A DNA stretch of 64,000 nucleotides, taken from Gammaproteobacteria bacterium (GTDB taxonomy: Bacteria; Pseudomonadota; Gammaproteobacteria; UBA4575). Location of the stretch: contig CBDCTA010000028.1 in assembly GCA_965221955.1 (NCBI GenBank), positions 96,001 through 160,000 of the forward strand. Direction: 5' to 3'. The translations under genes and the position numbers were made by a program. Below the pieces are notes generated by a model. That model saw nothing but the letters and a program-made list of their open reading frames with translations. It was not told the origin of the DNA and did not search any database. Of the stretch, positions 1-64,000 are shown piece by piece (the stretch's first letter is position 1; each line of letters starts with the position of its first letter).

Positions 1-824
1 ACATTGCCAATCGATTTCGACATTTTTTCATGCTCGACATTTACAAACCCATTGTGCATCCAATAACGACAAAATAATTCGCCACCATGTACACAAGTTG
101 TCTGTGCCCTTTCATTTTCATGATGTGGAAATACTAAATCCTGCCCACCTCCATGAATGTCAATGGTATTACCTAAATGTTTTTCAATCATCGTCGAACA
201 TTCAATGTGCCAACCAGGGCGACCCCCACCCCATGGACTGTCCCATGAAGGTTGATCTTCAGTTGAAGGTTTCCATAAAACAAAATCTGCAGGATCTTTT
301 TTAAACGGTGCAACCTCTACGCGTGCACCTGCAATCATTTCTTTTTGATTGCGACCCGATAATTTTCCATATTCTGAATAAGAAGGCACATGAAAAAGCA
401 CATGCCCTTCTGCTTCATAAGCATGACCACTTTTTATTAGGCGCTGAATCATATCGATGATTTGTGGCATATGATCTGTTACACGCGGCTCTATAGTTGG
501 CGGCAACACTGCCAATTCATTCATATCTTGATGATAGATTTCAGTAAAACGTTTACTGATAGTATCAATGGAAGTGTTTTCTTGAAGGGCCGCAGCATTT
601 ATCTTGTCATCTACGTCTGTGATATTGCGGGTATAAACCACATTTGGAAATTCGTGCTGTAGCAATCTATAAAAAGTATCAAAAACCACTGCGGGACGTG
701 CATTGCCAATATGCGCATGGCTATAAACTGTAGGACCACACACGTACATAGTGACACGATTAGGATCAGCCGGAATGAACTCCTCTTTTTTGCGCGATAG
801 CGTGTTATAGACCTGAATCTTCAT
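1..824 (-). CDS. cysS: Cysteine--tRNA ligase, N-terminal part (runs off window start; not in ORF track)
   Basis: Manual translation from ATG at 824: [44 protein letters not shown] (CGPTVY, HIGH-like HIGN), later [10 protein letters not shown]. Confidence 0.95.
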
Positions 825-1174
825 CAATTTTTAATCTTTGTGACTTTAAAGCAAATATAGCATTAGAAAAGAAATGGTTATAGCGCCCGATGGGTTAGGA
901 ATTGACCTGACTCACGTTTTACAAACTATCCTTGATTAATATTTCACTAGCAAGTACGTACCGCCAGCTATGCACCTGTTTAATAACCTACTGAAGAAAT
1001 ATGGCCTATTGCCATCATAGCATTTGCAAACGGATGTTTTTTTAAGGCTTCTAAATGATCCATAGCAATTTTTTTCATAGTCGTGACATAGAACAAAGAA
1101 CCTTATTAACGTATGCCATACACTAAACAAGCGAATTCACATGGAAGTGAATCCAATTCAAGGAGAGAGATGAG

Positions 1175-2887
1175 ATGCTTATTAAAAAGGCATTTAATAA
1201 GTTGTATTTTAACATCGGTTATCTATGCCGAAGCTGCTTTGCCGCGCTTATAGTCTTCATATTAAGCTGCAATACCTTACTCGCTAGCAACTTTCCCCAA
1301 TCAAAAAATATTGCCAACGTAGATCCAGATAATAAGCCTGCCTTAAACCTTAAATATGCTCTAGAGCATTCTTCATTACCTTTAATTAATGAAGTTACTA
1401 AACTGTATGAAAATAGAGGCTTCGATCTGTTATGGAGCAACGGCGAACAATATAATAATAAAGCACATGATCTATATCGTGTAATTCAAAATACCCGCAA
1501 ACTTGGACTCAATCCTCATGATTATGATTTAGAAATTATTGAGTATTTCCTAAACTCTACGATTGCGGATCCAAGCATCCTTAGCAAATCAGATATCACT
1601 TTTACACATGCTTATTTAAGACTCGCCAGCCATGTTGATCACAAACAATTTGACCAAAATAATGATTTATCCTCTAGTTATGGATTGCTAGACAATGAAG
1701 CATTTTTAGCAAATATTTTAGACGAATCTAAAACGAGCCCAGATCAAGCAAAACAAAGTCTAGAAAAAAATGAAAAAGAAAAAATTGCAAAGGAGCCACT
1801 TCAAAACAATGAGAGTCATTACATAAGGTTACTCAATGCCTTGGAAAAATATCGTTCTTTAAACGATAACTTTGAACCAATTCTATTGAGAAAAAAATCA
1901 TTGACGATTGGAGATGTCTCACCAGAAGTCATTAAAGCCAAAACACGACTTTATGAATTAGGAGATTATAAATATACAGACTTTAATAACGAGCTATTTG
2001 ATGAATTACTCGCTATCGCGATAGGCGATTTCCAAAGTCGGCATGGCTTAGAGGTGGATGGAATATTAGGCAAAAAAACTGCACGTGAAATTAACAAGTC
2101 TGCAGATAGTCGTGCGTTTCAAATTGAATTAAATCTTGAACGTGCTAGACAATTAGCCGAACTACAACATGATCGATACATTTTGGTAAATGTTCCTGAA
2201 TACAAACTTTATGTTATAGAGTACGGCAAAACGATTTACCAAACACGTGTGATCGTAGGTAAAAAGAAAAATAGAACCCCATCATTATCTTCAGAGATAT
2301 CTGAGTTTGTTCTAAACCCATACTGGAATGTACCAACTTCTATAACCAGAGACGAAATCATTCCCAAGCTCCTTGAGGATCCAGATTATCTAGTTAAAAA
2401 TGATATGAAGGTTATTTCTAAGCTCAGCAGCAATAATTATTTTATTGATCCTGGAGAAGTTGATTGGAGCAGTATCGACGCCAACAATGCACCATTACGC
2501 ATTCGCCAAGACCCTGGCAAGAAAAACGCTTTAGGCCGAGTGAAATTTTTATTCCCTAACCAATACAAAGTATATCTACACGATACCCCTTCACGCAGAT
2601 TGTTTGCTCGTCATTCGCGAGCTTTCAGTCATGGCTGTGTGCGAGTAGAAAACCCTATAGAATTTGCAGAAGTTTTATTATCCAATAGCCAGACCTGGAC
2701 CATCGAAGATCTTCACTTCTTCGCAAACCGTAAAAAAACTAAAGTCTTTAAATTAGATAAAGCCATTCCAATTCATATTACGTATATGACTGCCTGGGTC
2801 GATGATCAGGGCATCATTAATTTTAGACCAGACATCTACAAACGAGATAGCCATCTTGCCAGCACCTTGTATAATGCCTCCCACTAA
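1175..2887 (+). CDS. ycbB: L,D-transpeptidase YcbB/LdtD family
   Basis: PG-binding domain (FQSRHGLEVDG), NPYWNVP, YLHDTP and SHGCVR catalytic motif; next to ycbK. Confidence 0.9.
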   Translation: MLIKKAFNKLYFNIGYLCRSCFAALIVFILSCNTLLASNFPQSKNIANVDPDNKPALNLKYALEHSSLPLINEVTKLYENRGFDLLWSNGEQYNNKAHDLYRVIQNTRKLGLNPHDYDLEIIEYFLNSTIADPSILSKSDITFTHAYLRLASHVDHKQFDQNNDLSSSYGLLDNEAFLANILDESKTSPDQAKQSLEKNEKEKIAKEPLQNNESHYIRLLNALEKYRSLNDNFEPILLRKKSLTIGDVSPEVIKAKTRLYELGDYKYTDFNNELFDELLAIAIGDFQSRHGLEVDGILGKKTAREINKSADSRAFQIELNLERARQLAELQHDRYILVNVPEYKLYVIEYGKTIYQTRVIVGKKKNRTPSLSSEISEFVLNPYWNVPTSITRDEIIPKLLEDPDYLVKNDMKVISKLSSNNYFIDPGEVDWSSIDANNAPLRIRQDPGKKNALGRVKFLFPNQYKVYLHDTPSRRLFARHSRAFSHGCVRVENPIEFAEVLLSNSQTWTIEDLHFFANRKKTKVFKLDKAIPIHITYMTAWVDDQGIINFRPDIYKRDSHLASTLYNASH

Positions 2888-2914
2888 AAATCAGGATGCA
2901 AGCAAGGATTTTTC

Positions 2915-3484
2915 GTGGGTCATTCACGTAAGCGAGTTGTTGCGACTCAAAATACACGTCGAAATTTTTTAAAATGCACAACTGCTATCGCAGTTTCTAG
3001 TATTTTTCCTCAAGTAATTCATGCAAATAGCAGTTCTTTCTCAGAAAGAACTTTAGAGTTTATTAATCTACATACAGACGAATCCGTTCGTTGTTGCTAT
3101 TGGGAAAATGGTGAATATAATCACGAGAGTTTAGCTGAAATTAACCACACACTTCGCGATCATCGTGCCAATGAAGTTGCTGAGATGGACGTTAGCCTTT
3201 TAGATTTATTACACCTCATCCATAAAACAAGCGGTTCTCAAGCACCTTTCCATGTAATTTCGGGCTATCGCTCAGCACTTACCAATGAAAAATTACGCAA
3301 ACAAGGGAATGGTGTAGCCAAACGCAGTCTACATATGCAAGGCAAAGCTATTGACATACGTCTTCCAGATGTTGAATTACAGCAATTACGCGATGTTGCT
3401 CTCTCGCTAAAAGCTGGTGGCGTTGGCTATTATGCTAAAAGCAATTTTATTCACGTTGATATTGGTAGACCTCGCAGCTGGTAA
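2915..3484 (+). CDS. ycbK: YcbK/MepK peptidase M15 (DUF882), Tat signal
   Basis: TRRNFLK Tat motif; ISGYRS, SLHMQGKAIDI, FIHVD motifs. Confidence 0.9.
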   Translation: MGHSRKRVVATQNTRRNFLKCTTAIAVSSIFPQVIHANSSSFSERTLEFINLHTDESVRCCYWENGEYNHESLAEINHTLRDHRANEVAEMDVSLLDLLHLIHKTSGSQAPFHVISGYRSALTNEKLRKQGNGVAKRSLHMQGKAIDIRLPDVELQQLRDVALSLKAGGVGYYAKSNFIHVDIGRPRSW

Positions 3485-3547
3485 CATTATCTTTCCTGTA
3501 GCATTCTTCACTTAGAATGCAAATTAAAATAGTTCACTCATAATCCG

Positions 3548-3931
3548 ATGAAAGTTTTTCATCTAATTTTCTTGTGCATGATGCTCGTTTTTGCTGTATT
3601 ACAGTGGAATGATGTTGACGCAAACACTTGGATTGTAATTTATCTAGCCACTGCAATTCTTGCGACCATTGCCTATAAAAATATTTGCCAGCCCTGCACA
3701 ATTACTTGGGCGTTTTTGGTATCTCTGTTTGCTATTTTCATGTTGATTGGTGTAGCACCTGGCTTAAGTGATTTAATAGCCAAGAATGCGTATACAGATA
3801 TCTTTTTCGCCATGGATGATAACAAGCCTTATATTGAACAAACTCGAGAAGCACTCGGGTTATTCATCATTTTGATATATTGTTTTAGTGTTTTAGTTTT
3901 TCAATTGAAAAATAATAGCAAAACCAAATGA
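3548..3931 (+). CDS. TMEM220-like small membrane protein
   Basis: LQWND..W..IY and REALGL motifs, several TM helices. Confidence 0.7.
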   Translation: MKVFHLIFLCMMLVFAVLQWNDVDANTWIVIYLATAILATIAYKNICQPCTITWAFLVSLFAIFMLIGVAPGLSDLIAKNAYTDIFFAMDDNKPYIEQTREALGLFIILIYCFSVLVFQLKNNSKTK

Positions 3932-4749
3932 GCATTTTAGATGTACCTTATGCTGCACCAAAAACCATCATTTTTGATTGGCACGCTACTTTGGTCGACA
4001 CCCATGATGCAATGTATCTAGCGGTGGATGAAGTTTTACCCAAACTTGCAGAATTAGGCTTAGATAAAGAAATTATTCCCATTGAACAAAGTAAAACGCT
4101 TGACGATGCTAAATTAGTTCAATATATAAAAGACAAGCGCAAGCTTCACCCAAAAATCAAAGAGGCAAAAAAAATCTCAAGAACAGACATTTTTGAAGTG
4201 CTCTTTGGAAACAACAAACAAGCTAAAAAAGCGGCACACAAAGCTTTCGACATTGCCTATCGAAATCATTTTGGGCACGTTACGGCACTTGAACCACGTT
4301 TTGAACATGTGCTGCATGATCTAAAAGCGCTGGGAGTAATTTTAGCTGTTCTCACCAATAGAAAACGTGAATTTATGGACCATGAAATCACTTGTGTCGA
4401 TGGACATGATTGGTCACATTTTTTTGACTCTGTTGTATGTGGTGATGATGTAGAACACCGCAAACCCTACCCCGATTTAATTCTTAAAGTTCTTGAAGAA
4501 TTAAAAATTGAGCCTGGCAGTCACGCCTGGTATGTAGGAGATAGTACTACCGATATCATTTCAGCTAGAGAAGCTAAAGTGACCGCTATTTTTTATAATG
4601 GAGCTCAATGGGATCAAGAATGGCTCGATAAAATTTTTCCAGGCACGACTAAACACCCTCATCAACCAGATTGTGTAGTCAACAATAGCCTTGAATTGCT
4701 TGGTATGGCAAAGAAATATGTCGAGAGCAGTAGTGTAATTGAAACTTAA
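3928..4749 (+). CDS. HAD-family hydrolase (phosphoglycolate phosphatase-like)
   Basis: IIFDWHATL motif I variant, LTN, KPYP, YVGDSTTD. Confidence 0.8.
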   Translation: MSILDVPYAAPKTIIFDWHATLVDTHDAMYLAVDEVLPKLAELGLDKEIIPIEQSKTLDDAKLVQYIKDKRKLHPKIKEAKKISRTDIFEVLFGNNKQAKKAAHKAFDIAYRNHFGHVTALEPRFEHVLHDLKALGVILAVLTNRKREFMDHEITCVDGHDWSHFFDSVVCGDDVEHRKPYPDLILKVLEELKIEPGSHAWYVGDSTTDIISAREAKVTAIFYNGAQWDQEWLDKIFPGTTKHPHQPDCVVNNSLELLGMAKKYVESSSVIET

Positions 4750-4760
4750 TAGTTATAACT

Positions 4761-5570
4761 ATGCCTCCAAAAGTTGTCGTATTTACTGACCTAGATGGTA
4801 CCTTACTTGACCATCATAATTATAGCTATGCTGCAGCTAAGCCTTGCATTAATTACATTTGCAAACATGGTATACCACTGATACTCACCAGCAGTAAAAC
4901 TAGCGTAGAGATCGAACAACTATGCATTGAATTAAACTATTTTCATCCATTTATTGCAGAAAATGGTGGAGTGCTCTGTACACCAAAAAACTATTTTACG
5001 AAAAATACTGAAACTGTTAACGAATATGAAAAAATTATAATTGGCGTTAGCAGAAATGATATCCAAATAGCTTTAGAACAACTAAAACCATCATTTCACT
5101 TTAAATCTTTTCTTGAAATGACTGCAGAAGAATTAATCTCCCATACAGGATTAACTAGACAACATGTTATTTATGCTAATCAACGTGATAGTACAGAGCC
5201 CTTATTATGGGCAGATGATGCAGAAAAGTTAAAAGATTTTGGATATCAACTTAAGCATTATAATTTAAGACTTGTAAGTGGTGGGCGCTTTCATCATGTA
5301 ATGGGAATACATGATAAAGCTTCTACAATGTTGAAATTAATAAATACATTTTCTAGCTACTTTGATCATGAAATCATCTCTATTGCGTTAGGTGACAGCC
5401 CAAACGACTTAGATATGCTTAAAACTGCAACATATGGCATCGTTATTCCTAATGACGATGCACCAAAAATGTGCATTGATAAACATGCTAACCTAAGGCG
5501 CGCAATTCATTCAGGGCCGCGTGGTTGGAATGATACATTATTGTCTTTATTAATGGAGTTAAACGAGTGA
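4761..5570 (+). CDS. gpgP: Glucosyl/mannosyl-3-phosphoglycerate phosphatase (HAD IIB, MpgP-like)
   Basis: FTDLDGTLLD, TSSKT, ENG, GGRF, LGDSPND; overlaps the synthase gene. Confidence 0.85.
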   Translation: MPPKVVVFTDLDGTLLDHHNYSYAAAKPCINYICKHGIPLILTSSKTSVEIEQLCIELNYFHPFIAENGGVLCTPKNYFTKNTETVNEYEKIIIGVSRNDIQIALEQLKPSFHFKSFLEMTAEELISHTGLTRQHVIYANQRDSTEPLLWADDAEKLKDFGYQLKHYNLRLVSGGRFHHVMGIHDKASTMLKLINTFSSYFDHEIISIALGDSPNDLDMLKTATYGIVIPNDDAPKMCIDKHANLRRAIHSGPRGWNDTLLSLLMELNE

Positions 5571-6778
5571 CTGATTTTTTCCAAAATGGCGTAATTGCAA
5601 CATTGCACAACTTAACTGATCGCAAAACGGAATCGATTGAAAAAGAACTACTGCAATGGAGCAAAAGCCGCCCAATGTCTTTAATCTTGCCTTGTTTATA
5701 TTCCGAATTACATGGCCCTGCACTTGAAAATATTATCGAAGAATTGACTGCAGCTTCATACATTTCAGAAATTATTATTGGTCTAGATGCTGCAAATAAA
5801 GACGAATTTGAACATGCCCGCGAATTCTTTAGCAAACTGCCACAACATCATGTCATTCTATGGAACGATGGACCAAACCTTAGAAAGATAGATCAAGATA
5901 TAAATGAGCATAGCTTAGCACCAGATCAAGCTGGAAAAGGTCGCAATGTTTGGTATTGCCTAGGCTATTTTCTTGCATCAGGAAAATCAAAAGCGGTTGC
6001 ATTACATGACTGCGACGTACTGACCTACGATCGAAGTATACCCGCAAAATTATTATATCCAGTAAATCACCCAACTTTTGATTATGTATTTTGTAAAGGC
6101 TATTACTATCGTGCACATGAAAATAATTTTTCTGGTCGTGTATCACGATTGTTAGTATTACCTCTTCTTACCGCACTAAAGCAATCCATTGCGCCACACG
6201 ATTATTTAGATTTTTTGGGAAGTTTTCGTTATGTGTTAGCAGGTGAGTTTTCAATGCGTGCAGGAGTTGTGAATTCTTTACGAATCCCTAGCGACTGGGG
6301 ATTAGAGATAGGCATACTTTCTGAAATGTATCGCAGATATTCAAATCAACGTATTTGTCAAGTCGATATTGCTGATTGTTATGATCATAAGCACCAAAGT
6401 CTTTCTGAAAATAACCCAGATGCTGGACTTTCAAAAATGAGCATAGATATCTCGAAAATTATTTTTCGTAAGCTTGCAACTCACGGTATTACTTTAACAC
6501 CTGAACAATTTCGCACGATTAAAGCCGCATATTACCGACGCGCATTAGATCTAATTGATAACTATTCAAATGACGCAGCAATGAATGAGCTTACTGTAGA
6601 TCGACATAAAGAAGAAAGCACTGTAGAGTTGTTTGCACAAAATATTATGAATGCAGGAGATAGATTTCTATCTAACCCAATGGAAACACCTTTTATGCCG
6701 ACATGGTCAAGAGTGGCAAGCGCAATTCCAAACATATTTGAAAATTTACACAAAGCGGTTACTGAAGATAACCTTTAA
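5567..6778 (+). CDS. gpgS: Glucosyl-3-phosphoglycerate synthase (cyanobacterial/proteobacterial GpgS type)
   Basis: MTDFFQNG start, GKGRNVW, HDCD, KGYY, GRVSRL, DWGLEIG, YDHKHQ; gpgP and GH13_18 neighbours. Confidence 0.8.
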   Translation: MTDFFQNGVIATLHNLTDRKTESIEKELLQWSKSRPMSLILPCLYSELHGPALENIIEELTAASYISEIIIGLDAANKDEFEHAREFFSKLPQHHVILWNDGPNLRKIDQDINEHSLAPDQAGKGRNVWYCLGYFLASGKSKAVALHDCDVLTYDRSIPAKLLYPVNHPTFDYVFCKGYYYRAHENNFSGRVSRLLVLPLLTALKQSIAPHDYLDFLGSFRYVLAGEFSMRAGVVNSLRIPSDWGLEIGILSEMYRRYSNQRICQVDIADCYDHKHQSLSENNPDAGLSKMSIDISKIIFRKLATHGITLTPEQFRTIKAAYYRRALDLIDNYSNDAAMNELTVDRHKEESTVELFAQNIMNAGDRFLSNPMETPFMPTWSRVASAIPNIFENLHKAVTEDNL

Positions 6779-8529
6779 CCTTTATTTGTAATCCATAAGC
6801 ATTGGTATGGTTTCAAAATGATTGTTTCAGCAGAAAGGTCAATTACATCCCATTCAATTAAATCAATCCAGGTATCTGTACAAATAAGATTTATATTCGC
6901 CAACGAAAGAGGCTGATCTTTTTCAGTAACGTTATGAATCGCAAATATACTTTGTTCACGATCAACACTTTGACGCCAAAACCCGAATAAAGCATTACCT
7001 AGATGCAAAGTAAACTGAGTCGCATCTGGATGAAATGCCGCTTGCTTAGAGCGTATTGAAATCAGCCGCTTTAAATCATGAAAAATTTTACATAACTTAG
7101 AAGTATAGTCACTTAGCCTATGATCAATTTCTTCAAAATCCCACTGCCCTCTATTAATCGCACGATTATGATTTGTAACAGAGAGTTTTTCATAATCATT
7201 TTCACCAGCCAACAAGCTATGAATATAAAATGCTGGTATTCCCTCCAAACCTAACATTACCGTCTGTGAACATAAAAATCTTTCAATTTGATAATTATCT
7301 TTACCTACATGTGTGCCTTTCATAGCATCCATCCAAGTGATATTAAGCTCATAAGGACGTTCACCTGCATCTGTAATGGATCTCATAGTGACTTTTCCAC
7401 CAAACTGTTGCATACCCTCAGCCAATGAATCTATTGTTTCATTTGCCAAGATCCCTTCAGCTGGACGTAAACCAATCCCATCATGTGAAGCAGTGAAATT
7501 TAAATAGGTGCAATTTGCAGGCGCAGGCGGCAAACTCATCGACCAACGCACAAGATGTTCAGAAGTTCCTGCCCACATTGCATGCAGCAATAAAGGAGGT
7601 AAGCTGAAATTATAGATGATGTGTGCCTCATTAGAATTACCAAAATATTTCAAGTTTTCAATATTTGGTACATTCGTTTCAGTAATAAATAAAACTCTAG
7701 GAAAATAGCGTTCAATAAGCAGACGGAATACTTTTACAATTTCATGTGTTTCTGAGAGGTTGATACAGCTCGTGCCTATTTTTTTCCATATAAATGCGAT
7801 CGCATCTAAACGTATAACGCGTACTCCCTGTCCTATATAAAATTTAAGGATTTTAATAAACTCTAGCAATACCTCTGGATTTGAAAAGTCCAAATCAATT
7901 TGATCATGACTGAATGTACACCAAACATTCTTGTATCCATCTTTTGTTTTGATCTCTCTTAATAAACTACTAGATCGTGGACGTACAACTTTATTCAAGT
8001 CATCTTCTTCTTCTGCAGTTATAAAATAGTCACATCCTGGTTTTTTATTATCTAGAAACTGCTGAAACCATTCACTTTCAGAAGAAATATGGTTTATCAC
8101 TAAATCGGCCATTAAGTCGAACTGTTTAGATATTTTTTTAATATCCTGCCAATCTCCTAGCTCAGAATTAACACGTTTATAATCAATCACAGCAAAGCCA
8201 TCATCAGAGCTATAAGGGAAAAAAGGTAAAATATGAACAGTGCTTACCACATTCTTCAAATACTTCACTAAAAACTCATATAGCACTTTCAAAGGCTTAG
8301 CTGAATCCGAAAGAATTGAATTTCCGTATGTGATTAAATACACATCTTTTTCACTCCAAGCATCATGCACAAACGAGTCATCCACTTGCTCTATTGAGTT
8401 TTTTTCGTCGACAAATACGTTTGAAATCTTTTCAACTACTTGTTCAGCAATATCCTCGCCATAAACTTTTACGATATGTGAGTGCAATCGAGTATTGAAT
8501 TCTTGTTTTGTTAAGTATGAAACATCCAT
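6775..8529 (-). CDS. GH13_18 sugar phosphorylase, likely glucosylglycerate phosphorylase
   Basis: HILPFFPYSSDDGF, RLDAIAF nucleophile, ITETNVP, ASHDGIG, PYELN loop. Confidence 0.85.
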   Translation of the reverse strand: MDVSYLTKQEFNTRLHSHIVKVYGEDIAEQVVEKISNVFVDEKNSIEQVDDSFVHDAWSEKDVYLITYGNSILSDSAKPLKVLYEFLVKYLKNVVSTVHILPFFPYSSDDGFAVIDYKRVNSELGDWQDIKKISKQFDLMADLVINHISSESEWFQQFLDNKKPGCDYFITAEEEDDLNKVVRPRSSSLLREIKTKDGYKNVWCTFSHDQIDLDFSNPEVLLEFIKILKFYIGQGVRVIRLDAIAFIWKKIGTSCINLSETHEIVKVFRLLIERYFPRVLFITETNVPNIENLKYFGNSNEAHIIYNFSLPPLLLHAMWAGTSEHLVRWSMSLPPAPANCTYLNFTASHDGIGLRPAEGILANETIDSLAEGMQQFGGKVTMRSITDAGERPYELNITWMDAMKGTHVGKDNYQIERFLCSQTVMLGLEGIPAFYIHSLLAGENDYEKLSVTNHNRAINRGQWDFEEIDHRLSDYTSKLCKIFHDLKRLISIRSKQAAFHPDATQFTLHLGNALFGFWRQSVDREQSIFAIHNVTEKDQPLSLANINLICTDTWIDLIEWDVIDLSAETIILKPYQCLWITNKG

Positions 8530-8620
8530 GTCTTCATTGTACTCTTATTAAAATATGTATCTTTTTGAACAATTAATTTAGCTAAGTTGTTTGTAACAAT
8601 CACATGATAAGCGTTAAAAT

Positions 8621-9160
8621 ATGCTTATGACACCTACTCAAAACGAAGGCGTACTGATCAGTCAGTCAGTCGCAATACTAATTGACGGCAATAATATTGA
8701 GCGCAGCATTCACAATGAGACTGGAGATGAAAACTCCATGCTCAATTTTGACACACTCATTCCTAAACTGTTAGATAACAGAGGTCTAAGCCGATTAATA
8801 TATTTTCGCGAAGGCAAACAAATTTCCCAGAAACTTCAGGAACGGTTACACGAGTTTTATCATGGCTCGGTACGTCCCTGCCATAAAAGTGCCGATATTC
8901 CACTTTCGATTAAAGCCACACAGGTCGCTAGTAAAGTCGACACCATTATTATCATGTCTGGTGACTCAGATTACATAGAGCTAGTACGACATCTAAAATC
9001 TGAGGGGGTACGAGTTGAGATTGCTGCAGTACCCAGTACCACCTCAAAATTATTAATCGACGAAGCAGATCATTTTCATGCTCTTAATAAAGAATATTGG
9101 TTCACCTTGGGCACGAAACGAGGTAAACGTAAATCTAGCCAAAAGAAAAAAAACAAATAA
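8621..9160 (+). CDS. NYN/LabA-DUF88 domain protein
   Basis: ILIDGNN, KSADI, MSGDSDY, GVRVE motifs. Confidence 0.85.
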   Translation: MLMTPTQNEGVLISQSVAILIDGNNIERSIHNETGDENSMLNFDTLIPKLLDNRGLSRLIYFREGKQISQKLQERLHEFYHGSVRPCHKSADIPLSIKATQVASKVDTIIIMSGDSDYIELVRHLKSEGVRVEIAAVPSTTSKLLIDEADHFHALNKEYWFTLGTKRGKRKSSQKKKNK

Positions 9161-9171
9161 CCTCAAGCACC

Positions 9172-9558
9172 CTATTCTGGCTCGCCCTGCCATAACATTT
9201 CATACCCTATTTCATAAGTTTCACTTGCGTAGTTACTTAACGCATCAAATTTTTCTTTAAAGACAGAATCTGCATGTGACTTTTCATGCTGTTCGAATGA
9301 CTGCCAATAAGTAACGATAGCGATGTGATCTTCTGTTTGTTTTTTTGATGCAATAGACCCTTCATCTGATACAAATCCTGAAAATTTATAGACTTGTCCA
9401 CCAATAAAGCCGCCCTTATCATCCCCATATTTATTTTTTACAACATTACACATTTCACCCAAAGCCAGCTGAACATCTACTTCAGAAACGTTATCTTTAA
9501 GTTTAACTACGTTGTATAACATGACACAGCCAAAAGGAATACTGAGTGGATTAAACAT
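9172..9558 (-). CDS. Alpha/beta-barrel (ABM/Dabb-like) protein resembling the catalytic N-terminal half of sulfur oxygenase reductase
   Basis: AGGAG RBS; MC..GFIGGQ..TYW..HEKSH..YE.GYE motifs. Confidence 0.55.
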   Translation of the reverse strand: MFNPLSIPFGCVMLYNVVKLKDNVSEVDVQLALGEMCNVVKNKYGDDKGGFIGGQVYKFSGFVSDEGSIASKKQTEDHIAIVTYWQSFEQHEKSHADSVFKEKFDALSNYASETYEIGYEMLWQGEPE

Positions 9559-9831
9559 TTATTTTCTCCTTTTAAGTACATATATCCTCCTATATACATG
9601 GCACAAAGTCATGTTAAGAATACTCACATAGAGATAAACTCATCATTAATAGTTATTTGTACTATGATAGTTGCATAAAGATATCATTTACTCCTTTCAT
9701 CCTTCTACTTCTGCTTAAGTTAATTCGCACAAATTAAACTCCATAATCCTGCAATCTCACGCATGCTAGACACATTTTTCCAATAACGGTATGCTGAAAC
9801 TTCCTATATAATAATAGAGTGAGAATTAATC

Positions 9832-10263
9832 ATGGGACTATTTGAATTTGCTAAAGATTTCGGTAAAAAACTATTTGGAATAAAAGACAATCCAGCAGTC
9901 AAAATCAAAGAGCACATATTAGAATCCAATCCTGGGGTAGATCCTCTCGAGGTTGAGTACGATGATGGAAAAGTCACTTTATCTGGCGAATGTTCAAGTC
10001 GAGACGCTTACGAGAAATGCATTCTTCTTGCGGGAAATGTTGAAGGCGTAACAGAGGTATCTGCAGAAAACCTCAACGCTCCTGAACCAGAAATAAAAGT
10101 GGAATATTATGTAATCGAAAGTGGTGACACATTATCAAAGATTGCAAAACAATATTACGGAAATGCAATGGATTATCCAAAGATATTTGAAGCAAATCGT
10201 GAGGTAATTAAAGATCCAGATTTAATTTATCCAGGACAAAAAATTCGCATCCCACTTGAATAA
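9832..10263 (+). CDS. kbp: BON-LysM protein Kbp/YgaU
   Basis: MGLFEF..GKKLF, AGNVEGV, GDTLSKIAK..YG..IFEANR..PDLIYPGQ. Confidence 0.9.
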   Translation: MGLFEFAKDFGKKLFGIKDNPAVKIKEHILESNPGVDPLEVEYDDGKVTLSGECSSRDAYEKCILLAGNVEGVTEVSAENLNAPEPEIKVEYYVIESGDTLSKIAKQYYGNAMDYPKIFEANREVIKDPDLIYPGQKIRIPLE

Positions 10264-10270
10264 ACCTCAG

Positions 10271-10300
10271 CAGCCCTTACAAAATCTGTAAGGGCTATTT
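10271..10300 (+). terminator. Hairpin after kbp
   Basis: AGCCCTTACA-aaatc-TGTAAGGGCT inverted repeat, short T tail. Confidence 0.6.
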
Positions 10301-10329
10301 ATGCACTCTACTTTTGCAAGAAACACATT

Positions 10330-11070
10330 ATGAAAAAATCTCGGCAAATCCTATTCATCTTTGTATTAGTTTGCCTAATACAAACTGTTCAAAGCCAAGA
10401 AATTAAGTTCTCAAGTGGAAAAAAACAAGTAGCGTTAATTGAACTCTATACTTCACAAGGGTGCAGTAGTTGCCCTCCTGCCGACGAATGGCTAAGTGAT
10501 CTTAAAAATGAGCCTGGCTTATGGGAAGAGTTTGTACCCGTTGCATTTCACGTCGACTATTGGGATTATCTTGGCTGGAAAGATAGCTTTTCTAATGAGA
10601 AGTTTTCCAATCGACAGCGACTTCACAGAGCACAAGGTAATGTAAAAGTCGTTTACACGCCAGGTTTTTTTCTTAATGGAAAAGAATGGAGAACTCGCTT
10701 TGGTCGCAATACTCCTTCGCTAGGCGATAGTAGAGGTACCCTTGAAGCAACACTCAACGGTAGCACCTTAAAAGTTATCTATAACACCACTAACAAACAT
10801 GACTCTATAACATTGAATGTAGGCGTCTTAGGTTTTGGCTATCAGACCCCAATTAATGCAGGTGAAAATTCGAATCGAGTATTGCATGAGGACTTTGTCT
10901 TACTATCGCATTCAAAACACGTAAGTTCCAATCAAGCATGGAAAGTTTCTATGCCTGAAAAAGCTATTCCAAATGCGGATAAATATGGCCTGGCCATATG
11001 GGTAAGCAATGGAGCAGACTTAAAACCATTACAAACTACTGGTGGATGGTTACCAGATAATTATTATTAA
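10330..11070 (+). CDS. DUF1223 thioredoxin-like secreted protein
   Basis: ELYTSQGCSSCPPAD, FHVDYWDYLGWKD, YTP, GEN. Confidence 0.9.
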   Translation: MKKSRQILFIFVLVCLIQTVQSQEIKFSSGKKQVALIELYTSQGCSSCPPADEWLSDLKNEPGLWEEFVPVAFHVDYWDYLGWKDSFSNEKFSNRQRLHRAQGNVKVVYTPGFFLNGKEWRTRFGRNTPSLGDSRGTLEATLNGSTLKVIYNTTNKHDSITLNVGVLGFGYQTPINAGENSNRVLHEDFVLLSHSKHVSSNQAWKVSMPEKAIPNADKYGLAIWVSNGADLKPLQTTGGWLPDNYY

Positions 11071-11079
11071 TTAATATAT

Positions 11080-11304
11080 TTAGTAATGCGGCGGCTTTTC
11101 ATCACCCGCTATGCTATCAGGTAAATTTGCATGCACTTCTTTGAGTTGCTGTTTCAATATTTCACACAGATTAGTTAATTGATCAATTTGGTTTTGTTGA
11201 CTAATTACATGTTTATTAAACTCTTGAATTAAGTCTTCTTGATAAGATATTTTAGTTTCTAACTCAATTATTCGCTCTTCGAAATTTTCACTTTTCATAA
11301 TCAA
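11080..11304 (-). CDS. slyX: SlyX family protein
   Basis: RIIELETKISYQE ... EKPPHY C-terminus. Confidence 0.9.
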   Translation of the reverse strand: MIMKSENFEERIIELETKISYQEDLIQEFNKHVISQQNQIDQLTNLCEILKQQLKEVHANLPDSIAGDEKPPHY

Positions 11305-12314
11305 TATCCAAAAACGCTTAATGGCGGCTCATTTATCTCGCCTAATTGCTCACGCAAGTCTAGAATATGTTGTTCCCAATATTGCGTAGTATTAAACCAA
11401 GGAAAGGCACGCGGAAAGGCTGGATCATCCCAACGCTTGGCTAACCACGCACTGAAATACATGATGCGCAAGGTTCTCAGCGACTCAATATATTTGAGTT
11501 GTTGTAATGGAAATTCTGCAAATTCATTATAACCTTCTATAATTTCGTTTAACTGTGCAGTTTGTCTTGCACGATCACCAGATAACAACATCCACACATC
11601 TTGAATTGCTGGCGCCATTCTTGAGTCGTCAAAATCAATAAAATGTGGCGCTTCATCACGCCATAAAATATTCCCCACATGACAGTCTCCATGTACACGA
11701 ATATATTCTGCATCCTCACCGTCAATATAGATGGTATCTATGACTTTTAATAGCTCACTTACCACAGCTTGATAAGAAGCACGAATATGCCCAGGCATGA
11801 ATTCTTTTTCAATTAAGGCTGCACTTTCGTGCCCGTAATGCTTACATGTGATTGTGGGGCGATGCTGAAACTTTTGCGTTGCCGCAATCGCATGCATACG
11901 ACCTAAGAACCGCCCCAAAATAAATAGATTATCTAAATTATCCAACTCAGGTGCGTGACCACCTTTTCTTGGATACAACGCTAAGCGAAAATCACCAAAT
12001 TGAAATAAGGTATCACCATTGATTTTCAAGGGCGGAACTACAGGTAGTTCTTGTTCAACTAATTCAGCACAAAACTGGTGTTCTTCGAGAATTTGCACAT
12101 CACTCCAACGACCCGGGCGGTAAAATTTTGCTATGATAGGTTCGCTATCTTCTATACCAACTTGGTAAACGCGATTTTCGTAGCTATTCAGTGCAAGTAT
12201 TCTCCCATCACTCACATAACCTTGATGATCAACTGCATTTAAAACGAAGCTTGGATTGAGAGCGTCAAATGGATGTTCACAAGTTTCAATCTCTGAATCG
12301 TTTGAGGTATCCAT
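11301..12314 (-). CDS. srkA: Stress response kinase SrkA/RdoA (YihE)
   Basis: LNSYENRVY, KFYRPGRW, HGDCHVGN, DFDD, DPAFPRAFPWF. Confidence 0.92.
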   Translation of the reverse strand: MDTSNDSEIETCEHPFDALNPSFVLNAVDHQGYVSDGRILALNSYENRVYQVGIEDSEPIIAKFYRPGRWSDVQILEEHQFCAELVEQELPVVPPLKINGDTLFQFGDFRLALYPRKGGHAPELDNLDNLFILGRFLGRMHAIAATQKFQHRPTITCKHYGHESAALIEKEFMPGHIRASYQAVVSELLKVIDTIYIDGEDAEYIRVHGDCHVGNILWRDEAPHFIDFDDSRMAPAIQDVWMLLSGDRARQTAQLNEIIEGYNEFAEFPLQQLKYIESLRTLRIMYFSAWLAKRWDDPAFPRAFPWFNTTQYWEQHILDLREQLGEINEPPLSVFGY

Positions 12315-12372
12315 CGCGTTACGTTAGCTGATTATGGCAATACACGCTAACTTAATTAATCCAATAACTCTC

Positions 12373-12747
12373 TTAAGCCAATAAATCATGAAGATATGCT
12401 TGAATATCTTTATCCCCTGCCCGCCATTTTTTAACCACTTCTTTTCCTGCTTGCATACAATCTTGTCCAAATTCTCTTTTAGTAAATTCATCACGAGTAC
12501 GGTCAACAATCGTATGCGCCTGCTCGGCACGCAAACCGCCACCCATTAGATAGCGCAAATATATGTCATCTTCGTGGACCTCATGGTCAGTAGACAATTC
12601 TATAATTAAGCTGTAAGTAAACACTGAAATCATTTTGCGCACATCACGGACTTTTTCTTCACTAGGAATGGGCAAATCCTTTGTAGCAACCTGCAAAATA
12701 TCATGCGTCTGACTACAAAGCTCTTCTAAAATATGAATCTCAGCCAT
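12373..12747 (-). CDS. Hypothetical protein between rapA and srkA
   Basis: 124-aa ORF, same strand, starts 6 bp after the rapA stop. Confidence 0.65.
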   Translation of the reverse strand: MAEIHILEELCSQTHDILQVATKDLPIPSEEKVRDVRKMISVFTYSLIIELSTDHEVHEDDIYLRYLMGGGLRAEQAHTIVDRTRDEFTKREFGQDCMQAGKEVVKKWRAGDKDIQAYLHDLLA

Positions 12748-12753
12748 CGCTTA

Positions 12754-15645
12754 CTAACGGCGCGATACCGCAACGCGTATTGCGTCTAACTTCAATTGTG
12801 CATGTTGCATATATTCTTCTACTTGTACTTTAGTTGCTTCTAGGTAATCAATTTCTTCTTGGCGAATATTAGGATTTACTTTAGATAATGAAATTAACCG
12901 CTGTAATTCTGAATCTTGTTTTGCCAGCATAGCTTGAGATGCTTGTGTGATAATATCTGCCATTTCGGCTTCTGCCATTGTAGTTGCATGTTCTATTAAT
13001 TCGCTAATTTGTTGACGTGCATGTCGAATAATATTTTGCCCAATATTTTTCTTTACGCGCTCAGCCAAACGATCTACATGCTCCGTTGTGAGCACTTTAC
13101 CTAAATCATTATGGCTTTGATCAATCAAGATACGAATAACAGCTTGAGGAAAATAGTTGTCGATTCGTAACACTTGTGGAGCGGCACATTGAATAGTAAA
13201 AACACATTCAAGCAAAATCGTACTGGGCTTTAATGATTGCAACTTGAGAGTGCATAGAGTCGCATTGCCAAAATCACTGGAAAGAATCATATCCATGCTT
13301 CCCATCACCATAGGGTGTTCCCAAGTATGGAATTGCATATCTTCCCGCACCAATGCTTTACCTCGATCATAAGTTGCCGTTAGACCATCCTCAGGCAAAC
13401 CCGGAAAACTATGGCCATGCATATGATCACCTGGTTGTAACACTACACTGTGCAAACTATGATATTGTTGTTCAACGCCAAATTGGTCACACACACGTTC
13501 CATATAATCTGCCAACTCTAATTGGTCCGTTGCATTCAATATATCTTCAACTACTTCTGCAGCCTGCTCTGGATTACAAGAGTTTAACTCTAACAAACGA
13601 TCCCTACCTTTCTGTAAAGTTTGTTGCATCTCTTTAGCTTTGGCTTTTGTCTCATCTATCAACTGCTCAAAGAGTTGATCACTCTTTTGTCCTAATAAAC
13701 ACTCTTGTAAACGTTCTGCATAAATTTGATAAATAGCTTGCCCAATTGAACATACTTGACGAAATGCATTCAGACCCTCATCGTACCAACGCAATAATTT
13801 TTCTTGAGCACTGTTTTGATAATAGGGAACATGGATTTGTACTGTATGCATTTGTCCAATTCGATCTAAACGCCCAATGCGTTGCTCAAGCAAGTCTGCA
13901 TTAATGGGTAAATCAAATAAAACCAAATGATGTGCAAACTGAAAGTTACGCCCTTCACTACCAATCTCAGAACAAATGAGTACTTGAGCACCCTCTTCCA
14001 TATCTGAGAAATATGCCGCTGCACGATCTCTGGCAATTAAATCTAAATTTTCATGAAATACCGCTGAACGAATCGCATAGTGCTGTTGTAAATAGCTCTC
14101 TAACTCACTTGCAGTACTTCCTCGCGCGCAAATTACTAGCACTTTCTTATCACGATTTTCTAACAACCACCTAGCTAACCACGATACTCGTGTGTCTAAC
14201 TCCAACCAATCAACGCCTAATTGAGTTTCAGTCTGCAAACAAGAGGTCAATACCTCATCACCTTTCTCTTGAAGATTTTTATTAGGAATGATTTCAATGA
14301 TTCTTTCAGGTTGTTCAAGAGCATGTTTATGCAATTCACGTTGTGGAAAACCTTCCACCGCATCACGTGTGTTACGAAATAGCACACGTCCTGTTCCATG
14401 ACGATCTAAAATCGTTTGAATCATTTCATCGATAATTTGTTTTACACCCCCTTTACTTTGTAATGCAGACTTAAAATTGTTTGCAGCTACATCACCTAAA
14501 AATACAGCTATTTCATCTATCAAACCTGTTTTTAACAGCATCTCTTCAGAATTTTCAGTAGCTAATATCTTTTGTACTAACTCATTTACAGGTTTATAGC
14601 TTTTCTCTTCTTCTCGATATTTGTCTAAATCATAGTAGCGGTCAGGATCTAATAACCGTAATCGAGCAAAATGTCCGTCTATACCTAATTGCTCAGGCGT
14701 TGCAGTTAATAGTAATAATCCCACAACGTTACGCGCCAAGGTTTCAATACATCGATATGCATCGCTTACATGGTCTTTTGACCAAGTGAGATGATGTGCT
14801 TCATCAACAACCAATAAATCCCATTCAACAGAAAGTGACTGTTCAAAACGTTCAGCGTTTTCAGTTATAAATGAAAGTGCACATAACACACATTGCGCGG
14901 ACTCAAATGGATTTCCATGTTCAGCTTCCTCAAGTGCTTGGCAACGCTCTTCATCGAGGATCGTAAATTGCAAATTGAAACGCCGCGACATTTCCACCAG
15001 CCATTGATGTACCAAACTATCTGGAACAACAATCAGTACTCTACTTGCTGCGCCGGTAATCAATTGCTGATGTAAAATTAATCCCGCTTCGATAGTTTTC
15101 CCCAAACCCACTTCATCTGCTAATAACACTCTTGGTGCATATCGTTTAGCAACTTGTGAAGCAATATAGAGCTGATGCGGAAGCAATTGAACACGCGGGC
15201 CAAGTAATCCATAACATGGGGATTTTTGTAGACGATGCTGATGATGTATTGTTTCAACCCGTAGCGCAAAGTTTTTAATTTTATCGATTTGCCCTGCAAA
15301 TAACCGATCTTGAGGTCGGCTGAATTGAACAAAACTTTCTAGATCAATTTCTTCAATACTATGTTGGTTCCCACATTCGTCGGAACCTTGATAAATTAAA
15401 TAGCCACCTTGCTCTACAACCTCTGTAACAGTAAGACTGACACCGTCAGCGTTACTGATTTTCTCTCCCACTGTATAGTGAATGCGGCTAAGTGGAGCAT
15501 TATCTAAAGCATAGGTTCTACGTTCACCTACTGCTGGAAAACTGACTGTTACACGCCGATTGGCAGTATCCATAACAATACCTAGACCAAGCTCTGACTC
15601 CGTATTACTAACCCAACGTTGCCCAGGTACAAATTGAATATCCAT
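12754..15645 (-). CDS. rapA: RNA polymerase-associated SNF2 ATPase RapA
   Basis: GQRWVSNTESELGLG start, LADEVGLGKT, DEAHH, SEGRNFQF, EQRIGRLDRIGQ. Confidence 0.96.
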   Translation of the reverse strand: MDIQFVPGQRWVSNTESELGLGIVMDTANRRVTVSFPAVGERRTYALDNAPLSRIHYTVGEKISNADGVSLTVTEVVEQGGYLIYQGSDECGNQHSIEEIDLESFVQFSRPQDRLFAGQIDKIKNFALRVETIHHQHRLQKSPCYGLLGPRVQLLPHQLYIASQVAKRYAPRVLLADEVGLGKTIEAGLILHQQLITGAASRVLIVVPDSLVHQWLVEMSRRFNLQFTILDEERCQALEEAEHGNPFESAQCVLCALSFITENAERFEQSLSVEWDLLVVDEAHHLTWSKDHVSDAYRCIETLARNVVGLLLLTATPEQLGIDGHFARLRLLDPDRYYDLDKYREEEKSYKPVNELVQKILATENSEEMLLKTGLIDEIAVFLGDVAANNFKSALQSKGGVKQIIDEMIQTILDRHGTGRVLFRNTRDAVEGFPQRELHKHALEQPERIIEIIPNKNLQEKGDEVLTSCLQTETQLGVDWLELDTRVSWLARWLLENRDKKVLVICARGSTASELESYLQQHYAIRSAVFHENLDLIARDRAAAYFSDMEEGAQVLICSEIGSEGRNFQFAHHLVLFDLPINADLLEQRIGRLDRIGQMHTVQIHVPYYQNSAQEKLLRWYDEGLNAFRQVCSIGQAIYQIYAERLQECLLGQKSDQLFEQLIDETKAKAKEMQQTLQKGRDRLLELNSCNPEQAAEVVEDILNATDQLELADYMERVCDQFGVEQQYHSLHSVVLQPGDHMHGHSFPGLPEDGLTATYDRGKALVREDMQFHTWEHPMVMGSMDMILSSDFGNATLCTLKLQSLKPSTILLECVFTIQCAAPQVLRIDNYFPQAVIRILIDQSHNDLGKVLTTEHVDRLAERVKKNIGQNIIRHARQQISELIEHATTMAEAEMADIITQASQAMLAKQDSELQRLISLSKVNPNIRQEEIDYLEATKVQVEEYMQHAQLKLDAIRVAVSRR

Positions 15646-15837
15646 CTTTGCCTTAGAAAGTATTAATTTCTGACTAAAAAACCAAACAAATTAAACAGCT
15701 TGAGCGCGCGCCTCAAACTGTAATCTAATATTATTTAAACAGGTTTGGAAATAGAAAAATGTATTACTATCGAGTAATAGCTTCTAAGGAAATATAAATC
15801 TAGAACGTTAAAAACGCTTTATTTTATAATCAAGCAA

Positions 15838-16002
15838 TTAGCTTGAAATTGCTTTATAAAATTGCTCTTCAGAGATTTCTTTACGATCAAAATAAAGTCG
15901 AAATAACTGCTTAGAACGTTGATCATTATTAACAATTTTCTTTAGAAAATTACGCATTAATATTGATCTATCTTCAGCCTCTAGAGGTATAGCACTTGAC
16001 AT
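15838..16002 (-). CDS. Small hypothetical protein, 54 aa (below ORF-track cutoff)
   Basis: GGAG RBS then MSSAIPLEAEDRSILMRNFLKKIVNNDQRSKQLFRLYFDRKEISEEQFYKAISS*. Confidence 0.5.
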   Translation of the reverse strand: MSSAIPLEAEDRSILMRNFLKKIVNNDQRSKQLFRLYFDRKEISEEQFYKAISS

Positions 16003-16102
16003 AACTCAAACTCCATTTGAGCATATGAGAGAAGATTTTAAATTACCCTATATCACTTTATATTGAAGCCCTTGCAGGGGCTAAATGACAAGATTTACCG
16101 AC

Positions 16103-16129
16103 AAAAAAGCGGCCGGAGACCTAGCCGCT
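16103..16129 (-). terminator. Intrinsic terminator after Cys-repeat gene
   Basis: Minus strand AGCGGC-taggtctccg-GCCGCT-TTTTT. Confidence 0.7.
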
Positions 16130-16165
16130 GATACCAAAAGACAGGTCTAATTATGGATTACAAGA

Positions 16166-16936
16166 TTAGTTATAATTGCAGAAAACCGCTTTAGGGAATT
16201 TTTGGCAATAACGCTGCGTAAACGTTCTACATTCATTAGTATCGGGATTCTTTTTACAGTTTGCAGCAATTTTTGCTTTTTTACATTTATACGCATTTGG
16301 AAAAATACCACAAAATCGATCAAACTTTTCTAATTCACTCTTGCAGTCTATTGATTGAGGGTCTTTTCTACACAAGCTTAAATATTTTGACAGTAAGCAC
16401 TCCCTTGCATAGGGGTTCTGCTGACAAAAAACGGGCCCTGACACCGCGTTGGCAGCAGTACCTGTTTGTGTAATTTGTACATCGGGTGCTTCAATCACTA
16501 CTATTTCACTCTCATCCGGTTCAAGTTCAATAACCTCAAAATCCTCTTGCACCTCGGCATGCTCACTTCGTGCAGGTGTCTCATTATTTGTGGCTACTCT
16601 ATCGTTGATACTATTATCAGAGCGTGCTTCTGTAGATGCATGTGTCGTTTGCTCAGCCGGCACCACTTCATATAACTCACTGCCATCAGCCGTCTCTACT
16701 CTTCGATACTTAACCGTTTGAGGTTGGAGCACTTCATGACTTTGACCATTCTCATCGATGACAACCTCCACAGGTTGACCAATAATCGTGTCTGAATTTG
16801 AGATTTGTGTACTACTTGTACCTGGTAAATCCTCTAAATAGGCATCCAAAAGTTCTGCTTCTTCAGCAAACGCCCACGTTGATAATACGAACAAAAAGGA
16901 ACACAGAAACACGTATACGTTTTTCATATAAACCAC
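16166..16936 (-). CDS. Secreted protein with acidic linker and five C-x3-P-x4-C repeats
   Basis: Signal peptide (..TWAFA|EE), acidic low-complexity middle, Cys-rich C-terminus. Confidence 0.75.
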   Translation of the reverse strand: MVYMKNVYVFLCSFLFVLSTWAFAEEAELLDAYLEDLPGTSSTQISNSDTIIGQPVEVVIDENGQSHEVLQPQTVKYRRVETADGSELYEVVPAEQTTHASTEARSDNSINDRVATNNETPARSEHAEVQEDFEVIELEPDESEIVVIEAPDVQITQTGTAANAVSGPVFCQQNPYARECLLSKYLSLCRKDPQSIDCKSELEKFDRFCGIFPNAYKCKKAKIAANCKKNPDTNECRTFTQRYCQKFPKAVFCNYN

Positions 16937-17113
16937 CTGCCTGGAATGATAAATACCTTACTTATTGTACCCTTATTTATAGAATTTCATCAAATACTAC
17001 ATATCTATTGCTATAAATTTTTGAAGCCGAGTATTTAATAAGACTACACCCATTGAAAAGGTTCATAATAAGCAAATCGCCTATCCACTATATTAAAAAT
17101 ATGGAGTTTAAAT

Positions 17114-17635
17114 ATGAATAAATATTTAATAGTTTTTTGGGCGGCACTCATCATGCCTTGGTCAATTACTTTTTCTGAGGAACCCAAACACCAAGCACAG
17201 CCCGCGCCCATGGCACTTAAGCACTTTATTGCGCTTGAAGGTGAATGGTTAGGCACACATATCAATCACGAAGGTGAAGAAGAAAAAGTCAATTTGATTT
17301 ATCGCACTGTGTCTGGTGGTACTGCAGTAGAAGAAAGAATATTTGCAAACACACCAAAAGAAATGGTCACCATGTATCACGGTGATCAAGATGGATTACT
17401 CATGACCCACTACTGCATGCTTGGTAATCAACCTCGATTAAAGCTTGAAAATACACACGAAAACACTTTTAAATTTACTTATCTTGATGGAGTTGGCATA
17501 GACAAGGAAACCACTGGGCATATGGGAAGCATGAAAATGACCATTCTTGATGAAAATACTTTTGAACAAGAATGGGCATATTACGAAAATGGTGAAAAAC
17601 AAAACTCCGCAACATTCACTTTCACAAGAAAGTAA
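17114..17635 (+). CDS. Secreted beta-barrel-like hypothetical protein
   Basis: Signal peptide, LEGEW.G, EMVTMYH, MTHYC..GNQPRL; GGAG RBS. Confidence 0.7.
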   Translation: MNKYLIVFWAALIMPWSITFSEEPKHQAQPAPMALKHFIALEGEWLGTHINHEGEEEKVNLIYRTVSGGTAVEERIFANTPKEMVTMYHGDQDGLLMTHYCMLGNQPRLKLENTHENTFKFTYLDGVGIDKETTGHMGSMKMTILDENTFEQEWAYYENGEKQNSATFTFTRK

Positions 17636-17659
17636 AAATTTTTCTAATGATCTATCGTT

Positions 17660-18127
17660 TTAGTGCAATAACGAAAATCTTGCGATCTTAGGCTCCACTA
17701 AACTCATATAGTCCTGATAAGAAATTTTAACGAGCTCAGTATGCGAACCCGCATTAAATGCAATTTCTTTATCATTTAGCAAGCATTCCTCTACATAAAC
17801 ATCCATTTGATACAAATTACCAAAGGGTGGCATCGCACCTGTATCACAACCAGGGAAAAAACCTCTAAAATCATCCTCTGAGGCAAGCTCTACTTTTTTA
17901 GCTCCAGTTACCTGCTTCAAAAGTCCCAGATGAACCCTGTATTGTGCAGGTAATACAGTCATTACCATTTTATCGTCGACTTTAACAATTACTGTTTTTG
18001 CGAATTCAAGCCCAGGAATATGTGCCGACGCCGCAGTTTCTTGTGCCGTATAAGTCGTAGGATGTGGGATGGTAATGTAGTGGATATGCTTATTACATAG
18101 CAGATCAGTAAGTCTAGTTACCGGCAT
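17660..18127 (-). CDS. YbaK/aminoacyl-tRNA deacylase family
   Basis: AKTV, LASE, GAMPPFG, FNAGSHTE. Confidence 0.9.
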   Translation of the reverse strand: MPVTRLTDLLCNKHIHYITIPHPTTYTAQETAASAHIPGLEFAKTVIVKVDDKMVMTVLPAQYRVHLGLLKQVTGAKKVELASEDDFRGFFPGCDTGAMPPFGNLYQMDVYVEECLLNDKEIAFNAGSHTELVKISYQDYMSLVEPKIARFSLLH

Positions 18128-18165
18128 AATTACCTCCTCATGTTATTATCCAAATTAGCTTTAAT

Positions 18166-18483
18166 TTATGCTTCGTGCAAATGTCTTACTTTATCTATAG
18201 ATTCAACATCTACTACATTAAAGGAACAGGTGCCTTTATTCTTTAATAAATTTGTATCACATCGAAGCTCAATAAACCCATCTTCTAGTAATCGATCATC
18301 CGTTTGAAAATACCAGCGGTAAGCAGAAAGTGTATGCGCTGTAAGGCCATTCTCTTCAGCAAACTTTTCAACAAATTCGTTGGCTTCTTTTTCGATATCG
18401 CGGACTGGATGTTCTAGAAAATGCTCGGTTTTAGCTTTGTACATTAAGCCAGAGCAGATATGTTTAATGTTATCAGTTTGCAT
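18166..18483 (-). CDS. Hypothetical protein
   Basis: 105-aa ORF with AGGAGG RBS. Confidence 0.65.
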   Translation of the reverse strand: MQTDNIKHICSGLMYKAKTEHFLEHPVRDIEKEANEFVEKFAEENGLTAHTLSAYRWYFQTDDRLLEDGFIELRCDTNLLKNKGTCSFNVVDVESIDKVRHLHEA

Positions 18484-18708
18484 GGCACGCCTCCTGATTG
18501 TTGTAGTTAATAATAAAAAGTATACGCCTTAGATACTAGCGAATACAGTATTGCTACAATCTAATTAATTAATGAGAAGTATTGAAATAATAGATAAATC
18601 TCCATGCTTACTTATAAATTTTCAACATGTTTTTTATAAATAATTTCATATGCCAAGCCGGTGAATATCGTAGTACATTAGAAGCAGTCTAAAGCGAGGG
18701 CTACTGTT

Positions 18709-18807
18709 ATGGATAAAGATGAATATAAGAAATACGATATGATCGCGCTCATAGTAGGCGTTGTGCTTGTATTATATGCACTTATTATGGCTTTCGTCTT
18801 TCCGTAA
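18709..18807 (+). CDS. 32-aa single-TM small protein (below ORF-track cutoff)
   Basis: GAGGG RBS; MDKDEYKKYDMIALIVGVVLVLYALIMAFVFP*. Confidence 0.55.
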   Translation: MDKDEYKKYDMIALIVGVVLVLYALIMAFVFP

Positions 18808-18842
18808 AAGCGTAAATAACCCACAACTAAAGCTAGTTCGTT

Positions 18843-19604
18843 TTATTGTTTTAAACGATATCCTGTCTTAAACATCCACCAGACGATAGTCAAACAAACG
18901 GATGCGAACAACAACACCATCAACAAACTGATTTCAATACTGACATCAGACACTTCATAAAAACTCCAACGAAATCCACTCACCAGATACACCACCGGAT
19001 TAAATAAACTTACGGTTTGCCATGCTGGTGGCAACATATCAATTGTATAAAAGCTTCCGCCTAGAAATACTAACGGCGTAATCACTAATAATGGAATCAG
19101 CTGGAGTTGTTCAAAACTTTCCGCCCATAATCCAATAATAAAACCGAGCAAGCTAAACGAAATACAAGTCAACACCAAGAAACTTAACATCCAAATTGGA
19201 TGAGCAATTCTTAGTTCCACGAAAAATCCTGCTGTAGCCAGGATAATCAACCCAATAATAAAAGATTTACTTGCCGCAGCCCCTACATAACCCAAGATAA
19301 TCTCTATAAACGATATAGGTGAAGATAAAACCTCGTACATCGTGCCCGTAAATCTAGGAAAATAGATACCAAATGAAGCGTTAGAGACACTTTGTGTAAG
19401 TAATGCCAGCATCATTAAACCTGGAACAATAAAGGCTCCATACGAAACACCTTCTATACTTTCTATGCGACCACCAATAGCAGAGCCAAACACTACAAAA
19501 TACAACACTGTAGAAATTACGGGTGACGCAAAGCTTTGCAACAATGTGTCCCATGCTCGCAACATTTCATATTTGTAAATGACTTTTACTGCTTGAACAT
19601 TCAT
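18843..19604 (-). CDS. ABC-2 transporter permease (YadH-like)
   Basis: FIVPGL, FLGGSFY...[13 protein letters not shown]. Confidence 0.88.
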
Positions 19605-20539
19605 GCGACATTCCCAGACGAAGAACTCACTAAATTAATGAAAATGTCTTCTAAAGAACTTTGTGAAGTATTCACATCTTTTAGCAACAATCCTGCTTTA
19701 TCAATAGCGCGCAATAATTCAGCAATACCAGTATGCTCACTATGACTATCATAGTTATAAGTAAGATGATTTCCTTCGGCAGATAGCTCTAATGACCATA
19801 AAGTTAGCGAAGTTGGTATAGATTCTATAGCATGCTCTAATTCAATCGTCATTTGGCGTTTGCCGAGCTTATGTTTTAGTGCCTCTTTCTCATCTATTAC
19901 AATCAACTCACCTTTATTGATCACTCCTACACGATCCGCTATTTCTTCCGCTTCTTCTATATAGTGAGTCGTTAAGATAATAGTTACACCAGATTGCCGA
20001 AGTTTTTCAACCAACTCCCACATATCTTTTCGTAACTCAACATCTACACCAGCTGTAGGTTCATCTAAAAATAGAATTTCTGGCTCATGCGACAAAGCCT
20101 TTGCGATCAACACTCGGCGCTTCATGCCGCCAGACAAGGTCAGAATGTCGTTATCTTTCTTATCCCATAAAGATAGATCTTTAAGCAATTGCTCAAGATA
20201 TGCTGGATCAGGTTTTTTACCAAATAAGCCACGACTAAAACAAATCGTATCCCAAACACTTACAAACATGCTTAAGGTTAATTCTTGTGGAACTAAACCA
20301 ATTTTACTGCGGGTAATTCGATATTCATCAATAATGTCGTGACCATCTACTTTCACGAATCCTTTTGTTGGATTTACAATTCCACAAATAATGGAGATAA
20401 GTGTAGTTTTGCCAGCACCATTTGGGCCAAGCAATGCAAGAATTTCGCCCGAACGAATATCCAAGCAGACATCGTTGAGCGCACGATGCCCACTTGAATA
20501 AACTTTGGATAAATTCGTTACAGAAATGACGGAACTCAT
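19601..20539 (-). CDS. ABC transporter ATP-binding protein (YadG-like)
   Basis: [26 protein letters not shown]. Confidence 0.92.
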
Positions 20540-20606
20540 GTTCCGTTTATAACACGTTATGACGCCATACTAAAAACTTCTCTAAATTAACCTTTGCTTT
20601 ACTAAT

Positions 20607-21035
20607 TTATGATGTAGCAGCTTTTATATTTTCTTGAATGATAGTAGCTATTTCTTTTGCGTCATATTTTGTAGTAATCCGTGCTAGTTTTTCACCTGTA
20701 TCAGCATTAAATAACAACATAAATCCTGTTTTGCCTGCATTGGCTTCATAGGCTTGACCCAAGCCAAGCACCGCAGCCATCATTTCTGCTTGGTGCTGAG
20801 TGGTTTCATTAGTTAGGTCCCAGCGAACAAATAAAATATCTTGTTGATCAAGTCCAGCCTCTTTTCTTGCTTGCGCAATTTTTGGGTCCAACGCTTTACA
20901 ACTTCCACACCAGTCTGCATACATGAGCACACCATATACGGCTGGTTTATTCCCAGCCTTAGACTGCTCTCCAAAAGAGATGAATGGTGCTGTTATAAGA
21001 GCGATGGATATGAGTAAAAAGGCAAGTTTTTTCAT
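20607..21035 (-). CDS. Periplasmic thioredoxin-like protein
   Basis: Signal peptide, YADWCGSC. Confidence 0.8.
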   Translation of the reverse strand: MKKLAFLLISIALITAPFISFGEQSKAGNKPAVYGVLMYADWCGSCKALDPKIAQARKEAGLDQQDILFVRWDLTNETTQHQAEMMAAVLGLGQAYEANAGKTGFMLLFNADTGEKLARITTKYDAKEIATIIQENIKAATS

Positions 21036-21080
21036 GTTTTCTCCAAATTTTTTATTTAAGCCTGAAGAGTAGACCGTAGA

Positions 21081-22367
21081 TCATGTGGCTTTATTACACG
21101 ATGAATTAAAATTAGTAATCATTTTAGAAAGAATAATACTTGCCAAAAGCCCAAGCAATGCGAATGCCCCTAGAAACATAAAAAAGTGCTGATGCCCTTC
21201 TAAGCCAGGTGAACCATCAATTAACAAACCCGCCACATATAAAACGAATACATCTGGCGTAAAACCTATAACCGATACTAAGCCTACTGCACTACCTGTC
21301 ACTGCTAGCGACAATTTAGTTTCTTCAAAAATAGCAAAATAAAGACTACGCAAGCCAAAAATAGCAATGCAGGTTAACAACACATTAATTAACAACATCC
21401 ACGTAAAGTTGATATCCGGCGTGATAAAGGCAAAATAGCTGTCTGTACATAAAAGCAGAAAAAAACATATAGATAGCATTTTGGTTGCATGGAATCTATC
21501 CGCTAACAAGCCTATAGCGATAGCAATAATTGGCCGTAACCACGAACCCAGTGTGATCAGTTTGGCTGCTTCTATATCATCATACCCATAGACATCCACC
21601 GCATAGAGGGAATAATTGTCAAACCCTTTATAACCTACGTATGCGCATATTACGATTATTGACTGTAACCATACACTTGATTTAGAAAATACATGTTTAA
21701 TATTGTTTGTTAACTGTGCCAGGAATGGATTTTCTTTTGATATTTTCTGGGCATGAGAAAAATTTCTAAACACTACCCACACATAAATCCCAACTAATGC
21801 CGTGACAAGTGAGTAACCAAAAATAACGGTTCGAAAAACATTTTGTTTTTCGCTGAAGCTTGCTGTGTCGTAACCCACTGGGAAAGAAAGTTGAAACAGT
21901 AAAATACCAAGTGAAGCCAGACTTACCGCTAATAATCCTCTGCCTCCTTCCAATAAACCAAATGCTAAGCCTTGTTCGTTTTCACTACCCCATTCTCTTG
22001 TAGCACGTATCAGCGCTCCCCATAACAACATAATGGTGGAAAGACCAAAAAACCCAAACAACAATACCATTTCAAAATAATTGGGAAAAGTAGACATGTA
22101 TAGTCCACCTAAAGCAGTCATCCATAAAGACAGCGACATCAACTTATAGGCAGGAAATCGATCTGCTAACAAACCTCCTGGAAAGTAAGCAAGCATGGCA
22201 ACAATCCCATAGATTCCCTGTGCAACTCCCAACTGTGTTGCTGTGAGGTTAAACATCTCAAGCATAGTGGGCCTAAAAAAACGGCCCAAATGAAATGGCA
22301 AAGCAAAAATGACTTCGCCGGCTAAGATTAAGCCTAAAATTAGGAAAATTCTTTGCTTAACAATCAA
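21081..22367 (-). CDS. MFS transporter
   Basis: About 12 TM; GLLADRF motif A in both halves. Confidence 0.88.
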   Translation of the reverse strand: MIVKQRIFLILGLILAGEVIFALPFHLGRFFRPTMLEMFNLTATQLGVAQGIYGIVAMLAYFPGGLLADRFPAYKLMSLSLWMTALGGLYMSTFPNYFEMVLLFGFFGLSTIMLLWGALIRATREWGSENEQGLAFGLLEGGRGLLAVSLASLGILLFQLSFPVGYDTASFSEKQNVFRTVIFGYSLVTALVGIYVWVVFRNFSHAQKISKENPFLAQLTNNIKHVFSKSSVWLQSIIVICAYVGYKGFDNYSLYAVDVYGYDDIEAAKLITLGSWLRPIIAIAIGLLADRFHATKMLSICFFLLLCTDSYFAFITPDINFTWMLLINVLLTCIAIFGLRSLYFAIFEETKLSLAVTGSAVGLVSVIGFTPDVFVLYVAGLLIDGSPGLEGHQHFFMFLGAFALLGLLASIILSKMITNFNSSCNKAT

Positions 22368-22373
22368 TAGTAC

Positions 22374-23759
22374 TTACATTACGAAGGAATAGAGCCAACC
22401 AAAAATTGCACATGCAATAATAACTTTAACGATATCTAATTTAAATTTATATAGCGCAATAAATGCCAAAACCCCTACTACAAGCGAGACCCAGTCAAAT
22501 AAGCCTTCAAACCCATTTGGCCATAGCACATGATAAGCAAAAAACATAGCAAGGTTAACAATTACACCCACGACCGCTGCAGTAATACCTAACAAAGGTG
22601 CAGTAAAGTGCAAATCTCCTCGTGTGGCTTCAATCGCTGGACCGCCAATAAAAATAAATAAAAACGAAGGCAGGAATGTAAAAAATGTAACGACACAAGC
22701 TGCAACAATTCCTGCTAAAGGCAATAGTTCTGGACCGAATAACTCTTTCGTCCAACCTCCTACAAAACCTACAAAGGTCACAACCATGATTAACGGCCCA
22801 GGCGTTGTTTCGCCCAAGGCTAACCCATCAATCATTTGTGTTGCAGTAAGCCAACCGAATTGATCTACTCCACCTTGATACACATATGGCAATACCGCAT
22901 ACGCACCACCAAAAGTTACCAATGCGGCTTTGGTAAAAAATACTCCCATTTGAGTCAGTGGATTATCCCAACCAAACTTAAAATAAAGTGCAGCTAAAAC
23001 TGCAACTCCAATCCCTACTCCTATAACAATAAATGTAAGCGACCTCAACCAACTAAACTTTGCATAATCTGGTATAGGTGTATTGTCATCAATGATCGCT
23101 GGCCCATATGAGTCCTGTGCTTCAGTTTTATGTAGCTCCGCATTGAAAGAATCAGGAATAGTTTTGGAACCAATAAAACCTAGAATGCCTGCACCAATTA
23201 CAATTAACGGAAAAGGTACATGAAAATAAAAAATAGCAATGAATGCAATTAAAGCTATCGCACGTAACACATTATTTTTTAAGGCTCGAGAACCAATTCG
23301 GTAGGCAGCGAATAGCACAATCGCTGTTACAGCAGGTTTTACACCATACAATACTCCTGACACAATTTGAGTCTGCCCATATTCTAAATATATCCAAGTA
23401 AGTGCTATAAGAATAAATAACGAGGGCAATACGAATAAACCACCTGCAATCAATCCACCTTTAACACCATGCATCAACCAACCTATATAGGTTGCAAGTT
23501 GTTGAGCCTCGGGACCCGGCAGCACCATAGTGTAATTCAATGCATGCAAAAAACGATGCTCAGATATCCAACGACGTCGCTCCACTAACTCTTGGTGCAT
23601 CATACTAATTTGACCTGCAGGTCCACCAAAGCTTATGAAACCAAGCTTTAGCCAGTATAAAAATGCTTCACTAATTTTAATCTTGGCTGGAATATTTACC
23701 ATTTCAGCTTTTGAATAAGTAGCCATAATGAACGATATATACAGGAAAACTACAGGCAA
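22374..23759 (-). CDS. chrA: Long-chain chromate ion transporter (CHR family); start may be further downstream (e.g. 23702)
   Basis: KLGFISFGGPAGQI, LPGPEAQQL, FGGAYAVL, ETTPGPLI. Confidence 0.9.
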   Translation of the reverse strand: MPVVFLYISFIMATYSKAEMVNIPAKIKISEAFLYWLKLGFISFGGPAGQISMMHQELVERRRWISEHRFLHALNYTMVLPGPEAQQLATYIGWLMHGVKGGLIAGGLFVLPSLFILIALTWIYLEYGQTQIVSGVLYGVKPAVTAIVLFAAYRIGSRALKNNVLRAIALIAFIAIFYFHVPFPLIVIGAGILGFIGSKTIPDSFNAELHKTEAQDSYGPAIIDDNTPIPDYAKFSWLRSLTFIVIGVGIGVAVLAALYFKFGWDNPLTQMGVFFTKAALVTFGGAYAVLPYVYQGGVDQFGWLTATQMIDGLALGETTPGPLIMVVTFVGFVGGWTKELFGPELLPLAGIVAACVVTFFTFLPSFLFIFIGGPAIEATRGDLHFTAPLLGITAAVVGVIVNLAMFFAYHVLWPNGFEGLFDWVSLVVGVLAFIALYKFKLDIVKVIIACAIFGWLYSFVM

Positions 23760-23949
23760 TGTCCGTTTATCTACTTATGCACTCTTCCTATCATGATATT
23801 TATATACATATAAATTAATTTTTAATACTTTAAATGTCACTTGGGAAAGTGTTTGTAGATATTTAGGAATTGCAATCAAAAGCTCGAAACATGAGTACCT
23901 ACTGGTTTCTAAATATTATTAATAATCAAAGATTATTGAAGAAACACTT

Positions 23950-24525
23950 ATGGAAGATCTCATCGAAGAAATTCACTATGACCACATTAAATTTAGCAAG
24001 GTATTAGACATTCTTGCTGAGCAGCTCGAATGCATGCGTGATAACAAATCTGCTGACTATCCTCTAATGCTGGATGCAATAAATTATATCGAAAATTATA
24101 CTGAATTTGCGTTAGCCCCTAAAGAAGATGCAATTTTTAAAAGATCTTCAGAAGATGATAGTTTTGTAGACCTGAGAGGTACAATTAAGCTACTGCGTTC
24201 AGAAAACCGTGAACTGAAAACACTCTCTCGCAAGTTGCACGGCTATATCAATGCAGCATTAGAAAGCTCTATATTTGAAAAAGACAAGTTTGAGCGCAAA
24301 CTTGAAGCTTGCATTAAACGACAACGTGATCACATGCATATGGAGCAAATTATTATCTTTCCTCTTTTAAGGAAAAGATTAAGCGCTAAACAAATCGAAA
24401 AGTTAAGTTCCGATTACAAAGCCAAATCAGATACTAAAATTTCTGAAGATTTTTGCGAAAAATATAACGAACTCTATAAAAGAATTACTCATACAAGCCA
24501 TTCAGACACTAATAGTATTCATTAG
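23950..24525 (+). CDS. Hemerythrin-like domain protein (partly degenerate)
   Basis: DH..F..VL, DY..M, PKEDAIF, HMHMEQ..IFP. Confidence 0.7.
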   Translation: MEDLIEEIHYDHIKFSKVLDILAEQLECMRDNKSADYPLMLDAINYIENYTEFALAPKEDAIFKRSSEDDSFVDLRGTIKLLRSENRELKTLSRKLHGYINAALESSIFEKDKFERKLEACIKRQRDHMHMEQIIIFPLLRKRLSAKQIEKLSSDYKAKSDTKISEDFCEKYNELYKRITHTSHSDTNSIH

Positions 24526-24548
24526 TCTTTCCGCAATATAAAAGCTGC

Positions 24549-25925
24549 CTAGCCATTAGCAATGGAGAGCATTTCTTCACGGCGCGTAAATTTCTCTCGA
24601 GGTTTATTTTTGGGTTCTCCTGCTGCGACTTCTGCTGCATCAATTTTCATCCATTGGCCATAATTGATGTATTGCACACCATTGCCATCCAAAATTTTAT
24701 ACAAAGCTTCTCGACCAGGTTTATTTGCATCTAATTTCGACACATCTTCTAGCAACATATCTACTGACTCCACTGCGCATGCGCGGTTGGTACCTATAAT
24801 TCCAGAAGGACCACGCTTAATCCAACCTGCTGTATATAAACCTGGCACCACATCCCCTCCATGTTCAGTCGTAATACGTCCATTTTCATTAGGGATGGTG
24901 CCCCAACGATCATAGAAAGGTACACCTGGAATAGGCACACCATTGTAGCCAATACTGCGGAATAAAATTCCGCAGTCAATTTCCATGGTTTCACCAATTC
25001 CTTTACAAGATTGTTTAAATGGCTCTCCATCAAGAGTATTAATTTCAAATACAACTTTCTCTAAGCGACCATCACCTTCCAATCGAATAGGGCTTTTTAG
25101 AAACGTAGAAATACAGGTACGCGGCTTTCCTGTGTCTTCAGATTCTGCAAACTTTTGAAAGATTTCGACATTCTTTTTATTCCCACGCCCTTCTTTCATT
25201 TCCAGTTCTTGCAAACTCGTCTCGTTCAGCTCTAATTCCTTAGGATCAATATAGGCACGACAGTTTTCAATTTCTAAGAATTCTTTTAATTCTTTAGAAG
25301 CAAATTTGGCTTGCGCTGGACCTCGTCGCCCAACCACATAAATCGTTTTAATTTTACTCTCAGCTAATGCATCCAGTGCATGTTGCGAGATATCAGTATG
25401 TTTCAATTCGTCTACAGACTTCGCCAGAATTCGTGACACATCTGCTGCAACATTCCCTTGACCAATCACAATTGCAGTTTCGTGTGAAAGATCAAATGTA
25501 CGGTCCCGGTAATCTGGATGTCCGTTATACCAACCTACAAACTCTGTTGCCGTGTAACTACCTAATAAATCTTCGCCAGGTACGCCTAACTTACGATCGG
25601 TTTCAGCACCACAGGTATAAATTACGGCATGGTGTGTTTCTTGTAATTCTTCTGCCTTAATATCCTTACCTACCGTTACATTGCCGACAAAATTAAACTC
25701 AGGATTTTGTGCGATTTTCTTATATACTTCGATCGCCTGCTTGAGTTTTGGATGATCAGGAGCCACACCACTGCGCACCAGACCAAATGGTGCAGGCAAC
25801 CTTTCAATCAAATCGATTTCAACATTGAGGTCAGACTTAATTAATGCTTCGGTTGCATAGAAACCACTTGGACCACTTCCAACAATGGCTACACGTAATG
25901 GGTTACTTTCGCTTCCAAGACTCAT
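24549..25925 (-). CDS. Ferredoxin--NADP+ reductase, FprA/adrenodoxin-reductase type
   Basis: VGSGPSGFY, FGLVRSGVAPDH, FVGWYNGHP, IGQGNVAADV, GRRGP, GWIKRGPSG.IGTN, PREK. Confidence 0.92.
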   Translation of the reverse strand: MSLGSESNPLRVAIVGSGPSGFYATEALIKSDLNVEIDLIERLPAPFGLVRSGVAPDHPKLKQAIEVYKKIAQNPEFNFVGNVTVGKDIKAEELQETHHAVIYTCGAETDRKLGVPGEDLLGSYTATEFVGWYNGHPDYRDRTFDLSHETAIVIGQGNVAADVSRILAKSVDELKHTDISQHALDALAESKIKTIYVVGRRGPAQAKFASKELKEFLEIENCRAYIDPKELELNETSLQELEMKEGRGNKKNVEIFQKFAESEDTGKPRTCISTFLKSPIRLEGDGRLEKVVFEINTLDGEPFKQSCKGIGETMEIDCGILFRSIGYNGVPIPGVPFYDRWGTIPNENGRITTEHGGDVVPGLYTAGWIKRGPSGIIGTNRACAVESVDMLLEDVSKLDANKPGREALYKILDGNGVQYINYGQWMKIDAAEVAAGEPKNKPREKFTRREEMLSIANG

Positions 25926-25970
25926 TCAAAACTCCTCATCATTAATCTATTTCTTATATTTATTTACTAC

Positions 25971-26000
25971 AAACAAAACGCACAGGAAATTGCTGTGCGT
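25971..26000 (-). terminator. Hairpin between ferredoxin and FNR genes (terminator or mRNA stabiliser)
   Basis: ACGCACAG-caatttc-CTGTGCGT then TTTGTTT on the minus strand. Confidence 0.5.
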
Positions 26001-26020
26001 AATTAAAGTCTATATATTTT

Positions 26021-26152
26021 CTAGCAAAAGTTCTGATTTTTTCTGAGACGAGACAAAAAATGTTGCAAAAAACGGAGCTTACTAATCAGTAAATGAGTAT
26101 TTTTAAAACATTTTTTAACGAAGTATTCAGAACAAATCAGAGATTCTTGAGC
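26021..26152. repeat. ~130-bp nested palindromic element (RPE/MITE-like), copy 1
   Basis: TCTGATTT.TTCTGA/TCAGAA.AAATCAGA and AAAAAATGTT/AACATTTTTT arms; core GGAGCTTAC..GTAAATGAG; AACGAAGTA. Confidence 0.65.
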
Positions 26153-26153
26153 T

Positions 26154-26459
26154 TTAGAATCCTAATTCTGATTTGCGATCTTCAGCACCAGGCAATGGAT
26201 CCATGGGCTCTTCAATTAAAGGCAGGTCACCGCATTTTTCAGCGTTGATTTCAACCCAGCCTTCTTGGCCTTCAGGAATGTCATCTTCTTCATAAATAGC
26301 CTCTACTGGACATTCTGGAATACATGCACTGCAATCAATACAAACCTCAGGGTCGATATAAAGCATTTCATCATCGTAGTGAAAACACGCAACTGGACAA
26401 ACCGAAACACAATCTGTGAATCGACAGCCCTTACAATTTTCAGTTACAACTGTAGTCAT
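26154..26459 (-). CDS. Two-cluster ferredoxin (FdxA-like)
   Basis: GGAGA RBS before ATG 26459; CKGCRFTDCVSVCP and CIDCSACIPECP; acidic. Confidence 0.92.
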   Translation of the reverse strand: MTTVVTENCKGCRFTDCVSVCPVACFHYDDEMLYIDPEVCIDCSACIPECPVEAIYEEDDIPEGQEGWVEINAEKCGDLPLIEEPMDPLPGAEDRKSELGF

Positions 26460-26546
26460 TAGTTTGTCTCCTATATTATTAAGATAATTTAACCACAAAT
26501 ATAGAAAACGCGATGAGTGTTCCGAAGCAAGTGATGTTTTCGAGTA

Positions 26547-27365
26547 TTATTTTGAAAACAATAAAACCTCGCCACGATTGAGTTCAATCCCGTCTCCGCT
26601 ATAACGTTTGTAGATACCATTTAGGTGTTTATCTTGAATTTTCCTCTTGAAGCCATGGTCTTGCAACTTCCTAAGATAAAATCTTAAAAATAGTGGGCGA
26701 TATGTGCACGCATACTCGAAGCTAGGTAACATCTGCGCATCTTCTAATGATGCAATAGTGCCACGTTTCATACCTGCACCCGTTCGAATACCTAATTCAC
26801 CCAAAACAATAATCGAACCTGCCAACATATTTACACCTGTGAAATCACCTGCGTTTCCACCAATCGCAATAAAACCACGGCGCATGGCACTACCAATCTC
26901 GTTTTTTGCATCGCCATGAATAAATATTTCTCCACCTGTAATACCTACGGTATGACCTCTGTATGCAGCTCCAACCATGTGGCCAGCATTCTTTTTAACA
27001 ACAATACGACCACCCGACATTTCAGGGCCCACCCAATCTCCAGCATTACCTTCTACGACAATTTCTCCACCTGACATTCCTAATCCAAGGTGCATGCCTA
27101 CATCACCTTCAATGATGATTTTGCCCTCTGACATACCGGCACCAATCATTTTTACATTGGATAAATCGCCCTCGAGTAAAATTTCAGAATTGCCTTTACC
27201 TGTTACTGTAAAGAAATCGCCTAAATTTGCTTTTACATTGCCATGCATTACAGGTAAATGCTCAATACCTGATTGTGATAGACCAGATAGTGTTGCCGTG
27301 TTAAGCACTTCAGCTTCCAACGGTACATCTGGTTGAGTGTGCAATTTTAAATGCGCTGTAGACAT
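26547..27365 (-). CDS. fwdC: Formylmethanofuran dehydrogenase subunit C
   Basis: VPLEAE, GXGXG beta-helix repeats (G..MSGG.I.V.GNAG), GAGMKRGTI. Confidence 0.9.
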   Translation of the reverse strand: MSTAHLKLHTQPDVPLEAEVLNTATLSGLSQSGIEHLPVMHGNVKANLGDFFTVTGKGNSEILLEGDLSNVKMIGAGMSEGKIIIEGDVGMHLGLGMSGGEIVVEGNAGDWVGPEMSGGRIVVKKNAGHMVGAAYRGHTVGITGGEIFIHGDAKNEIGSAMRRGFIAIGGNAGDFTGVNMLAGSIIVLGELGIRTGAGMKRGTIASLEDAQMLPSFEYACTYRPLFLRFYLRKLQDHGFKRKIQDKHLNGIYKRYSGDGIELNRGEVLLFSK

Positions 27366-27418
27366 AATATGTTACTTTATATCTGACTTATTTCTTGTTG
27401 TATTTAATGTAAAAAAAT

Positions 27419-28309
27419 TTATCCAACTAATTCATTTAAGTGGAATTTATACTTACCTAGCTCTCCACCGTAATTACCTGCCGAAATCATTGTGGCACCT
27501 TTTTCTGCTGCCGCCTTTATACCTCGTCGCATGGCTTCTTTAACGGCATCTTCAGTGAGACCATCGATCACGATCTCATAAATGGCTTCGACATTTTCAG
27601 GCACAACTGTATTATTACTAATTGATCGAAGCGTTGGACAATATGCGTCATTTGTTGATGCAATCATGCCTTTATATTTTGCACCGATTTTACTTCCCGA
27701 TCGCACGACCCCCTGCGGGAAAGGCAAAAATACGCCACCCACTTCACGCATTGCATGAGTTGCTGCAATCGACGCGCGTAATGCGATGCCTCTTGTTGAA
27801 CCAAATATAATTAAATTACCCCCGCCTACTGCGGGTTTAATTCCGAATTGATCATCAATGAGAAACTCACCTGACATTACAGGAATCCGCCACAAGCGAA
27901 TGTCATCAATAAGCTTACTAATTTGATAACCATCACCAAAGAAACGTAATTTACCACCAACAGAAACAGAATCTTCAGATTCCAAACCGTTGTAACAGGC
28001 TGATGTCGGACAAGTCATCACACACTGACCGATACGATCAATTAATTGACCTGCAATGGTTTTAGAACTCATAGTGAATAACAACACGCTTATTCCAGGA
28101 CGACCATCTGGTGTATCTGATTCAGGTATTTCACACTCCACTGCAGCTTCTAATTTGCAACGAATTACAGATGTAGCAAACCCTGTCATAGAAGCCGCCG
28201 CCGCACGCGCCCATTGTTTCGTATCAGCAGTGATAATCACTCGCGAGCCACACATTTCAAATGCTTCTGCAAATGTATCTACAATTTCAGTTTTACCAAT
28301 TTTCATCAT
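27419..28309 (-). CDS. ftr: Formylmethanofuran--H4MPT formyltransferase
   Basis: DTFAEAF, TGFATSVI, TPDGRPG, RIGQCVMTCPT, RSGSK, AGNYGG.LG. Confidence 0.93.
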   Translation of the reverse strand: MMKIGKTEIVDTFAEAFEMCGSRVIITADTKQWARAAAASMTGFATSVIRCKLEAAVECEIPESDTPDGRPGISVLLFTMSSKTIAGQLIDRIGQCVMTCPTSACYNGLESEDSVSVGGKLRFFGDGYQISKLIDDIRLWRIPVMSGEFLIDDQFGIKPAVGGGNLIIFGSTRGIALRASIAATHAMREVGGVFLPFPQGVVRSGSKIGAKYKGMIASTNDAYCPTLRSISNNTVVPENVEAIYEIVIDGLTEDAVKEAMRRGIKAAAEKGATMISAGNYGGELGKYKFHLNELVG

Positions 28310-28322
28310 GTTGATAACTAAA

Positions 28323-29969
28323 CTAAGCTTTAGGGTTTACAGGAACCACTTCATGTTTGTGTAAATATTCTTCACCAATTGCATAGTTGCTAAACTTAAC
28401 CGAATAATAATCTTCAAAGAATGGCTCAATTTCACCCGCAATATCTTCGTTATAACCTGGTTTAGAATGCAGTAGTTTGCCCTTATGGTCTGTTGCAAAT
28501 TCATGATCTTTAATTACCGTTACACCATCTTTGATGACATAACGTGGTGCATTAAACATCGCTTCTTTATCATCTTCTTCAGTGTAGATTGTAATGTCCG
28601 CATCAGCGCCGTTTCCAAGATGACCTTTATTCGCCAACCCCAAGGCTCTTGCAGGGCCAGCACGAGTAATAATGGCAATTTCATTTAAAGTATATTCACG
28701 ATCTAAGTCACGCAAACTAGATTGGTCAATTGCTTTTTGATTTACATGTTTCAGTGCTTCTTTTCTATAACCACTATCCATTAATAACTTAATCAGTTTT
28801 GGATAACTCATAAATGAACCACCATTTGGATGATCTGTTGATAGCAAAACACGCCATGGGTCTTTTGAATGCAGAAACAATTCTAAACCCATTGCCCATT
28901 GCAAGGCGTGGGTGTACACACTTTCTTGATAAGAAAACGGAATAATTCCACACCCACTTTCACATTCTGTATCAGCATTTACCCACTTCGCAGGTTTTAC
29001 GTTTCTTAACATCCACGCCAAGGGGGCATCTGCAGTCATTGCAGTCGCTTTACCAAACATGACCTGACCCACATCACAGGTGATGTTTTCGTTATCATTT
29101 ACGTAATCAATTATATCTTTTACACCAGACTTGGCGTTTTTATTTAACTCTCCCCCAAAACTATGAAACTGGATATGCGCCATGTGTACTCGACGACCTT
29201 GTGCAGCTTTCATCGTGTCCAGCGTGGTACTGATGTTTCCGCTGTGACCCAAATTATTACAATGCACGTGTGGCGGATGAGGCAATCCTAATTCATGCGC
29301 AGCTTCAATAAAGCTTTCGATAACATGATTTGGCGTGATATCGTAGTGATCGATTTTCTCATTAACGTTGGTAATATTTGCATTTTTACGTCCCTTCCAT
29401 AATTCATCACTACCCACGTTTACTAGCTTAAGTGTGTGTGCATGCACGGAATTAATCCACCATGCAATTGCTTCTTTAAATTCGTTCTTGCGACCTTCTT
29501 TAAGTAGTTTATATAAAAATGCATTATTCCCAAGCAACACATAGAAACCTTTATCAATAACTGGTGTGTCATCTAATTCTTCTAAGGTATGTCTTGCAGA
29601 TATCGGTGGAACTGCTGCTTCCATTGCTGTGGTGTATCCCATGGTGGCATATCGATACCCAGTCGCAAAAGTAGAAGGCACAATACCTCCTGTTCCGGAA
29701 CGTGTAATCGCAGTTTTTGGATGCACATCTAAACGATGATCTTCAGGTTGAAGTTTTCGTGCTAGATTTACTTTTGCACCTGCAATATGACAATGAATAT
29801 CTACTGCGCCTGGCATAATCACCATGCCATGTGCATCTATTTTAGTTGCTGAACCCGAAACTGAATCAACGACCTTGCCGTCTTTTACACAGACGTCTTG
29901 AACTTTACCATCGATATTGTTTGCAGGATCGTATACACGACCATTTACAATTCTTAACTCTGAAGACAT
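28323..29969 (-). CDS. fwdA: Formylmethanofuran dehydrogenase subunit A (binuclear amidohydrolase)
   Basis: VYDPAN, DIHCH, GY.YA.MGYT, LKLVN, HVHCNNLG, HIQFHS, TDHPNGG. Confidence 0.93.
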   Translation of the reverse strand: MSSELRIVNGRVYDPANNIDGKVQDVCVKDGKVVDSVSGSATKIDAHGMVIMPGAVDIHCHIAGAKVNLARKLQPEDHRLDVHPKTAITRSGTGGIVPSTFATGYRYATMGYTTAMEAAVPPISARHTLEELDDTPVIDKGFYVLLGNNAFLYKLLKEGRKNEFKEAIAWWINSVHAHTLKLVNVGSDELWKGRKNANITNVNEKIDHYDITPNHVIESFIEAAHELGLPHPPHVHCNNLGHSGNISTTLDTMKAAQGRRVHMAHIQFHSFGGELNKNAKSGVKDIIDYVNDNENITCDVGQVMFGKATAMTADAPLAWMLRNVKPAKWVNADTECESGCGIIPFSYQESVYTHALQWAMGLELFLHSKDPWRVLLSTDHPNGGSFMSYPKLIKLLMDSGYRKEALKHVNQKAIDQSSLRDLDREYTLNEIAIITRAGPARALGLANKGHLGNGADADITIYTEEDDKEAMFNAPRYVIKDGVTVIKDHEFATDHKGKLLHSKPGYNEDIAGEIEPFFEDYYSVKFSNYAIGEEYLHKHEVVPVNPKA

Positions 29970-30050
29970 ATATTTTAGTTGTTATTTTTTACAACAACTC
30001 CATCGCTGCAGTTGCTCTAAATTTATTAATTATGTTATCCGTTTTAAAAT

Positions 30051-31424
30051 TTACGCAGCAACGCGTGCTTTACTTCCCTTAAGCTTTTCTTTAACGCGTT
30101 TGCGAATCGCCTCTAATACTTCTTGGTCGGATGGATAGGTCGATTCAAATGCAGGGCGCAAAGAAATCGGCACATCATCCATTCTATAAACTGTACCACC
30201 TGTGTTAATGCCATAAGTTGAAACTGCAAAACGCACTTTAGCAATACTACTTGTCACTGTGTCTTTTGTATCTAATGAAATAATTGGAATTTTCTTCATA
30301 TGTTCAATTGCAGCTTTAGGAAAATTTGACGCAGGATCAGAAGCAATAATCATCGCCGCATCCGCCTCTCCACGTGAAAGCAAATCAGTCGTTGTAAATT
30401 CACCTGGATTAAAACGAGGGTAGCCGCGATTGAAATTCACACCAAAAGGATATCCTGTTTGCCAAGACACAACATTATCAGCTCCTGTCACATTACCATG
30501 GCCACGTACAGGTTTAGCTACGAAGTGAGTAAATTCATTTAAATCTGCCGCTAATGACAATAACGCTCCCGAATTAAAATGCCGCCCTCTCGTCATCGTT
30601 AAACCCATACCAAAAAACAACACGCCAAATTGGCAGTTCTTCATGCGATCAACTAAGTCATCTAATACATCTCGTGATACGCCTGTTTGTTCTTCAATGT
30701 CGTTACTAATCTTTTTACCTTTAACCAACGCACGCAACGCCCATAGTACTTCAAAGTCTTTACCAGGTTTAAGTTTTACAAAGATATCCGCTACAGGCGC
30801 ACTTGGTGTTTTACGCACATCAAATAACACTACAGTACGATCTTTTTTCCCATTTGGAATGTACATACCTTTTGGTGTTACCGCATAACGTGTGAAATGT
30901 CGTGGATGTGATTCAGCTGGATTACCACCCCAGTAGATAATTAAATCTGCACGGTTCTTAACTTCACCTAATGTTGCAGTACTCTCCCCTACTCCTTGGA
31001 AGGCCATACCCGATGGACCGTGACAAACTGACGTTGTGGTATCAATGTTCCCGTTTATCGTATCCATGATATCTACGGTGACACGTTGTGCTTCACAAGT
31101 TGAATCACTCATTCCATACGTGATTGGAAACTTTGCATCAACTAAGATCTTTGCTGCTGCTTCAACACCTTCTTCAAAACTGGCTTTTTTACCATCAATT
31201 AACACTTCTGGGCGCGTATCTAAAGTGTGTTCGTAAAACCAGGCACGGCCTAAAACACACGCTTTTTTAGCTTTGGTAATTTTATGTTGATCTAGATCGA
31301 CTGTGAGTTCCATATCGTCACAAACACAACCACAAAAGGTGCACGTTGCGTCTTTAACGATTTTAATATTTTTATTTTCTTCTTTGGTTTTTACGGGTGC
31401 TTTTGCAGGCGCTGTTTCACTCAT
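30051..31424 (-). CDS. fwdB: Formylmethanofuran dehydrogenase subunit B with intact Fe-S and Mo/W-pterin motifs
   Basis: CTFCGCVCDD..AC, TTSVCHGP, TLGEVKNRAD, WGGNPAESHPRH..RY, RGHGNV, YRMDDVP. Confidence 0.92.
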   Translation of the reverse strand: MSETAPAKAPVKTKEENKNIKIVKDATCTFCGCVCDDMELTVDLDQHKITKAKKACVLGRAWFYEHTLDTRPEVLIDGKKASFEEGVEAAAKILVDAKFPITYGMSDSTCEAQRVTVDIMDTINGNIDTTTSVCHGPSGMAFQGVGESTATLGEVKNRADLIIYWGGNPAESHPRHFTRYAVTPKGMYIPNGKKDRTVVLFDVRKTPSAPVADIFVKLKPGKDFEVLWALRALVKGKKISNDIEEQTGVSRDVLDDLVDRMKNCQFGVLFFGMGLTMTRGRHFNSGALLSLAADLNEFTHFVAKPVRGHGNVTGADNVVSWQTGYPFGVNFNRGYPRFNPGEFTTTDLLSRGEADAAMIIASDPASNFPKAAIEHMKKIPIISLDTKDTVTSSIAKVRFAVSTYGINTGGTVYRMDDVPISLRPAFESTYPSDQEVLEAIRKRVKEKLKGSKARVAA

Positions 31425-31455
31425 AACAAATATTCCAAATAATTAAGTAATAAAT

Positions 31456-31800
31456 TTATCTTGCTTTAGTAACGGTAACTTCCATATGTTTAGACAATGG
31501 CATACCTGTTCCAGCAGTATCCGATGCCATCAATTCACTTGAAGGTGGCCCATACGGAATAAAAATCATTCCTGAGGGAAGGTCTTCATCTTTTTTACTT
31601 TTACAGGTCACTACAGTTTGGCCAACCTCTGACTTCAAACGAATTTTGTCACCATCTTTCAACTTAAGTCGCTTCATGTCTTTTTCATTCAGCTCAGCAG
31701 TAGAGGTTACTTTCTTATATTCGTCTTTAAGCTTGCCTTCATTTAGAGATGTCCCCTGGCTTTGTGACCGGCCGGGTACAAGTATCATGGTCTCCGCCAT
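31456..31800 (-). CDS. fwdD: FwdD molybdopterin-dinucleotide-binding subunit
   Basis: PGRS..QG, GMIFIPYGP, TAGTGMPLSK; directly upstream of fwdB. Confidence 0.88.
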   Translation of the reverse strand: MAETMILVPGRSQSQGTSLNEGKLKDEYKKVTSTAELNEKDMKRLKLKDGDKIRLKSEVGQTVVTCKSKKDEDLPSGMIFIPYGPPSSELMASDTAGTGMPLSKHMEVTVTKAR

Positions 31801-32159
31801 CTAGGATTCCTTATAAATACAAAAAGTAATAAGTTTTTACTGTAAGCGAGAGAAAATAGATCTTAGGCCAAATTTCGTTCCACCAAACGTATTCGATGAG
31901 AAAAACCGCCAATTGTCTACCCCAAATTTAAGGTAAAGAGGTAGTGTGTGCTAACTCTGCAGAGATATAATGTTAGCATATTTAACTTAATTTACACCTG
32001 CTTTAGCTAATATTTGAGGCTATATAGGGGTTAAAGCTGGGTAAGAAATAAACAGTTACAGCAAGTTAGCAACTAGCTTGAACAGGCTATAATTCGCTAC
32101 ACTAAACTGATAAGAACAATTGAATACCATAATAACAACCCTATTCAAGGAGATTTTCC

Positions 32160-32432
32160 ATGCCTAAATACATAATTGAACGTGAAATACCAGGTGCCGG
32201 TGATTTGACAGCTGCCGAGCTTCAAGGTATCTCGCAAAAATCTTGCAGCATTTTGAAAAACATGGGACCACAAATTCAATGGGTAGAAAGTGTTGTCACT
32301 GATGACAAAGTGTACTGCACTTATATTGCACCAAATGAAGATGAAATTCGTAAGCATGCCGAAGAAGGCGGCTTTCCAGCGAATAAGATCTCTGAAATAC
32401 GAGGAATGATTGACCCAACCACTTCTGAATAA
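32160..32432 (+). CDS. DUF4242 family protein
   Basis: MPKYIIEREIPGAG, QIQW..S.V..DK.YC.Y.A, GFPAN.I. Confidence 0.85.
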   Translation: MPKYIIEREIPGAGDLTAAELQGISQKSCSILKNMGPQIQWVESVVTDDKVYCTYIAPNEDEIRKHAEEGGFPANKISEIRGMIDPTTSE

Positions 32433-32444
32433 TCTCAATAAAAT

Positions 32445-32572
32445 CTAATTACATCGAGATTTTGATTTAGTATGAAGCGCAGTGCTTTCGAGAAGCAGAG
32501 TTTACATTTAAATAAATGAGCATCGCTGAAAGTACTGCAACGAAGTAATAGATCAAAAGATCACGTAATTAG
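32445..32572. repeat. ~130-bp nested palindromic element (RPE/MITE-like), copy 2
   Basis: CTAATTAC/GTAATTAG ends; TTTTGAT/ATCAAAA; GCAGTGCTTTC/GAAAGTACTGC; core AGAGTTTAC..TAAATGAG; AACGAAGTA. Confidence 0.65.
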
Positions 32573-32859
32573 GGAGAACCGAAGATACAACCAGAGTTAG
32601 TCACTACAATCGGAAAATCTCTAATGTCACGCATTACTTGCGCCACATTGTAACTTGTTAATAGTTCTCTGATCTCGTCTACTTCAACCTCAAGCAGACA
32701 CTCATCCATTACGCGTAATGTATACGTTGTCTCATTTTCGACAACATAAAAATTTAGGCTTTCATTTTTCTCATGCTCCCATTCTTCTACGTTAGCACTA
32801 GGAAAATGTTCAGAAATATATTCCAGAACAGGTTTTGCAAAATCATTTCGATTCAGCAT
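32569..32859 (-). CDS. Hypothetical acidic protein, last gene of the mtoX-associated run
   Basis: 96-aa ORF 4 bp after a TlpA gene. Confidence 0.65.
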   Translation of the reverse strand: MLNRNDFAKPVLEYISEHFPSANVEEWEHEKNESLNFYVVENETTYTLRVMDECLLEVEVDEIRELLTSYNVAQVMRDIRDFPIVVTNSGCIFGSP

Positions 32860-32863
32860 GCAA

Positions 32864-33538
32864 TTAGTTTGGTATTAGGTTTGTCGTATCACACTGATCA
32901 TTCGACCAACCAAAAGTTTTCTCCATGAAGTTAGCAAAAAATGACTTCTTTTTAGCAACGGGAGCTTCTTCTACTGATTCACCATTCTCTGCCATGCGTT
33001 CATATTTAGCCACCATACTGCGCAAAAAAGAAATCATATCAGGCGAATCCCACTCTCTTTCACCCACTGCCTTATAAACAATATTACCTTCTGGATTAAT
33101 TAAGAACGTGGTCGGAAGCCCTTGCACACCCCAATTTGCCAAACTCATATCTTTATCAATCAAAATGGTAAAAGATACGGGTACCGACTCTAAAAACTTT
33201 TTAACTCCTGCAAGACTTGGCCCCACATGAACACCAACCACCTCCAGACTTTCATCATTAAACGCATTATGCAAGTTACTCATGGCTGGCATTTCTTCAC
33301 GACATGGTGCACACCAAGTTGCCCAAAAATTTAGTAAAACAAATTTACTTTTATAATCATCCAAGCTCTTTTTACTGCCATCAATTCCTTCAAGATTAAA
33401 GCCACTAGCCTTAGGCGAACCACTAACTGGGTCCATTAACTTTCCAGCCCATACAGAGTTAACACCTATTGAAGCAAATATAAAAATAAACAATAGCCTA
33501 TTCATTAGTTTCCTAATCTTTAAGTTTGTAAAATCCAT
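32864..33538 (-). CDS. TlpA/ResA-like thiol-disulfide oxidoreductase
   Basis: NFWATWCAPCREEMP, GLPTTFLI; signal peptide (start may be MNRLL). Confidence 0.9.
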   Translation of the reverse strand: MDFTNLKIRKLMNRLLFIFIFASIGVNSVWAGKLMDPVSGSPKASGFNLEGIDGSKKSLDDYKSKFVLLNFWATWCAPCREEMPAMSNLHNAFNDESLEVVGVHVGPSLAGVKKFLESVPVSFTILIDKDMSLANWGVQGLPTTFLINPEGNIVYKAVGEREWDSPDMISFLRSMVAKYERMAENGESVEEAPVAKKKSFFANFMEKTFGWSNDQCDTTNLIPN

Positions 33539-33582
33539 AGTACTGCTTAGATAGCTGCTCTACCAATAAGTTCTTCCGTTGA

Positions 33583-34101
33583 TTAACTTTGCACTGAAAG
33601 CCCTTGCTCTTCATCACTTTCTAAGATGCTTTGTATAAAATCGATCATGAATGGCGAATTCCATACCCTCGTACCTACTGCTCTATAACGTATATTTCCT
33701 TGCGGACCAACGATAAATGTTGTCGGTAAAATTGGAATACCCCATTCTCCCAGCTGCAAGTCTATATCAAACAATACTGTGTAAGTGACTTTATTCAGCT
33801 CTAACACCTCCTCAACCCCGTCATAGTTGTCTCCAGCATGGATTGAGATCACTGCAAGTTTTTCACTATCTAGTAATTCATAGGCGCTTTGCAAAGTAGT
33901 CATTTCGCTTTTACAGACATTGCATGACATGGCCCAAAAATTTACCAGGACATATTTACCGCGAAAATCAGCAAAATCATGCTTATCACCTTGCAAATCA
34001 AATAAAGAAAAATTCTTTGCTATTACATTCGGTGGGTAAGAATCCAGTAGACGCCCTTCTTCAGCATATAATGGTAGCAAGATCAAAAAGCTTACGAGCA
34101 C
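33583..34101 (-). CDS. TlpA-like thiol-disulfide oxidoreductase
   Basis: NFWAMSCNVCKSEM, LPTTFIV. Confidence 0.85.
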   Translation of the reverse strand: MLVSFLILLPLYAEEGRLLDSYPPNVIAKNFSLFDLQGDKHDFADFRGKYVLVNFWAMSCNVCKSEMTTLQSAYELLDSEKLAVISIHAGDNYDGVEEVLELNKVTYTVLFDIDLQLGEWGIPILPTTFIVGPQGNIRYRAVGTRVWNSPFMIDFIQSILESDEEQGLSVQS

Positions 34102-34231
34102 AACAAGAAAAAAGATAATTTAGACAAAACTAAATTTCTCAGATTTTATTCTCATGCGCTCTGGGACTCTTGGACAAACATATTTACTTGATTTTATTTC
34201 GTGTGCCCTGGGTTACTGGTTAACCAAACAA

Positions 34232-35590
34232 TTATTTAATCTTATTCTCATGCGCCCAATTCGGATCATCTGCACTGATATCACCAATTGGTGCAGCAAA
34301 AGCATCTGCCACGATGGTAGCTACATTACTACCCGTTAGCGATTCAAGAAATGCAACGACATTATCCATTTCTTCGTCAGTTAAGCCTAGCGGTTTAATC
34401 AAAGGACTCAGCACTTCATTAGGTACTCCGCCTTGATTATAAAACTCCATGACTTCACGCAATGTTTGCATAGAGCCATCGTGCATATATGGAGCAGTTA
34501 AAGCAACGTTTCTGAGTGTGGGAGTACGAAACTTCCAGCGATCATTTGGATTTTCTGTGACTTCATAACGACCCAAATCATTTTCTTTAGGTCTGGACAC
34601 TCTCTTAATAACTTCATTATCTAATTCAGTGAACACTCCTGGGGCCAATTGCACACGCGTAGTTTTAGAGATAGACCCCATCGATGCTTGATAACCGAGA
34701 CCAGTATTATGTAACTGGTCATCCGCAAATAAAGCATAATCTTCATGCACCAAGTGACAAGCAGTGCAATTTCCTTTACCACTAAAAGTTTCAAATCCGC
34801 GTTTCACTTGCTCGCTTACTGCATCTTCCTGCTTGCCAAAATACCAACGATCAAATGGAGAATCTGCAGAATTTAAGGTGCGCTGATAATTAGCAAGTGC
34901 CATGCCTATCGTTTCCATTGTAGGCCCCCGTCCATTAAAAGCTTTTTCAAACAAACCATCATACTCAGGAATCGCTTTGATTTTATTAATCACATAGCCA
35001 ATAGATGGATTTGCCATTTCATTACGTGCCAAAAAAGGTGCCCAAACTTGCTGCTCTAAAGTAGATTCTCTTCCATCGTGAAATATCTTACCTAGATAAG
35101 CAACGTTATAAATCATGGGTGAGTTTCGCTTACCTGACCGCCCTTCTACACCTACTGCAGTTTGAATTTCATTATTAGTAAAACCTTGTTCAGGGATATG
35201 GCATATCGCACAAGAAAAAGTATCATTAATTGACAAGCGCCGATCAAAAAATAATTTCCTACCAAGGGATACTTTTTCTTTTGTGACAGGGTTACTTTCT
35301 GGCACTGGAACCGCGGGCAACCCCAATGGTGGATTATTAACAAAAACCAGTAGATCCGTTTCTATACCAATACGTTTTTGCAAATCTAAAGCATTTGTCT
35401 TGTAATCAATTGAGTCATAACCTTGTTTATTATCTCCCGGACCAAATATATGTTTATTACTTATCTCCTCAGACTCAACTTCCTGTTGAGCAGAGCTATG
35501 CAAATTATTAGACAAAAGTAATAAAGCCAAAATACCAAACAAGATTATAGTATTTATAAAATAAATTTTTTTTTGTTCAAATAGCTTCAT
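34232..35590 (-). CDS. mauG: Diheme cytochrome c peroxidase/MauG-like (MTO maturation)
   Basis: CAICH and CTACH heme sites, LGRKLFFD, FRTPTLRNVALTAPYMHDG; downstream of mtoX-sco. Confidence 0.85.
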   Translation of the reverse strand: MKLFEQKKIYFINTIILFGILALLLLSNNLHSSAQQEVESEEISNKHIFGPGDNKQGYDSIDYKTNALDLQKRIGIETDLLVFVNNPPLGLPAVPVPESNPVTKEKVSLGRKLFFDRRLSINDTFSCAICHIPEQGFTNNEIQTAVGVEGRSGKRNSPMIYNVAYLGKIFHDGRESTLEQQVWAPFLARNEMANPSIGYVINKIKAIPEYDGLFEKAFNGRGPTMETIGMALANYQRTLNSADSPFDRWYFGKQEDAVSEQVKRGFETFSGKGNCTACHLVHEDYALFADDQLHNTGLGYQASMGSISKTTRVQLAPGVFTELDNEVIKRVSRPKENDLGRYEVTENPNDRWKFRTPTLRNVALTAPYMHDGSMQTLREVMEFYNQGGVPNEVLSPLIKPLGLTDEEMDNVVAFLESLTGSNVATIVADAFAAPIGDISADDPNWAHENKIK

Positions 35591-36336
35591 TGTTTAATTG
35601 CATCAATTGTTAAAATTCCATCTTCAATTAGGAGCGTTTTTATATCCGCGCTAACAAGCTGATCATGCAAAAAAGATACACTGTATTCTTGCCTAATATT
35701 CTTATTTCTATCGATTAAGAATGCGCGTAATACATGTGCCATTGCACCTGTATACTCACCATTTTCGTCATACTGCTTAATTACCATTTGCCCAAATTCA
35801 TTGGCAATCGGTAATAACGCTTCTTCGGAAGCTGTAGTAAGAAAATGCCATTCAGGTTGTCCACCTTCAAAACCAGCTCCATATAACTTCATCACTTCAG
35901 GGGTATCACGCTCAGGATCAAAACTTACACTTACTAAACGAATTTTATCTGCTAGTTTTGGATACTGTTTAAATCTATCTTTAATCTTATAAAAGACTGC
36001 TGTTGCCAAAGGACAACCATTAAGGTCAGTACAGCTGCTATATATAAATGTAAGTAATACTATTTTATCTCCGTACAAACTACTTAAATCTATTTCTTTG
36101 CCTTCAACGTCTAAAACGATTCCTCCAGCAGCCTGATTAATTTTTGATAAAGAATAACTTCCAGGCTGTGGCACCTCATACGGTAGCTCGGTCACCCATC
36201 CATCGGCAATTATTCTAACCTCACTTGCTACAACATCTGCATGTGATCCAGGCAAAGGCGCATCATTGTCAATTCCCTGTTCACATGAAATTAATAACAA
36301 AGTTAATGCTAATAGTATTAGTCGTGTAATCTTCAT
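35587..36336 (-). CDS. SCO1/SenC copper chaperone, lipoprotein
   Basis: LLLISC lipobox, YSSCTDLNGCP, SFDPERDTPE, AH. Confidence 0.85.
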   Translation of the reverse strand: MKITRLILLALTLLLISCEQGIDNDAPLPGSHADVVASEVRIIADGWVTELPYEVPQPGSYSLSKINQAAGGIVLDVEGKEIDLSSLYGDKIVLLTFIYSSCTDLNGCPLATAVFYKIKDRFKQYPKLADKIRLVSVSFDPERDTPEVMKLYGAGFEGGQPEWHFLTTASEEALLPIANEFGQMVIKQYDENGEYTGAMAHVLRAFLIDRNKNIRQEYSVSFLHDQLVSADIKTLLIEDGILTIDAIKQ

Positions 36337-36366
36337 CTATGAAAATTTTTGTAGTACTGTTTTCAG

Positions 36367-36401
36367 AAAAAACAAGGCCGCCTCTATGGGCGGCCTTGTT
36401 T
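36367..36401 (-). terminator. Intrinsic terminator after mtoX copy 1
   Basis: AAACAAGGCCGCC-tctatg-GGCGGCCTTGTTT. Confidence 0.8.
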
Positions 36402-36445
36402 AAGTAACTTAAATTGCCGTTACATTGAAGTAACCGCTCCTATCC

Positions 36446-37825
36446 TTACTTTACATAAGACATCATTTTACCGCTAGAGTTCGGCTTTTGCGAGTAAAGT
36501 GAATATGCCCCAAACCGCATTTGATGCGCACGACCCAGCTTTAATTCGTAAAAATCCACTTCAAACTCAAGGTTAAGTTTTTTACCATCCCAAGTAAACA
36601 ATTTTAAAAATTGCTCATTATCCTCACCCGTCTTATCCCAGTTACTTAACAAAGAAGTTGTATAGTAGTTTCTCTTACCATCCCAACTTTGTGAAACCAT
36701 GTTCACTTGCCTACCAATCTGAGTCTCATAGGTTTGTTTAGGCGCAAAAGGGTCTGAGATATCAAAATAACGAGATGTGCCATCCATAAAGGTTTGTACC
36801 CAAAGGCCTTGATCATCCGCAGTAATTGAGATATCCACTGGTAAAGGTACCTTAGAAGGATCGCCAATATCGGCAACGTCTTTTGACTGCCATTCACCGG
36901 ACTCATCTTCATATATTAAATATAGTTTTGAAGTTAACGCAGTACTTGTAATACACCAATTATTTTCAGAACGCCAAGCACAGCGAATTTCTAGTGGTGC
37001 ACCTGGCACATCCAGAACTTTCTTAGGCTTACGAGTGTGCAAATCCCAAACCACAACGGTGTTACCAAAGCGTTTCATCGCTTCTGGATCGGCCAACATT
37101 TGACCAAAATCCATCATGTAGTTGGACCAACCAGTGAACGACGTTGTAACCATTATGTTACGTCGTGGTAATGCTCGAATGTCATAACCATAGCCATCCG
37201 CATATTTACCACCTTTCTTAGCACCGCGAAGATCTTCATCGGTAGGATTCCAGTAGGCAGCAATAAAGTCACCTTTGTTGGTATATTCAGCAAGCCCGGT
37301 ACGACCGCCATGGTCTACATTGTTCGATAATCCATTAATGATCATGCGACCCGGCAGTGCATATAGTGTATGTGGCCCTACCATGCCACCTGTCTTCTCA
37401 ACAAAATCTGTGATCACTTTGTAAAGCTTAGGCTTACCTGGGTCAGTGTGAACATCAAAAATAAAAATTTTACTACTGTCCAAACTACCCGCAAAAAGGT
37501 ATTTACGATCATCCGTTAAACCAGAGTGATGCGCTTCATTACGACCACCTACAGATAAAACGTTTACAACTTTTCCATATGTATCTGCATTTGGGTTAAC
37601 AGAAACTGTAACAAGCTTATCTTGCTCATCACCCATTCCTTCAACACCTAATGTCCATACATATACATAGTCCTCTTGCCCTACAATTTTTGCCATGTAA
37701 GGGGACATGCATGTCTCATCTGCCATTGCGGTAGATTGGAAACCAATTACAGAGGCAAACAGTACACACGTGAATGTGATGATGCTCTGCATCCATTTGG
37801 TTTTTGATACTGCCTTTCTCTTCAT
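36446..37825 (-). CDS. mtoX: Methanethiol oxidase (SBP56/SELENBP1 family), intact copy
   Basis: Signal then ADETC.SPY, GGRNEAHH, GPHT, GYGYD, FTGW, LL.NWDK, AHQMRFG; sco-mauG follow. Confidence 0.93.
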   Translation of the reverse strand: MKRKAVSKTKWMQSIITFTCVLFASVIGFQSTAMADETCMSPYMAKIVGQEDYVYVWTLGVEGMGDEQDKLVTVSVNPNADTYGKVVNVLSVGGRNEAHHSGLTDDRKYLFAGSLDSSKIFIFDVHTDPGKPKLYKVITDFVEKTGGMVGPHTLYALPGRMIINGLSNNVDHGGRTGLAEYTNKGDFIAAYWNPTDEDLRGAKKGGKYADGYGYDIRALPRRNIMVTTSFTGWSNYMMDFGQMLADPEAMKRFGNTVVVWDLHTRKPKKVLDVPGAPLEIRCAWRSENNWCITSTALTSKLYLIYEDESGEWQSKDVADIGDPSKVPLPVDISITADDQGLWVQTFMDGTSRYFDISDPFAPKQTYETQIGRQVNMVSQSWDGKRNYYTTSLLSNWDKTGEDNEQFLKLFTWDGKKLNLEFEVDFYELKLGRAHQMRFGAYSLYSQKPNSSGKMMSYVK

Positions 37826-37893
37826 GTTTTTACGACTCCATATCTTAATAGATTGTGATAAACCTAAGAGCGTACTCCCCCCAGTTACTGAAT

Positions 37894-37913
37894 TAACTGA
37901 CCAGTATCAGTTA
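37894..37913. promoter_or_regulatory. Palindrome upstream of mtoX copy 1 (possible operator)
   Basis: TAACTGA-ccagta-TCAGTTA; half-site TCAGTTAGAAA repeated upstream of copy 2 (39587-39597). Confidence 0.4.
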
Positions 37914-38019
37914 GAAAACAATTATGACTTTGCTATAACTAATTACCTAACTTGGCGTTAATCACGATTTATAAAGTCATTGAATATTTTTTTAATTGTC
38001 TTTTATCTTTCATATCCAC

Positions 38020-38046
38020 AAAAAAGGCCGCCTAAAGGCGGCCTTT
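38020..38046 (-). terminator. Intrinsic terminator after mtoX copy 2
   Basis: AAAGGCCGCC-taaa-GGCGGCCTTT with an A-run on the plus strand. Confidence 0.8.
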
Positions 38047-38094
38047 ATTTTGTAATGCAATCTGTTAGTTACATTATTAAAATCGTACTTTTAT

Positions 38095-39477
38095 TTACTT
38101 TACTTGAGTCAACATTGTGTCGCCAGAACTTGGCTTTTGTGAGTAAAGTGAATATGCACCGAATCGCATTTGATGCGCACGACCTAATTTTAACTCATAG
38201 AAATCTACTGTGAACTCATGAGACAACTTCTTACCATTCCATGTGAAAAGCTTGAAGTATTGCTCGTCCGCTTCACCCGTCTTATCCCAGTTACCAAGTA
38301 GAGACGAGGTAAAGTAGGCGCGCTTACCGTCCCAACTTTGTGAAATCATGTTTACTTGGGAACCAATTTCATGCTCATAAGTTTGTTTTGGAGCATGTGG
38401 GTCAGAGATATCAAAGAAACGAGTTTTGCCATCCATAAAGGTTTGAACCCACAAACCTTGATCGTCTGCTGTGATAGAAATATCAACAGGAAGTGGCACT
38501 TTAGAAGGATCACCAATGTCACCAACATCGGCAGCCTGCCATTCACCCGCATCATCTTCATAAATTAACCAAATTTTTGAAGTTAATGCAGTAGTAGTGA
38601 AGCAAGTAATTATTATTTGAACCCCATGCGCAACGAATTTCTAGTGGCGCACCCGGAACATCAAATACTTTCTTAGGCTTACGTGTATGTAAATCCCAAA
38701 CCACAACGGTGTTACCAAAAGCGTTTCATCGCTTCTGGATCTGCCAAGCATTTGACCAAAGTCCATCATGTAGTTGGACCAACCAGTGAATGAAGAAGTA
38801 ATCATTACATTGCGACGTGGTAATGCTCGAATGTCATATCCATAACCATCCGCAAAATTTCCGTCTTTTTCTGCACCACGAAGATCTTCATCGGTAGGAT
38901 TCCAATGAGCAGCTACGAAATCACCTTCGTTGGTGTACTCAGCAAGACCTGTACGACCACCGTGGTCAACATTGTTTGATAAAGCACTTACCATGATACG
39001 ACCTGGTAATGCATACATTGTATGAGGACCTACCATACCACCTGTTTTTTCAACAAAGTCCGTAATCACTTTGTGTAACTTAGGCTTAGCTGGGTTTGAA
39101 TAAACGTCAAAAATGAAGATTTTGTTGCTATCCAAGCCACCCGCAAAAAGATATTTACGATCATCCGTTAAACCAGAGTGATGCGCTTCATTACGACCAC
39201 CTACAGATAAAACGTTTACAACTTTTCCATATGTATCTGCTTCAGGGTTAACAGAAATAGTAACGAGCTTATCCTGTGCATCGCCCATCCCTTCAACACC
39301 TAATGTCCAAACATATACGTAGTCTTCCTGTCCTACAATTTTCGCCATGTAAGGAGACATGCAAGTCTCATCTGCCATTGCGGTAGATTGAAAACCAATT
39401 ACGGAAACAAACAAAACACATGTAAATGTGACGATGCTCTGCATCCATTTGGCTTTTGATACTGCCTTTTTCTTCAT
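38095..39477 (-). pseudogene. mtoX: Second methanethiol oxidase copy broken by three 1-bp insertions (true pseudogene or sequencing error)
   Basis: 1383 nt versus 1380 nt for copy 1; one extra A each near 38604, 38717-20 and 38746; both halves closely match copy 1. Confidence 0.85.
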
Positions 39478-39865
39478 TACTTATAACTCCATATTTATAG
39501 ATTTGATTTGATCAGATAAGTTATCTAGAAAATCTTCAAACTCGAACCATACTAGCCGTCCGACTCATTTTTTAAAATGATTCAAGTCAGTTAGAAATTA
39601 GTCGTGACATTATGCCGCATCTAGTAATCCAATCAAAGATATATCATTCTTCCTCAAATTGCAGAAAAAACAATATGCTAGTCAGTTTATTAGACATAAA
39701 CTAAACGCATTCGATCACTTTACATCATGAATAATTTGATACGATCTACTAATTACATAAGTCATTGTAATTACTGAAGAAATAGAATGCACACATTCTA
39801 GTTTAGGGAACTGCTAGAGTTTAATCGGATCAAATTGGAAAAAGGTTAACTAATTACAAATTTTT

Positions 39866-40435
39866 ATGTTGAATGCAACTCGCTATCTAATACTATTTTC
39901 GATCATAGCCTTATTTCTATCGTACTCTTATGCCGATGAAACTAGTATTGGCGGGGATTTCGAACTCATTTCTCAACAGAACCAGCCTTATTCATCTCTG
40001 GATGCTCGAGGGAAAGTGGTGATGTTGTTTTTCGGTTTTACTCACTGCCCTGATGTATGCCCAAATACACTTGGGACTGTGCAAACAGTACTAGGACAAT
40101 TAGGTGATAACGCTATTCATGTTCAACCCATCTTCATTAGTGTCGACCCTCAACGTGACACCCCTGAAGTACTAAATAATTATTTAAAATATTTTGGTAA
40201 TAATTTCATAGGGTTAACAGGTGCATCTGAAAAAATAGATGAAGTTGTTGAACAGTTCCAAGCGTTCTATACATATGAAGGAAATACTGCAACTGGACAT
40301 TATACTGTCGACCACACGTCAAATTTGTACATTATTAACCCTACCGGCGAGGTCACAAACATTATTCCATACGGTTTACCTCCAGAGCCCATAACGAATG
40401 CAATTGAAAAATTACTTGCTGAGATAAAAACTTAG
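39866..40435 (+). CDS. SCO1/SenC copper chaperone (canonical)
   Basis: FFGFTHCPDVCP, ISVDPQRDTP, YTVDHT. Confidence 0.92.
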   Translation: MLNATRYLILFSIIALFLSYSYADETSIGGDFELISQQNQPYSSLDARGKVVMLFFGFTHCPDVCPNTLGTVQTVLGQLGDNAIHVQPIFISVDPQRDTPEVLNNYLKYFGNNFIGLTGASEKIDEVVEQFQAFYTYEGNTATGHYTVDHTSNLYIINPTGEVTNIIPYGLPPEPITNAIEKLLAEIKT

Positions 40436-40478
40436 CAGTACTTATTCAAGTATTTTAAGAAGATATTCGAGCAACCCC

Positions 40479-40868
40479 TTAGTGCTGTATATAGGCAAAG
40501 CGCTGGTCTTTCGGCGTACCTTCTAAGTCTCCATCTTCTTCAGCTGGTTGCCACATCACTACTTCTTCAATTTTTGCAGCCAGCTCGAAATCCTTGTTGG
40601 TAACTCCCTTAGCAGCATGATTCATCAATTTGCATATCACAAAAGCATAAGAAACAGTTAAATCAGGATGGTGCCAGGCAACTTCAGCTAAATGCCCAAT
40701 CGTATTCACCACCATTAAGGTGCCTTTCCAACTATGAGTTTTATATTTGCGACGAATCCAGCCATTTTCATAAAACCATTCAGGTAATTCTTCGCTTAAG
40801 CGCTGGCTTATCTGTTCTTCGGTATAGGTTTGCTCGGGTTTAATTTCACGCCATTTTGACATATTCAA
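40479..40868 (-). CDS. Pterin-4a-carbinolamine dehydratase-like (PcbD of H4MPT clusters)
   Basis: AEVAWHHPDL, H.AKGVT.KDFELA; divergent from fhcB. Confidence 0.85.
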   Translation of the reverse strand: MNMSKWREIKPEQTYTEEQISQRLSEELPEWFYENGWIRRKYKTHSWKGTLMVVNTIGHLAEVAWHHPDLTVSYAFVICKLMNHAAKGVTNKDFELAAKIEEVVMWQPAEEDGDLEGTPKDQRFAYIQH

Positions 40869-41133
40869 TGACTCCTTAGTTGTTATTTAAATTTATAAAA
40901 CTTATTGTATTTAACTGATTTTTATCAAAATTATGACCAAATCCCTCGAATTTGAGATACATACGATACACTCTCGATACAGTATATTTAATAATGAATC
41001 TTTATAGCGTACGAGAGCCGTCACTTAGCAAGTACCTTCACTCTTGATTAGGTACTATAAGCCTTTCCACACAGCTCCTCTGAAATTCCACACATAAGAT
41101 AATTAAGAATAATTCAGATCGTTTTAATTAGTT

Positions 41134-42399
41134 ATGCAATTTAAAACTGTAACCTGTCCACATTGTGGGCTGCTGTGTGACGATCTGGAAATCAACGTTT
41201 CAAACTTATCCGTTGAATACACAGGACCCAATGGCCCCAAATGCGAACGAGCTATTCAAGCATTTGATGATGCATCGTTGAATGATAATGAAGTACCAAA
41301 GCCACTCATCTTGGGAAAACCCGTTTCTGAACAACAGGCATTAGAAAAAGCTGCTGAACTATTACGTAACGCCAAACTACCATTAATAAGCGGATTGATT
41401 GCAGATGTTCAAGCCAACAGAGAAGCGATCGCACTAACAGAAAAAATTGCTGGTGTCATAGACCACGAGAATGGGAGCGCGCTACGTAAAGGCGTAGCAG
41501 TAATGCAGCGCATGGGTGAAGTGCGTACTACACTAGCAGAAGTACGCAACCGAGCAGATTGTGTTGTGATTTTTGGTAACAAGATCACTACAAAATTTCC
41601 TCGTTTATTACCTCGAATATTGAGCCCAGAAAAAGCCTTAAGTAACGAAAATTATAAAAATAAAAAAATATTTATTCTTGATATTTCAAACGATGGAATA
41701 ACCCAATGTGAAGTTGAAAATAATATCACTCACGTGAAGTTCAATTATCCATTAATTGAATCTCTTGTTTATCGCTTTCAAGAAGTTATTACTCGACCAA
41801 AAGAATATTTCACAGATCGCGATCTACAGACTGAAGAGCTTTTTAAAATACTGGATACTATTTTATCCAGTCAGTACACAACTATTGTCTGGAGCACTAG
41901 TGATTTTAATCCAGAATCTGCTGAACACACCATACAAGCATTAACTGAAACGATTAAAACATTAATGAAAAATGTTCGTTGTGTAGGGTTACCTCTTGGC
42001 GGCTCCAAAGGCGAAATGACGGCAAATCAAGTTTCGACATGGCAAACGGGAGTCGCTTTACCTGTTTCTTTTGCGCAAGGCACTCCTATCCATGACCCTG
42101 TGTTATACGATGGAATGAAAATGTTGAAAAACTCAGAAACCGATTGCTTATTATGGGTGGCTACTTATAACTCGGAAAACATCCCACCTGAAAACAACAT
42201 CCCAACTATTTTATTGGGTCACCCAAAAATAAAATATGAGCATGCTGAAGTTTATCTTCCTGTTGGTGTACCTGGGATTGATCACCGCGGTTTGGCTTGT
42301 CGTACAGATAACGTTGCAACACTACCCTTACACGCACTTCGTGAAAGCAAGCTTTCTCCTGCAAACACTCTTTTAAATAAACTTATTCAGCTAATCTAA
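41134..42399 (+). CDS. fhcB: Formyltransferase/hydrolase complex subunit B (no pterin ligand)
   Basis: CPHCGLLCDD, TTLAEVRNRAD, WQTG, VGVPGIDH.G; lacks VCHG and RGH.N; no fwdD adjacent. Confidence 0.88.
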   Translation: MQFKTVTCPHCGLLCDDLEINVSNLSVEYTGPNGPKCERAIQAFDDASLNDNEVPKPLILGKPVSEQQALEKAAELLRNAKLPLISGLIADVQANREAIALTEKIAGVIDHENGSALRKGVAVMQRMGEVRTTLAEVRNRADCVVIFGNKITTKFPRLLPRILSPEKALSNENYKNKKIFILDISNDGITQCEVENNITHVKFNYPLIESLVYRFQEVITRPKEYFTDRDLQTEELFKILDTILSSQYTTIVWSTSDFNPESAEHTIQALTETIKTLMKNVRCVGLPLGGSKGEMTANQVSTWQTGVALPVSFAQGTPIHDPVLYDGMKMLKNSETDCLLWVATYNSENIPPENNIPTILLGHPKIKYEHAEVYLPVGVPGIDHRGLACRTDNVATLPLHALRESKLSPANTLLNKLIQLI

Positions 42400-42404
42400 C
42401 TTTT

Positions 42405-44063
42405 ATGGCGATTAAACTTTCAAGTGGCCAAGTGTATGATCCCGCACATCAAGTAGATGGTGAGAATAGAGATTTATATATTGTTGACGGCAAACTGCAA
42501 AGTAATTTATCCGACAGTGAAAAAATAGAACAAACGTATCAATTAGATGATTGCATAGTAATGGCAGGTGCAATCGATTTGCATACACATATAGGTGGTG
42601 GAAAAGTAAATATCGCCCGCACTATGATGTTGGATGATGCACATGATCATCCGCATGCAAGTTCTGAAATTTGCCGTGCTGGCAATGGCCATATCGTACC
42701 TTCTACATTTAGTACAGGTTATCGTTACGCTGAAATGGGTTACACCGCGTGCTTTGAACCTGCTGTTCTCCCCGTCAATGCTCGACAAGCCCATATGGAA
42801 ATGGCTGATACACCTATGGTGGACAAAGGTGGTTACGCAATGTTGGGGAATGACGACTTTTTATTAAACATGATCCACAGTGGCGCAACTCAACAAGCTA
42901 TTAACGACTATGTTGCATGGATATTAGATGCCAGCCAATGTATTGGCATTAAAGTAGTTAACGCTGGTGGCATTCATGCCTTTAAATATAATCAACGAAG
43001 ACTTGATATAGATGAGACCGGCCCTGCAGGCAGCAAACCTCGAGAAATCATTAACAAACTTAGTAGAGCCGTGCATGATCTTGGACTTGCGCACCCTTTA
43101 CATGTTCACGCAAGTAACTTAGGTGTACCTGGTAACTTTGAGTCAACACTGGCTACCATGTCTGCAGCGGATGGTTTACCGATCCATCTCACACATATTC
43201 AGTTTCATAGTTATGGCACTGAAGGTGACTATAAGTTTTCTTCAGCGGCCTGCGAAATTGCAGAAGCCATTAACTACAATAAAAATGTTACCGCAGATGT
43301 TGGGCAAATCATGTTTGGCCAAACCATCACAACCTCTGGCGACACCATGATGCAGTATTTTGGCCATGATCATGCTTCACCAAAAAAATGGACAGTGATG
43401 GACATTGAATGCGAAGCAGGCTGCGGTGTGATTCCATTTAAATATCGTGATAAAAGTTTTGTAAACGCATTGCAATGGGCCATTGGTTTAGAAATATTTT
43501 TACAAGTAAACGATCCGTGGCGTGTATTTCTCACCACCGATCATCCTAATGGCGCGCCTTTTACAAGCTATCCTCACTTAATAAAACTATTAATGGATCA
43601 CTCATTTAGAAATGATGTATTCAGCATCGTTCATGCTGATGCACAAAAAGCATCAAACTTAGCCGCGATGGATCGCGAATATTCTTTATATGAAATCGCC
43701 ATCATGACGCGCGCAGCACCGGCTAAAATATTAGGTTTAAAAGGTCATGGTCATTTAGGTGATGGTGCGCATGCAAATATCACGGTATATCGTAAACAAG
43801 ACGATGTTGAACAAATGTTTGCGAAACCTGCTTATGTATTCAAAAACGGCACTTTAATTGTTAAGGATGGCAAAATAATTGAAACGGTTCAAGGCGTCAC
43901 TCATGTAACTAAGCCCGAATACGACCCTGCTATCGAAAAACCATTGAAGAAGTACTTTGATGATTATCAAACTATTTCTCTAAATAACTTTAAAATTTCA
44001 AATGATGAAATGGTAGAATGCATCGGTAGCGACATAGAAACGCATTCTTGTAAGAATAATTAA
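42405..44063 (+). CDS. fhcA: Fhc subunit A
   Basis: DLHTHIGGGKVNIAR, IKVVNAGG, HVHASNLG, HIQFHSYG, TTDHPNGAPF. Confidence 0.93.
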   Translation: MAIKLSSGQVYDPAHQVDGENRDLYIVDGKLQSNLSDSEKIEQTYQLDDCIVMAGAIDLHTHIGGGKVNIARTMMLDDAHDHPHASSEICRAGNGHIVPSTFSTGYRYAEMGYTACFEPAVLPVNARQAHMEMADTPMVDKGGYAMLGNDDFLLNMIHSGATQQAINDYVAWILDASQCIGIKVVNAGGIHAFKYNQRRLDIDETGPAGSKPREIINKLSRAVHDLGLAHPLHVHASNLGVPGNFESTLATMSAADGLPIHLTHIQFHSYGTEGDYKFSSAACEIAEAINYNKNVTADVGQIMFGQTITTSGDTMMQYFGHDHASPKKWTVMDIECEAGCGVIPFKYRDKSFVNALQWAIGLEIFLQVNDPWRVFLTTDHPNGAPFTSYPHLIKLLMDHSFRNDVFSIVHADAQKASNLAAMDREYSLYEIAIMTRAAPAKILGLKGHGHLGDGAHANITVYRKQDDVEQMFAKPAYVFKNGTLIVKDGKIIETVQGVTHVTKPEYDPAIEKPLKKYFDDYQTISLNNFKISNDEMVECIGSDIETHSCKNN

Positions 44064-44067
44064 AACC

Positions 44068-44985
44068 ATGATTATCAATGGCGTTGAAATAGAAGATACG
44101 TTTGCTGAAGCATTCCCTATGCGTGCAACACGCGTAATAATTACTGCCATCAACTACAAATGGGCGCGCCATGCAGCAGATACAATGACAGGTTTTGCAA
44201 CCTCTGTAATTGGTTGTGGCGTTGAAGCGGGAATTGAAAAAGTGATCGGTAATCACGAAACGCCTGACGGTAGGCCAGGTGTTTCTGTTCTACTATTTTC
44301 TACTGATAAAAAAACGTTAGAAAAACAATTGCAGACACGCATTGGGCAATGCGTGCTGACCTGTCCCACTACTGCAGTTTTTTCCGGTATGGATGGAGAC
44401 GACCAAATTTCACTCGGAAAAAACATTCGTTATTTTGGCGACGGATTTCAAACTTCTAAAAAAATTGGCAACAAAAGATTTTGGCGCGTTCCAGTCATGG
44501 ATGGCGAATTTTTATGTGCCGAAAGTACTGGCTACCAAAAAGCTATTGGTGGTGGGAATATTTTAGTTTTTGCGCGCGGTATTTCACATGCATTGCTTGC
44601 TTGTGAAGCTGCTATTGATGCAATCAGCATGTTACCTAACATCATCATGCCGTTTCCTGGCGGTGGTGTGCGTTCTGGTTCAAAAGTTGGATCAAAATAT
44701 AAATTTTTAAGTGCCTCCACTAATCATCCTTATTGCCCTACCTTAAAAGGTCGTCCTGATAATGTGCTTGGAAAAAATATCGAAGCAGCAATGGAAATTG
44801 TTATTGACGGTTTAACTAAAGAAGATGTGTCTTTAGCAATGTATCGTGGTATTGAAGCGATATGCGATCTTGGAAAATCTCAAGGCATCGAAAAAATTAC
44901 TGGTGGTAATTATGGTGGTAAGTTAGGGCCACATCATTTTCATTTAAGAGAAATCATGCATGAGTCTTACAACCGTTACATATAA
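44068..44985 (+). CDS. fhcD: Fhc subunit D (formyltransferase)
   Basis: MIINGVEIEDTFAEAF, GFATSVIGCG.EAGI, RSGSKVGSKY, GNYGGKLGPHHFHL. Confidence 0.93.
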   Translation: MIINGVEIEDTFAEAFPMRATRVIITAINYKWARHAADTMTGFATSVIGCGVEAGIEKVIGNHETPDGRPGVSVLLFSTDKKTLEKQLQTRIGQCVLTCPTTAVFSGMDGDDQISLGKNIRYFGDGFQTSKKIGNKRFWRVPVMDGEFLCAESTGYQKAIGGGNILVFARGISHALLACEAAIDAISMLPNIIMPFPGGGVRSGSKVGSKYKFLSASTNHPYCPTLKGRPDNVLGKNIEAAMEIVIDGLTKEDVSLAMYRGIEAICDLGKSQGIEKITGGNYGGKLGPHHFHLREIMHESYNRYI

Positions 44986-45796
44986 AAGCGACTCAAATAA
45001 AGAACCGCAATTTCGCTTAGATATGCACTGGCTTAGTAATGCGATTGATTGTGCCTGCAGCAGTGATGATGCCAAAAAACTTACTCTACAGATTGGTAAC
45101 GAAACATCGCCAGTTGGTGATCATTTTGAGATAGAGGGAAACTTTGATCAACAAACGATTCGTTTAGAAAATGCAAATCAAAAGATGGATTTTGTTGGCT
45201 ACGCTTTACCTGAAAACATAGAACTTAATGTTGCAGGCGATGTAGGTCATTATGCTGGCAGTTCCTTAAAGGGTGGTAAATTAAAAATTCAAGGAAATGT
45301 CGATGACTTTGCTGGCTGCGAGATGTCCAAGGGAGTGCTTGAAATCAACGGCAATGCTGGCGACTACTTAGGTGGTGCACAGGCAGGAAATAAAAAAGGC
45401 ATGTCCGGAGGTTCTATCCTTGTACATGGTAACAGTAATCATTTCACAGGAGATCTAATGCGCCGTGGCACTATCATGGTAGTGGGCAATATTGGCGATT
45501 ACTGTGCTAGCCGAATGATTGCTGGCACAATTGCGAATTTGGGCACCATAGGCAAACAAGTTGGGGTCGGTATGCGCAGAGGAACGATTCTATTACCCCA
45601 CAAACCCAAAGATGTGATCACTGGATTTCATGATTGTGGGCGTCACAACTTAGGCTATTTAACGCTACTTCTGCATGAGATCAGAAGCTTTGAAAGCACC
45701 TTCCAGTCTCTTCATCCTATGAGACGGCGTGTTCAGCGTTATTTAGGCGATACTGCGGTAGGTGGACAAGGGGAAATGCTAATTTGGATTGGCTGA
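44960..45796 (+). CDS. fhcC: Fhc subunit C
   Basis: GXGXG repeats, GDLMRRG, RMIAGTI, GMRRGT, RYLGD...GQGE. Confidence 0.9.
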   Translation: MSLTTVTYKSDSNKEPQFRLDMHWLSNAIDCACSSDDAKKLTLQIGNETSPVGDHFEIEGNFDQQTIRLENANQKMDFVGYALPENIELNVAGDVGHYAGSSLKGGKLKIQGNVDDFAGCEMSKGVLEINGNAGDYLGGAQAGNKKGMSGGSILVHGNSNHFTGDLMRRGTIMVVGNIGDYCASRMIAGTIANLGTIGKQVGVGMRRGTILLPHKPKDVITGFHDCGRHNLGYLTLLLHEIRSFESTFQSLHPMRRRVQRYLGDTAVGGQGEMLIWIG

Positions 45797-45904
45797 GCAT
45801 TGTCTAATTGACATTTGGTATATACGATTTTTCCTTCTTAGCCCGTAGACTAATATCTTGGATTATATAAATAAGTATAAAACGATAGGAGTTCACAACA
45901 AGCA

Positions 45905-47581
45905 ATGGATAAAACAGTTACACGTAAACGTAATAAAATGCGAGGCGAAAAGCGCGGCCGACGTGTAGACCTTAATGTCTTAGAACAAATCCGTGAGCTA
46001 CTATCTCCTCTGCCTCAGCGACGTGATTTACTCATCGAATACTTGCATTTAATCCAAGATAAATACGGCCACATATCAGCGGCTCACATCACAGCTCTTG
46101 CAAGTGAAATGAAACTCGCCACCACTGAAATCTATGAGGTTGCAACGTTTTATCATCATTTTGATGTAATCAAAGAAGGCCAAACCCCTCCTCCGCCATT
46201 GACGGTACGTGTTTGTGATTCGATCAGTTGCCAAATGAATGATGCCGAAACTTTAGTACGTGAATTAGAAAATTTTTATAAAAAAGATGTGCGCATCCAA
46301 CGTGTACCATGCGTAGGAAGATGTGCAGAGGCCCCTATTGCAGTAGTTGGAAAAAATCCTATTCAACATGCAACGCTTGAAAAGGTTTGTGCAACGGTTG
46401 ATAAAGGTGAAACCGAAGCAGCTGTAGCTGAACATATTACTTATAACAACTATGTAAACAGTGGCGGCTATGAATTATTAAAACGTTCGTTTGACAGCAC
46501 CGATTCGGCGGAAAAAATTATTGAAATCATGAAAGACTCGGGTCTGCGCGGTTTGGGTGGAGCGGGATTTCCTGCTGGACTGAAATGGGAAATTGTTCGC
46601 AATTATGAAGGTCCACGTGTATTAGCAGTCAATATTGACGAAGGTGAGCCTGGAACATTTAAAGATCGTTATTTTTTAGAAAAAGATCCGCACCGATTTA
46701 TTGAAGGTGCATTAATCGCGGCACAGGTAGTAGGTATCGATGAAATTTATATTTATTTGCGAGATGAGTATCAAGGTTGCTACACCACTTTGCTACATGA
46801 GCTCGATGAACTAAAGAAAGACCCTCCCTTGCAATTACCGCATATTGAATTACGCCGTGGTGCAGGTGCTTATATTTGTGGCGAAGAGTCCGCCATGATC
46901 GAATCGATTGAAGGCAAACGCGGAATGCCACGTTTACGACCTCCTTTTGTTGCTGAAGTAGGTGTGTTTGGAAGACCTACACTTGAACACAATTTAGAAA
47001 CTCTTTTCTGGGTACGCGACATTATTGAAAAAGGTGCTGATTGGTTTACTTCACATGGTCGCAATGAAAGAAAAGGCTTACGTTCATTTTCAGTAAGCGG
47101 GCGTGTTAAAAAGCCTGGTGTACATGTTACTGATGCAGGGATCACGATTAATGAACTGATCGAGGAACATTGCGGCGGTATGTTAGATGGACATGAATTC
47201 TATGGTTACTTTCCTGGCGGTGCTTCAGGTGGAATTCTGCCTGCTTCTATGGGTGATATCCCTTTAGACTTTGACACATTAAATGAACATGGCTGTTTCA
47301 TCGGTTCGGCAGCGATCATCATTTTTTCAGACAAAGACAAAGCGCGTGACCTAGCCCAAAACGCTATGGAATTCTTTTCACATGAGTCATGTGGAAAGTG
47401 CACACCTTGCAGAGTTGGCACTTCCAAAGCGGCCATGCTGATGAAAAAACCAAAGTGGGATCAATCACTGATGCAAGAGCTTTCGCAAACCATGAATGAC
47501 GCTTCAATTTGTGGATTAGGACAAGCTGCATCAAATCCGATGACATCGGTAATAAATTATTTCCCTAAAGAACTCGATTAA
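45905..47581 (+). CDS. fdh1B: NAD-dependent formate dehydrogenase flavoprotein subunit (NuoE-NuoF fusion, Fdh1B-like)
   Basis: RRDLLIEYLH, 2Fe-2S Cys, GLRGLGGAGFP, DEGEPGTFKD, GAGAYICGEE, CGKCTPC. Confidence 0.88.
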   Translation: MDKTVTRKRNKMRGEKRGRRVDLNVLEQIRELLSPLPQRRDLLIEYLHLIQDKYGHISAAHITALASEMKLATTEIYEVATFYHHFDVIKEGQTPPPPLTVRVCDSISCQMNDAETLVRELENFYKKDVRIQRVPCVGRCAEAPIAVVGKNPIQHATLEKVCATVDKGETEAAVAEHITYNNYVNSGGYELLKRSFDSTDSAEKIIEIMKDSGLRGLGGAGFPAGLKWEIVRNYEGPRVLAVNIDEGEPGTFKDRYFLEKDPHRFIEGALIAAQVVGIDEIYIYLRDEYQGCYTTLLHELDELKKDPPLQLPHIELRRGAGAYICGEESAMIESIEGKRGMPRLRPPFVAEVGVFGRPTLEHNLETLFWVRDIIEKGADWFTSHGRNERKGLRSFSVSGRVKKPGVHVTDAGITINELIEEHCGGMLDGHEFYGYFPGGASGGILPASMGDIPLDFDTLNEHGCFIGSAAIIIFSDKDKARDLAQNAMEFFSHESCGKCTPCRVGTSKAAMLMKKPKWDQSLMQELSQTMNDASICGLGQAASNPMTSVINYFPKELD

Positions 47582-47601
47582 GGAATGTTGGAGAAAAAGT
47601 A

Positions 47602-50355
47602 ATGGCTGCAAATCCAGAACAATTAGAGGATTTCAAAACAGTAGAGTTTTCGCTTAACGGTGAAAAGATAAAAGCCTATGAAAGCGAAAGTATTTTGGAA
47701 GCCGCTAAACGTCACGGTGTAGACATTCCTCACTTATGCTATAAGCCTGGTATGCGTGCAGATGGAAATTGTCGTGCTTGCATGGTTGAAATCGAAGGTG
47801 AACGTGTTTTACAACCTTCTTGTGTGCGTACTCCAACGGAGGGAATGGTAGTTAACACTGAAAATGAACGTGTTAACCATTCTCAAAAAATGGTGTTGGA
47901 GTTGCTCCAATCCGATATGGCCGAAAGTCAATACACACTCAATAGTGAACTTGATCATTGGTCTAAAGAGCTAGAAGTAGGTTTACCTCGTTTTGAGTCA
48001 CGCCATAATCCCGAACAAGATTTATCTCACCCTGCGATTGCAGTGAATTTAGATGCATGTATTCAATGCACACGATGTGTACGTGCCTGCAGAGAAGAAC
48101 AAAACAATGATGTCATTGGTTATGCAAATCGTGGCGCTCACTCTGAAATTGTATTTGATATCCAAGATCCAATGGGCGACAGTACTTGTGTCGCATGTGG
48201 AGAATGCGTGCAAGCTTGTCCTACGGGAGCATTAATGCCTTCGCAACAGTTAGGCATGCTAGAGCCTGACCGTAAAGTTGAATCAACATGCCCTTATTGT
48301 GGTGTAGGTTGTTTACTTACTTACAATATTAAAGATGAAAAAATTATTTATGTAGAAGGACGCGACGGACCAGCAAACAAAAGTAGATTGTGCGTTAAAG
48401 GCCGCTACGGATTTGACTATGTACATCATGTCGGACGCATCACAAAGCCGCTCATTCGAAAACAAGGTGTTTCAAAAGATATAGGCAATCTTGAATCACT
48501 AAGCTACAAGGACATCGATCAATATTTCCGCGAAGCTACCTGGGACGAAGCGCTCGACCTTGCTGCAAAAGGCTTAGTCGATATTCGAGATCAGCATGGC
48601 CCTAACGCCTTAGCGGGATTTGGTTCTGCAAAAGGCTCCAACGAAGAAGCTTATTTGTTCCAAAAATTAGTTCGCACTGGTTTTAAAACCAACAATGTTG
48701 ATCACTGCACACGCTTATGTCATGCCTCTTCTGTTGTAGCATTACTTGAAGGAATTGGCTCTGGCGCAGTTTCAAATCCGGTTGAAGATGTTTCTAGAGC
48801 AGATGTAATCGTAATTATTGGTTCGAATACAACTGAAAATCACCCTGTAGCGGCAACTTTTGTTAAAAACGCAAAACGTAATGGTGCAAAATTAATTGTT
48901 ATGGACCCAAGGCGGTCCGACATCGCTCGCCATGCCGATTATTTTTTACAGTTCAAACCTGACACAGATGTGGCCATGTTAAATGGCATCATGAACTCTA
49001 TTATTAAGCAAAACTTGCTAGATAAAGAATTTATTAAAAACCGCACGGAGAATTTTGCAGAGTTTGCAAAACATATACTTAAGTACACTCCAGAAAAAGT
49101 TGAAAAAATCTGTGGTATCCCTGCAGCGACGCTACATGAAGTTGCAAAAATTTATGCAAGCTCTAACGCTTCTATCATTTTCTGGGGTATGGGTGTATCC
49201 CAACATATCCATGGTACTGACAACGCACGCTGCTTGATCGCACTTTCTATGATGACAGGTCAAATTGGTCGACCTGGTACAGGCTTACATCCACTACGCG
49301 GTCAGAACAATGTGCAAGGCGCTTCCGATGTAGGATTAATACCAATGGTTTTCCCAGATTATCAGCGTGTAGACAGCCCTGAAGCACACTCGCGTTTTGA
49401 AAAATTATGGGACACTGAATTAGATGACAACCCTGGTTTAACGGTTGTGGAAATTATGCACGCCATATCAGATGGAAACTTACATGGAATGTATATTATG
49501 GGTGAAAATCCAGCAATGTCTGACCCGAACTTAAACCATGCTCGCAAAGCACTTGCAACGCTTAAACATTTAGTTGTGCAAGATATTTTTATGACTGAAA
49601 CTGCATGGTTTGCAGATGTCATCCTTCCTGCATCGGCTTTTCCAGAAAAAACAGGAACCTTCACTAATACAGACCGTCGTGTTCAATTAGGCAGACAAGC
49701 ATTAATGCCTCCAGGTGAAGCAAAACAAGATTTATGGCTCATTAATGAAATTGCGAATCGTATGGGACTCGATTGGAAATACCACCACCCATCTGATGTG
49801 TTTAACGAAATGCGTCAAGGCATGGATAGCATTAAAGGTATGACATGGGAGCGCTTAGAAGAACAACATTCAATAACATATCCGTGTGAAGAAGAAAATG
49901 ACCCTGGACAAAGTGTAATTTTTACAGATGACTTTCCGACCGAAAATGGCAGAGGTAAGTTTGTACCTGCAGAATTCACCAATGCTGATGAATTACCGGA
50001 TCAAGAATATCCCTTTATATTGGTCACAGGTCGACAATTGGAACACTGGCATACCGGCTCAATGACACGTCGTGCAAGTATGCTCGATGCAATAGAACCC
50101 GTACCGGTTGCAAGCATTAATCCTAATGATCTTGCCAAACTAGGTCTCAATGCGGGTGACAGAATTAAGTTATCCTCTAGACGCGGAGAAATTGAATGCT
50201 TTGCACGTGAGGAACATGGGGTTAACCCAGGACAAGTGTTTATGCCTTTCTGCTATCGAGAAGCTGCAGCAAACTTACTGACAAATGAAGCACTGGACCC
50301 CTTTGGGAAAATACCAGAATTCAAGTTTTGTGCACTGCAAGTAGCTCCCGCATAA
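47602..50355 (+). CDS. fdh1A: Formate dehydrogenase alpha subunit (Mo/W-bisPGD, Cys ligand; Fdh1A-like)
   Basis: 2Fe-2S and 2x4Fe-4S N-domain, CPYCGVGC, NVDHCTRLCHASS, LRGQNNVQG, KIPEFK. Confidence 0.92.
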   Translation: MAANPEQLEDFKTVEFSLNGEKIKAYESESILEAAKRHGVDIPHLCYKPGMRADGNCRACMVEIEGERVLQPSCVRTPTEGMVVNTENERVNHSQKMVLELLQSDMAESQYTLNSELDHWSKELEVGLPRFESRHNPEQDLSHPAIAVNLDACIQCTRCVRACREEQNNDVIGYANRGAHSEIVFDIQDPMGDSTCVACGECVQACPTGALMPSQQLGMLEPDRKVESTCPYCGVGCLLTYNIKDEKIIYVEGRDGPANKSRLCVKGRYGFDYVHHVGRITKPLIRKQGVSKDIGNLESLSYKDIDQYFREATWDEALDLAAKGLVDIRDQHGPNALAGFGSAKGSNEEAYLFQKLVRTGFKTNNVDHCTRLCHASSVVALLEGIGSGAVSNPVEDVSRADVIVIIGSNTTENHPVAATFVKNAKRNGAKLIVMDPRRSDIARHADYFLQFKPDTDVAMLNGIMNSIIKQNLLDKEFIKNRTENFAEFAKHILKYTPEKVEKICGIPAATLHEVAKIYASSNASIIFWGMGVSQHIHGTDNARCLIALSMMTGQIGRPGTGLHPLRGQNNVQGASDVGLIPMVFPDYQRVDSPEAHSRFEKLWDTELDDNPGLTVVEIMHAISDGNLHGMYIMGENPAMSDPNLNHARKALATLKHLVVQDIFMTETAWFADVILPASAFPEKTGTFTNTDRRVQLGRQALMPPGEAKQDLWLINEIANRMGLDWKYHHPSDVFNEMRQGMDSIKGMTWERLEEQHSITYPCEEENDPGQSVIFTDDFPTENGRGKFVPAEFTNADELPDQEYPFILVTGRQLEHWHTGSMTRRASMLDAIEPVPVASINPNDLAKLGLNAGDRIKLSSRRGEIECFAREEHGVNPGQVFMPFCYREAAANLLTNEALDPFGKIPEFKFCALQVAPA

Positions 50356-50634
50356 TTACTTATACATTCATAAAACAATCCTGACTAGCTCACTAGTTCT
50401 TCTGGTTGTGTGAAAGAAGATAGCTTGCTTAGCTACTTACCCCCTACGCCCTATTGAAGCATTCTCTAATATAGGCCAGAATCCGCCGCTTCCTCGATTT
50501 TCGAAGGTTTTAATGGACGAACGGAAGCATTTTGGGCTTCCTCTCTAGGCACAATCAAGTAGACTTGCGCCCCAATTAATACACTTTAAATTTTTTACGG
50601 AACTTATTGAATATATTACATAAAGGTAACGGTA

Positions 50635-52722
50635 ATGAGCGATTTATCTACATATAGAAATATTGGCATCTTCGCCCACGTGGATGCAGGCAAAACCACC
50701 ACATCGGAGCGCATCCTCAGCCTTACTGGAAAAATTCATAAGATTGGCGAAGTGCATGATGGCGAAGCCACTACTGACTTTATGGACCAAGAACGTGAGC
50801 GCGGTATTACTATTCAGTCTGCTGCAACCAGCACCTTCTGGAAGGACCATCGCCTAAACATTATTGATACTCCAGGACACGTAGATTTCACCATTGAAGT
50901 GTACCGTTCGCTTAAAGTGCTTGATGGTGGCGTAGGAGTATTCTGTGGCTCAGGTGGCGTGGAACCCCAATCCGAAACCAACTGGCGTTACGCAAACGAA
51001 TCTAAAGTTGCGCGCATTATCTTTGTGAATAAATTAGACCGCCTTGGAGCTGACTTTTATCGAGTGGTTGACCAAATTAAAAATGTCTTGGGCGCAAAAC
51101 CTCTTGTGATGACTTTACCCATTGGTACTGAAGATAATTTCACAGGCGTTATTGATTTGATGACACGTAAAGCCTGGATCTGGGAAGGCTCAGATGACCC
51201 AATGAACTATAAAGAGCAAGACGTTCCCGAAGATATGAAAGACAAAGTGGAACAGTATCGTGAAGAAATGGTTGAAACCGCTCTTGAGCATGACGATGAT
51301 GCAATGGAAAAATATTTAGATGGTGAAGAGCCGGACATTGATACATTAAAAGCATGCATACGCAAAGGTACTATTGCATTAGACTTCTTCCCCACTTATT
51401 GCGGTTCTGCATTTAAGAACAAAGGTATTCAGTTAGTTCTCGATGCCGTCGTGGATTATCTACCCGGTCCTACTGAAGTTCCCCCTCAACCTGAAGTAGA
51501 CATGGAAGGTAATGAAACCGGTGAATTTGCTGAAGTAGATCCTAACAAACCTCTTCGTGCACTTGCATTTAAAATTATGGATGATCGCTATGGTGCACTT
51601 ACATTCATTCGAATTTACTCCGGTAAATTAGATAAAGGTATGACGGTCATGAACAGTTTTACTGGTAAAACTGAACGCATTGGCCGTATTGTAGAAATGC
51701 ACGCTGATTCACGCGAAGAATTAGATTCAGCGCAAGCAGGTGACATCGTTGCCGTATTAGGCATGAAGAATGTACAAACTGGACACACGCTTTGTGATCC
51801 AAACAAACCTGCAACGCTAGAACCTATGGTCTTCCCTGATCCCGTCATCTCGATGGCGATCTCACCAAAAGATAAAGGTGCTTCTGAGAAAATGGGTGTT
51901 GCCTTAAGCAAAATGGTTGCTGAAGATCCATCTTTCCGTGTTTCGACCGACGAAGACAGTGGTGAAACTATTCTTAAAGGAATGGGCGAATTACATCTAG
52001 ATATTAAAATTGATATTTTAAAGCGCACACATGGTGTAGAAGTAATTGCGGGTGCTCCACAAGTAGCCTACCGCGAGACCATTACTCAACGTGTTGAAGA
52101 TTCTTATACTCACAAAAAACAATCTGGTGGTGCGGGTCAATTCGGTAAAATTGATTACATTGTTGAACCTGGTGAACAAAACAGTGGCTATGAATTTGAA
52201 TCTACGGTAACGGGCGGTAATGTTCCGCGCGAATACTGGCCTGCCATCCAAAAAGCGTTTGGTGACATGATGGACGAAGGTGTACTTGCTGGTTATCCAT
52301 GCCTTGATGTAAAAGTTACCTTGACGGATGGCGCATTCCACGCTGTTGACTCTTCAGCGGTTGCTTTTGAGCTTGCTGCAAAGGCTGCTTATCGTCAAAG
52401 CATGCCTAAGGCAGGACCACAATTGTTAGAGCCTATTATGAAAGTAGATGTATTTACACCTGAAGATCATGTGGGTGATGTAATCGGTGATTTGAACCGT
52501 CGTCGTGGCATGATTAAATCTCAAGATGCGGGCGCAACCGGTACACGTGTAAAAGCAGACGTTCCACTTTCTGAAATGTTTGGTTACATCGGTGATCTTC
52601 GCACTATGACTTCCGGACGTGGCCAATTCTCTATGGAATTTTCTCATTATCTTCCATGCCCTAAGAATGTCGCAGATGAAGTGATTAAAGAAGCAAAAGA
52701 GCGCGCAGAAGCGAAAAAGTAA
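50635..52722 (+). CDS. fusA: Elongation factor G, stand-alone copy outside the str operon
   Basis: [36 protein letters not shown]; no rpsG/tuf neighbours. Confidence 0.95.
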
Positions 52723-52742
52723 TTTAAATCTGTTAAAAAATT

Positions 52743-52779
52743 AAAAGCCGCACAGGTTATACCTAGTGCGGCTTTTTTG
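52743..52779 (+). terminator. Intrinsic terminator after fusA
   Basis: AAAAGCCGCAC...GTGCGGCTTTTTT. Confidence 0.85.
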
Positions 52780-53072
52780 TGTTACTTGAAGGGAGATCTC
52801 ATAACGATAAATGCTTCATCTCATCGCAAATATGTCCATTTTCATTTTCTTTATCTACTTCTGATGGAACAAAAGTCATTGGCATATTCGCCATCATTTA
52901 CAAAACTTAAAGGCATATAAAACAACATAAGTAATAATAACTATCTCATATTTAAACTCTGGTTTTTAATACAAACTAGTTCGATTTTATATAGTTTTAA
53001 TAATGAAATAAAAAAAGCAGGTAGATTGATCATCCGGCAAAACCAAGTTATTAAAGACTAATAAAATTGATA

Positions 53073-54185
53073 TTACTCAAAATCACAAACCTCTAAACCT
53101 GCTTGAAAGCATTTACTATATATTTCAGCTTGTTTAACACGAGCTTCAGTACTTGGGTGTGTCGATAAATAATCCCATAAGCCATTATCATCATTATTTT
53201 TTGGATCAATCTCTTCTTCATCTACACTACCCATTCCATCAATGCTTTTAGTTATCCGACTTAAAATTGAGGAAAATGAGTTAGGATCAATCTTTGCTTT
53301 CAACATAAGTCCAAAAGCATATTTATCCGCTTCTGTTTCATGATTACGCGAATAATGTGTGCTCACCAACAAGGAACCTAGTCCTATACCTAAATCTGCA
53401 ATCCCATTATTGTCTCCTGTAACCAACATAATAGCGGTCGTTATAAGTGTTGCTTCGATCACCATTTCTAGACTATGCCGATGAACTACATGTCCCATTT
53501 CGTGCAATAAAACCGAATCCATCTCATCTTGTGTTTCACACAACCGTACAAATTCGTCTGTTAACACAATGTCACCAGATGGCAATGCTAATGCATTAGG
53601 TATTCCAAATTCACCCTCGCTCCAATCACGAAAGTGTAATGTATAGTTTATAGAGACATGGTTCTCTTCAAGTGGAATCACTTTTGACTTGAAGTGCTCA
53701 CGTATATTTTCCATTGTTTCAGAATCAAGCTTGCTTTCTTCAAAAATATAGTCATCCAAGAACTCAAGCGTATTTGCAGCTATAAATTCATTGGTTTCTT
53801 GTGGTAAGGCATGCGCAATTTTTGTGCTGATCCAAGGTATGCCCCATTTAAAAAATGAAATGGATGAAATAATAGTCAGTATCAAAGCTACAGCAACTAA
53901 ACCAAGGTGGGATTCAAAAACATGAATAAGGTTACTTATCTTGCTGCGACTATTAAATAATTTATCAACCGCATCATTATCATGCGTAGCAAAAACAGAG
54001 CCATCTTGAAACGTTAACTTTCGCTCAACATTTCCTAAGCGATCACTAACCTTTATATACTCTAGATCAACAAAAATAGAAGCTCGCCCTTCAATATCTA
54101 ATTTGTAGCGTTCTCCTACAAGATGCAACACAGCAGGAACTTGCGCTGCACCTCCTTTGTCATACCATTTTCCTTGAATTAACAA
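53073..54185 (-). CDS. M48 family metallopeptidase
   Basis: PNALALPSG, HEMGH, YSR..E.EAD, LSTHP...R. Confidence 0.9.
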   Translation of the reverse strand: MLIQGKWYDKGGAAQVPAVLHLVGERYKLDIEGRASIFVDLEYIKVSDRLGNVERKLTFQDGSVFATHDNDAVDKLFNSRSKISNLIHVFESHLGLVAVALILTIISSISFFKWGIPWISTKIAHALPQETNEFIAANTLEFLDDYIFEESKLDSETMENIREHFKSKVIPLEENHVSINYTLHFRDWSEGEFGIPNALALPSGDIVLTDEFVRLCETQDEMDSVLLHEMGHVVHRHSLEMVIEATLITTAIMLVTGDNNGIADLGIGLGSLLVSTHYSRNHETEADKYAFGLMLKAKIDPNSFSSILSRITKSIDGMGSVDEEEIDPKNNDDNGLWDYLSTHPSTEARVKQAEIYSKCFQAGLEVCDFE

Positions 54186-55391
54186 TTAAAACCCGATCCC
54201 CACATCAACATCGAATGCGTCTCCGATTTGTTCACCTAAGGACGACTGTTCCTTTTGCTTTTGTGTTATATACATTTCAAAGCCATGGTCAGTATTTACC
54301 TGTGTATTTTCGAGAAGCAACCTTGCCATTCTTACTTTTGCCCAAGGCAACCCTAGACCCAAAGTAAAAATGATAATAATGAAATTAGTAATCATTACCC
54401 ATGCAAAAGGTCTGGAGCGAAGCGTTGAAGCAAATGTAATTTTGTTATCTAAATTTGAATTATCATAAATATAAGTACGCTGCCGTGTGTACATATATGC
54501 AACGACAAGAAGACTCACGATGATAAAACCAAGATACACAAGACCAATAATCAAACCTAAGCCTCCTGCCAATGCCATTTGGATAGCTTCAGGATCTTCC
54601 AAGCTATTTTGTAGTTGCAAAATTTCATTTGCAGCTCCAGTAAAATATGCAATTGCTGTTATAGCTACTATTAAAGCAATAAATGCCAAAATACTAATGC
54701 CAGCCGTTTTCAACAGAATCATTGCGAACGTTTTTGTTTCTACATTTGTATGAAACACGCCTTGACCATATCGATATCCATTTATCGCATAATGCGTATT
54801 TCTCTTTTTAAGATATGAAAAAATGAAAAAAGTTAGAACGACAAATAATATAGCTGCAATCAGAATTGCCAATCCTAACATTACCCCCATTTGCAAACCC
54901 ATCATTGGGATAGCAATTGCTAAAGCAATCGGAATACCATACAAAACGAGCACACTTACAATCGGTAACAATAGATAATTAATATAGGCACCACTTAGCA
55001 CTCCCTCAAAACCAAACCTTACATTGCTGAAGCTTGTCATTCGCATGTTGAATTTCAGACTTCTCCAGATAATCCAAGGAAAAGCAAAAACAAAAATTAA
55101 AACAACAATAACACTACCTGTAGGCGAAATATTTTGAATGAAAATAAATGCAAGAAACAATCCCATTGCAATTAAATAACCAATGAAAAGCTGTTTACCG
55201 GTTGCATGGTATTCAAAATTTCTTCCCTCAAGTACACTATTTGCACAAAAATACCGACGGTTACGTACTTTAGCCCAGGGGTAATAAAGGCCTACCGTTA
55301 TGATCGTTAACAATATATTGACGATCCAAATTTTAAAATACTCAAATCCGCTACCCTCAAATTGCAATGCTTTCATTGTCGTCCCTTTCAA
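54186..55391 (-). CDS. YjgN/DUF898 membrane protein
   Basis: F.G.G.EYF.IWIVN.LLT..T.GLY.PWAKVR; usual M48 partner. Confidence 0.9.
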   Translation of the reverse strand: MKGTTMKALQFEGSGFEYFKIWIVNILLTIITVGLYYPWAKVRNRRYFCANSVLEGRNFEYHATGKQLFIGYLIAMGLFLAFIFIQNISPTGSVIVVLIFVFAFPWIIWRSLKFNMRMTSFSNVRFGFEGVLSGAYINYLLLPIVSVLVLYGIPIALAIAIPMMGLQMGVMLGLAILIAAILFVVLTFFIFSYLKKRNTHYAINGYRYGQGVFHTNVETKTFAMILLKTAGISILAFIALIVAITAIAYFTGAANEILQLQNSLEDPEAIQMALAGGLGLIIGLVYLGFIIVSLLVVAYMYTRQRTYIYDNSNLDNKITFASTLRSRPFAWVMITNFIIIIFTLGLGLPWAKVRMARLLLENTQVNTDHGFEMYITQKQKEQSSLGEQIGDAFDVDVGIGF

Positions 55392-55434
55392 ATGATTATT
55401 AAGTTATTTCATTCTAAATTATTTAAAACTTTAC

Positions 55435-55803
55435 CTAAGCTTCGAACGTTGCATTAGCTTCTTGCTGCCGTGCAGTTCGATACGAATCGATGATTCCTAT
55501 TACCCAAGTAAAGAAAAATACTAAAGTCAAGATATTGATAAGTTGTATTTCTTGAGGAGTTTGCGACTTTTCAATCAAATCTCTAATAATATTCATATCT
55601 GGTGGAATTTCACCACTGACAATTTTATCTGAGATAGTTTTTGCTTTAGAAACAGCTTTAGACATGATCACAAACATAATAAAAAACGCAAGAGCGAATA
55701 AAAAGGATCCAAAATAGTATTTCTTTAAATAGATATGCCCCGCACCAGGACAAATAAACGCAGAAAGTAATGCAGCTTTTGTTGATCTTTTCATTTTATG
55801 CAA
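55435..55803 (-). CDS. Small membrane protein (PG.GH.Y motif)
   Basis: ALLSAFICPGAGHIYL ... W..GIIDSYR. Confidence 0.7.
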   Translation of the reverse strand: MHKMKRSTKAALLSAFICPGAGHIYLKKYYFGSFLFALAFFIMFVIMSKAVSKAKTISDKIVSGEIPPDMNIIRDLIEKSQTPQEIQLINILTLVFFFTWVIGIIDSYRTARQQEANATFEA

Positions 55804-56058
55804 TTTTTACTCTAGAAGCCCAAATACAGAATTAGCAATTAAATCAATCAGACTTAACTATAAAAACAGACACTATACCTATACAAACAGCATCAAATGT
55901 CCCATTTATCCTATATGATCATCCAATTAACCGTATAACATTGCTGCTATAGCCTTATATGCTAGATTTGCTGATCAAAAATATAACCGAAACCCATAGT
56001 TTTTTATTCGGATAAGACTAATTCACAACAAATTTAAACAATAAATAGCAACTGTTAG

Positions 56059-56325
56059 CTACCTTAACTGACTATCTTTACTACCGCGTCTATTGATGCC
56101 AGAAGTCTACGTTTTTTCTTCTTCGAATATTGCTTGGCACTTAACGCATAAGCGCACACCTGGGATTACATTACGACGTGCATTAGGTATTTCAACATCA
56201 CACTCATCGCAACGAAACAAACCCTCGCCAGTTGTCAGTTTGCTCCTTGCTTTTTTTACAGCGTCTTCTACACTTGCATCAATTTGATCTTGTACAGCCC
56301 CATCTCGTGCCCATCCATTAGCCAT
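56059..56325 (-). pseudogene. ybiI: DksA/TraR C4 zinc-finger YbiI-like gene with in-frame TAG at 56107-56109
   Basis: GGAGG RBS; MANGWARD..CDEC..CVKC..EKT*TSGINRRGSKDSQLR*; conserved tail lies in frame after the stop. Confidence 0.8.
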
Positions 56326-56421
56326 AAAAACCTCCAATTTTAATATGCTTCTAAAACTACTTTGCTACTAGCATATATATGATCTACTATTTTCTAACAT
56401 GGATGTAACTGTTTTCAAACT

Positions 56422-56952
56422 ATGACTCAACCACAAACTTCAATTAAAGGGCTTTTAGCCGTCATTTGGGCAATTTGTGGCTTGTCATTATTACTAGGGT
56501 TCGCGTGCTGGCGCTTGTCTGCTTACACCATTGAATCGTTTTCTATGCCATTGAATTGGGTACATTGGTTAGTATTTATTGCTTGGGCAGTTTTTATGGC
56601 GCATGGAGAGGGTTACAAAGGCTTTCAATTAAAATTTTCACCACGCTTTGCAGCCCGCTGTAAATATTTGGTATCCAATGCCACATGGATGCAAACATTA
56701 TTAGCGCCTTTATTTTGTATGGCTTATTTTCATGCTCCTAAAAAACGGATAATTGCAACTTGGGCATTAACTTTTATGATTATTAGTTTCATACTTACGT
56801 TCCAATATATACCGCAACCTTGGAAAGGCTTACTAGACTTTGGTGTAGTCTTTGGCTTGCTCTGGGGAATAGTTTCAACTGCTTATTTTTGCTTTAAAGC
56901 TTTCACAGATAAAAATTTTAATCGGGACAATGAAGTATTAGTCACATCATGA
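56422..56952 (+). CDS. Conserved membrane protein
   Basis: TM helices, EGYKGFQ..FSPR..AR, APLFCM, QPW.G..D.GVV. Confidence 0.7.
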   Translation: MTQPQTSIKGLLAVIWAICGLSLLLGFACWRLSAYTIESFSMPLNWVHWLVFIAWAVFMAHGEGYKGFQLKFSPRFAARCKYLVSNATWMQTLLAPLFCMAYFHAPKKRIIATWALTFMIISFILTFQYIPQPWKGLLDFGVVFGLLWGIVSTAYFCFKAFTDKNFNRDNEVLVTS

Positions 56953-57018
56953 ACTAATTCAGGTTCGAACTATCTAAATTTAGTAATTTAATATTTATAA
57001 ACTCTTGGAGAACTACGC

Positions 57019-57321
57019 ATGTTTATTGCAATGAATCGCTTCAAAATTATTCCTGGTAATGAAGAAGATTTTTTAGATATTTGGAGAAATAGGGAAACCT
57101 TCTTAGACGAAGTTCCCGGCTTTAAGCAATTCAATTTATTGCGTGGACCAAAAACAGATGACTATAGCTTATTTGCTTCGCATTCTATTTGGGATTCAAA
57201 ACAAGCTTTTGAAGACTGGACAAAATCTGAAGCTTTCCGAAAGGCACATGCCAATGCTGGTAATGCAAAACCAGTATATATTGGCAAGCCTGAATTTGAA
57301 GGATTTGAAGTGGCTTTATAG
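57019..57321 (+). CDS. ABM-family monooxygenase (heme-degrading-like)
   Basis: MFIAMNRF, VPGF..F.LL, W.SK.AF.DWT.SEAFR.AH. Confidence 0.88.
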   Translation: MFIAMNRFKIIPGNEEDFLDIWRNRETFLDEVPGFKQFNLLRGPKTDDYSLFASHSIWDSKQAFEDWTKSEAFRKAHANAGNAKPVYIGKPEFEGFEVAL

Positions 57322-57334
57322 ATTCGAAATTAAA

Positions 57335-58510
57335 ATGCGTTCGTATTACTTGTATATAGTGTTGTTGCTGTACACATTTAATTGTTTTGCAGCGAGTCCA
57401 CTCGACACGCTTAGAAACTTGTCTTCATCTTCATTACTACTTATAGATGAAAACAAACAAGCAGTTCAAACGAAAAACCCCAATCAACTATACATCCCTG
57501 CTTCTACCATAAAAGTCTTGACTTCTCTTATAGCGCTTGATCATTGGGGGCCTGATCACCGCTTTAAAACAGATTTTTTCTATGAATCAAACACAAAGAG
57601 TCTATGGATAAAAGGTTATGGTGACCCTCATTTAACCTCTGAAGAGTTAGATCTTATCGTAAGTGCTATCTCTAACATAGGTATCACTGAACTCGATACG
57701 ATAGGAATTGATACAAGCTTTTTTAGCAAGACCATTAGCATAGACGGGCAAGGAAATACTTTAAATCCATATGACGCTACCGTAGGTGCTGTTTCAGCAA
57801 ATTTTAATACCATTAATGTTCGCATCTATGATGATAGTATTAGCAGCAGCGAAACCCAAACTCCACTAACCCCCCTCGCCAATGAATTAGCCCAAGGTTT
57901 ATCAATCGGTACACATCGTATTAATCTAGGCAAAGCTGAACATGGCCCTCAGTATTTCTACGAATTATTAAAAGCCAAGCTGAACCGATCGGCAATTCCA
58001 ACCGATGCGTTATTTTTAAGCGGAGATGTTCCAAAATCGGCTAAATTATTATTCACTTATCACAACAGTAAAAAGTTGGAACAACTCATTGCCTCTATGC
58101 TTGAATACTCTAATAACTTTATTGCCAATCAGCTATTCCTAAAGCTAGGTGCAGATTACTTTGGTGCTCCAGCAAGCCTTGAGAAATCTCAGAAAACAAT
58201 CAATAAATATATACAAGATAATTTTAATTGGTCTAAGCATGTAATTGTTGAAGGTGCAGGCTTATCTAGAAAAAACCGCTTAAGTGCGCAACAGCTCATC
58301 GACGTATTAGAAGTATTTGAGCCTTACAGACATCTTTTGCCTAACCAATCACCAGATATATTTGCAAAATCAGGTACTTTAAATAACGTCAGTACGTATG
58401 CAGGTTACATTAATCGCAAGGACCATTGGTCACCATTTGCGATTATGATTAACCAAAACGTAAATTTTCACTTTAGGGAAGAAGTGGTCAAAGAATTATT
58501 GAAACGCTAA
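57335..58510 (+). CDS. dacB: D-Ala-D-Ala carboxypeptidase/endopeptidase (PBP4, S13)
   Basis: Signal from ATG 57335; PASTIK, GDP, SNN, GLSR.N, KSGTL. Confidence 0.88.
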   Translation: MRSYYLYIVLLLYTFNCFAASPLDTLRNLSSSSLLLIDENKQAVQTKNPNQLYIPASTIKVLTSLIALDHWGPDHRFKTDFFYESNTKSLWIKGYGDPHLTSEELDLIVSAISNIGITELDTIGIDTSFFSKTISIDGQGNTLNPYDATVGAVSANFNTINVRIYDDSISSSETQTPLTPLANELAQGLSIGTHRINLGKAEHGPQYFYELLKAKLNRSAIPTDALFLSGDVPKSAKLLFTYHNSKKLEQLIASMLEYSNNFIANQLFLKLGADYFGAPASLEKSQKTINKYIQDNFNWSKHVIVEGAGLSRKNRLSAQQLIDVLEVFEPYRHLLPNQSPDIFAKSGTLNNVSTYAGYINRKDHWSPFAIMINQNVNFHFREEVVKELLKR

Positions 58511-58520
58511 ATTATAATCT

Positions 58521-59366
58521 TCAAGCGATTAGGCCTTTTAGGTCCTTGATTAAAGGGTTTAAAAAATGCTTATCTTTCCAATAGACATTATGGCTTAACG
58601 GGTTCCACATCGTCATTACTCCACCAACATTAATAGCACTATCCTCATTAACCTCGGTTTTATAGCTTTGTTTGCCTGCTCGAGTGTTTAGATTTTTCAA
58701 CGGCCAGCCTAACGCATCATCTGGATCGTAAAAGTTTTTCCATTTGAACGAGTACCCTCTGCTAGATGAAGTAATAGATTGAATCTTAGATTGGGGGATT
58801 CCAGCAATGAATATTGGGATATTACAACCTGAGAAATATAAATATTTTAGTGTCTTCAAACGTCGAAATTTATCTAAACCAGAACCTGGAGGTGAATCTT
58901 CAAATCCTCCGTCACACCATGCGCCTTGTGATGCAGATTTACACTGTGCGTCCCAAATATAATTAGAAATTATATGGCAACCAAGAGAGTGAGCTACAAT
59001 TACTACTTTCCCCTCCTCTCCTACTTCATCATAAGCAGCATCAATTTCATCTAGTACGTTATTCTGTACTTGCTCATATGCACTATTGGGCAAACTCGCT
59101 TGTCGTTCAAACCCTGCAGCATCAGAAAAACCATATAACAAGAATCTTCGCAACCTAATCCAATCAATATCATCATTTTTCTTATATCTATCAAATAGCT
59201 TTTTTTGGTGATCTTGAAATATATCCTGATAGTAAATTTCGCCAAAATGCACATGTCCCCATTTACTACCAAGTGCTCGGCTCAGTTTTTTTCTAATATC
59301 ATCAGAATAACCTCTTTCAGTATCTCCCATACCATGAATAGTTAGCACTGCAATATTATTCGCCAT
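58521..59366 (-). CDS. Alpha/beta-hydrolase-fold protein
   Basis: IHGMG, AHSLG nucleophile elbow, W.NFYD.DD.L, SH..YW. Confidence 0.7.
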   Translation of the reverse strand: MANNIAVLTIHGMGDTERGYSDDIRKKLSRALGSKWGHVHFGEIYYQDIFQDHQKKLFDRYKKNDDIDWIRLRRFLLYGFSDAAGFERQASLPNSAYEQVQNNVLDEIDAAYDEVGEEGKVVIVAHSLGCHIISNYIWDAQCKSASQGAWCDGGFEDSPPGSGLDKFRRLKTLKYLYFSGCNIPIFIAGIPQSKIQSITSSSRGYSFKWKNFYDPDDALGWPLKNLNTRAGKQSYKTEVNEDSAINVGGVMTMWNPLSHNVYWKDKHFLNPLIKDLKGLIA

Positions 59367-59529
59367 AAACCCTCCTATATCACTTAACTGATGCGTACCT
59401 ATATTAACATGCTATTTCTCACAACCTTTTCTAATAGAAAATATCTAATAATTTAGAGCATAAATTAACGCTAACTACATAGAATAATTATTTTTATTTA
59501 ATTAAAACTTTTTACGCTACAATATTTCA

Positions 59530-60864
59530 ATGCAAAAAAATCGATTTTTAAAAAAGCTGAGCAAAGAATTACCCATATGGGAAAGTAATGGCTGGGTTAC
59601 CAAACAAAATAGTGAGGCAATTCTTAAGCATGTTGGCGCAACAGATAGCCAGTTTAATTTACTCACATTTGGCGTTGCAGTTTTAGGCGTTTTATTACTT
59701 GGCTCAGGCATTATTACCTATTTTGCTGCAAATTGGTCAGAAATGGCCAAAATCACAAAACTTATTCTGTTATTTGGCGCCATGTATATGACCTTTATAG
59801 CGGCTGGATATTTTTCTAAACCTGAAAAATCACCTCTTTTAGGACAAGCATTGTTAGTTTTGGGAGTGATCATCTTTGGCGCCAACATAATGTTGATTGC
59901 GCAGATTTATCACATAGACGAACATTATCCGAATGGTGTTCTATTTTGGGCATTAGGTGGATTATTAACTGCATATCTATTGAAATCTCACGCTGCATTG
60001 GCATTAAGTATCGCCTTGTCCGTTCTATGGACAACCTTAGAAACGTTTGGATTCAACCACATTCATTTTTGGTTTTTGGCCTTGTGGTTAGCTTTTATAC
60101 CAATACTTTATACGCAAAAGTGGAACTTTGCTTTACACCTTGCACTTATTGCACTGATTACTTGGAGCGTGTACAGCTTTTTTGAATTTGATAAAGCAAA
60201 CAATGAAATTTATTTAGCGCAAATTTATTTTATTTTATTTTTAGCATTATTTCTTATCGGGATGCTTTGCGCTACAACTGAGCACGTAAAGTTTTTTGCT
60301 AAACCCATACAGAATTACAGTGCCTTTGCTGCATTGGGTAGCTTCTACATCCTAACTTTCCCCGATATTCAAAGAGGATATCGATATTATGAAGAAAATC
60401 TAAGGTCTGAAGCATCAAACACTTGGTTATTAATAACTTTTGTATGCTTAGCAATCTTAGTAATACTGACAATATGGCATCGAATTCGATCTGCACAACA
60501 CGAACGAGCAAAATATCTCGTTTATGGTCAATTCCTAATTGCAGCAGTGGTGTTATCCATCATTATGAATTTATTTCTGGGTGGAAAGCATGGTGGCTTA
60601 ATGGCGATTATCTTAAATTTGTTATTTTTTTCTGGAATGGTTTGGTTACTGTTTGCAGGAACCCATACCAATAATCGCACACTCATTAATTTAGCATTTA
60701 TTTTCTTTGCAATCGCTTTGCTTACACGCTACTTCGATACTTTTTGGACTTTATTAAATCGTTCGTTCTTCTTCATGGCAGGAGGCTTAATTCTGATTAT
60801 TGGTGGTTATTTCCTAGAAAAACAACGTCGAAAATTTACTGCAGCCACACACAAAGTAAAATAA
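59530..60864 (+). CDS. DUF2157 membrane protein
   Basis: L..W...G, G.I.YFAANW, GANI.LIAQIYH. Confidence 0.88.
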   Translation: MQKNRFLKKLSKELPIWESNGWVTKQNSEAILKHVGATDSQFNLLTFGVAVLGVLLLGSGIITYFAANWSEMAKITKLILLFGAMYMTFIAAGYFSKPEKSPLLGQALLVLGVIIFGANIMLIAQIYHIDEHYPNGVLFWALGGLLTAYLLKSHAALALSIALSVLWTTLETFGFNHIHFWFLALWLAFIPILYTQKWNFALHLALIALITWSVYSFFEFDKANNEIYLAQIYFILFLALFLIGMLCATTEHVKFFAKPIQNYSAFAALGSFYILTFPDIQRGYRYYEENLRSEASNTWLLITFVCLAILVILTIWHRIRSAQHERAKYLVYGQFLIAAVVLSIIMNLFLGGKHGGLMAIILNLLFFSGMVWLLFAGTHTNNRTLINLAFIFFAIALLTRYFDTFWTLLNRSFFFMAGGLILIIGGYFLEKQRRKFTAATHKVK

Positions 60865-60876
60865 ATAATAAACATA

Positions 60877-61440
60877 ATGACACGAATTCTAGCCATCTTA
60901 GTTATATTTACATTGTTACTTTGCTCAATGATTGGGATTAAGCAATGGACACTAAACACTGGTACACCTGTTTTACTAGAAACGCAACCTATTGATCCGC
61001 GCTCTTTATTTCGTGGAGATTATGTGCGCTTAAACTACACCATTAGCAATCTCAAACCTTCAGAACTGAATGGTGATGATGATTTTCAACGTTATGATAA
61101 AATATATGTGGTATTACAACAGCAAGAAAAATATTGGCAACCAATTGCAATCCATCATCACAAACCCGCAAATGACAATGCAACCTTGCTTGGAAAGGTG
61201 CAGCGTGTAAACGAGTACTTCTGGAATCCAGAAACAGGAGAATCAGAAGAAGTGACTAACTTACGTGTGAAATATGGAATAGAAAATTATTTTGTTCCAG
61301 AGGGTGAAGGGTTAGAACTTGAACGTAGAGATAACGATCAAATTGTTGATATTCGGGTCGCAATCGATAGATTTGGAAAATCAGGTATCAAAGAAGTATT
61401 GGTCAACGATCAAGTACAATATACCGAAACTCTATTCTGA
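60877..61440 (+). CDS. GDYXXLXY domain protein
   Basis: PIDPRSLFRGDYVRLNY, YGIE.YFVPEG; usual DUF2157 partner. Confidence 0.9.
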   Translation: MTRILAILVIFTLLLCSMIGIKQWTLNTGTPVLLETQPIDPRSLFRGDYVRLNYTISNLKPSELNGDDDFQRYDKIYVVLQQQEKYWQPIAIHHHKPANDNATLLGKVQRVNEYFWNPETGESEEVTNLRVKYGIENYFVPEGEGLELERRDNDQIVDIRVAIDRFGKSGIKEVLVNDQVQYTETLF

Positions 61441-61449
61441 AATTTGTAT

Positions 61450-61479
61450 AAAAAAACCCGGCTAACACCAGGTTTTTTT
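61450..61479. terminator. Bidirectional terminator
   Basis: AAAAAAACC-CGG..CCAGG-TTTTTTT between convergent genes. Confidence 0.65.
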
Positions 61480-61500
61480 ACTTAAGGAAGTACTTAGTAT

Positions 61501-61623
61501 TTAGTGATGACGTCTGAGCTCGCTATTATGATAGCCATCACGCTCTTTTAATAAACGCCACATTCCAATTAGGGTCACACCCACTACTACTAGTTGTAAG
61601 GCAATAATTAAAAATGCTTCCAT
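61501..61623 (-). CDS. 40-aa single-TM small protein (below cutoff)
   Basis: GGAG RBS; MEAFLIIALQLVVVGVTLIGMWRLLKERDGYHNSELRRHH*; terminator follows. Confidence 0.55.
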   Translation of the reverse strand: MEAFLIIALQLVVVGVTLIGMWRLLKERDGYHNSELRRHH

Positions 61624-61770
61624 CTATCCAACTCCAGGCTTAGGTTAAAAAACATCTCTTTTTATAGGAGAGATCCAACAGGGAATGTGTATTGTCCATG
61701 TGAACTAAGTCACATTTTAGAGTTAGTGATAATAGGTTTCGCTGAATGGATAAACGGTAGAATGCACAGT

Positions 61771-62370
61771 CTAGACCTTTTGCCATAGCAAACACCTATT
61801 ATTGGCAGGCATTGCAAAATCCTCTACTAAGGCTAGTGCTTGATCCTCGGCAAGCTTATTTAAATCCATAAAATCGCGTACCCCACTAAGAGGGTCCTGC
61901 AGCTTGAGATATTGATCAAACCTCGCATTGCTAGGACTTGTATGTTCTCCTTGATAAGAAAATGGTCCATAAACTAACAATTTGCCTTTTGGCCTCAAAG
62001 TTTGACCTACACCTCGAAAGAAGTCCTCTACCTTTTCCCAAGACATAATATGAAAACAATTAGCCGAAAAAATTCCATCAATCTGAGTAACTTCCCAGTC
62101 TTCATCCGTAACATCTAATTCAATAGGCGAACAAATATTTTTTGAAGGATGTTCATCAATCCATGCTCGAATACTATCGAGGTTTTCAAGCAAGTCACTA
62201 GGTTGCCAACTTAGGTGCGGAAGATGATTAGCGAAGTAGATTGCATGTTGGCCTGAGCCACTGCCAATTTCTAATATTTTTTTACAGTCTTTAAAAGCGA
62301 CCTTGAGTATTTCTAAAATGGGATCTTTATTTTGCTCACAAGCTTGAGAAAACTTACGCTTAGATTGCAT
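61771..62370 (-). CDS. DUF938 SAM-dependent methyltransferase
   Basis: ACEQNK.PI, LEIGSGSGQH, WQPSD, YGPF, MPANN. Confidence 0.9.
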   Translation of the reverse strand: MQSKRKFSQACEQNKDPILEILKVAFKDCKKILEIGSGSGQHAIYFANHLPHLSWQPSDLLENLDSIRAWIDEHPSKNICSPIELDVTDEDWEVTQIDGIFSANCFHIMSWEKVEDFFRGVGQTLRPKGKLLVYGPFSYQGEHTSPSNARFDQYLKLQDPLSGVRDFMDLNKLAEDQALALVEDFAMPANNRCLLWQKV

Positions 62371-62385
62371 AGTGTTGCAATAGAT

Positions 62386-62730
62386 TCATCTTGGCTTTAA
62401 GGCATCACTCTCAAATTTGATCCCCTCCCAACCTGTTTGCATAAAGTTACGTATATTTAGATGATTATTACTCTTTGGATTTGCTAAAACCTCATCGCGA
62501 TAATAAGCACCAAAACAATCTAATGTTTGCTGTTTACTAAAATCATGCAATTTTGCGAATGCAAATAGCTTACAAGAACCTTCGTTCTCGCCTGCTAGAT
62601 TTGTTAACCTACCATTTGTAAAAGCTGCAGGAACATATTGATATAGAGTTTCAATCACAGCCATAGTATCTTGGAATTCTATTGAACTAGGTGAAGATTC
62701 AAGTTTAGAAATAAATTCTTCAAGTTGCAT
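62386..62730 (-). CDS. HopJ-family protein
   Basis: F.NG...N.AGEN.GSCK.FAFA, FG.YYR, H.NIRNF...GW.GI.F. Confidence 0.88.
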   Translation of the reverse strand: MQLEEFISKLESSPSSIEFQDTMAVIETLYQYVPAAFTNGRLTNLAGENEGSCKLFAFAKLHDFSKQQTLDCFGAYYRDEVLANPKSNNHLNIRNFMQTGWEGIKFESDALKPR

Positions 62731-62741
62731 TGATAATTTTA

Positions 62742-62867
62742 TTAGCCTTTTACATGAGAAGGCGCTTCATTTGGCGTAATAGTTGGATCTTTTTCACCTG
62801 TTTCAAAAAAATACACTGCCACAGCAAAAGCACCAATTATGATTCCAATAATAAGGCTCTTCTTCAT
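62742..62867 (-). CDS. 41-aa single-TM small protein (below cutoff)
   Basis: MKKSLIIGIIIGAFAVAVYFFETGEKDPTITPNEAPSHVKG*. Confidence 0.5.
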   Translation of the reverse strand: MKKSLIIGIIIGAFAVAVYFFETGEKDPTITPNEAPSHVKG

Positions 62868-62887
62868 CTCAAATCACTTGTAATCAC

Positions 62888-63061
62888 TTAATGTAGTAAA
62901 CTCATGGCATGCAAATCTAAATTTACAAGTTTCCATTTACCATCAGGCTGTTTCTCTTCATTTGCTTCACAATAATATACTTGACCAAGATCGTTCACCA
63001 TTGTGCAATACAAATTTGTAGCATCATGCTCTTCGAAAAACAATAATTGATTAATATCCAT
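62888..63061 (-). CDS. 57-aa hypothetical protein (below cutoff)
   Basis: GAGGTG RBS; MDINQLLFFEEHDATNLYCTMVNDLGQVYYCEANEEKQPDGKWKLVNLDLHAMSLLH*. Confidence 0.55.
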   Translation of the reverse strand: MDINQLLFFEEHDATNLYCTMVNDLGQVYYCEANEEKQPDGKWKLVNLDLHAMSLLH

Positions 63062-63141
63062 TCAAACACCTCAAAATTTGACTTTAACTCTAATATTAGG
63101 GTCAATATGCGCATTTCAAGGGCGAATTAACGTTTTTACAT

Positions 63142-63390
63142 ATGACATGGTCGGTATATATCATCCAAGCCAGCGATAAGTCTTATTACACTGGCATTTC
63201 AACCGATGTCCAACGCCGTTTTACGGAACACAAAAAAGGCAAAGGGGCCAAATATTTCAACGGTCGAGACCCTATCAAAATCGTATACAAAGAAGATGGG
63301 CATACTCGCAGTAGCGCGAATAAGCGAGAAGCTGAGATTAAAAAATTAAACCGAAGTAAAAAAGAGCAACTAATTAATTGTAGCAATTAA
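63142..63390 (+). CDS. GIY-YIG nuclease family (YhbQ-like)
   Basis: WSVYII..D.SYYTGISTD..RR..EH..GKGAKY, A.KRE..IK. Confidence 0.9.
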   Translation: MTWSVYIIQASDKSYYTGISTDVQRRFTEHKKGKGAKYFNGRDPIKIVYKEDGHTRSSANKREAEIKKLNRSKKEQLINCSN

Positions 63391-64000
63391 CTCGTGTAAA
63401 TTCCCCAGGTAACATCGACAGCTTGGCGATTTTGCCATACATCATGAACTCGAAAAATTTTTACACCTGCTATTACACCTAAAGCAGAAGTCGCACAGGT
63501 TGCCGGCATTCTTTTGCGAGGATCTTCTTCGTTCGCAAGTTCACCCATAAAACGCTTGCGGCTAGTGCCCAGTAATACTGGGTACCCTATATCAACAATC
63601 TCTTTAAGATCACGCAATAATTCTAGATTATGTTGAGTACGTTTACCGAAACCAATACCAGGATCAACAATAATATTTTGTTTATCTACTCCTAAGCTCT
63701 CCGCATGCTCAGCACGTTGCTGCAAGTAATCTACAACTTCACGTGTGACTTTTTCGTAGCTAGGGTTATCCTGCATGGTGCCCGGTTCCCCCTGCATATG
63801 CATTAAACAAATTGGAGCATTTGTTTGTGCAGCAAGTTTTAACATTGCTTCATCTTCTCGGCCAGCGCTGACATCATTTAGCATGGTTGCTCCTGCATCT
63901 AGTGCAGCATCCGCAACTTCAGATAACGTGGTATCAATACTAATATGAACATCTTTACTAGCATTTTGGGACAGTTCTTTACGCAAACCCGCAATCACAT
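63387..64000 (-). CDS. folP: Dihydropteroate synthase, C-terminal part (5' end outside window)
   Basis: ISIDT, NDVSA, LMHMQG.P.TMQ, DPGIGFGK, GTSRKRF, RVHDV. Confidence 0.93.
   Translation of the reverse strand, partial: VIAGLRKELSQNASKDVHISIDTTLSEVADAALDAGATMLNDVSAGREDEAMLKLAAQTNAPICLMHMQGEPGTMQDNPSYEKVTREVVDYLQQRAEHAESLGVDKQNIIVDPGIGFGKRTQHNLELLRDLKEIVDIGYPVLLGTSRKRFMGELANEEDPRKRMPATCATSALGVIAGVKIFRVHDVWQNRQAVDVTWGIYTS

What the first reader, a model, noticed from the sequence alone, without database searches (positions are those of the whole stretch)
26547..31800. Apparently intact archaeal-type formylmethanofuran dehydrogenase (fwdD-fwdB-fwdA-ftr-fwdC) in a proteobacterial-looking genome
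Seen: FwdB keeps the [4Fe-4S] motif (CTFCGCVCDD plus a fourth Cys in KACVLG), the metal-ligand Cys/His motif TTSVCHGP, NPAESHPRH and RGHGNV. It is preceded by fwdD, the pterin-dinucleotide-binding subunit. Known: in methanogen Fwd/Fmd, FwdBD form the W/Mo formate/CO2 site. Methylotroph Fhc (Methylorubrum) has lost FwdD and the pterin and only hydrolyses formyl-methylofuran to formate. Inference: this operon encodes a redox-active formyl-MFR/CO2 enzyme with its own formyltransferase, in the B-A-D-C order of Fhc, like an ancestral Fhc. I recall fwdD-bearing clusters noted in Planctomycetes and NC10 genomes, but know of no biochemical characterisation in bacteria.
Basis: partly seen in the sequence, partly recalled or inferred. 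Interest (0 to 1): 0.9.

Follow-up and report, generated by a model that had tools for sequence, protein, structure and literature searches.

The report
Bacterial formylmethanofuran dehydrogenase wired to NADP
An uncultured marine gammaproteobacterium carries an intact, archaeal-type metal enzyme that should burn a formaldehyde-derived formyl group straight to CO2, and its operon also holds a ferredoxin and an NADPH-ferredoxin reductase that probably carry away the electrons.

Summary
Five intact minus-strand genes, fwdD-fwdB-fwdA-ftr-fwdC, fill 26547-31800 exactly, and every quoted motif is present. FwdB keeps the four [4Fe-4S] cysteines and Cys134, His135 and Arg307. These align with Cys118, His119 and Arg288 of Methanothermobacter wolfeii FwdB. 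The window's second cluster (fhcBADC, 41134-45796) has lost them.

A 7Fe ferredoxin (26154-26459) and an FprA/adrenodoxin-reductase-type NADPH:ferredoxin reductase (24549-25925) follow fwdC. In 51 of 52 related genome loci with enough flank the seven genes are colinear. In other lineages the ferredoxin-reductase pair sits upstream of fwdD instead.

My best reading is a Mo/W formyl-methanofuran dehydrogenase that works oxidatively: formyl-MFR goes to CO2, and the electrons pass through ferredoxin and FprA to NADP+. Nothing here is biochemical.

The operon is not chimeric or archaeal contamination, since complete-chromosome relatives share its synteny. It is sparse but widespread: 20 of 401 sampled Gammaproteobacteria have it.

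Bacterial FwdB and fwdDBA-ftr-fwdC operons are already in print as genomic observations. My searches found no biochemical test and no mention of the ferredoxin/FprA link. This scan has noted the same operon type before on other DNA. I class it as a new variant of a known kind, of moderate-to-high interest.

The parts
31456..31800 (-). fwdD: 114-aa pterin-dinucleotide-binding 'domain IV' cap subunit
   Evidence: NF042908 FwdD at E 8e-25 and PF01568 at 48.6 bits, above cut-off. Best solved relatives are FwdD chains: 2ki8 at E 9e-20, then 9sfi_S and 5t5i_D. It lies 31 nt upstream of fwdB.
30051..31424 (-). fwdB: 457-aa Mo/W-bisPGD and [4Fe-4S] subunit with an intact active site
   Evidence: TIGR03129 at 506 bits against a cut-off of 327.8. 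Full-length alignment to archaeal FwdB structures at 327-389 bits, against 56 bits to M. extorquens FhcB 6s6y_B. C28, C31, C35, C56, C134, H135 and R307 are present.
28323..29969 (-). fwdA: 548-aa amidohydrolase subunit (formyl-MFR hydrolysis and condensation site)
   Evidence: TIGR03121 at 702 bits. More similar to archaeal FwdA (436-485 bits) than to M. extorquens FhcA (346 bits). H59, H61, K181, H234/H236, H265 and D379 are conserved in both window paralogues.
27419..28309 (-). ftr: formylmethanofuran:H4MPT formyltransferase embedded between fwdA and fwdC
   Evidence: TIGR03119 at 409 bits, plus PF01913 and PF02741. Equally similar to M. extorquens FhcD (300.7 bits) and M. kandleri Ftr (299.6 bits).
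26547..27365 (-). fwdC: 272-aa beta-helix (GXGXG) subunit
   Evidence: TIGR03122 at 252 bits and PF01493.
26154..26459 (-). fdxA-like 7Fe ferredoxin, 101 aa. The listed ORF runs from a TTG at 26498, but the likely start is the ATG at 26459, which follows an AGGAG.
   Evidence: NF045490 FdxA at E 5e-32. Gap-free alignment to Azotobacter-type 7Fe ferredoxin I structures, with 1frk at E 9e-28. All 74 homologues from related loci start with MTT/MPT at this ATG (70 printed). All nine Cys are invariant or nearly invariant across 32 sequences.
24549..25925 (-). fprA-like NADPH:ferredoxin oxidoreductase of the adrenodoxin-reductase type, 458 aa
   Evidence: Full-length match to M. tuberculosis FprA (1lqt_A, E 1.5e-108) and bovine adrenodoxin reductase (1cjc_A, E 6e-98). 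Colinear with the fwd genes in 51 of 52 eligible genome loci.
25978..26000 (-). Terminator-like hairpin in the 228-nt gap between fdx and fpr. It may be an attenuator or the 3' end of the first transcript.
   Evidence: 8-pair stem, 5 of them GC, followed by a T-run. The scan as a whole was not above chance (9 sites found, 6.2 expected), so this is weak.
41134..45796 (+). Paralogous canonical fhcB-fhcA-fhcD-fhcC cluster. It is context, not part of the operon.
   Evidence: FhcB2 scores only 230 bits on TIGR03129, below cut-off. FhcA2 scores 724 bits, FhcD2 429 bits and FhcC2 219 bits. FhcB2 has 'HENGSALRKG' where FwdB has Cys-His. FhcA2 is closest to M. extorquens FhcA (414 bits).
45905..50355 (+). 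NAD-linked formate dehydrogenase genes (a NuoE/NuoF-like fusion and FdsA-like alpha subunit) directly after fhcC. Context only.
   Evidence: TIGR01959/TIGR01958 matches, and TIGR01591 Fdh-alpha at 802 bits, above cut-off.

Best explanation
The seven genes fwdD-fwdB-fwdA-ftr-fwdC-fdx-fpr encode a bacterial, redox-active formyl-methanofuran dehydrogenase that works in the oxidative direction.

Proposed route:
1. Formaldehyde, for example from the methanethiol oxidase encoded just upstream, is carried on H4MPT to formyl-H4MPT.
2. The operon's own Ftr moves the formyl group to methanofuran (or methylofuran).
3. FwdA hydrolyses formyl-MFR.
4. The formate passes internally to the Mo- or W-bis-pterin site of FwdB/FwdD and is oxidised to CO2.
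5. The two electrons leave through the FwdB [4Fe-4S] cluster to the co-encoded 7Fe ferredoxin.
6. The FprA-type flavoprotein passes them to NADP+.

The route therefore bypasses free formate and the Fhc-plus-formate-dehydrogenase pair encoded 10 kb away.

What is shown: gene content, intact catalytic residues, conserved synteny and co-occurrence.
What is inferred: cofactor loading, the direction of the reaction, and ferredoxin, FprA and NADP+ as the electron path.
For: 1. Active site. C134, H135, R307 and the four Fe-S Cys align with the M. wolfeii residues (residue roles from Hemmann 2019). FwdD is present. The FwdA metal ligands are conserved.

2. Purifying selection on the redox parts.
- Among 59 genome loci with FwdB below 80% identity, FwdB (median 76.3%) and the ferredoxin (76.9%) are the most conserved proteins. 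FwdA is 68.9%, FwdD 65.6%, Fpr 65.1%, Ftr 61.9% and FwdC 60.4%.
- In the 18 loci that also hold a separate Fhc cluster, FhcB is only 32-36% identical to the window's FhcB, against 58-67% for FhcA.

3. Synteny.
- A-Ftr-C-Fdx-Fpr is colinear in 51 of 52 genome loci with at least 5.6 kb downstream. The one miss, L070, holds all the genes.
- Ten metagenome loci show the same order.
- In L118, L119 and L158 the Fdx-Fpr pair lies directly upstream of fwdD instead. L131 and L145 are partial examples. In L116 the pair lies 4.6 kb upstream.

4. Co-occurrence in one evenly drawn sample of 401 Gammaproteobacteria.
- 20 genomes have a FwdB of at least 494 bits. The next best score is 409 bits.
- 19 of those 20 also hold an FprA orthologue of at least 58% identity. 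The exception, G010, is 75% complete.
- Four of the 20 (G141, G308, G296, G039) are flagged unpublished. Without them the count is 15 of 16.

5. Replacement of the formate route. Five of the 20 have no FhcB-type match. Of the four complete ones, G317 and G400 also lack an Fdh-alpha above cut-off.

6. Cofactor supply and pathway. The genome encodes MoeA and MobA, a TupABC-like transporter, two Fae copies, Mch and MfnB.

7. Thermodynamics. The formyl-MFR/CO2 couple is about -0.53 V (review passage). NADP+ at about -0.32 V is recalled. Oxidation is therefore downhill.

8. Precedent for a swapped electron module. The Ca. Ethanoperedens enzyme oxidises formyl-MFR using F420.
Against: - There is no biochemical, expression or metal data. 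No RNA run was listed for this stretch.
- No FwdF/FwdG-type polyferredoxin gene lies in the operon, so the exit path is inferred from neighbourhood alone.
- A 228-nt gap with a terminator-like hairpin separates fdx from fpr.
- Exceptions to the linkage: L135 has several kb of flank on both sides without fdx or fpr. L165 has 2.2 kb downstream without them. L141 has fdx but no fpr.
- Five sampled genomes hold the FprA orthologue without a FwdB of at least 494 bits. In G204 and G381 it lies next to an FhcB-type gene.
- The organism looks aerobic, since methanethiol oxidase uses O2. Oxygen tolerance of such a site is unproven.
- The FwdD match is below NCBIfam's narrow cut-off (87 bits against 175).
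- ModA was not found and the TupA-like match is below its cut-off (248 against 400), so the metal is unknown.
Confidence: 0.58

Rival explanations
1. The complex is redox-active and oxidative, but the neighbouring ferredoxin and FprA are not its dedicated partners. Electrons would leave to another acceptor, or the reduced ferredoxin would feed other low-potential reactions rather than NADP+.
For: No polyferredoxin or docking subunit is encoded. fpr is set apart by 228 nt and a terminator-like hairpin. L135, L165 and L141 lack one or both genes. In G204 and G381 the FprA orthologue lies next to an FhcB-type gene without a high-scoring FwdB.
Against: The pair stays with the fwd genes in two different arrangements and across GC contents from 0.34 to 0.70. 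19 of 20 FwdB-type genomes hold the orthologue, against 5 of the other 380 scored. The ferredoxin is as conserved as FwdB.
Confidence: 0.2
2. The cluster is a second Fhc-like formyltransferase/hydrolase. FwdB and FwdD would be scaffolds without a metal cofactor, and formate would be the product.
For: The only studied bacterial homologue, M. extorquens Fhc, works this way. The embedded ftr and the B-A-ftr-C order are Fhc-like. Only 15 of 122 full-length FwdB-family representatives keep the Cys-His-Arg triad, so loss of the triad is common in this family.
Against: All seven diagnostic residues are kept, and the four Fe-S Cys, Cys134, His135 and Arg307 are invariant in the 34-row alignment. FwdD is present, whereas Fhc lacks it. 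FwdB is the best-conserved enzyme subunit here, while FhcB is the least conserved subunit of true Fhc clusters. A genuine degenerate Fhc already exists 10 kb away.
Confidence: 0.08
3. The enzyme runs in the methanogen direction. CO2 and MFR would be reduced to formyl-MFR, with NADPH as donor via FprA and ferredoxin, to feed C1 units into H4MPT.
For: Archaeal Fwd works reductively, and FprA-type reductases are reversible in vitro (recalled).
Against: NADPH (about -0.32 V, recalled) cannot drive a couple at about -0.53 V without energy coupling. No bifurcating module or hydrogenase lies in the operon. The surrounding genes are oxidative: methanethiol oxidase, Fae, Mch, Fhc and NAD-linked formate dehydrogenase. 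No RuBisCO was found, and I did not search for an acetyl-CoA pathway.
Confidence: 0.06
4. The operon is an assembly or binning artefact, that is, an archaeal fragment joined to a bacterial contig.
For: The genome is a 29-contig assembly with 4.3% estimated contamination. FwdB and FwdA are most similar to archaeal structures.
Against: GC is even across the window: 0.398 in the operon against 0.35-0.43 elsewhere. The same operon with the same flanking mtoX-SCO1-mauG-resA and chrA genes is found in the closest related loci, several of them records titled chromosome, of 1.7-2.8 Mb. RapA, EF-G and the bacterial-type Fhc lie on the same contig.
Confidence: 0.01

Closest known systems
Archaeal tungsten/molybdenum formylmethanofuran dehydrogenase FwdABCDFG (M. 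wolfeii, PDB 5T5I; also 9SFI, 9SW6, 7BKB)
   Same: FwdA, FwdB, FwdC and FwdD are all present and align full-length. FwdB scores 327-389 bits and FwdA 436-485 bits. The [4Fe-4S] Cys, the Cys-His metal site and the Arg are conserved.
   Different: There are no FwdF/FwdG polyferredoxin genes. A 7Fe ferredoxin and an FprA-type NADPH reductase are encoded instead. ftr sits inside the operon. The host is an apparently aerobic gammaproteobacterium, and the predicted direction is oxidative. Identity to the representatives I could name as archaeal is only 36-40%.
Formyltransferase/hydrolase complex FhcABCD of Methylorubrum extorquens (PDB 6S6Y; Hemmann et al. 2019)
   Same: The B-A-(ftr)-C gene order is shared, with the formyltransferase gene inside the cluster. 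So is the role at the end of the bacterial H4MPT formaldehyde-oxidation pathway.
   Different: Fhc has no FwdD, no Fe-S domain and Ser in place of the catalytic Cys, and it releases formate. Here all of these features are retained. FwdB scores 56 bits against FhcB 6s6y_B, compared with 378 bits against M. wolfeii FwdB. The window's other cluster is the true Fhc counterpart.
F420-reducing formylmethanofuran dehydrogenase of Ca. Ethanoperedens thermophilum (PDB 8RJA)
   Same: It oxidises formyl-MFR to CO2 and has a different electron-accepting module bolted onto a conserved FwdABCD core (review passage). FwdB scores 378 bits against 8rja_B.
   Different: Its acceptor there is F420, through an attached reductase, in an anaerobic archaeon. 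Here the predicted acceptor chain is 7Fe ferredoxin, then FprA, then NADP+, in a bacterium.
Published bacterial fwd/fmd operons: fwdDBA-ftr-fwdC in Hakuba Actinobacteria (Merino et al. 2020); fmdD-B-A-C in Rhodopirellula sp. P2, a Lake Washington fosmid and Ca. Methylomirabilis oxyfera (Kim et al. 2016); bacterial FwdB hits in the MopB survey of Wells et al. 2023
   Same: The five-gene core and order match the Hakuba operon, including the retained Fe-S domain and Cys118 equivalent (passages read).
   Different: The passages I read name no gammaproteobacterial clade and no ferredoxin/FprA partner. The Hakuba paper discusses CO2 reduction in an anaerobe. [quoted passage not shown]
M. tuberculosis FprA (PDB 1LQT) and Azotobacter-type 7Fe ferredoxin I
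   Same: Full-length similarity of the two downstream proteins: E 1.5e-108 to 1lqt_A and E 9e-28 to 1frk. That FprA reduces 7Fe ferredoxins is recalled, not checked here.
   Different: Those proteins are not linked to C1 metabolism. Here the pair is operon-linked to a formyl-MFR dehydrogenase.

Membership tests
Fwd/Fmd formylmethanofuran dehydrogenase (Mo/W-bisPGD type) | FwdB N-terminal [4Fe-4S] motif (CxxCxxxC...C) | tested here: met
   C28, C31, C35 and C56. All four are invariant in the 34-row alignment.
Fwd/Fmd formylmethanofuran dehydrogenase (Mo/W-bisPGD type) | Metal-ligand Cys or Sec followed by His, plus the active-site Arg (M. wolfeii C118, H119, R288) | tested here: met
   C134, H135 and R307 align. 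Positions are and residue roles.
Fwd/Fmd formylmethanofuran dehydrogenase (Mo/W-bisPGD type) | Separate FwdD subunit (domain IV cap of the pterin) | tested here: met
   PF01568 is above cut-off. NF042908 gives E 8e-25 but is below its narrow cut-off. The best solved relatives are all FwdD chains.
Fwd/Fmd formylmethanofuran dehydrogenase (Mo/W-bisPGD type) | FwdA amidohydrolase with binuclear-metal ligands, and an FwdC beta-helix subunit | tested here: met
   TIGR03121 at 702 bits and TIGR03122 at 252 bits. H59, H61, K181, H234/H236, H265 and D379 are conserved.
Fwd/Fmd formylmethanofuran dehydrogenase (Mo/W-bisPGD type) | FwdF/FwdG polyferredoxin electron-transfer subunits | tested here: not met
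   No such gene lies between 24.5 and 33.5 kb. The only Fe-S protein is a 101-aa 7Fe ferredoxin, whose match to 5t5i_G is weak (E 3e-4). Published archaeal and bacterial fwdDBAC operons also lack F/G, so this subunit is not universal in the family.
Fwd/Fmd formylmethanofuran dehydrogenase (Mo/W-bisPGD type) | Bound Mo or W bis-PGD and formyl-MFR:acceptor redox activity | not testable with these tools
   Only supporting context is available: MoeA, MobA and TupABC-like genes are in the genome.
Fhc formyltransferase/hydrolase complex | B subunit without the catalytic Cys-His-Arg and without an Fe-S domain, and no FwdD | tested here: not met
   The operon's B subunit keeps all of them and FwdD is present. 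The cluster is therefore not filed as Fhc. The window's second cluster lacks the Cys-His but still has a CxxCxxxC motif.
Fhc formyltransferase/hydrolase complex | Formyltransferase gene inside the cluster, between A and C | tested here: met
   ftr lies at 27419-28309 between fwdA and fwdC.
FprA/adrenodoxin-reductase-type NADPH:ferredoxin reductase | Full-length similarity to characterised members, with an N-terminal dinucleotide-binding fold | tested here: met
   1lqt_A at E 1.5e-108 over residues 9-456, and 1cjc_A at E 6e-98. PF13450 scores above its cut-off; PF07992 matches just below its cut-off. Cofactor and NADPH specificity were not tested.
7Fe (3Fe-4S plus 4Fe-4S) ferredoxin I | Cys ligand pattern of the Azotobacter FdI type | tested here: met
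   Gap-free alignment to 1frk and 1axq. C9, C12, C17, C21, C40, C43, C46 and C50 are invariant, and C25 is nearly invariant. Assigning each Cys to a cluster is recalled, not tested.

The most novel reading that the evidence does not exclude
This would be an oxygen-tolerant, NADP+-linked tungsten (or molybdenum) formyl-methanofuran dehydrogenase with its own formyltransferase. Such an Fwd-Ftr machine would oxidise formyl-H4MPT to CO2 without free formate. It would replace both Fhc and formate dehydrogenase in small-genome marine Gammaproteobacteria. It would also represent the retained ancestral state from which the hydrolytic Fhc complexes of methylotrophs degenerated several times.
Probability: 0.35. 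Interest if true: 0.75.

Novelty: new variant of a known kind. Interest (0 to 1): 0.58.

Why it matters
Textbook bacterial C1 oxidation ends with the Fhc hydrolase releasing formate. Formyl-methanofuran dehydrogenase is treated as an enzyme of anaerobic archaea.

If this operon works as read, aerobic marine and soil Gammaproteobacteria oxidise the formyl group directly to CO2 and capture the low-potential electrons as reduced ferredoxin or NADPH. These include sponge-associated and upland-soil-cluster lineages, going by record titles. That would change carbon and redox budgets in models of methylated-sulfur and C1 turnover.

It would also offer a compact CO2/formyl-converting Mo/W enzyme, possibly oxygen-tolerant and coupled to a pyridine nucleotide, which is of interest for biocatalysis.

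Finally, it gives a concrete, testable candidate for the open question of whether bacterial FwdB homologues are redox-active, and a living comparison for how Fhc lost its dehydrogenase.

Tried and rejected
- **Complex prediction, FwdB plus ferredoxin, each with its own alignment.** No verdict: the score was 0.22 against a mark of 0.32. I take nothing from this either way.
- **The look-up of sequencing runs.** No RNA holder was listed. Eight DNA or unknown runs hold part of the stretch and one holds 97% of the words, which may be the source sample. I did not lay reads, because contigs of DNA runs would not show expression.
- **Promoter and terminator scan.** Counts were at or below chance: 16 promoter-like sites against 26 expected, and 9 terminator-like sites against 6.2. 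Only the hairpin between fdx and fpr is mentioned, and as weak.
- **ModA search.** Nothing found. The PF12849 search found a TupA-like protein and PstS. The TupA match is below its cut-off, so the metal stays open.
- **Naming the tree rows.** Of the 20 representatives looked up for the tree, only three clusters gave archaeal names. The bacterial-versus-archaeal reading of the tree is correspondingly limited.
- **FwdA and Ftr trees including archaea.** Not built, because no tool gave me archaeal FwdA or Ftr sequences as stored proteins. I used bit scores against solved structures instead.
- **Adam et al. 2019 (Nature Microbiology).** It is cited by others on the evolution of this pathway. It is not held and I could not read it. 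It may already treat bacterial Fwd.
- **Supplementary files.** Those of Kim 2016, Merino 2020 and Wells 2023 were not opened and may list proteobacterial FwdB sequences.
- **A script error.** My first attempt to count loci holding both clusters was wrong, because the Fhc queries cross-hit the Fwd genes. For that comparison I use the resolved maps.

Full report
**What is in the sequence**

One search lists five tightly spaced minus-strand ORFs that fill the reported interval exactly.

| Gene | Coordinates | Length |
|---|---|---|
| fwdD | 31800-31456 | 114 aa |
| fwdB | 31424-30051 | 457 aa |
| fwdA | 29969-28323 | 548 aa |
| ftr | 28309-27419 | 296 aa |
| fwdC | 27365-26547 | 272 aa |

The gaps between them are 31, 81, 13 and 53 nt. 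NCBIfam and Pfam assign them as follows:
- FwdD: NF042908 at E 8e-25, and PF01568 above cut-off.
- FwdB: TIGR03129 at 506 bits against a cut-off of 327.8.
- FwdA: TIGR03121 at 702 bits.
- Ftr: TIGR03119 at 409 bits.
- FwdC: TIGR03122 at 252 bits.

None of the genes is interrupted.

**Is FwdB of the redox kind?**

Against solved structures, FwdB aligns end to end with archaeal FwdB chains: 9sfi_Q at 389 bits, 5t5i_B and 8rja_B at 378, 9sw6_J at 356 and 7bkb_H at 327. It scores only 56 bits against the degenerate FhcB of Methylorubrum extorquens, 6s6y_B.

In the printed alignment to M. wolfeii FwdB, the query's Cys134-His135 lie on Cys118-His119 and Arg307 lies on Arg288. Query positions were checked. 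Hemmann et al. 2019 name exactly these residues as catalytic and as lost in FhcB, together with the Fe-S domain and FwdD (passages read). The Fe-S cysteines C28, C31, C35 and C56 are present.

FwdD's best solved relatives are all FwdD chains. FwdA keeps H59, H61, K181, H234/H236, H265 and D379.

The window's second cluster (41134-45796, plus strand, fhcB-A-D-C) behaves differently. Its B subunit scores 230 bits, below the TIGR03129 cut-off. It has 'HENGSALRKG' where the Cys-His should be. Its A subunit is closest to M. extorquens FhcA, at 414 bits against 356-392 for archaeal FwdA. The operon's FwdA shows the reverse, at 436-485 bits against 346. The paralogues are 25% (B), 42% (A), 52% (Ftr) and 31% (C) identical. 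The window therefore holds one canonical Fhc set, followed directly by an NAD-type formate dehydrogenase (45905-50355), and one Fwd-type set.

A ferredoxin gene follows fwdC after 87 nt. An FAD enzyme gene follows that after a further 228 nt.

The ferredoxin most likely starts at the ATG at 26459, behind an AGGAG. All 74 homologues from related loci start there. It aligns without gaps to Azotobacter-type 7Fe ferredoxin I (1frk, E 9e-28), and its cysteines are invariant or nearly so.

The 458-aa protein at 25925-24549 is a full-length relative of M. tuberculosis FprA (1lqt_A, E 1.5e-108) and bovine adrenodoxin reductase. Both are NADPH:ferredoxin reductases.

**Is the seven-gene unit real?**

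*Genome collection.* The 80 best loci came from a scan of one genome per species. Of the 52 with at least 5.6 kb downstream of fwdB, 51 hold fwdA-ftr-fwdC-fdx-fpr colinear on one strand. The exception, L070, holds all the genes but failed my span or order criterion. fwdD was found in 79 of 80 loci, and L060 has no room for it.

*Metagenome collection.* The scan returned:
- ten further loci with the same order;
- three loci (L118, L119, L158), plus two partial ones (L131, L145), in which fdx-fpr lies directly upstream of fwdD instead;
- L116, where the pair lies 4.6 kb upstream.

Contig GC ranges from 0.34 to 0.70.

*Exceptions.* L135 has flank on both sides without fdx or fpr. L165 has 2.2 kb downstream without them. 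L141 has fdx but no fpr.

*Co-occurrence.* TIGR03129 scores in an evenly drawn sample of 401 Gammaproteobacteria are bimodal. Twenty genomes in 11 families score 494-520 bits. The rest score 409 bits or less. With the same sample, 19 of the 20 hold an FprA orthologue of at least 58% identity. Those in G141 and G099 are partial, and the miss, G010, is 75% complete. Only 5 of the other 380 scored genomes hold one. Four of the 20 (G141, G308, G296, G039) are flagged unpublished. Without them the counts are 16 of 397 and 15 of 16. These genomes are related to one another, so I treat the numbers as description, not as a test.

*Wider phylum.* A sample of 401 Pseudomonadota gave only one further genome, and it belongs to the same class.

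**Selection pattern**

Among 59 genome loci whose FwdB is below 80% identical to the window's, the median identities are as follows.

| Protein | Median identity |
|---|---|
| Ferredoxin | 76.9% |
| FwdB | 76.3% |
| FwdA | 68.9% |
| FwdD | 65.6% |
| Fpr | 65.1% |
| Ftr | 61.9% |
| FwdC | 60.4% |

In the 18 loci that also carry a separate Fhc cluster, FhcB is 32-36% identical to the window's FhcB and FhcA is 58-67%. The B subunit is thus the most constrained protein of the Fwd set and the least constrained of the Fhc set. That is what a catalytic versus a scaffolding role predicts.

**Physiological context**

On its own contig the genome encodes Fae (a second copy lies elsewhere), Mch and the methanofuran-biosynthesis enzyme MfnB. 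It also encodes MoeA and MobA and a TupABC-like oxyanion transporter, whose TupA match is below cut-off. I found no ModA, no PQQ methanol dehydrogenase above cut-off and no RuBisCO. The genome is 96.6% complete.

Directly upstream of fwdD lie a methanethiol oxidase gene (mtoX, 37825-36446), a SCO1/SenC gene, a MauG-like gene, two TlpA/ResA-like genes and two small conserved ORFs. This block is syntenic in the nearest relatives. Methanethiol oxidase makes formaldehyde (established knowledge, recalled), which would feed this pathway.

Five of the 20 FwdB-type genomes show no FhcB-type match at all. Of the four complete ones, G317 (the window's own family) and G400 also lack an Fdh-alpha above cut-off, while G254 and G052 have one. 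In those two genomes the Fwd-type enzyme appears to be the only way to finish oxidising the formyl group.

**Mechanism proposed**

Ftr loads the formyl group onto the furan cofactor. FwdA hydrolyses it. FwdB/FwdD oxidise the channelled formate to CO2. The electrons pass from the FwdB [4Fe-4S] cluster to the 7Fe ferredoxin, then to FprA, then to NADP+.

The formyl-MFR/CO2 couple is about -0.53 V (review passage). NADP+ at about -0.32 V is recalled. Oxidation is therefore downhill, and reduction by NADPH is not feasible without coupling. An archaeal precedent for swapping the electron module in the oxidative direction is the F420-reducing enzyme of Ca. Ethanoperedens. Cofactor loading, direction and partners are inferences.

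**Evolution**

A FastTree of 133 FwdB-family rows and a careful IQ-TREE of 70 rows, rooted on the window's FdsA, agree on three points:
- The seven-gene (gamma) clade is monophyletic, with support 100/99.
- It lies in a 55-row group with support 100/98. That group also holds a D-B-A-x-ftr-C clade (L128 type), a clade with TGA at the catalytic position (L153, L159), a D-B-x-A-(mobA)-C clade that lies next to moeA genes and an aldehyde:ferredoxin oxidoreductase gene, the D-B fusions P0189 and P0190, and all degenerate FhcB types, including canonical FhcB on a long branch.
- The three clusters I could name as archaeal (Methanoculleus, Methanobrevibacter/Methanobacterium and Hodarchaeales) lie outside this group, next to the root.

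Caveats:
- Most rows are unnamed.
- The outgroup is one long branch.
- The bootstrap had not fully settled.
- FhcB is prone to long-branch effects.
- Only 15 of 122 full-length representatives keep the Cys-His-Arg triad, while nearly all keep the four Fe-S cysteines.

**Not an artefact**

GC is even across the window. The operon and both flanks are syntenic in several records titled chromosome, of 1.7-2.8 Mb. Record titles label 68 of 80 loci Pseudomonadota. Eight titled 'candidatus Porisulfidus' carry no lineage. Four carry other phyla, which I take to be binning labels.

**What is already known**

- Wells et al. [quoted passage not shown]
- Kim et al. 2016 had reported fmdD-B-A-C in a planctomycete, a Lake Washington fosmid and Ca. 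Methylomirabilis oxyfera.
- Merino et al. 2020 reported fwdDBA-ftr-fwdC with an intact Cys118 in Actinobacteria.
- Wells et al. 2023 counted 149 bacterial FwdB hits.

For all of these I read passages found by term search, not whole papers or supplements. My ten literature searches found no biochemical study of a bacterial enzyme of this type and no mention of a ferredoxin/FprA partner. The 2024 review of these enzymes lists only the Fhc complex as a bacterial relative. Adam et al. 2019 could not be read.

Earlier notes of this scan describe the same operon type on other DNA. One of them describes a gammaproteobacterial seven-gene operon 'wired to NADP+'. I reached the same reading before opening those notes (my analysis up). 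They are not independent evidence.

**Verdict**

I class this as a new variant of a known enzyme kind. It is widespread but uncultured, uncharacterised, and directly testable.

Noticed in passing
window 32145-37825 (minus strand): A methanethiol oxidase cluster lies directly upstream of fwdD. It runs mtoX (36446-37825), SCO1/SenC-like (35587-36336), MauG-like di-haem (34232-35590), two TlpA/ResA-like thiol:disulfide oxidoreductases (33583-34101 and 32864-33538), then two small ORFs with no family (32569-32859 and 32145-32438). The whole block is syntenic in the nearest relatives. It suggests methanethiol is a formaldehyde source for this pathway.
   Followed up: partly
window 38095-39477 (minus strand): A second methanethiol-oxidase copy appears split. 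A 278-aa ORF (38641-39477) matches only model positions 1-207 of 408. A separate 134-aa ORF (38095-38499) matches the C-terminal part of SBP56. It is probably a broken paralogue.
   Followed up: no
window 41134-42399 (FhcB2) and representatives P0189-P0338: The degenerate FhcB of the canonical cluster still has CPHCGLLCDD. Nearly all triad-less FwdB-family representatives also keep four aligned Cys. M. extorquens FhcB, by contrast, lacks the whole Fe-S domain. Many 'hydrolase-type' B subunits may therefore still bind a [4Fe-4S] cluster of unknown use.
   Followed up: partly
L153:853 and L159:1697 (metagenome loci): An in-frame TGA lies exactly at the catalytic Cys position of FwdB ('TSL*HGP') in two high-GC metagenome loci. 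These are candidate selenocysteine forms. Kim et al. 2016 report such a form in a planctomycete.
   Followed up: partly
L098 and L109 (metagenome loci): A more distant high-GC clade has the order fwdD-B-(151-174 aa ORF with no family)-A-(mobA in L098; a 247-aa ORF without family in L109)-C. Two moeA genes lie next to it, one of them fused to a PBP-like domain. In L098 an aldehyde:ferredoxin oxidoreductase gene is also adjacent. No ftr, fdx or fpr was seen. An earlier scan note assigns this layout to Pirellulaceae, which I did not check.
   Followed up: partly
G000:C3:86754-90422 (L166): The only recognisable Mo/W oxyanion uptake genes in the genome are TupA-, TupB- and TupC-like. TupA scores 248 bits against a cut-off of 400. 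No ModA was found. This hints at tungsten use, or at a Tup-like molybdate system.
   Followed up: partly
window 22374-23759 (minus strand): A chromate-transporter-family (ChrA) gene lies downstream of fpr and keeps this position in the nearest relatives. Whether it moves another tetrahedral oxyanion, such as molybdate or tungstate, is open.
   Followed up: no
genomes G204, G381 and G361 (class sample): An FprA orthologue lies next to an FhcB-type gene (287 and 331 bits) in G204 and G381, with no FwdB of at least 494 bits in either genome. In G361 it lies next to a FwdB-like gene that scores 424.9 bits over two pieces of a single 468-aa open frame without stops. These may be intermediate or decaying forms of the operon.
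   Followed up: no
proteins P0189, P0190, P0194, P0196, P0205, P0222, P0280, P0322: These are FwdD-FwdB fusion proteins of 570-640 aa. One cluster is named Methanoculleus. The D and B parts are thus fused in some lineages.
   Followed up: partly
window 23950-24525 (+) and 40479-40868 (-): A hemerythrin-domain gene lies between fpr and chrA. A pterin-4a-carbinolamine dehydratase gene lies upstream of fhcB. Whether either is relevant to the C1 genes is unknown.
   Followed up: no
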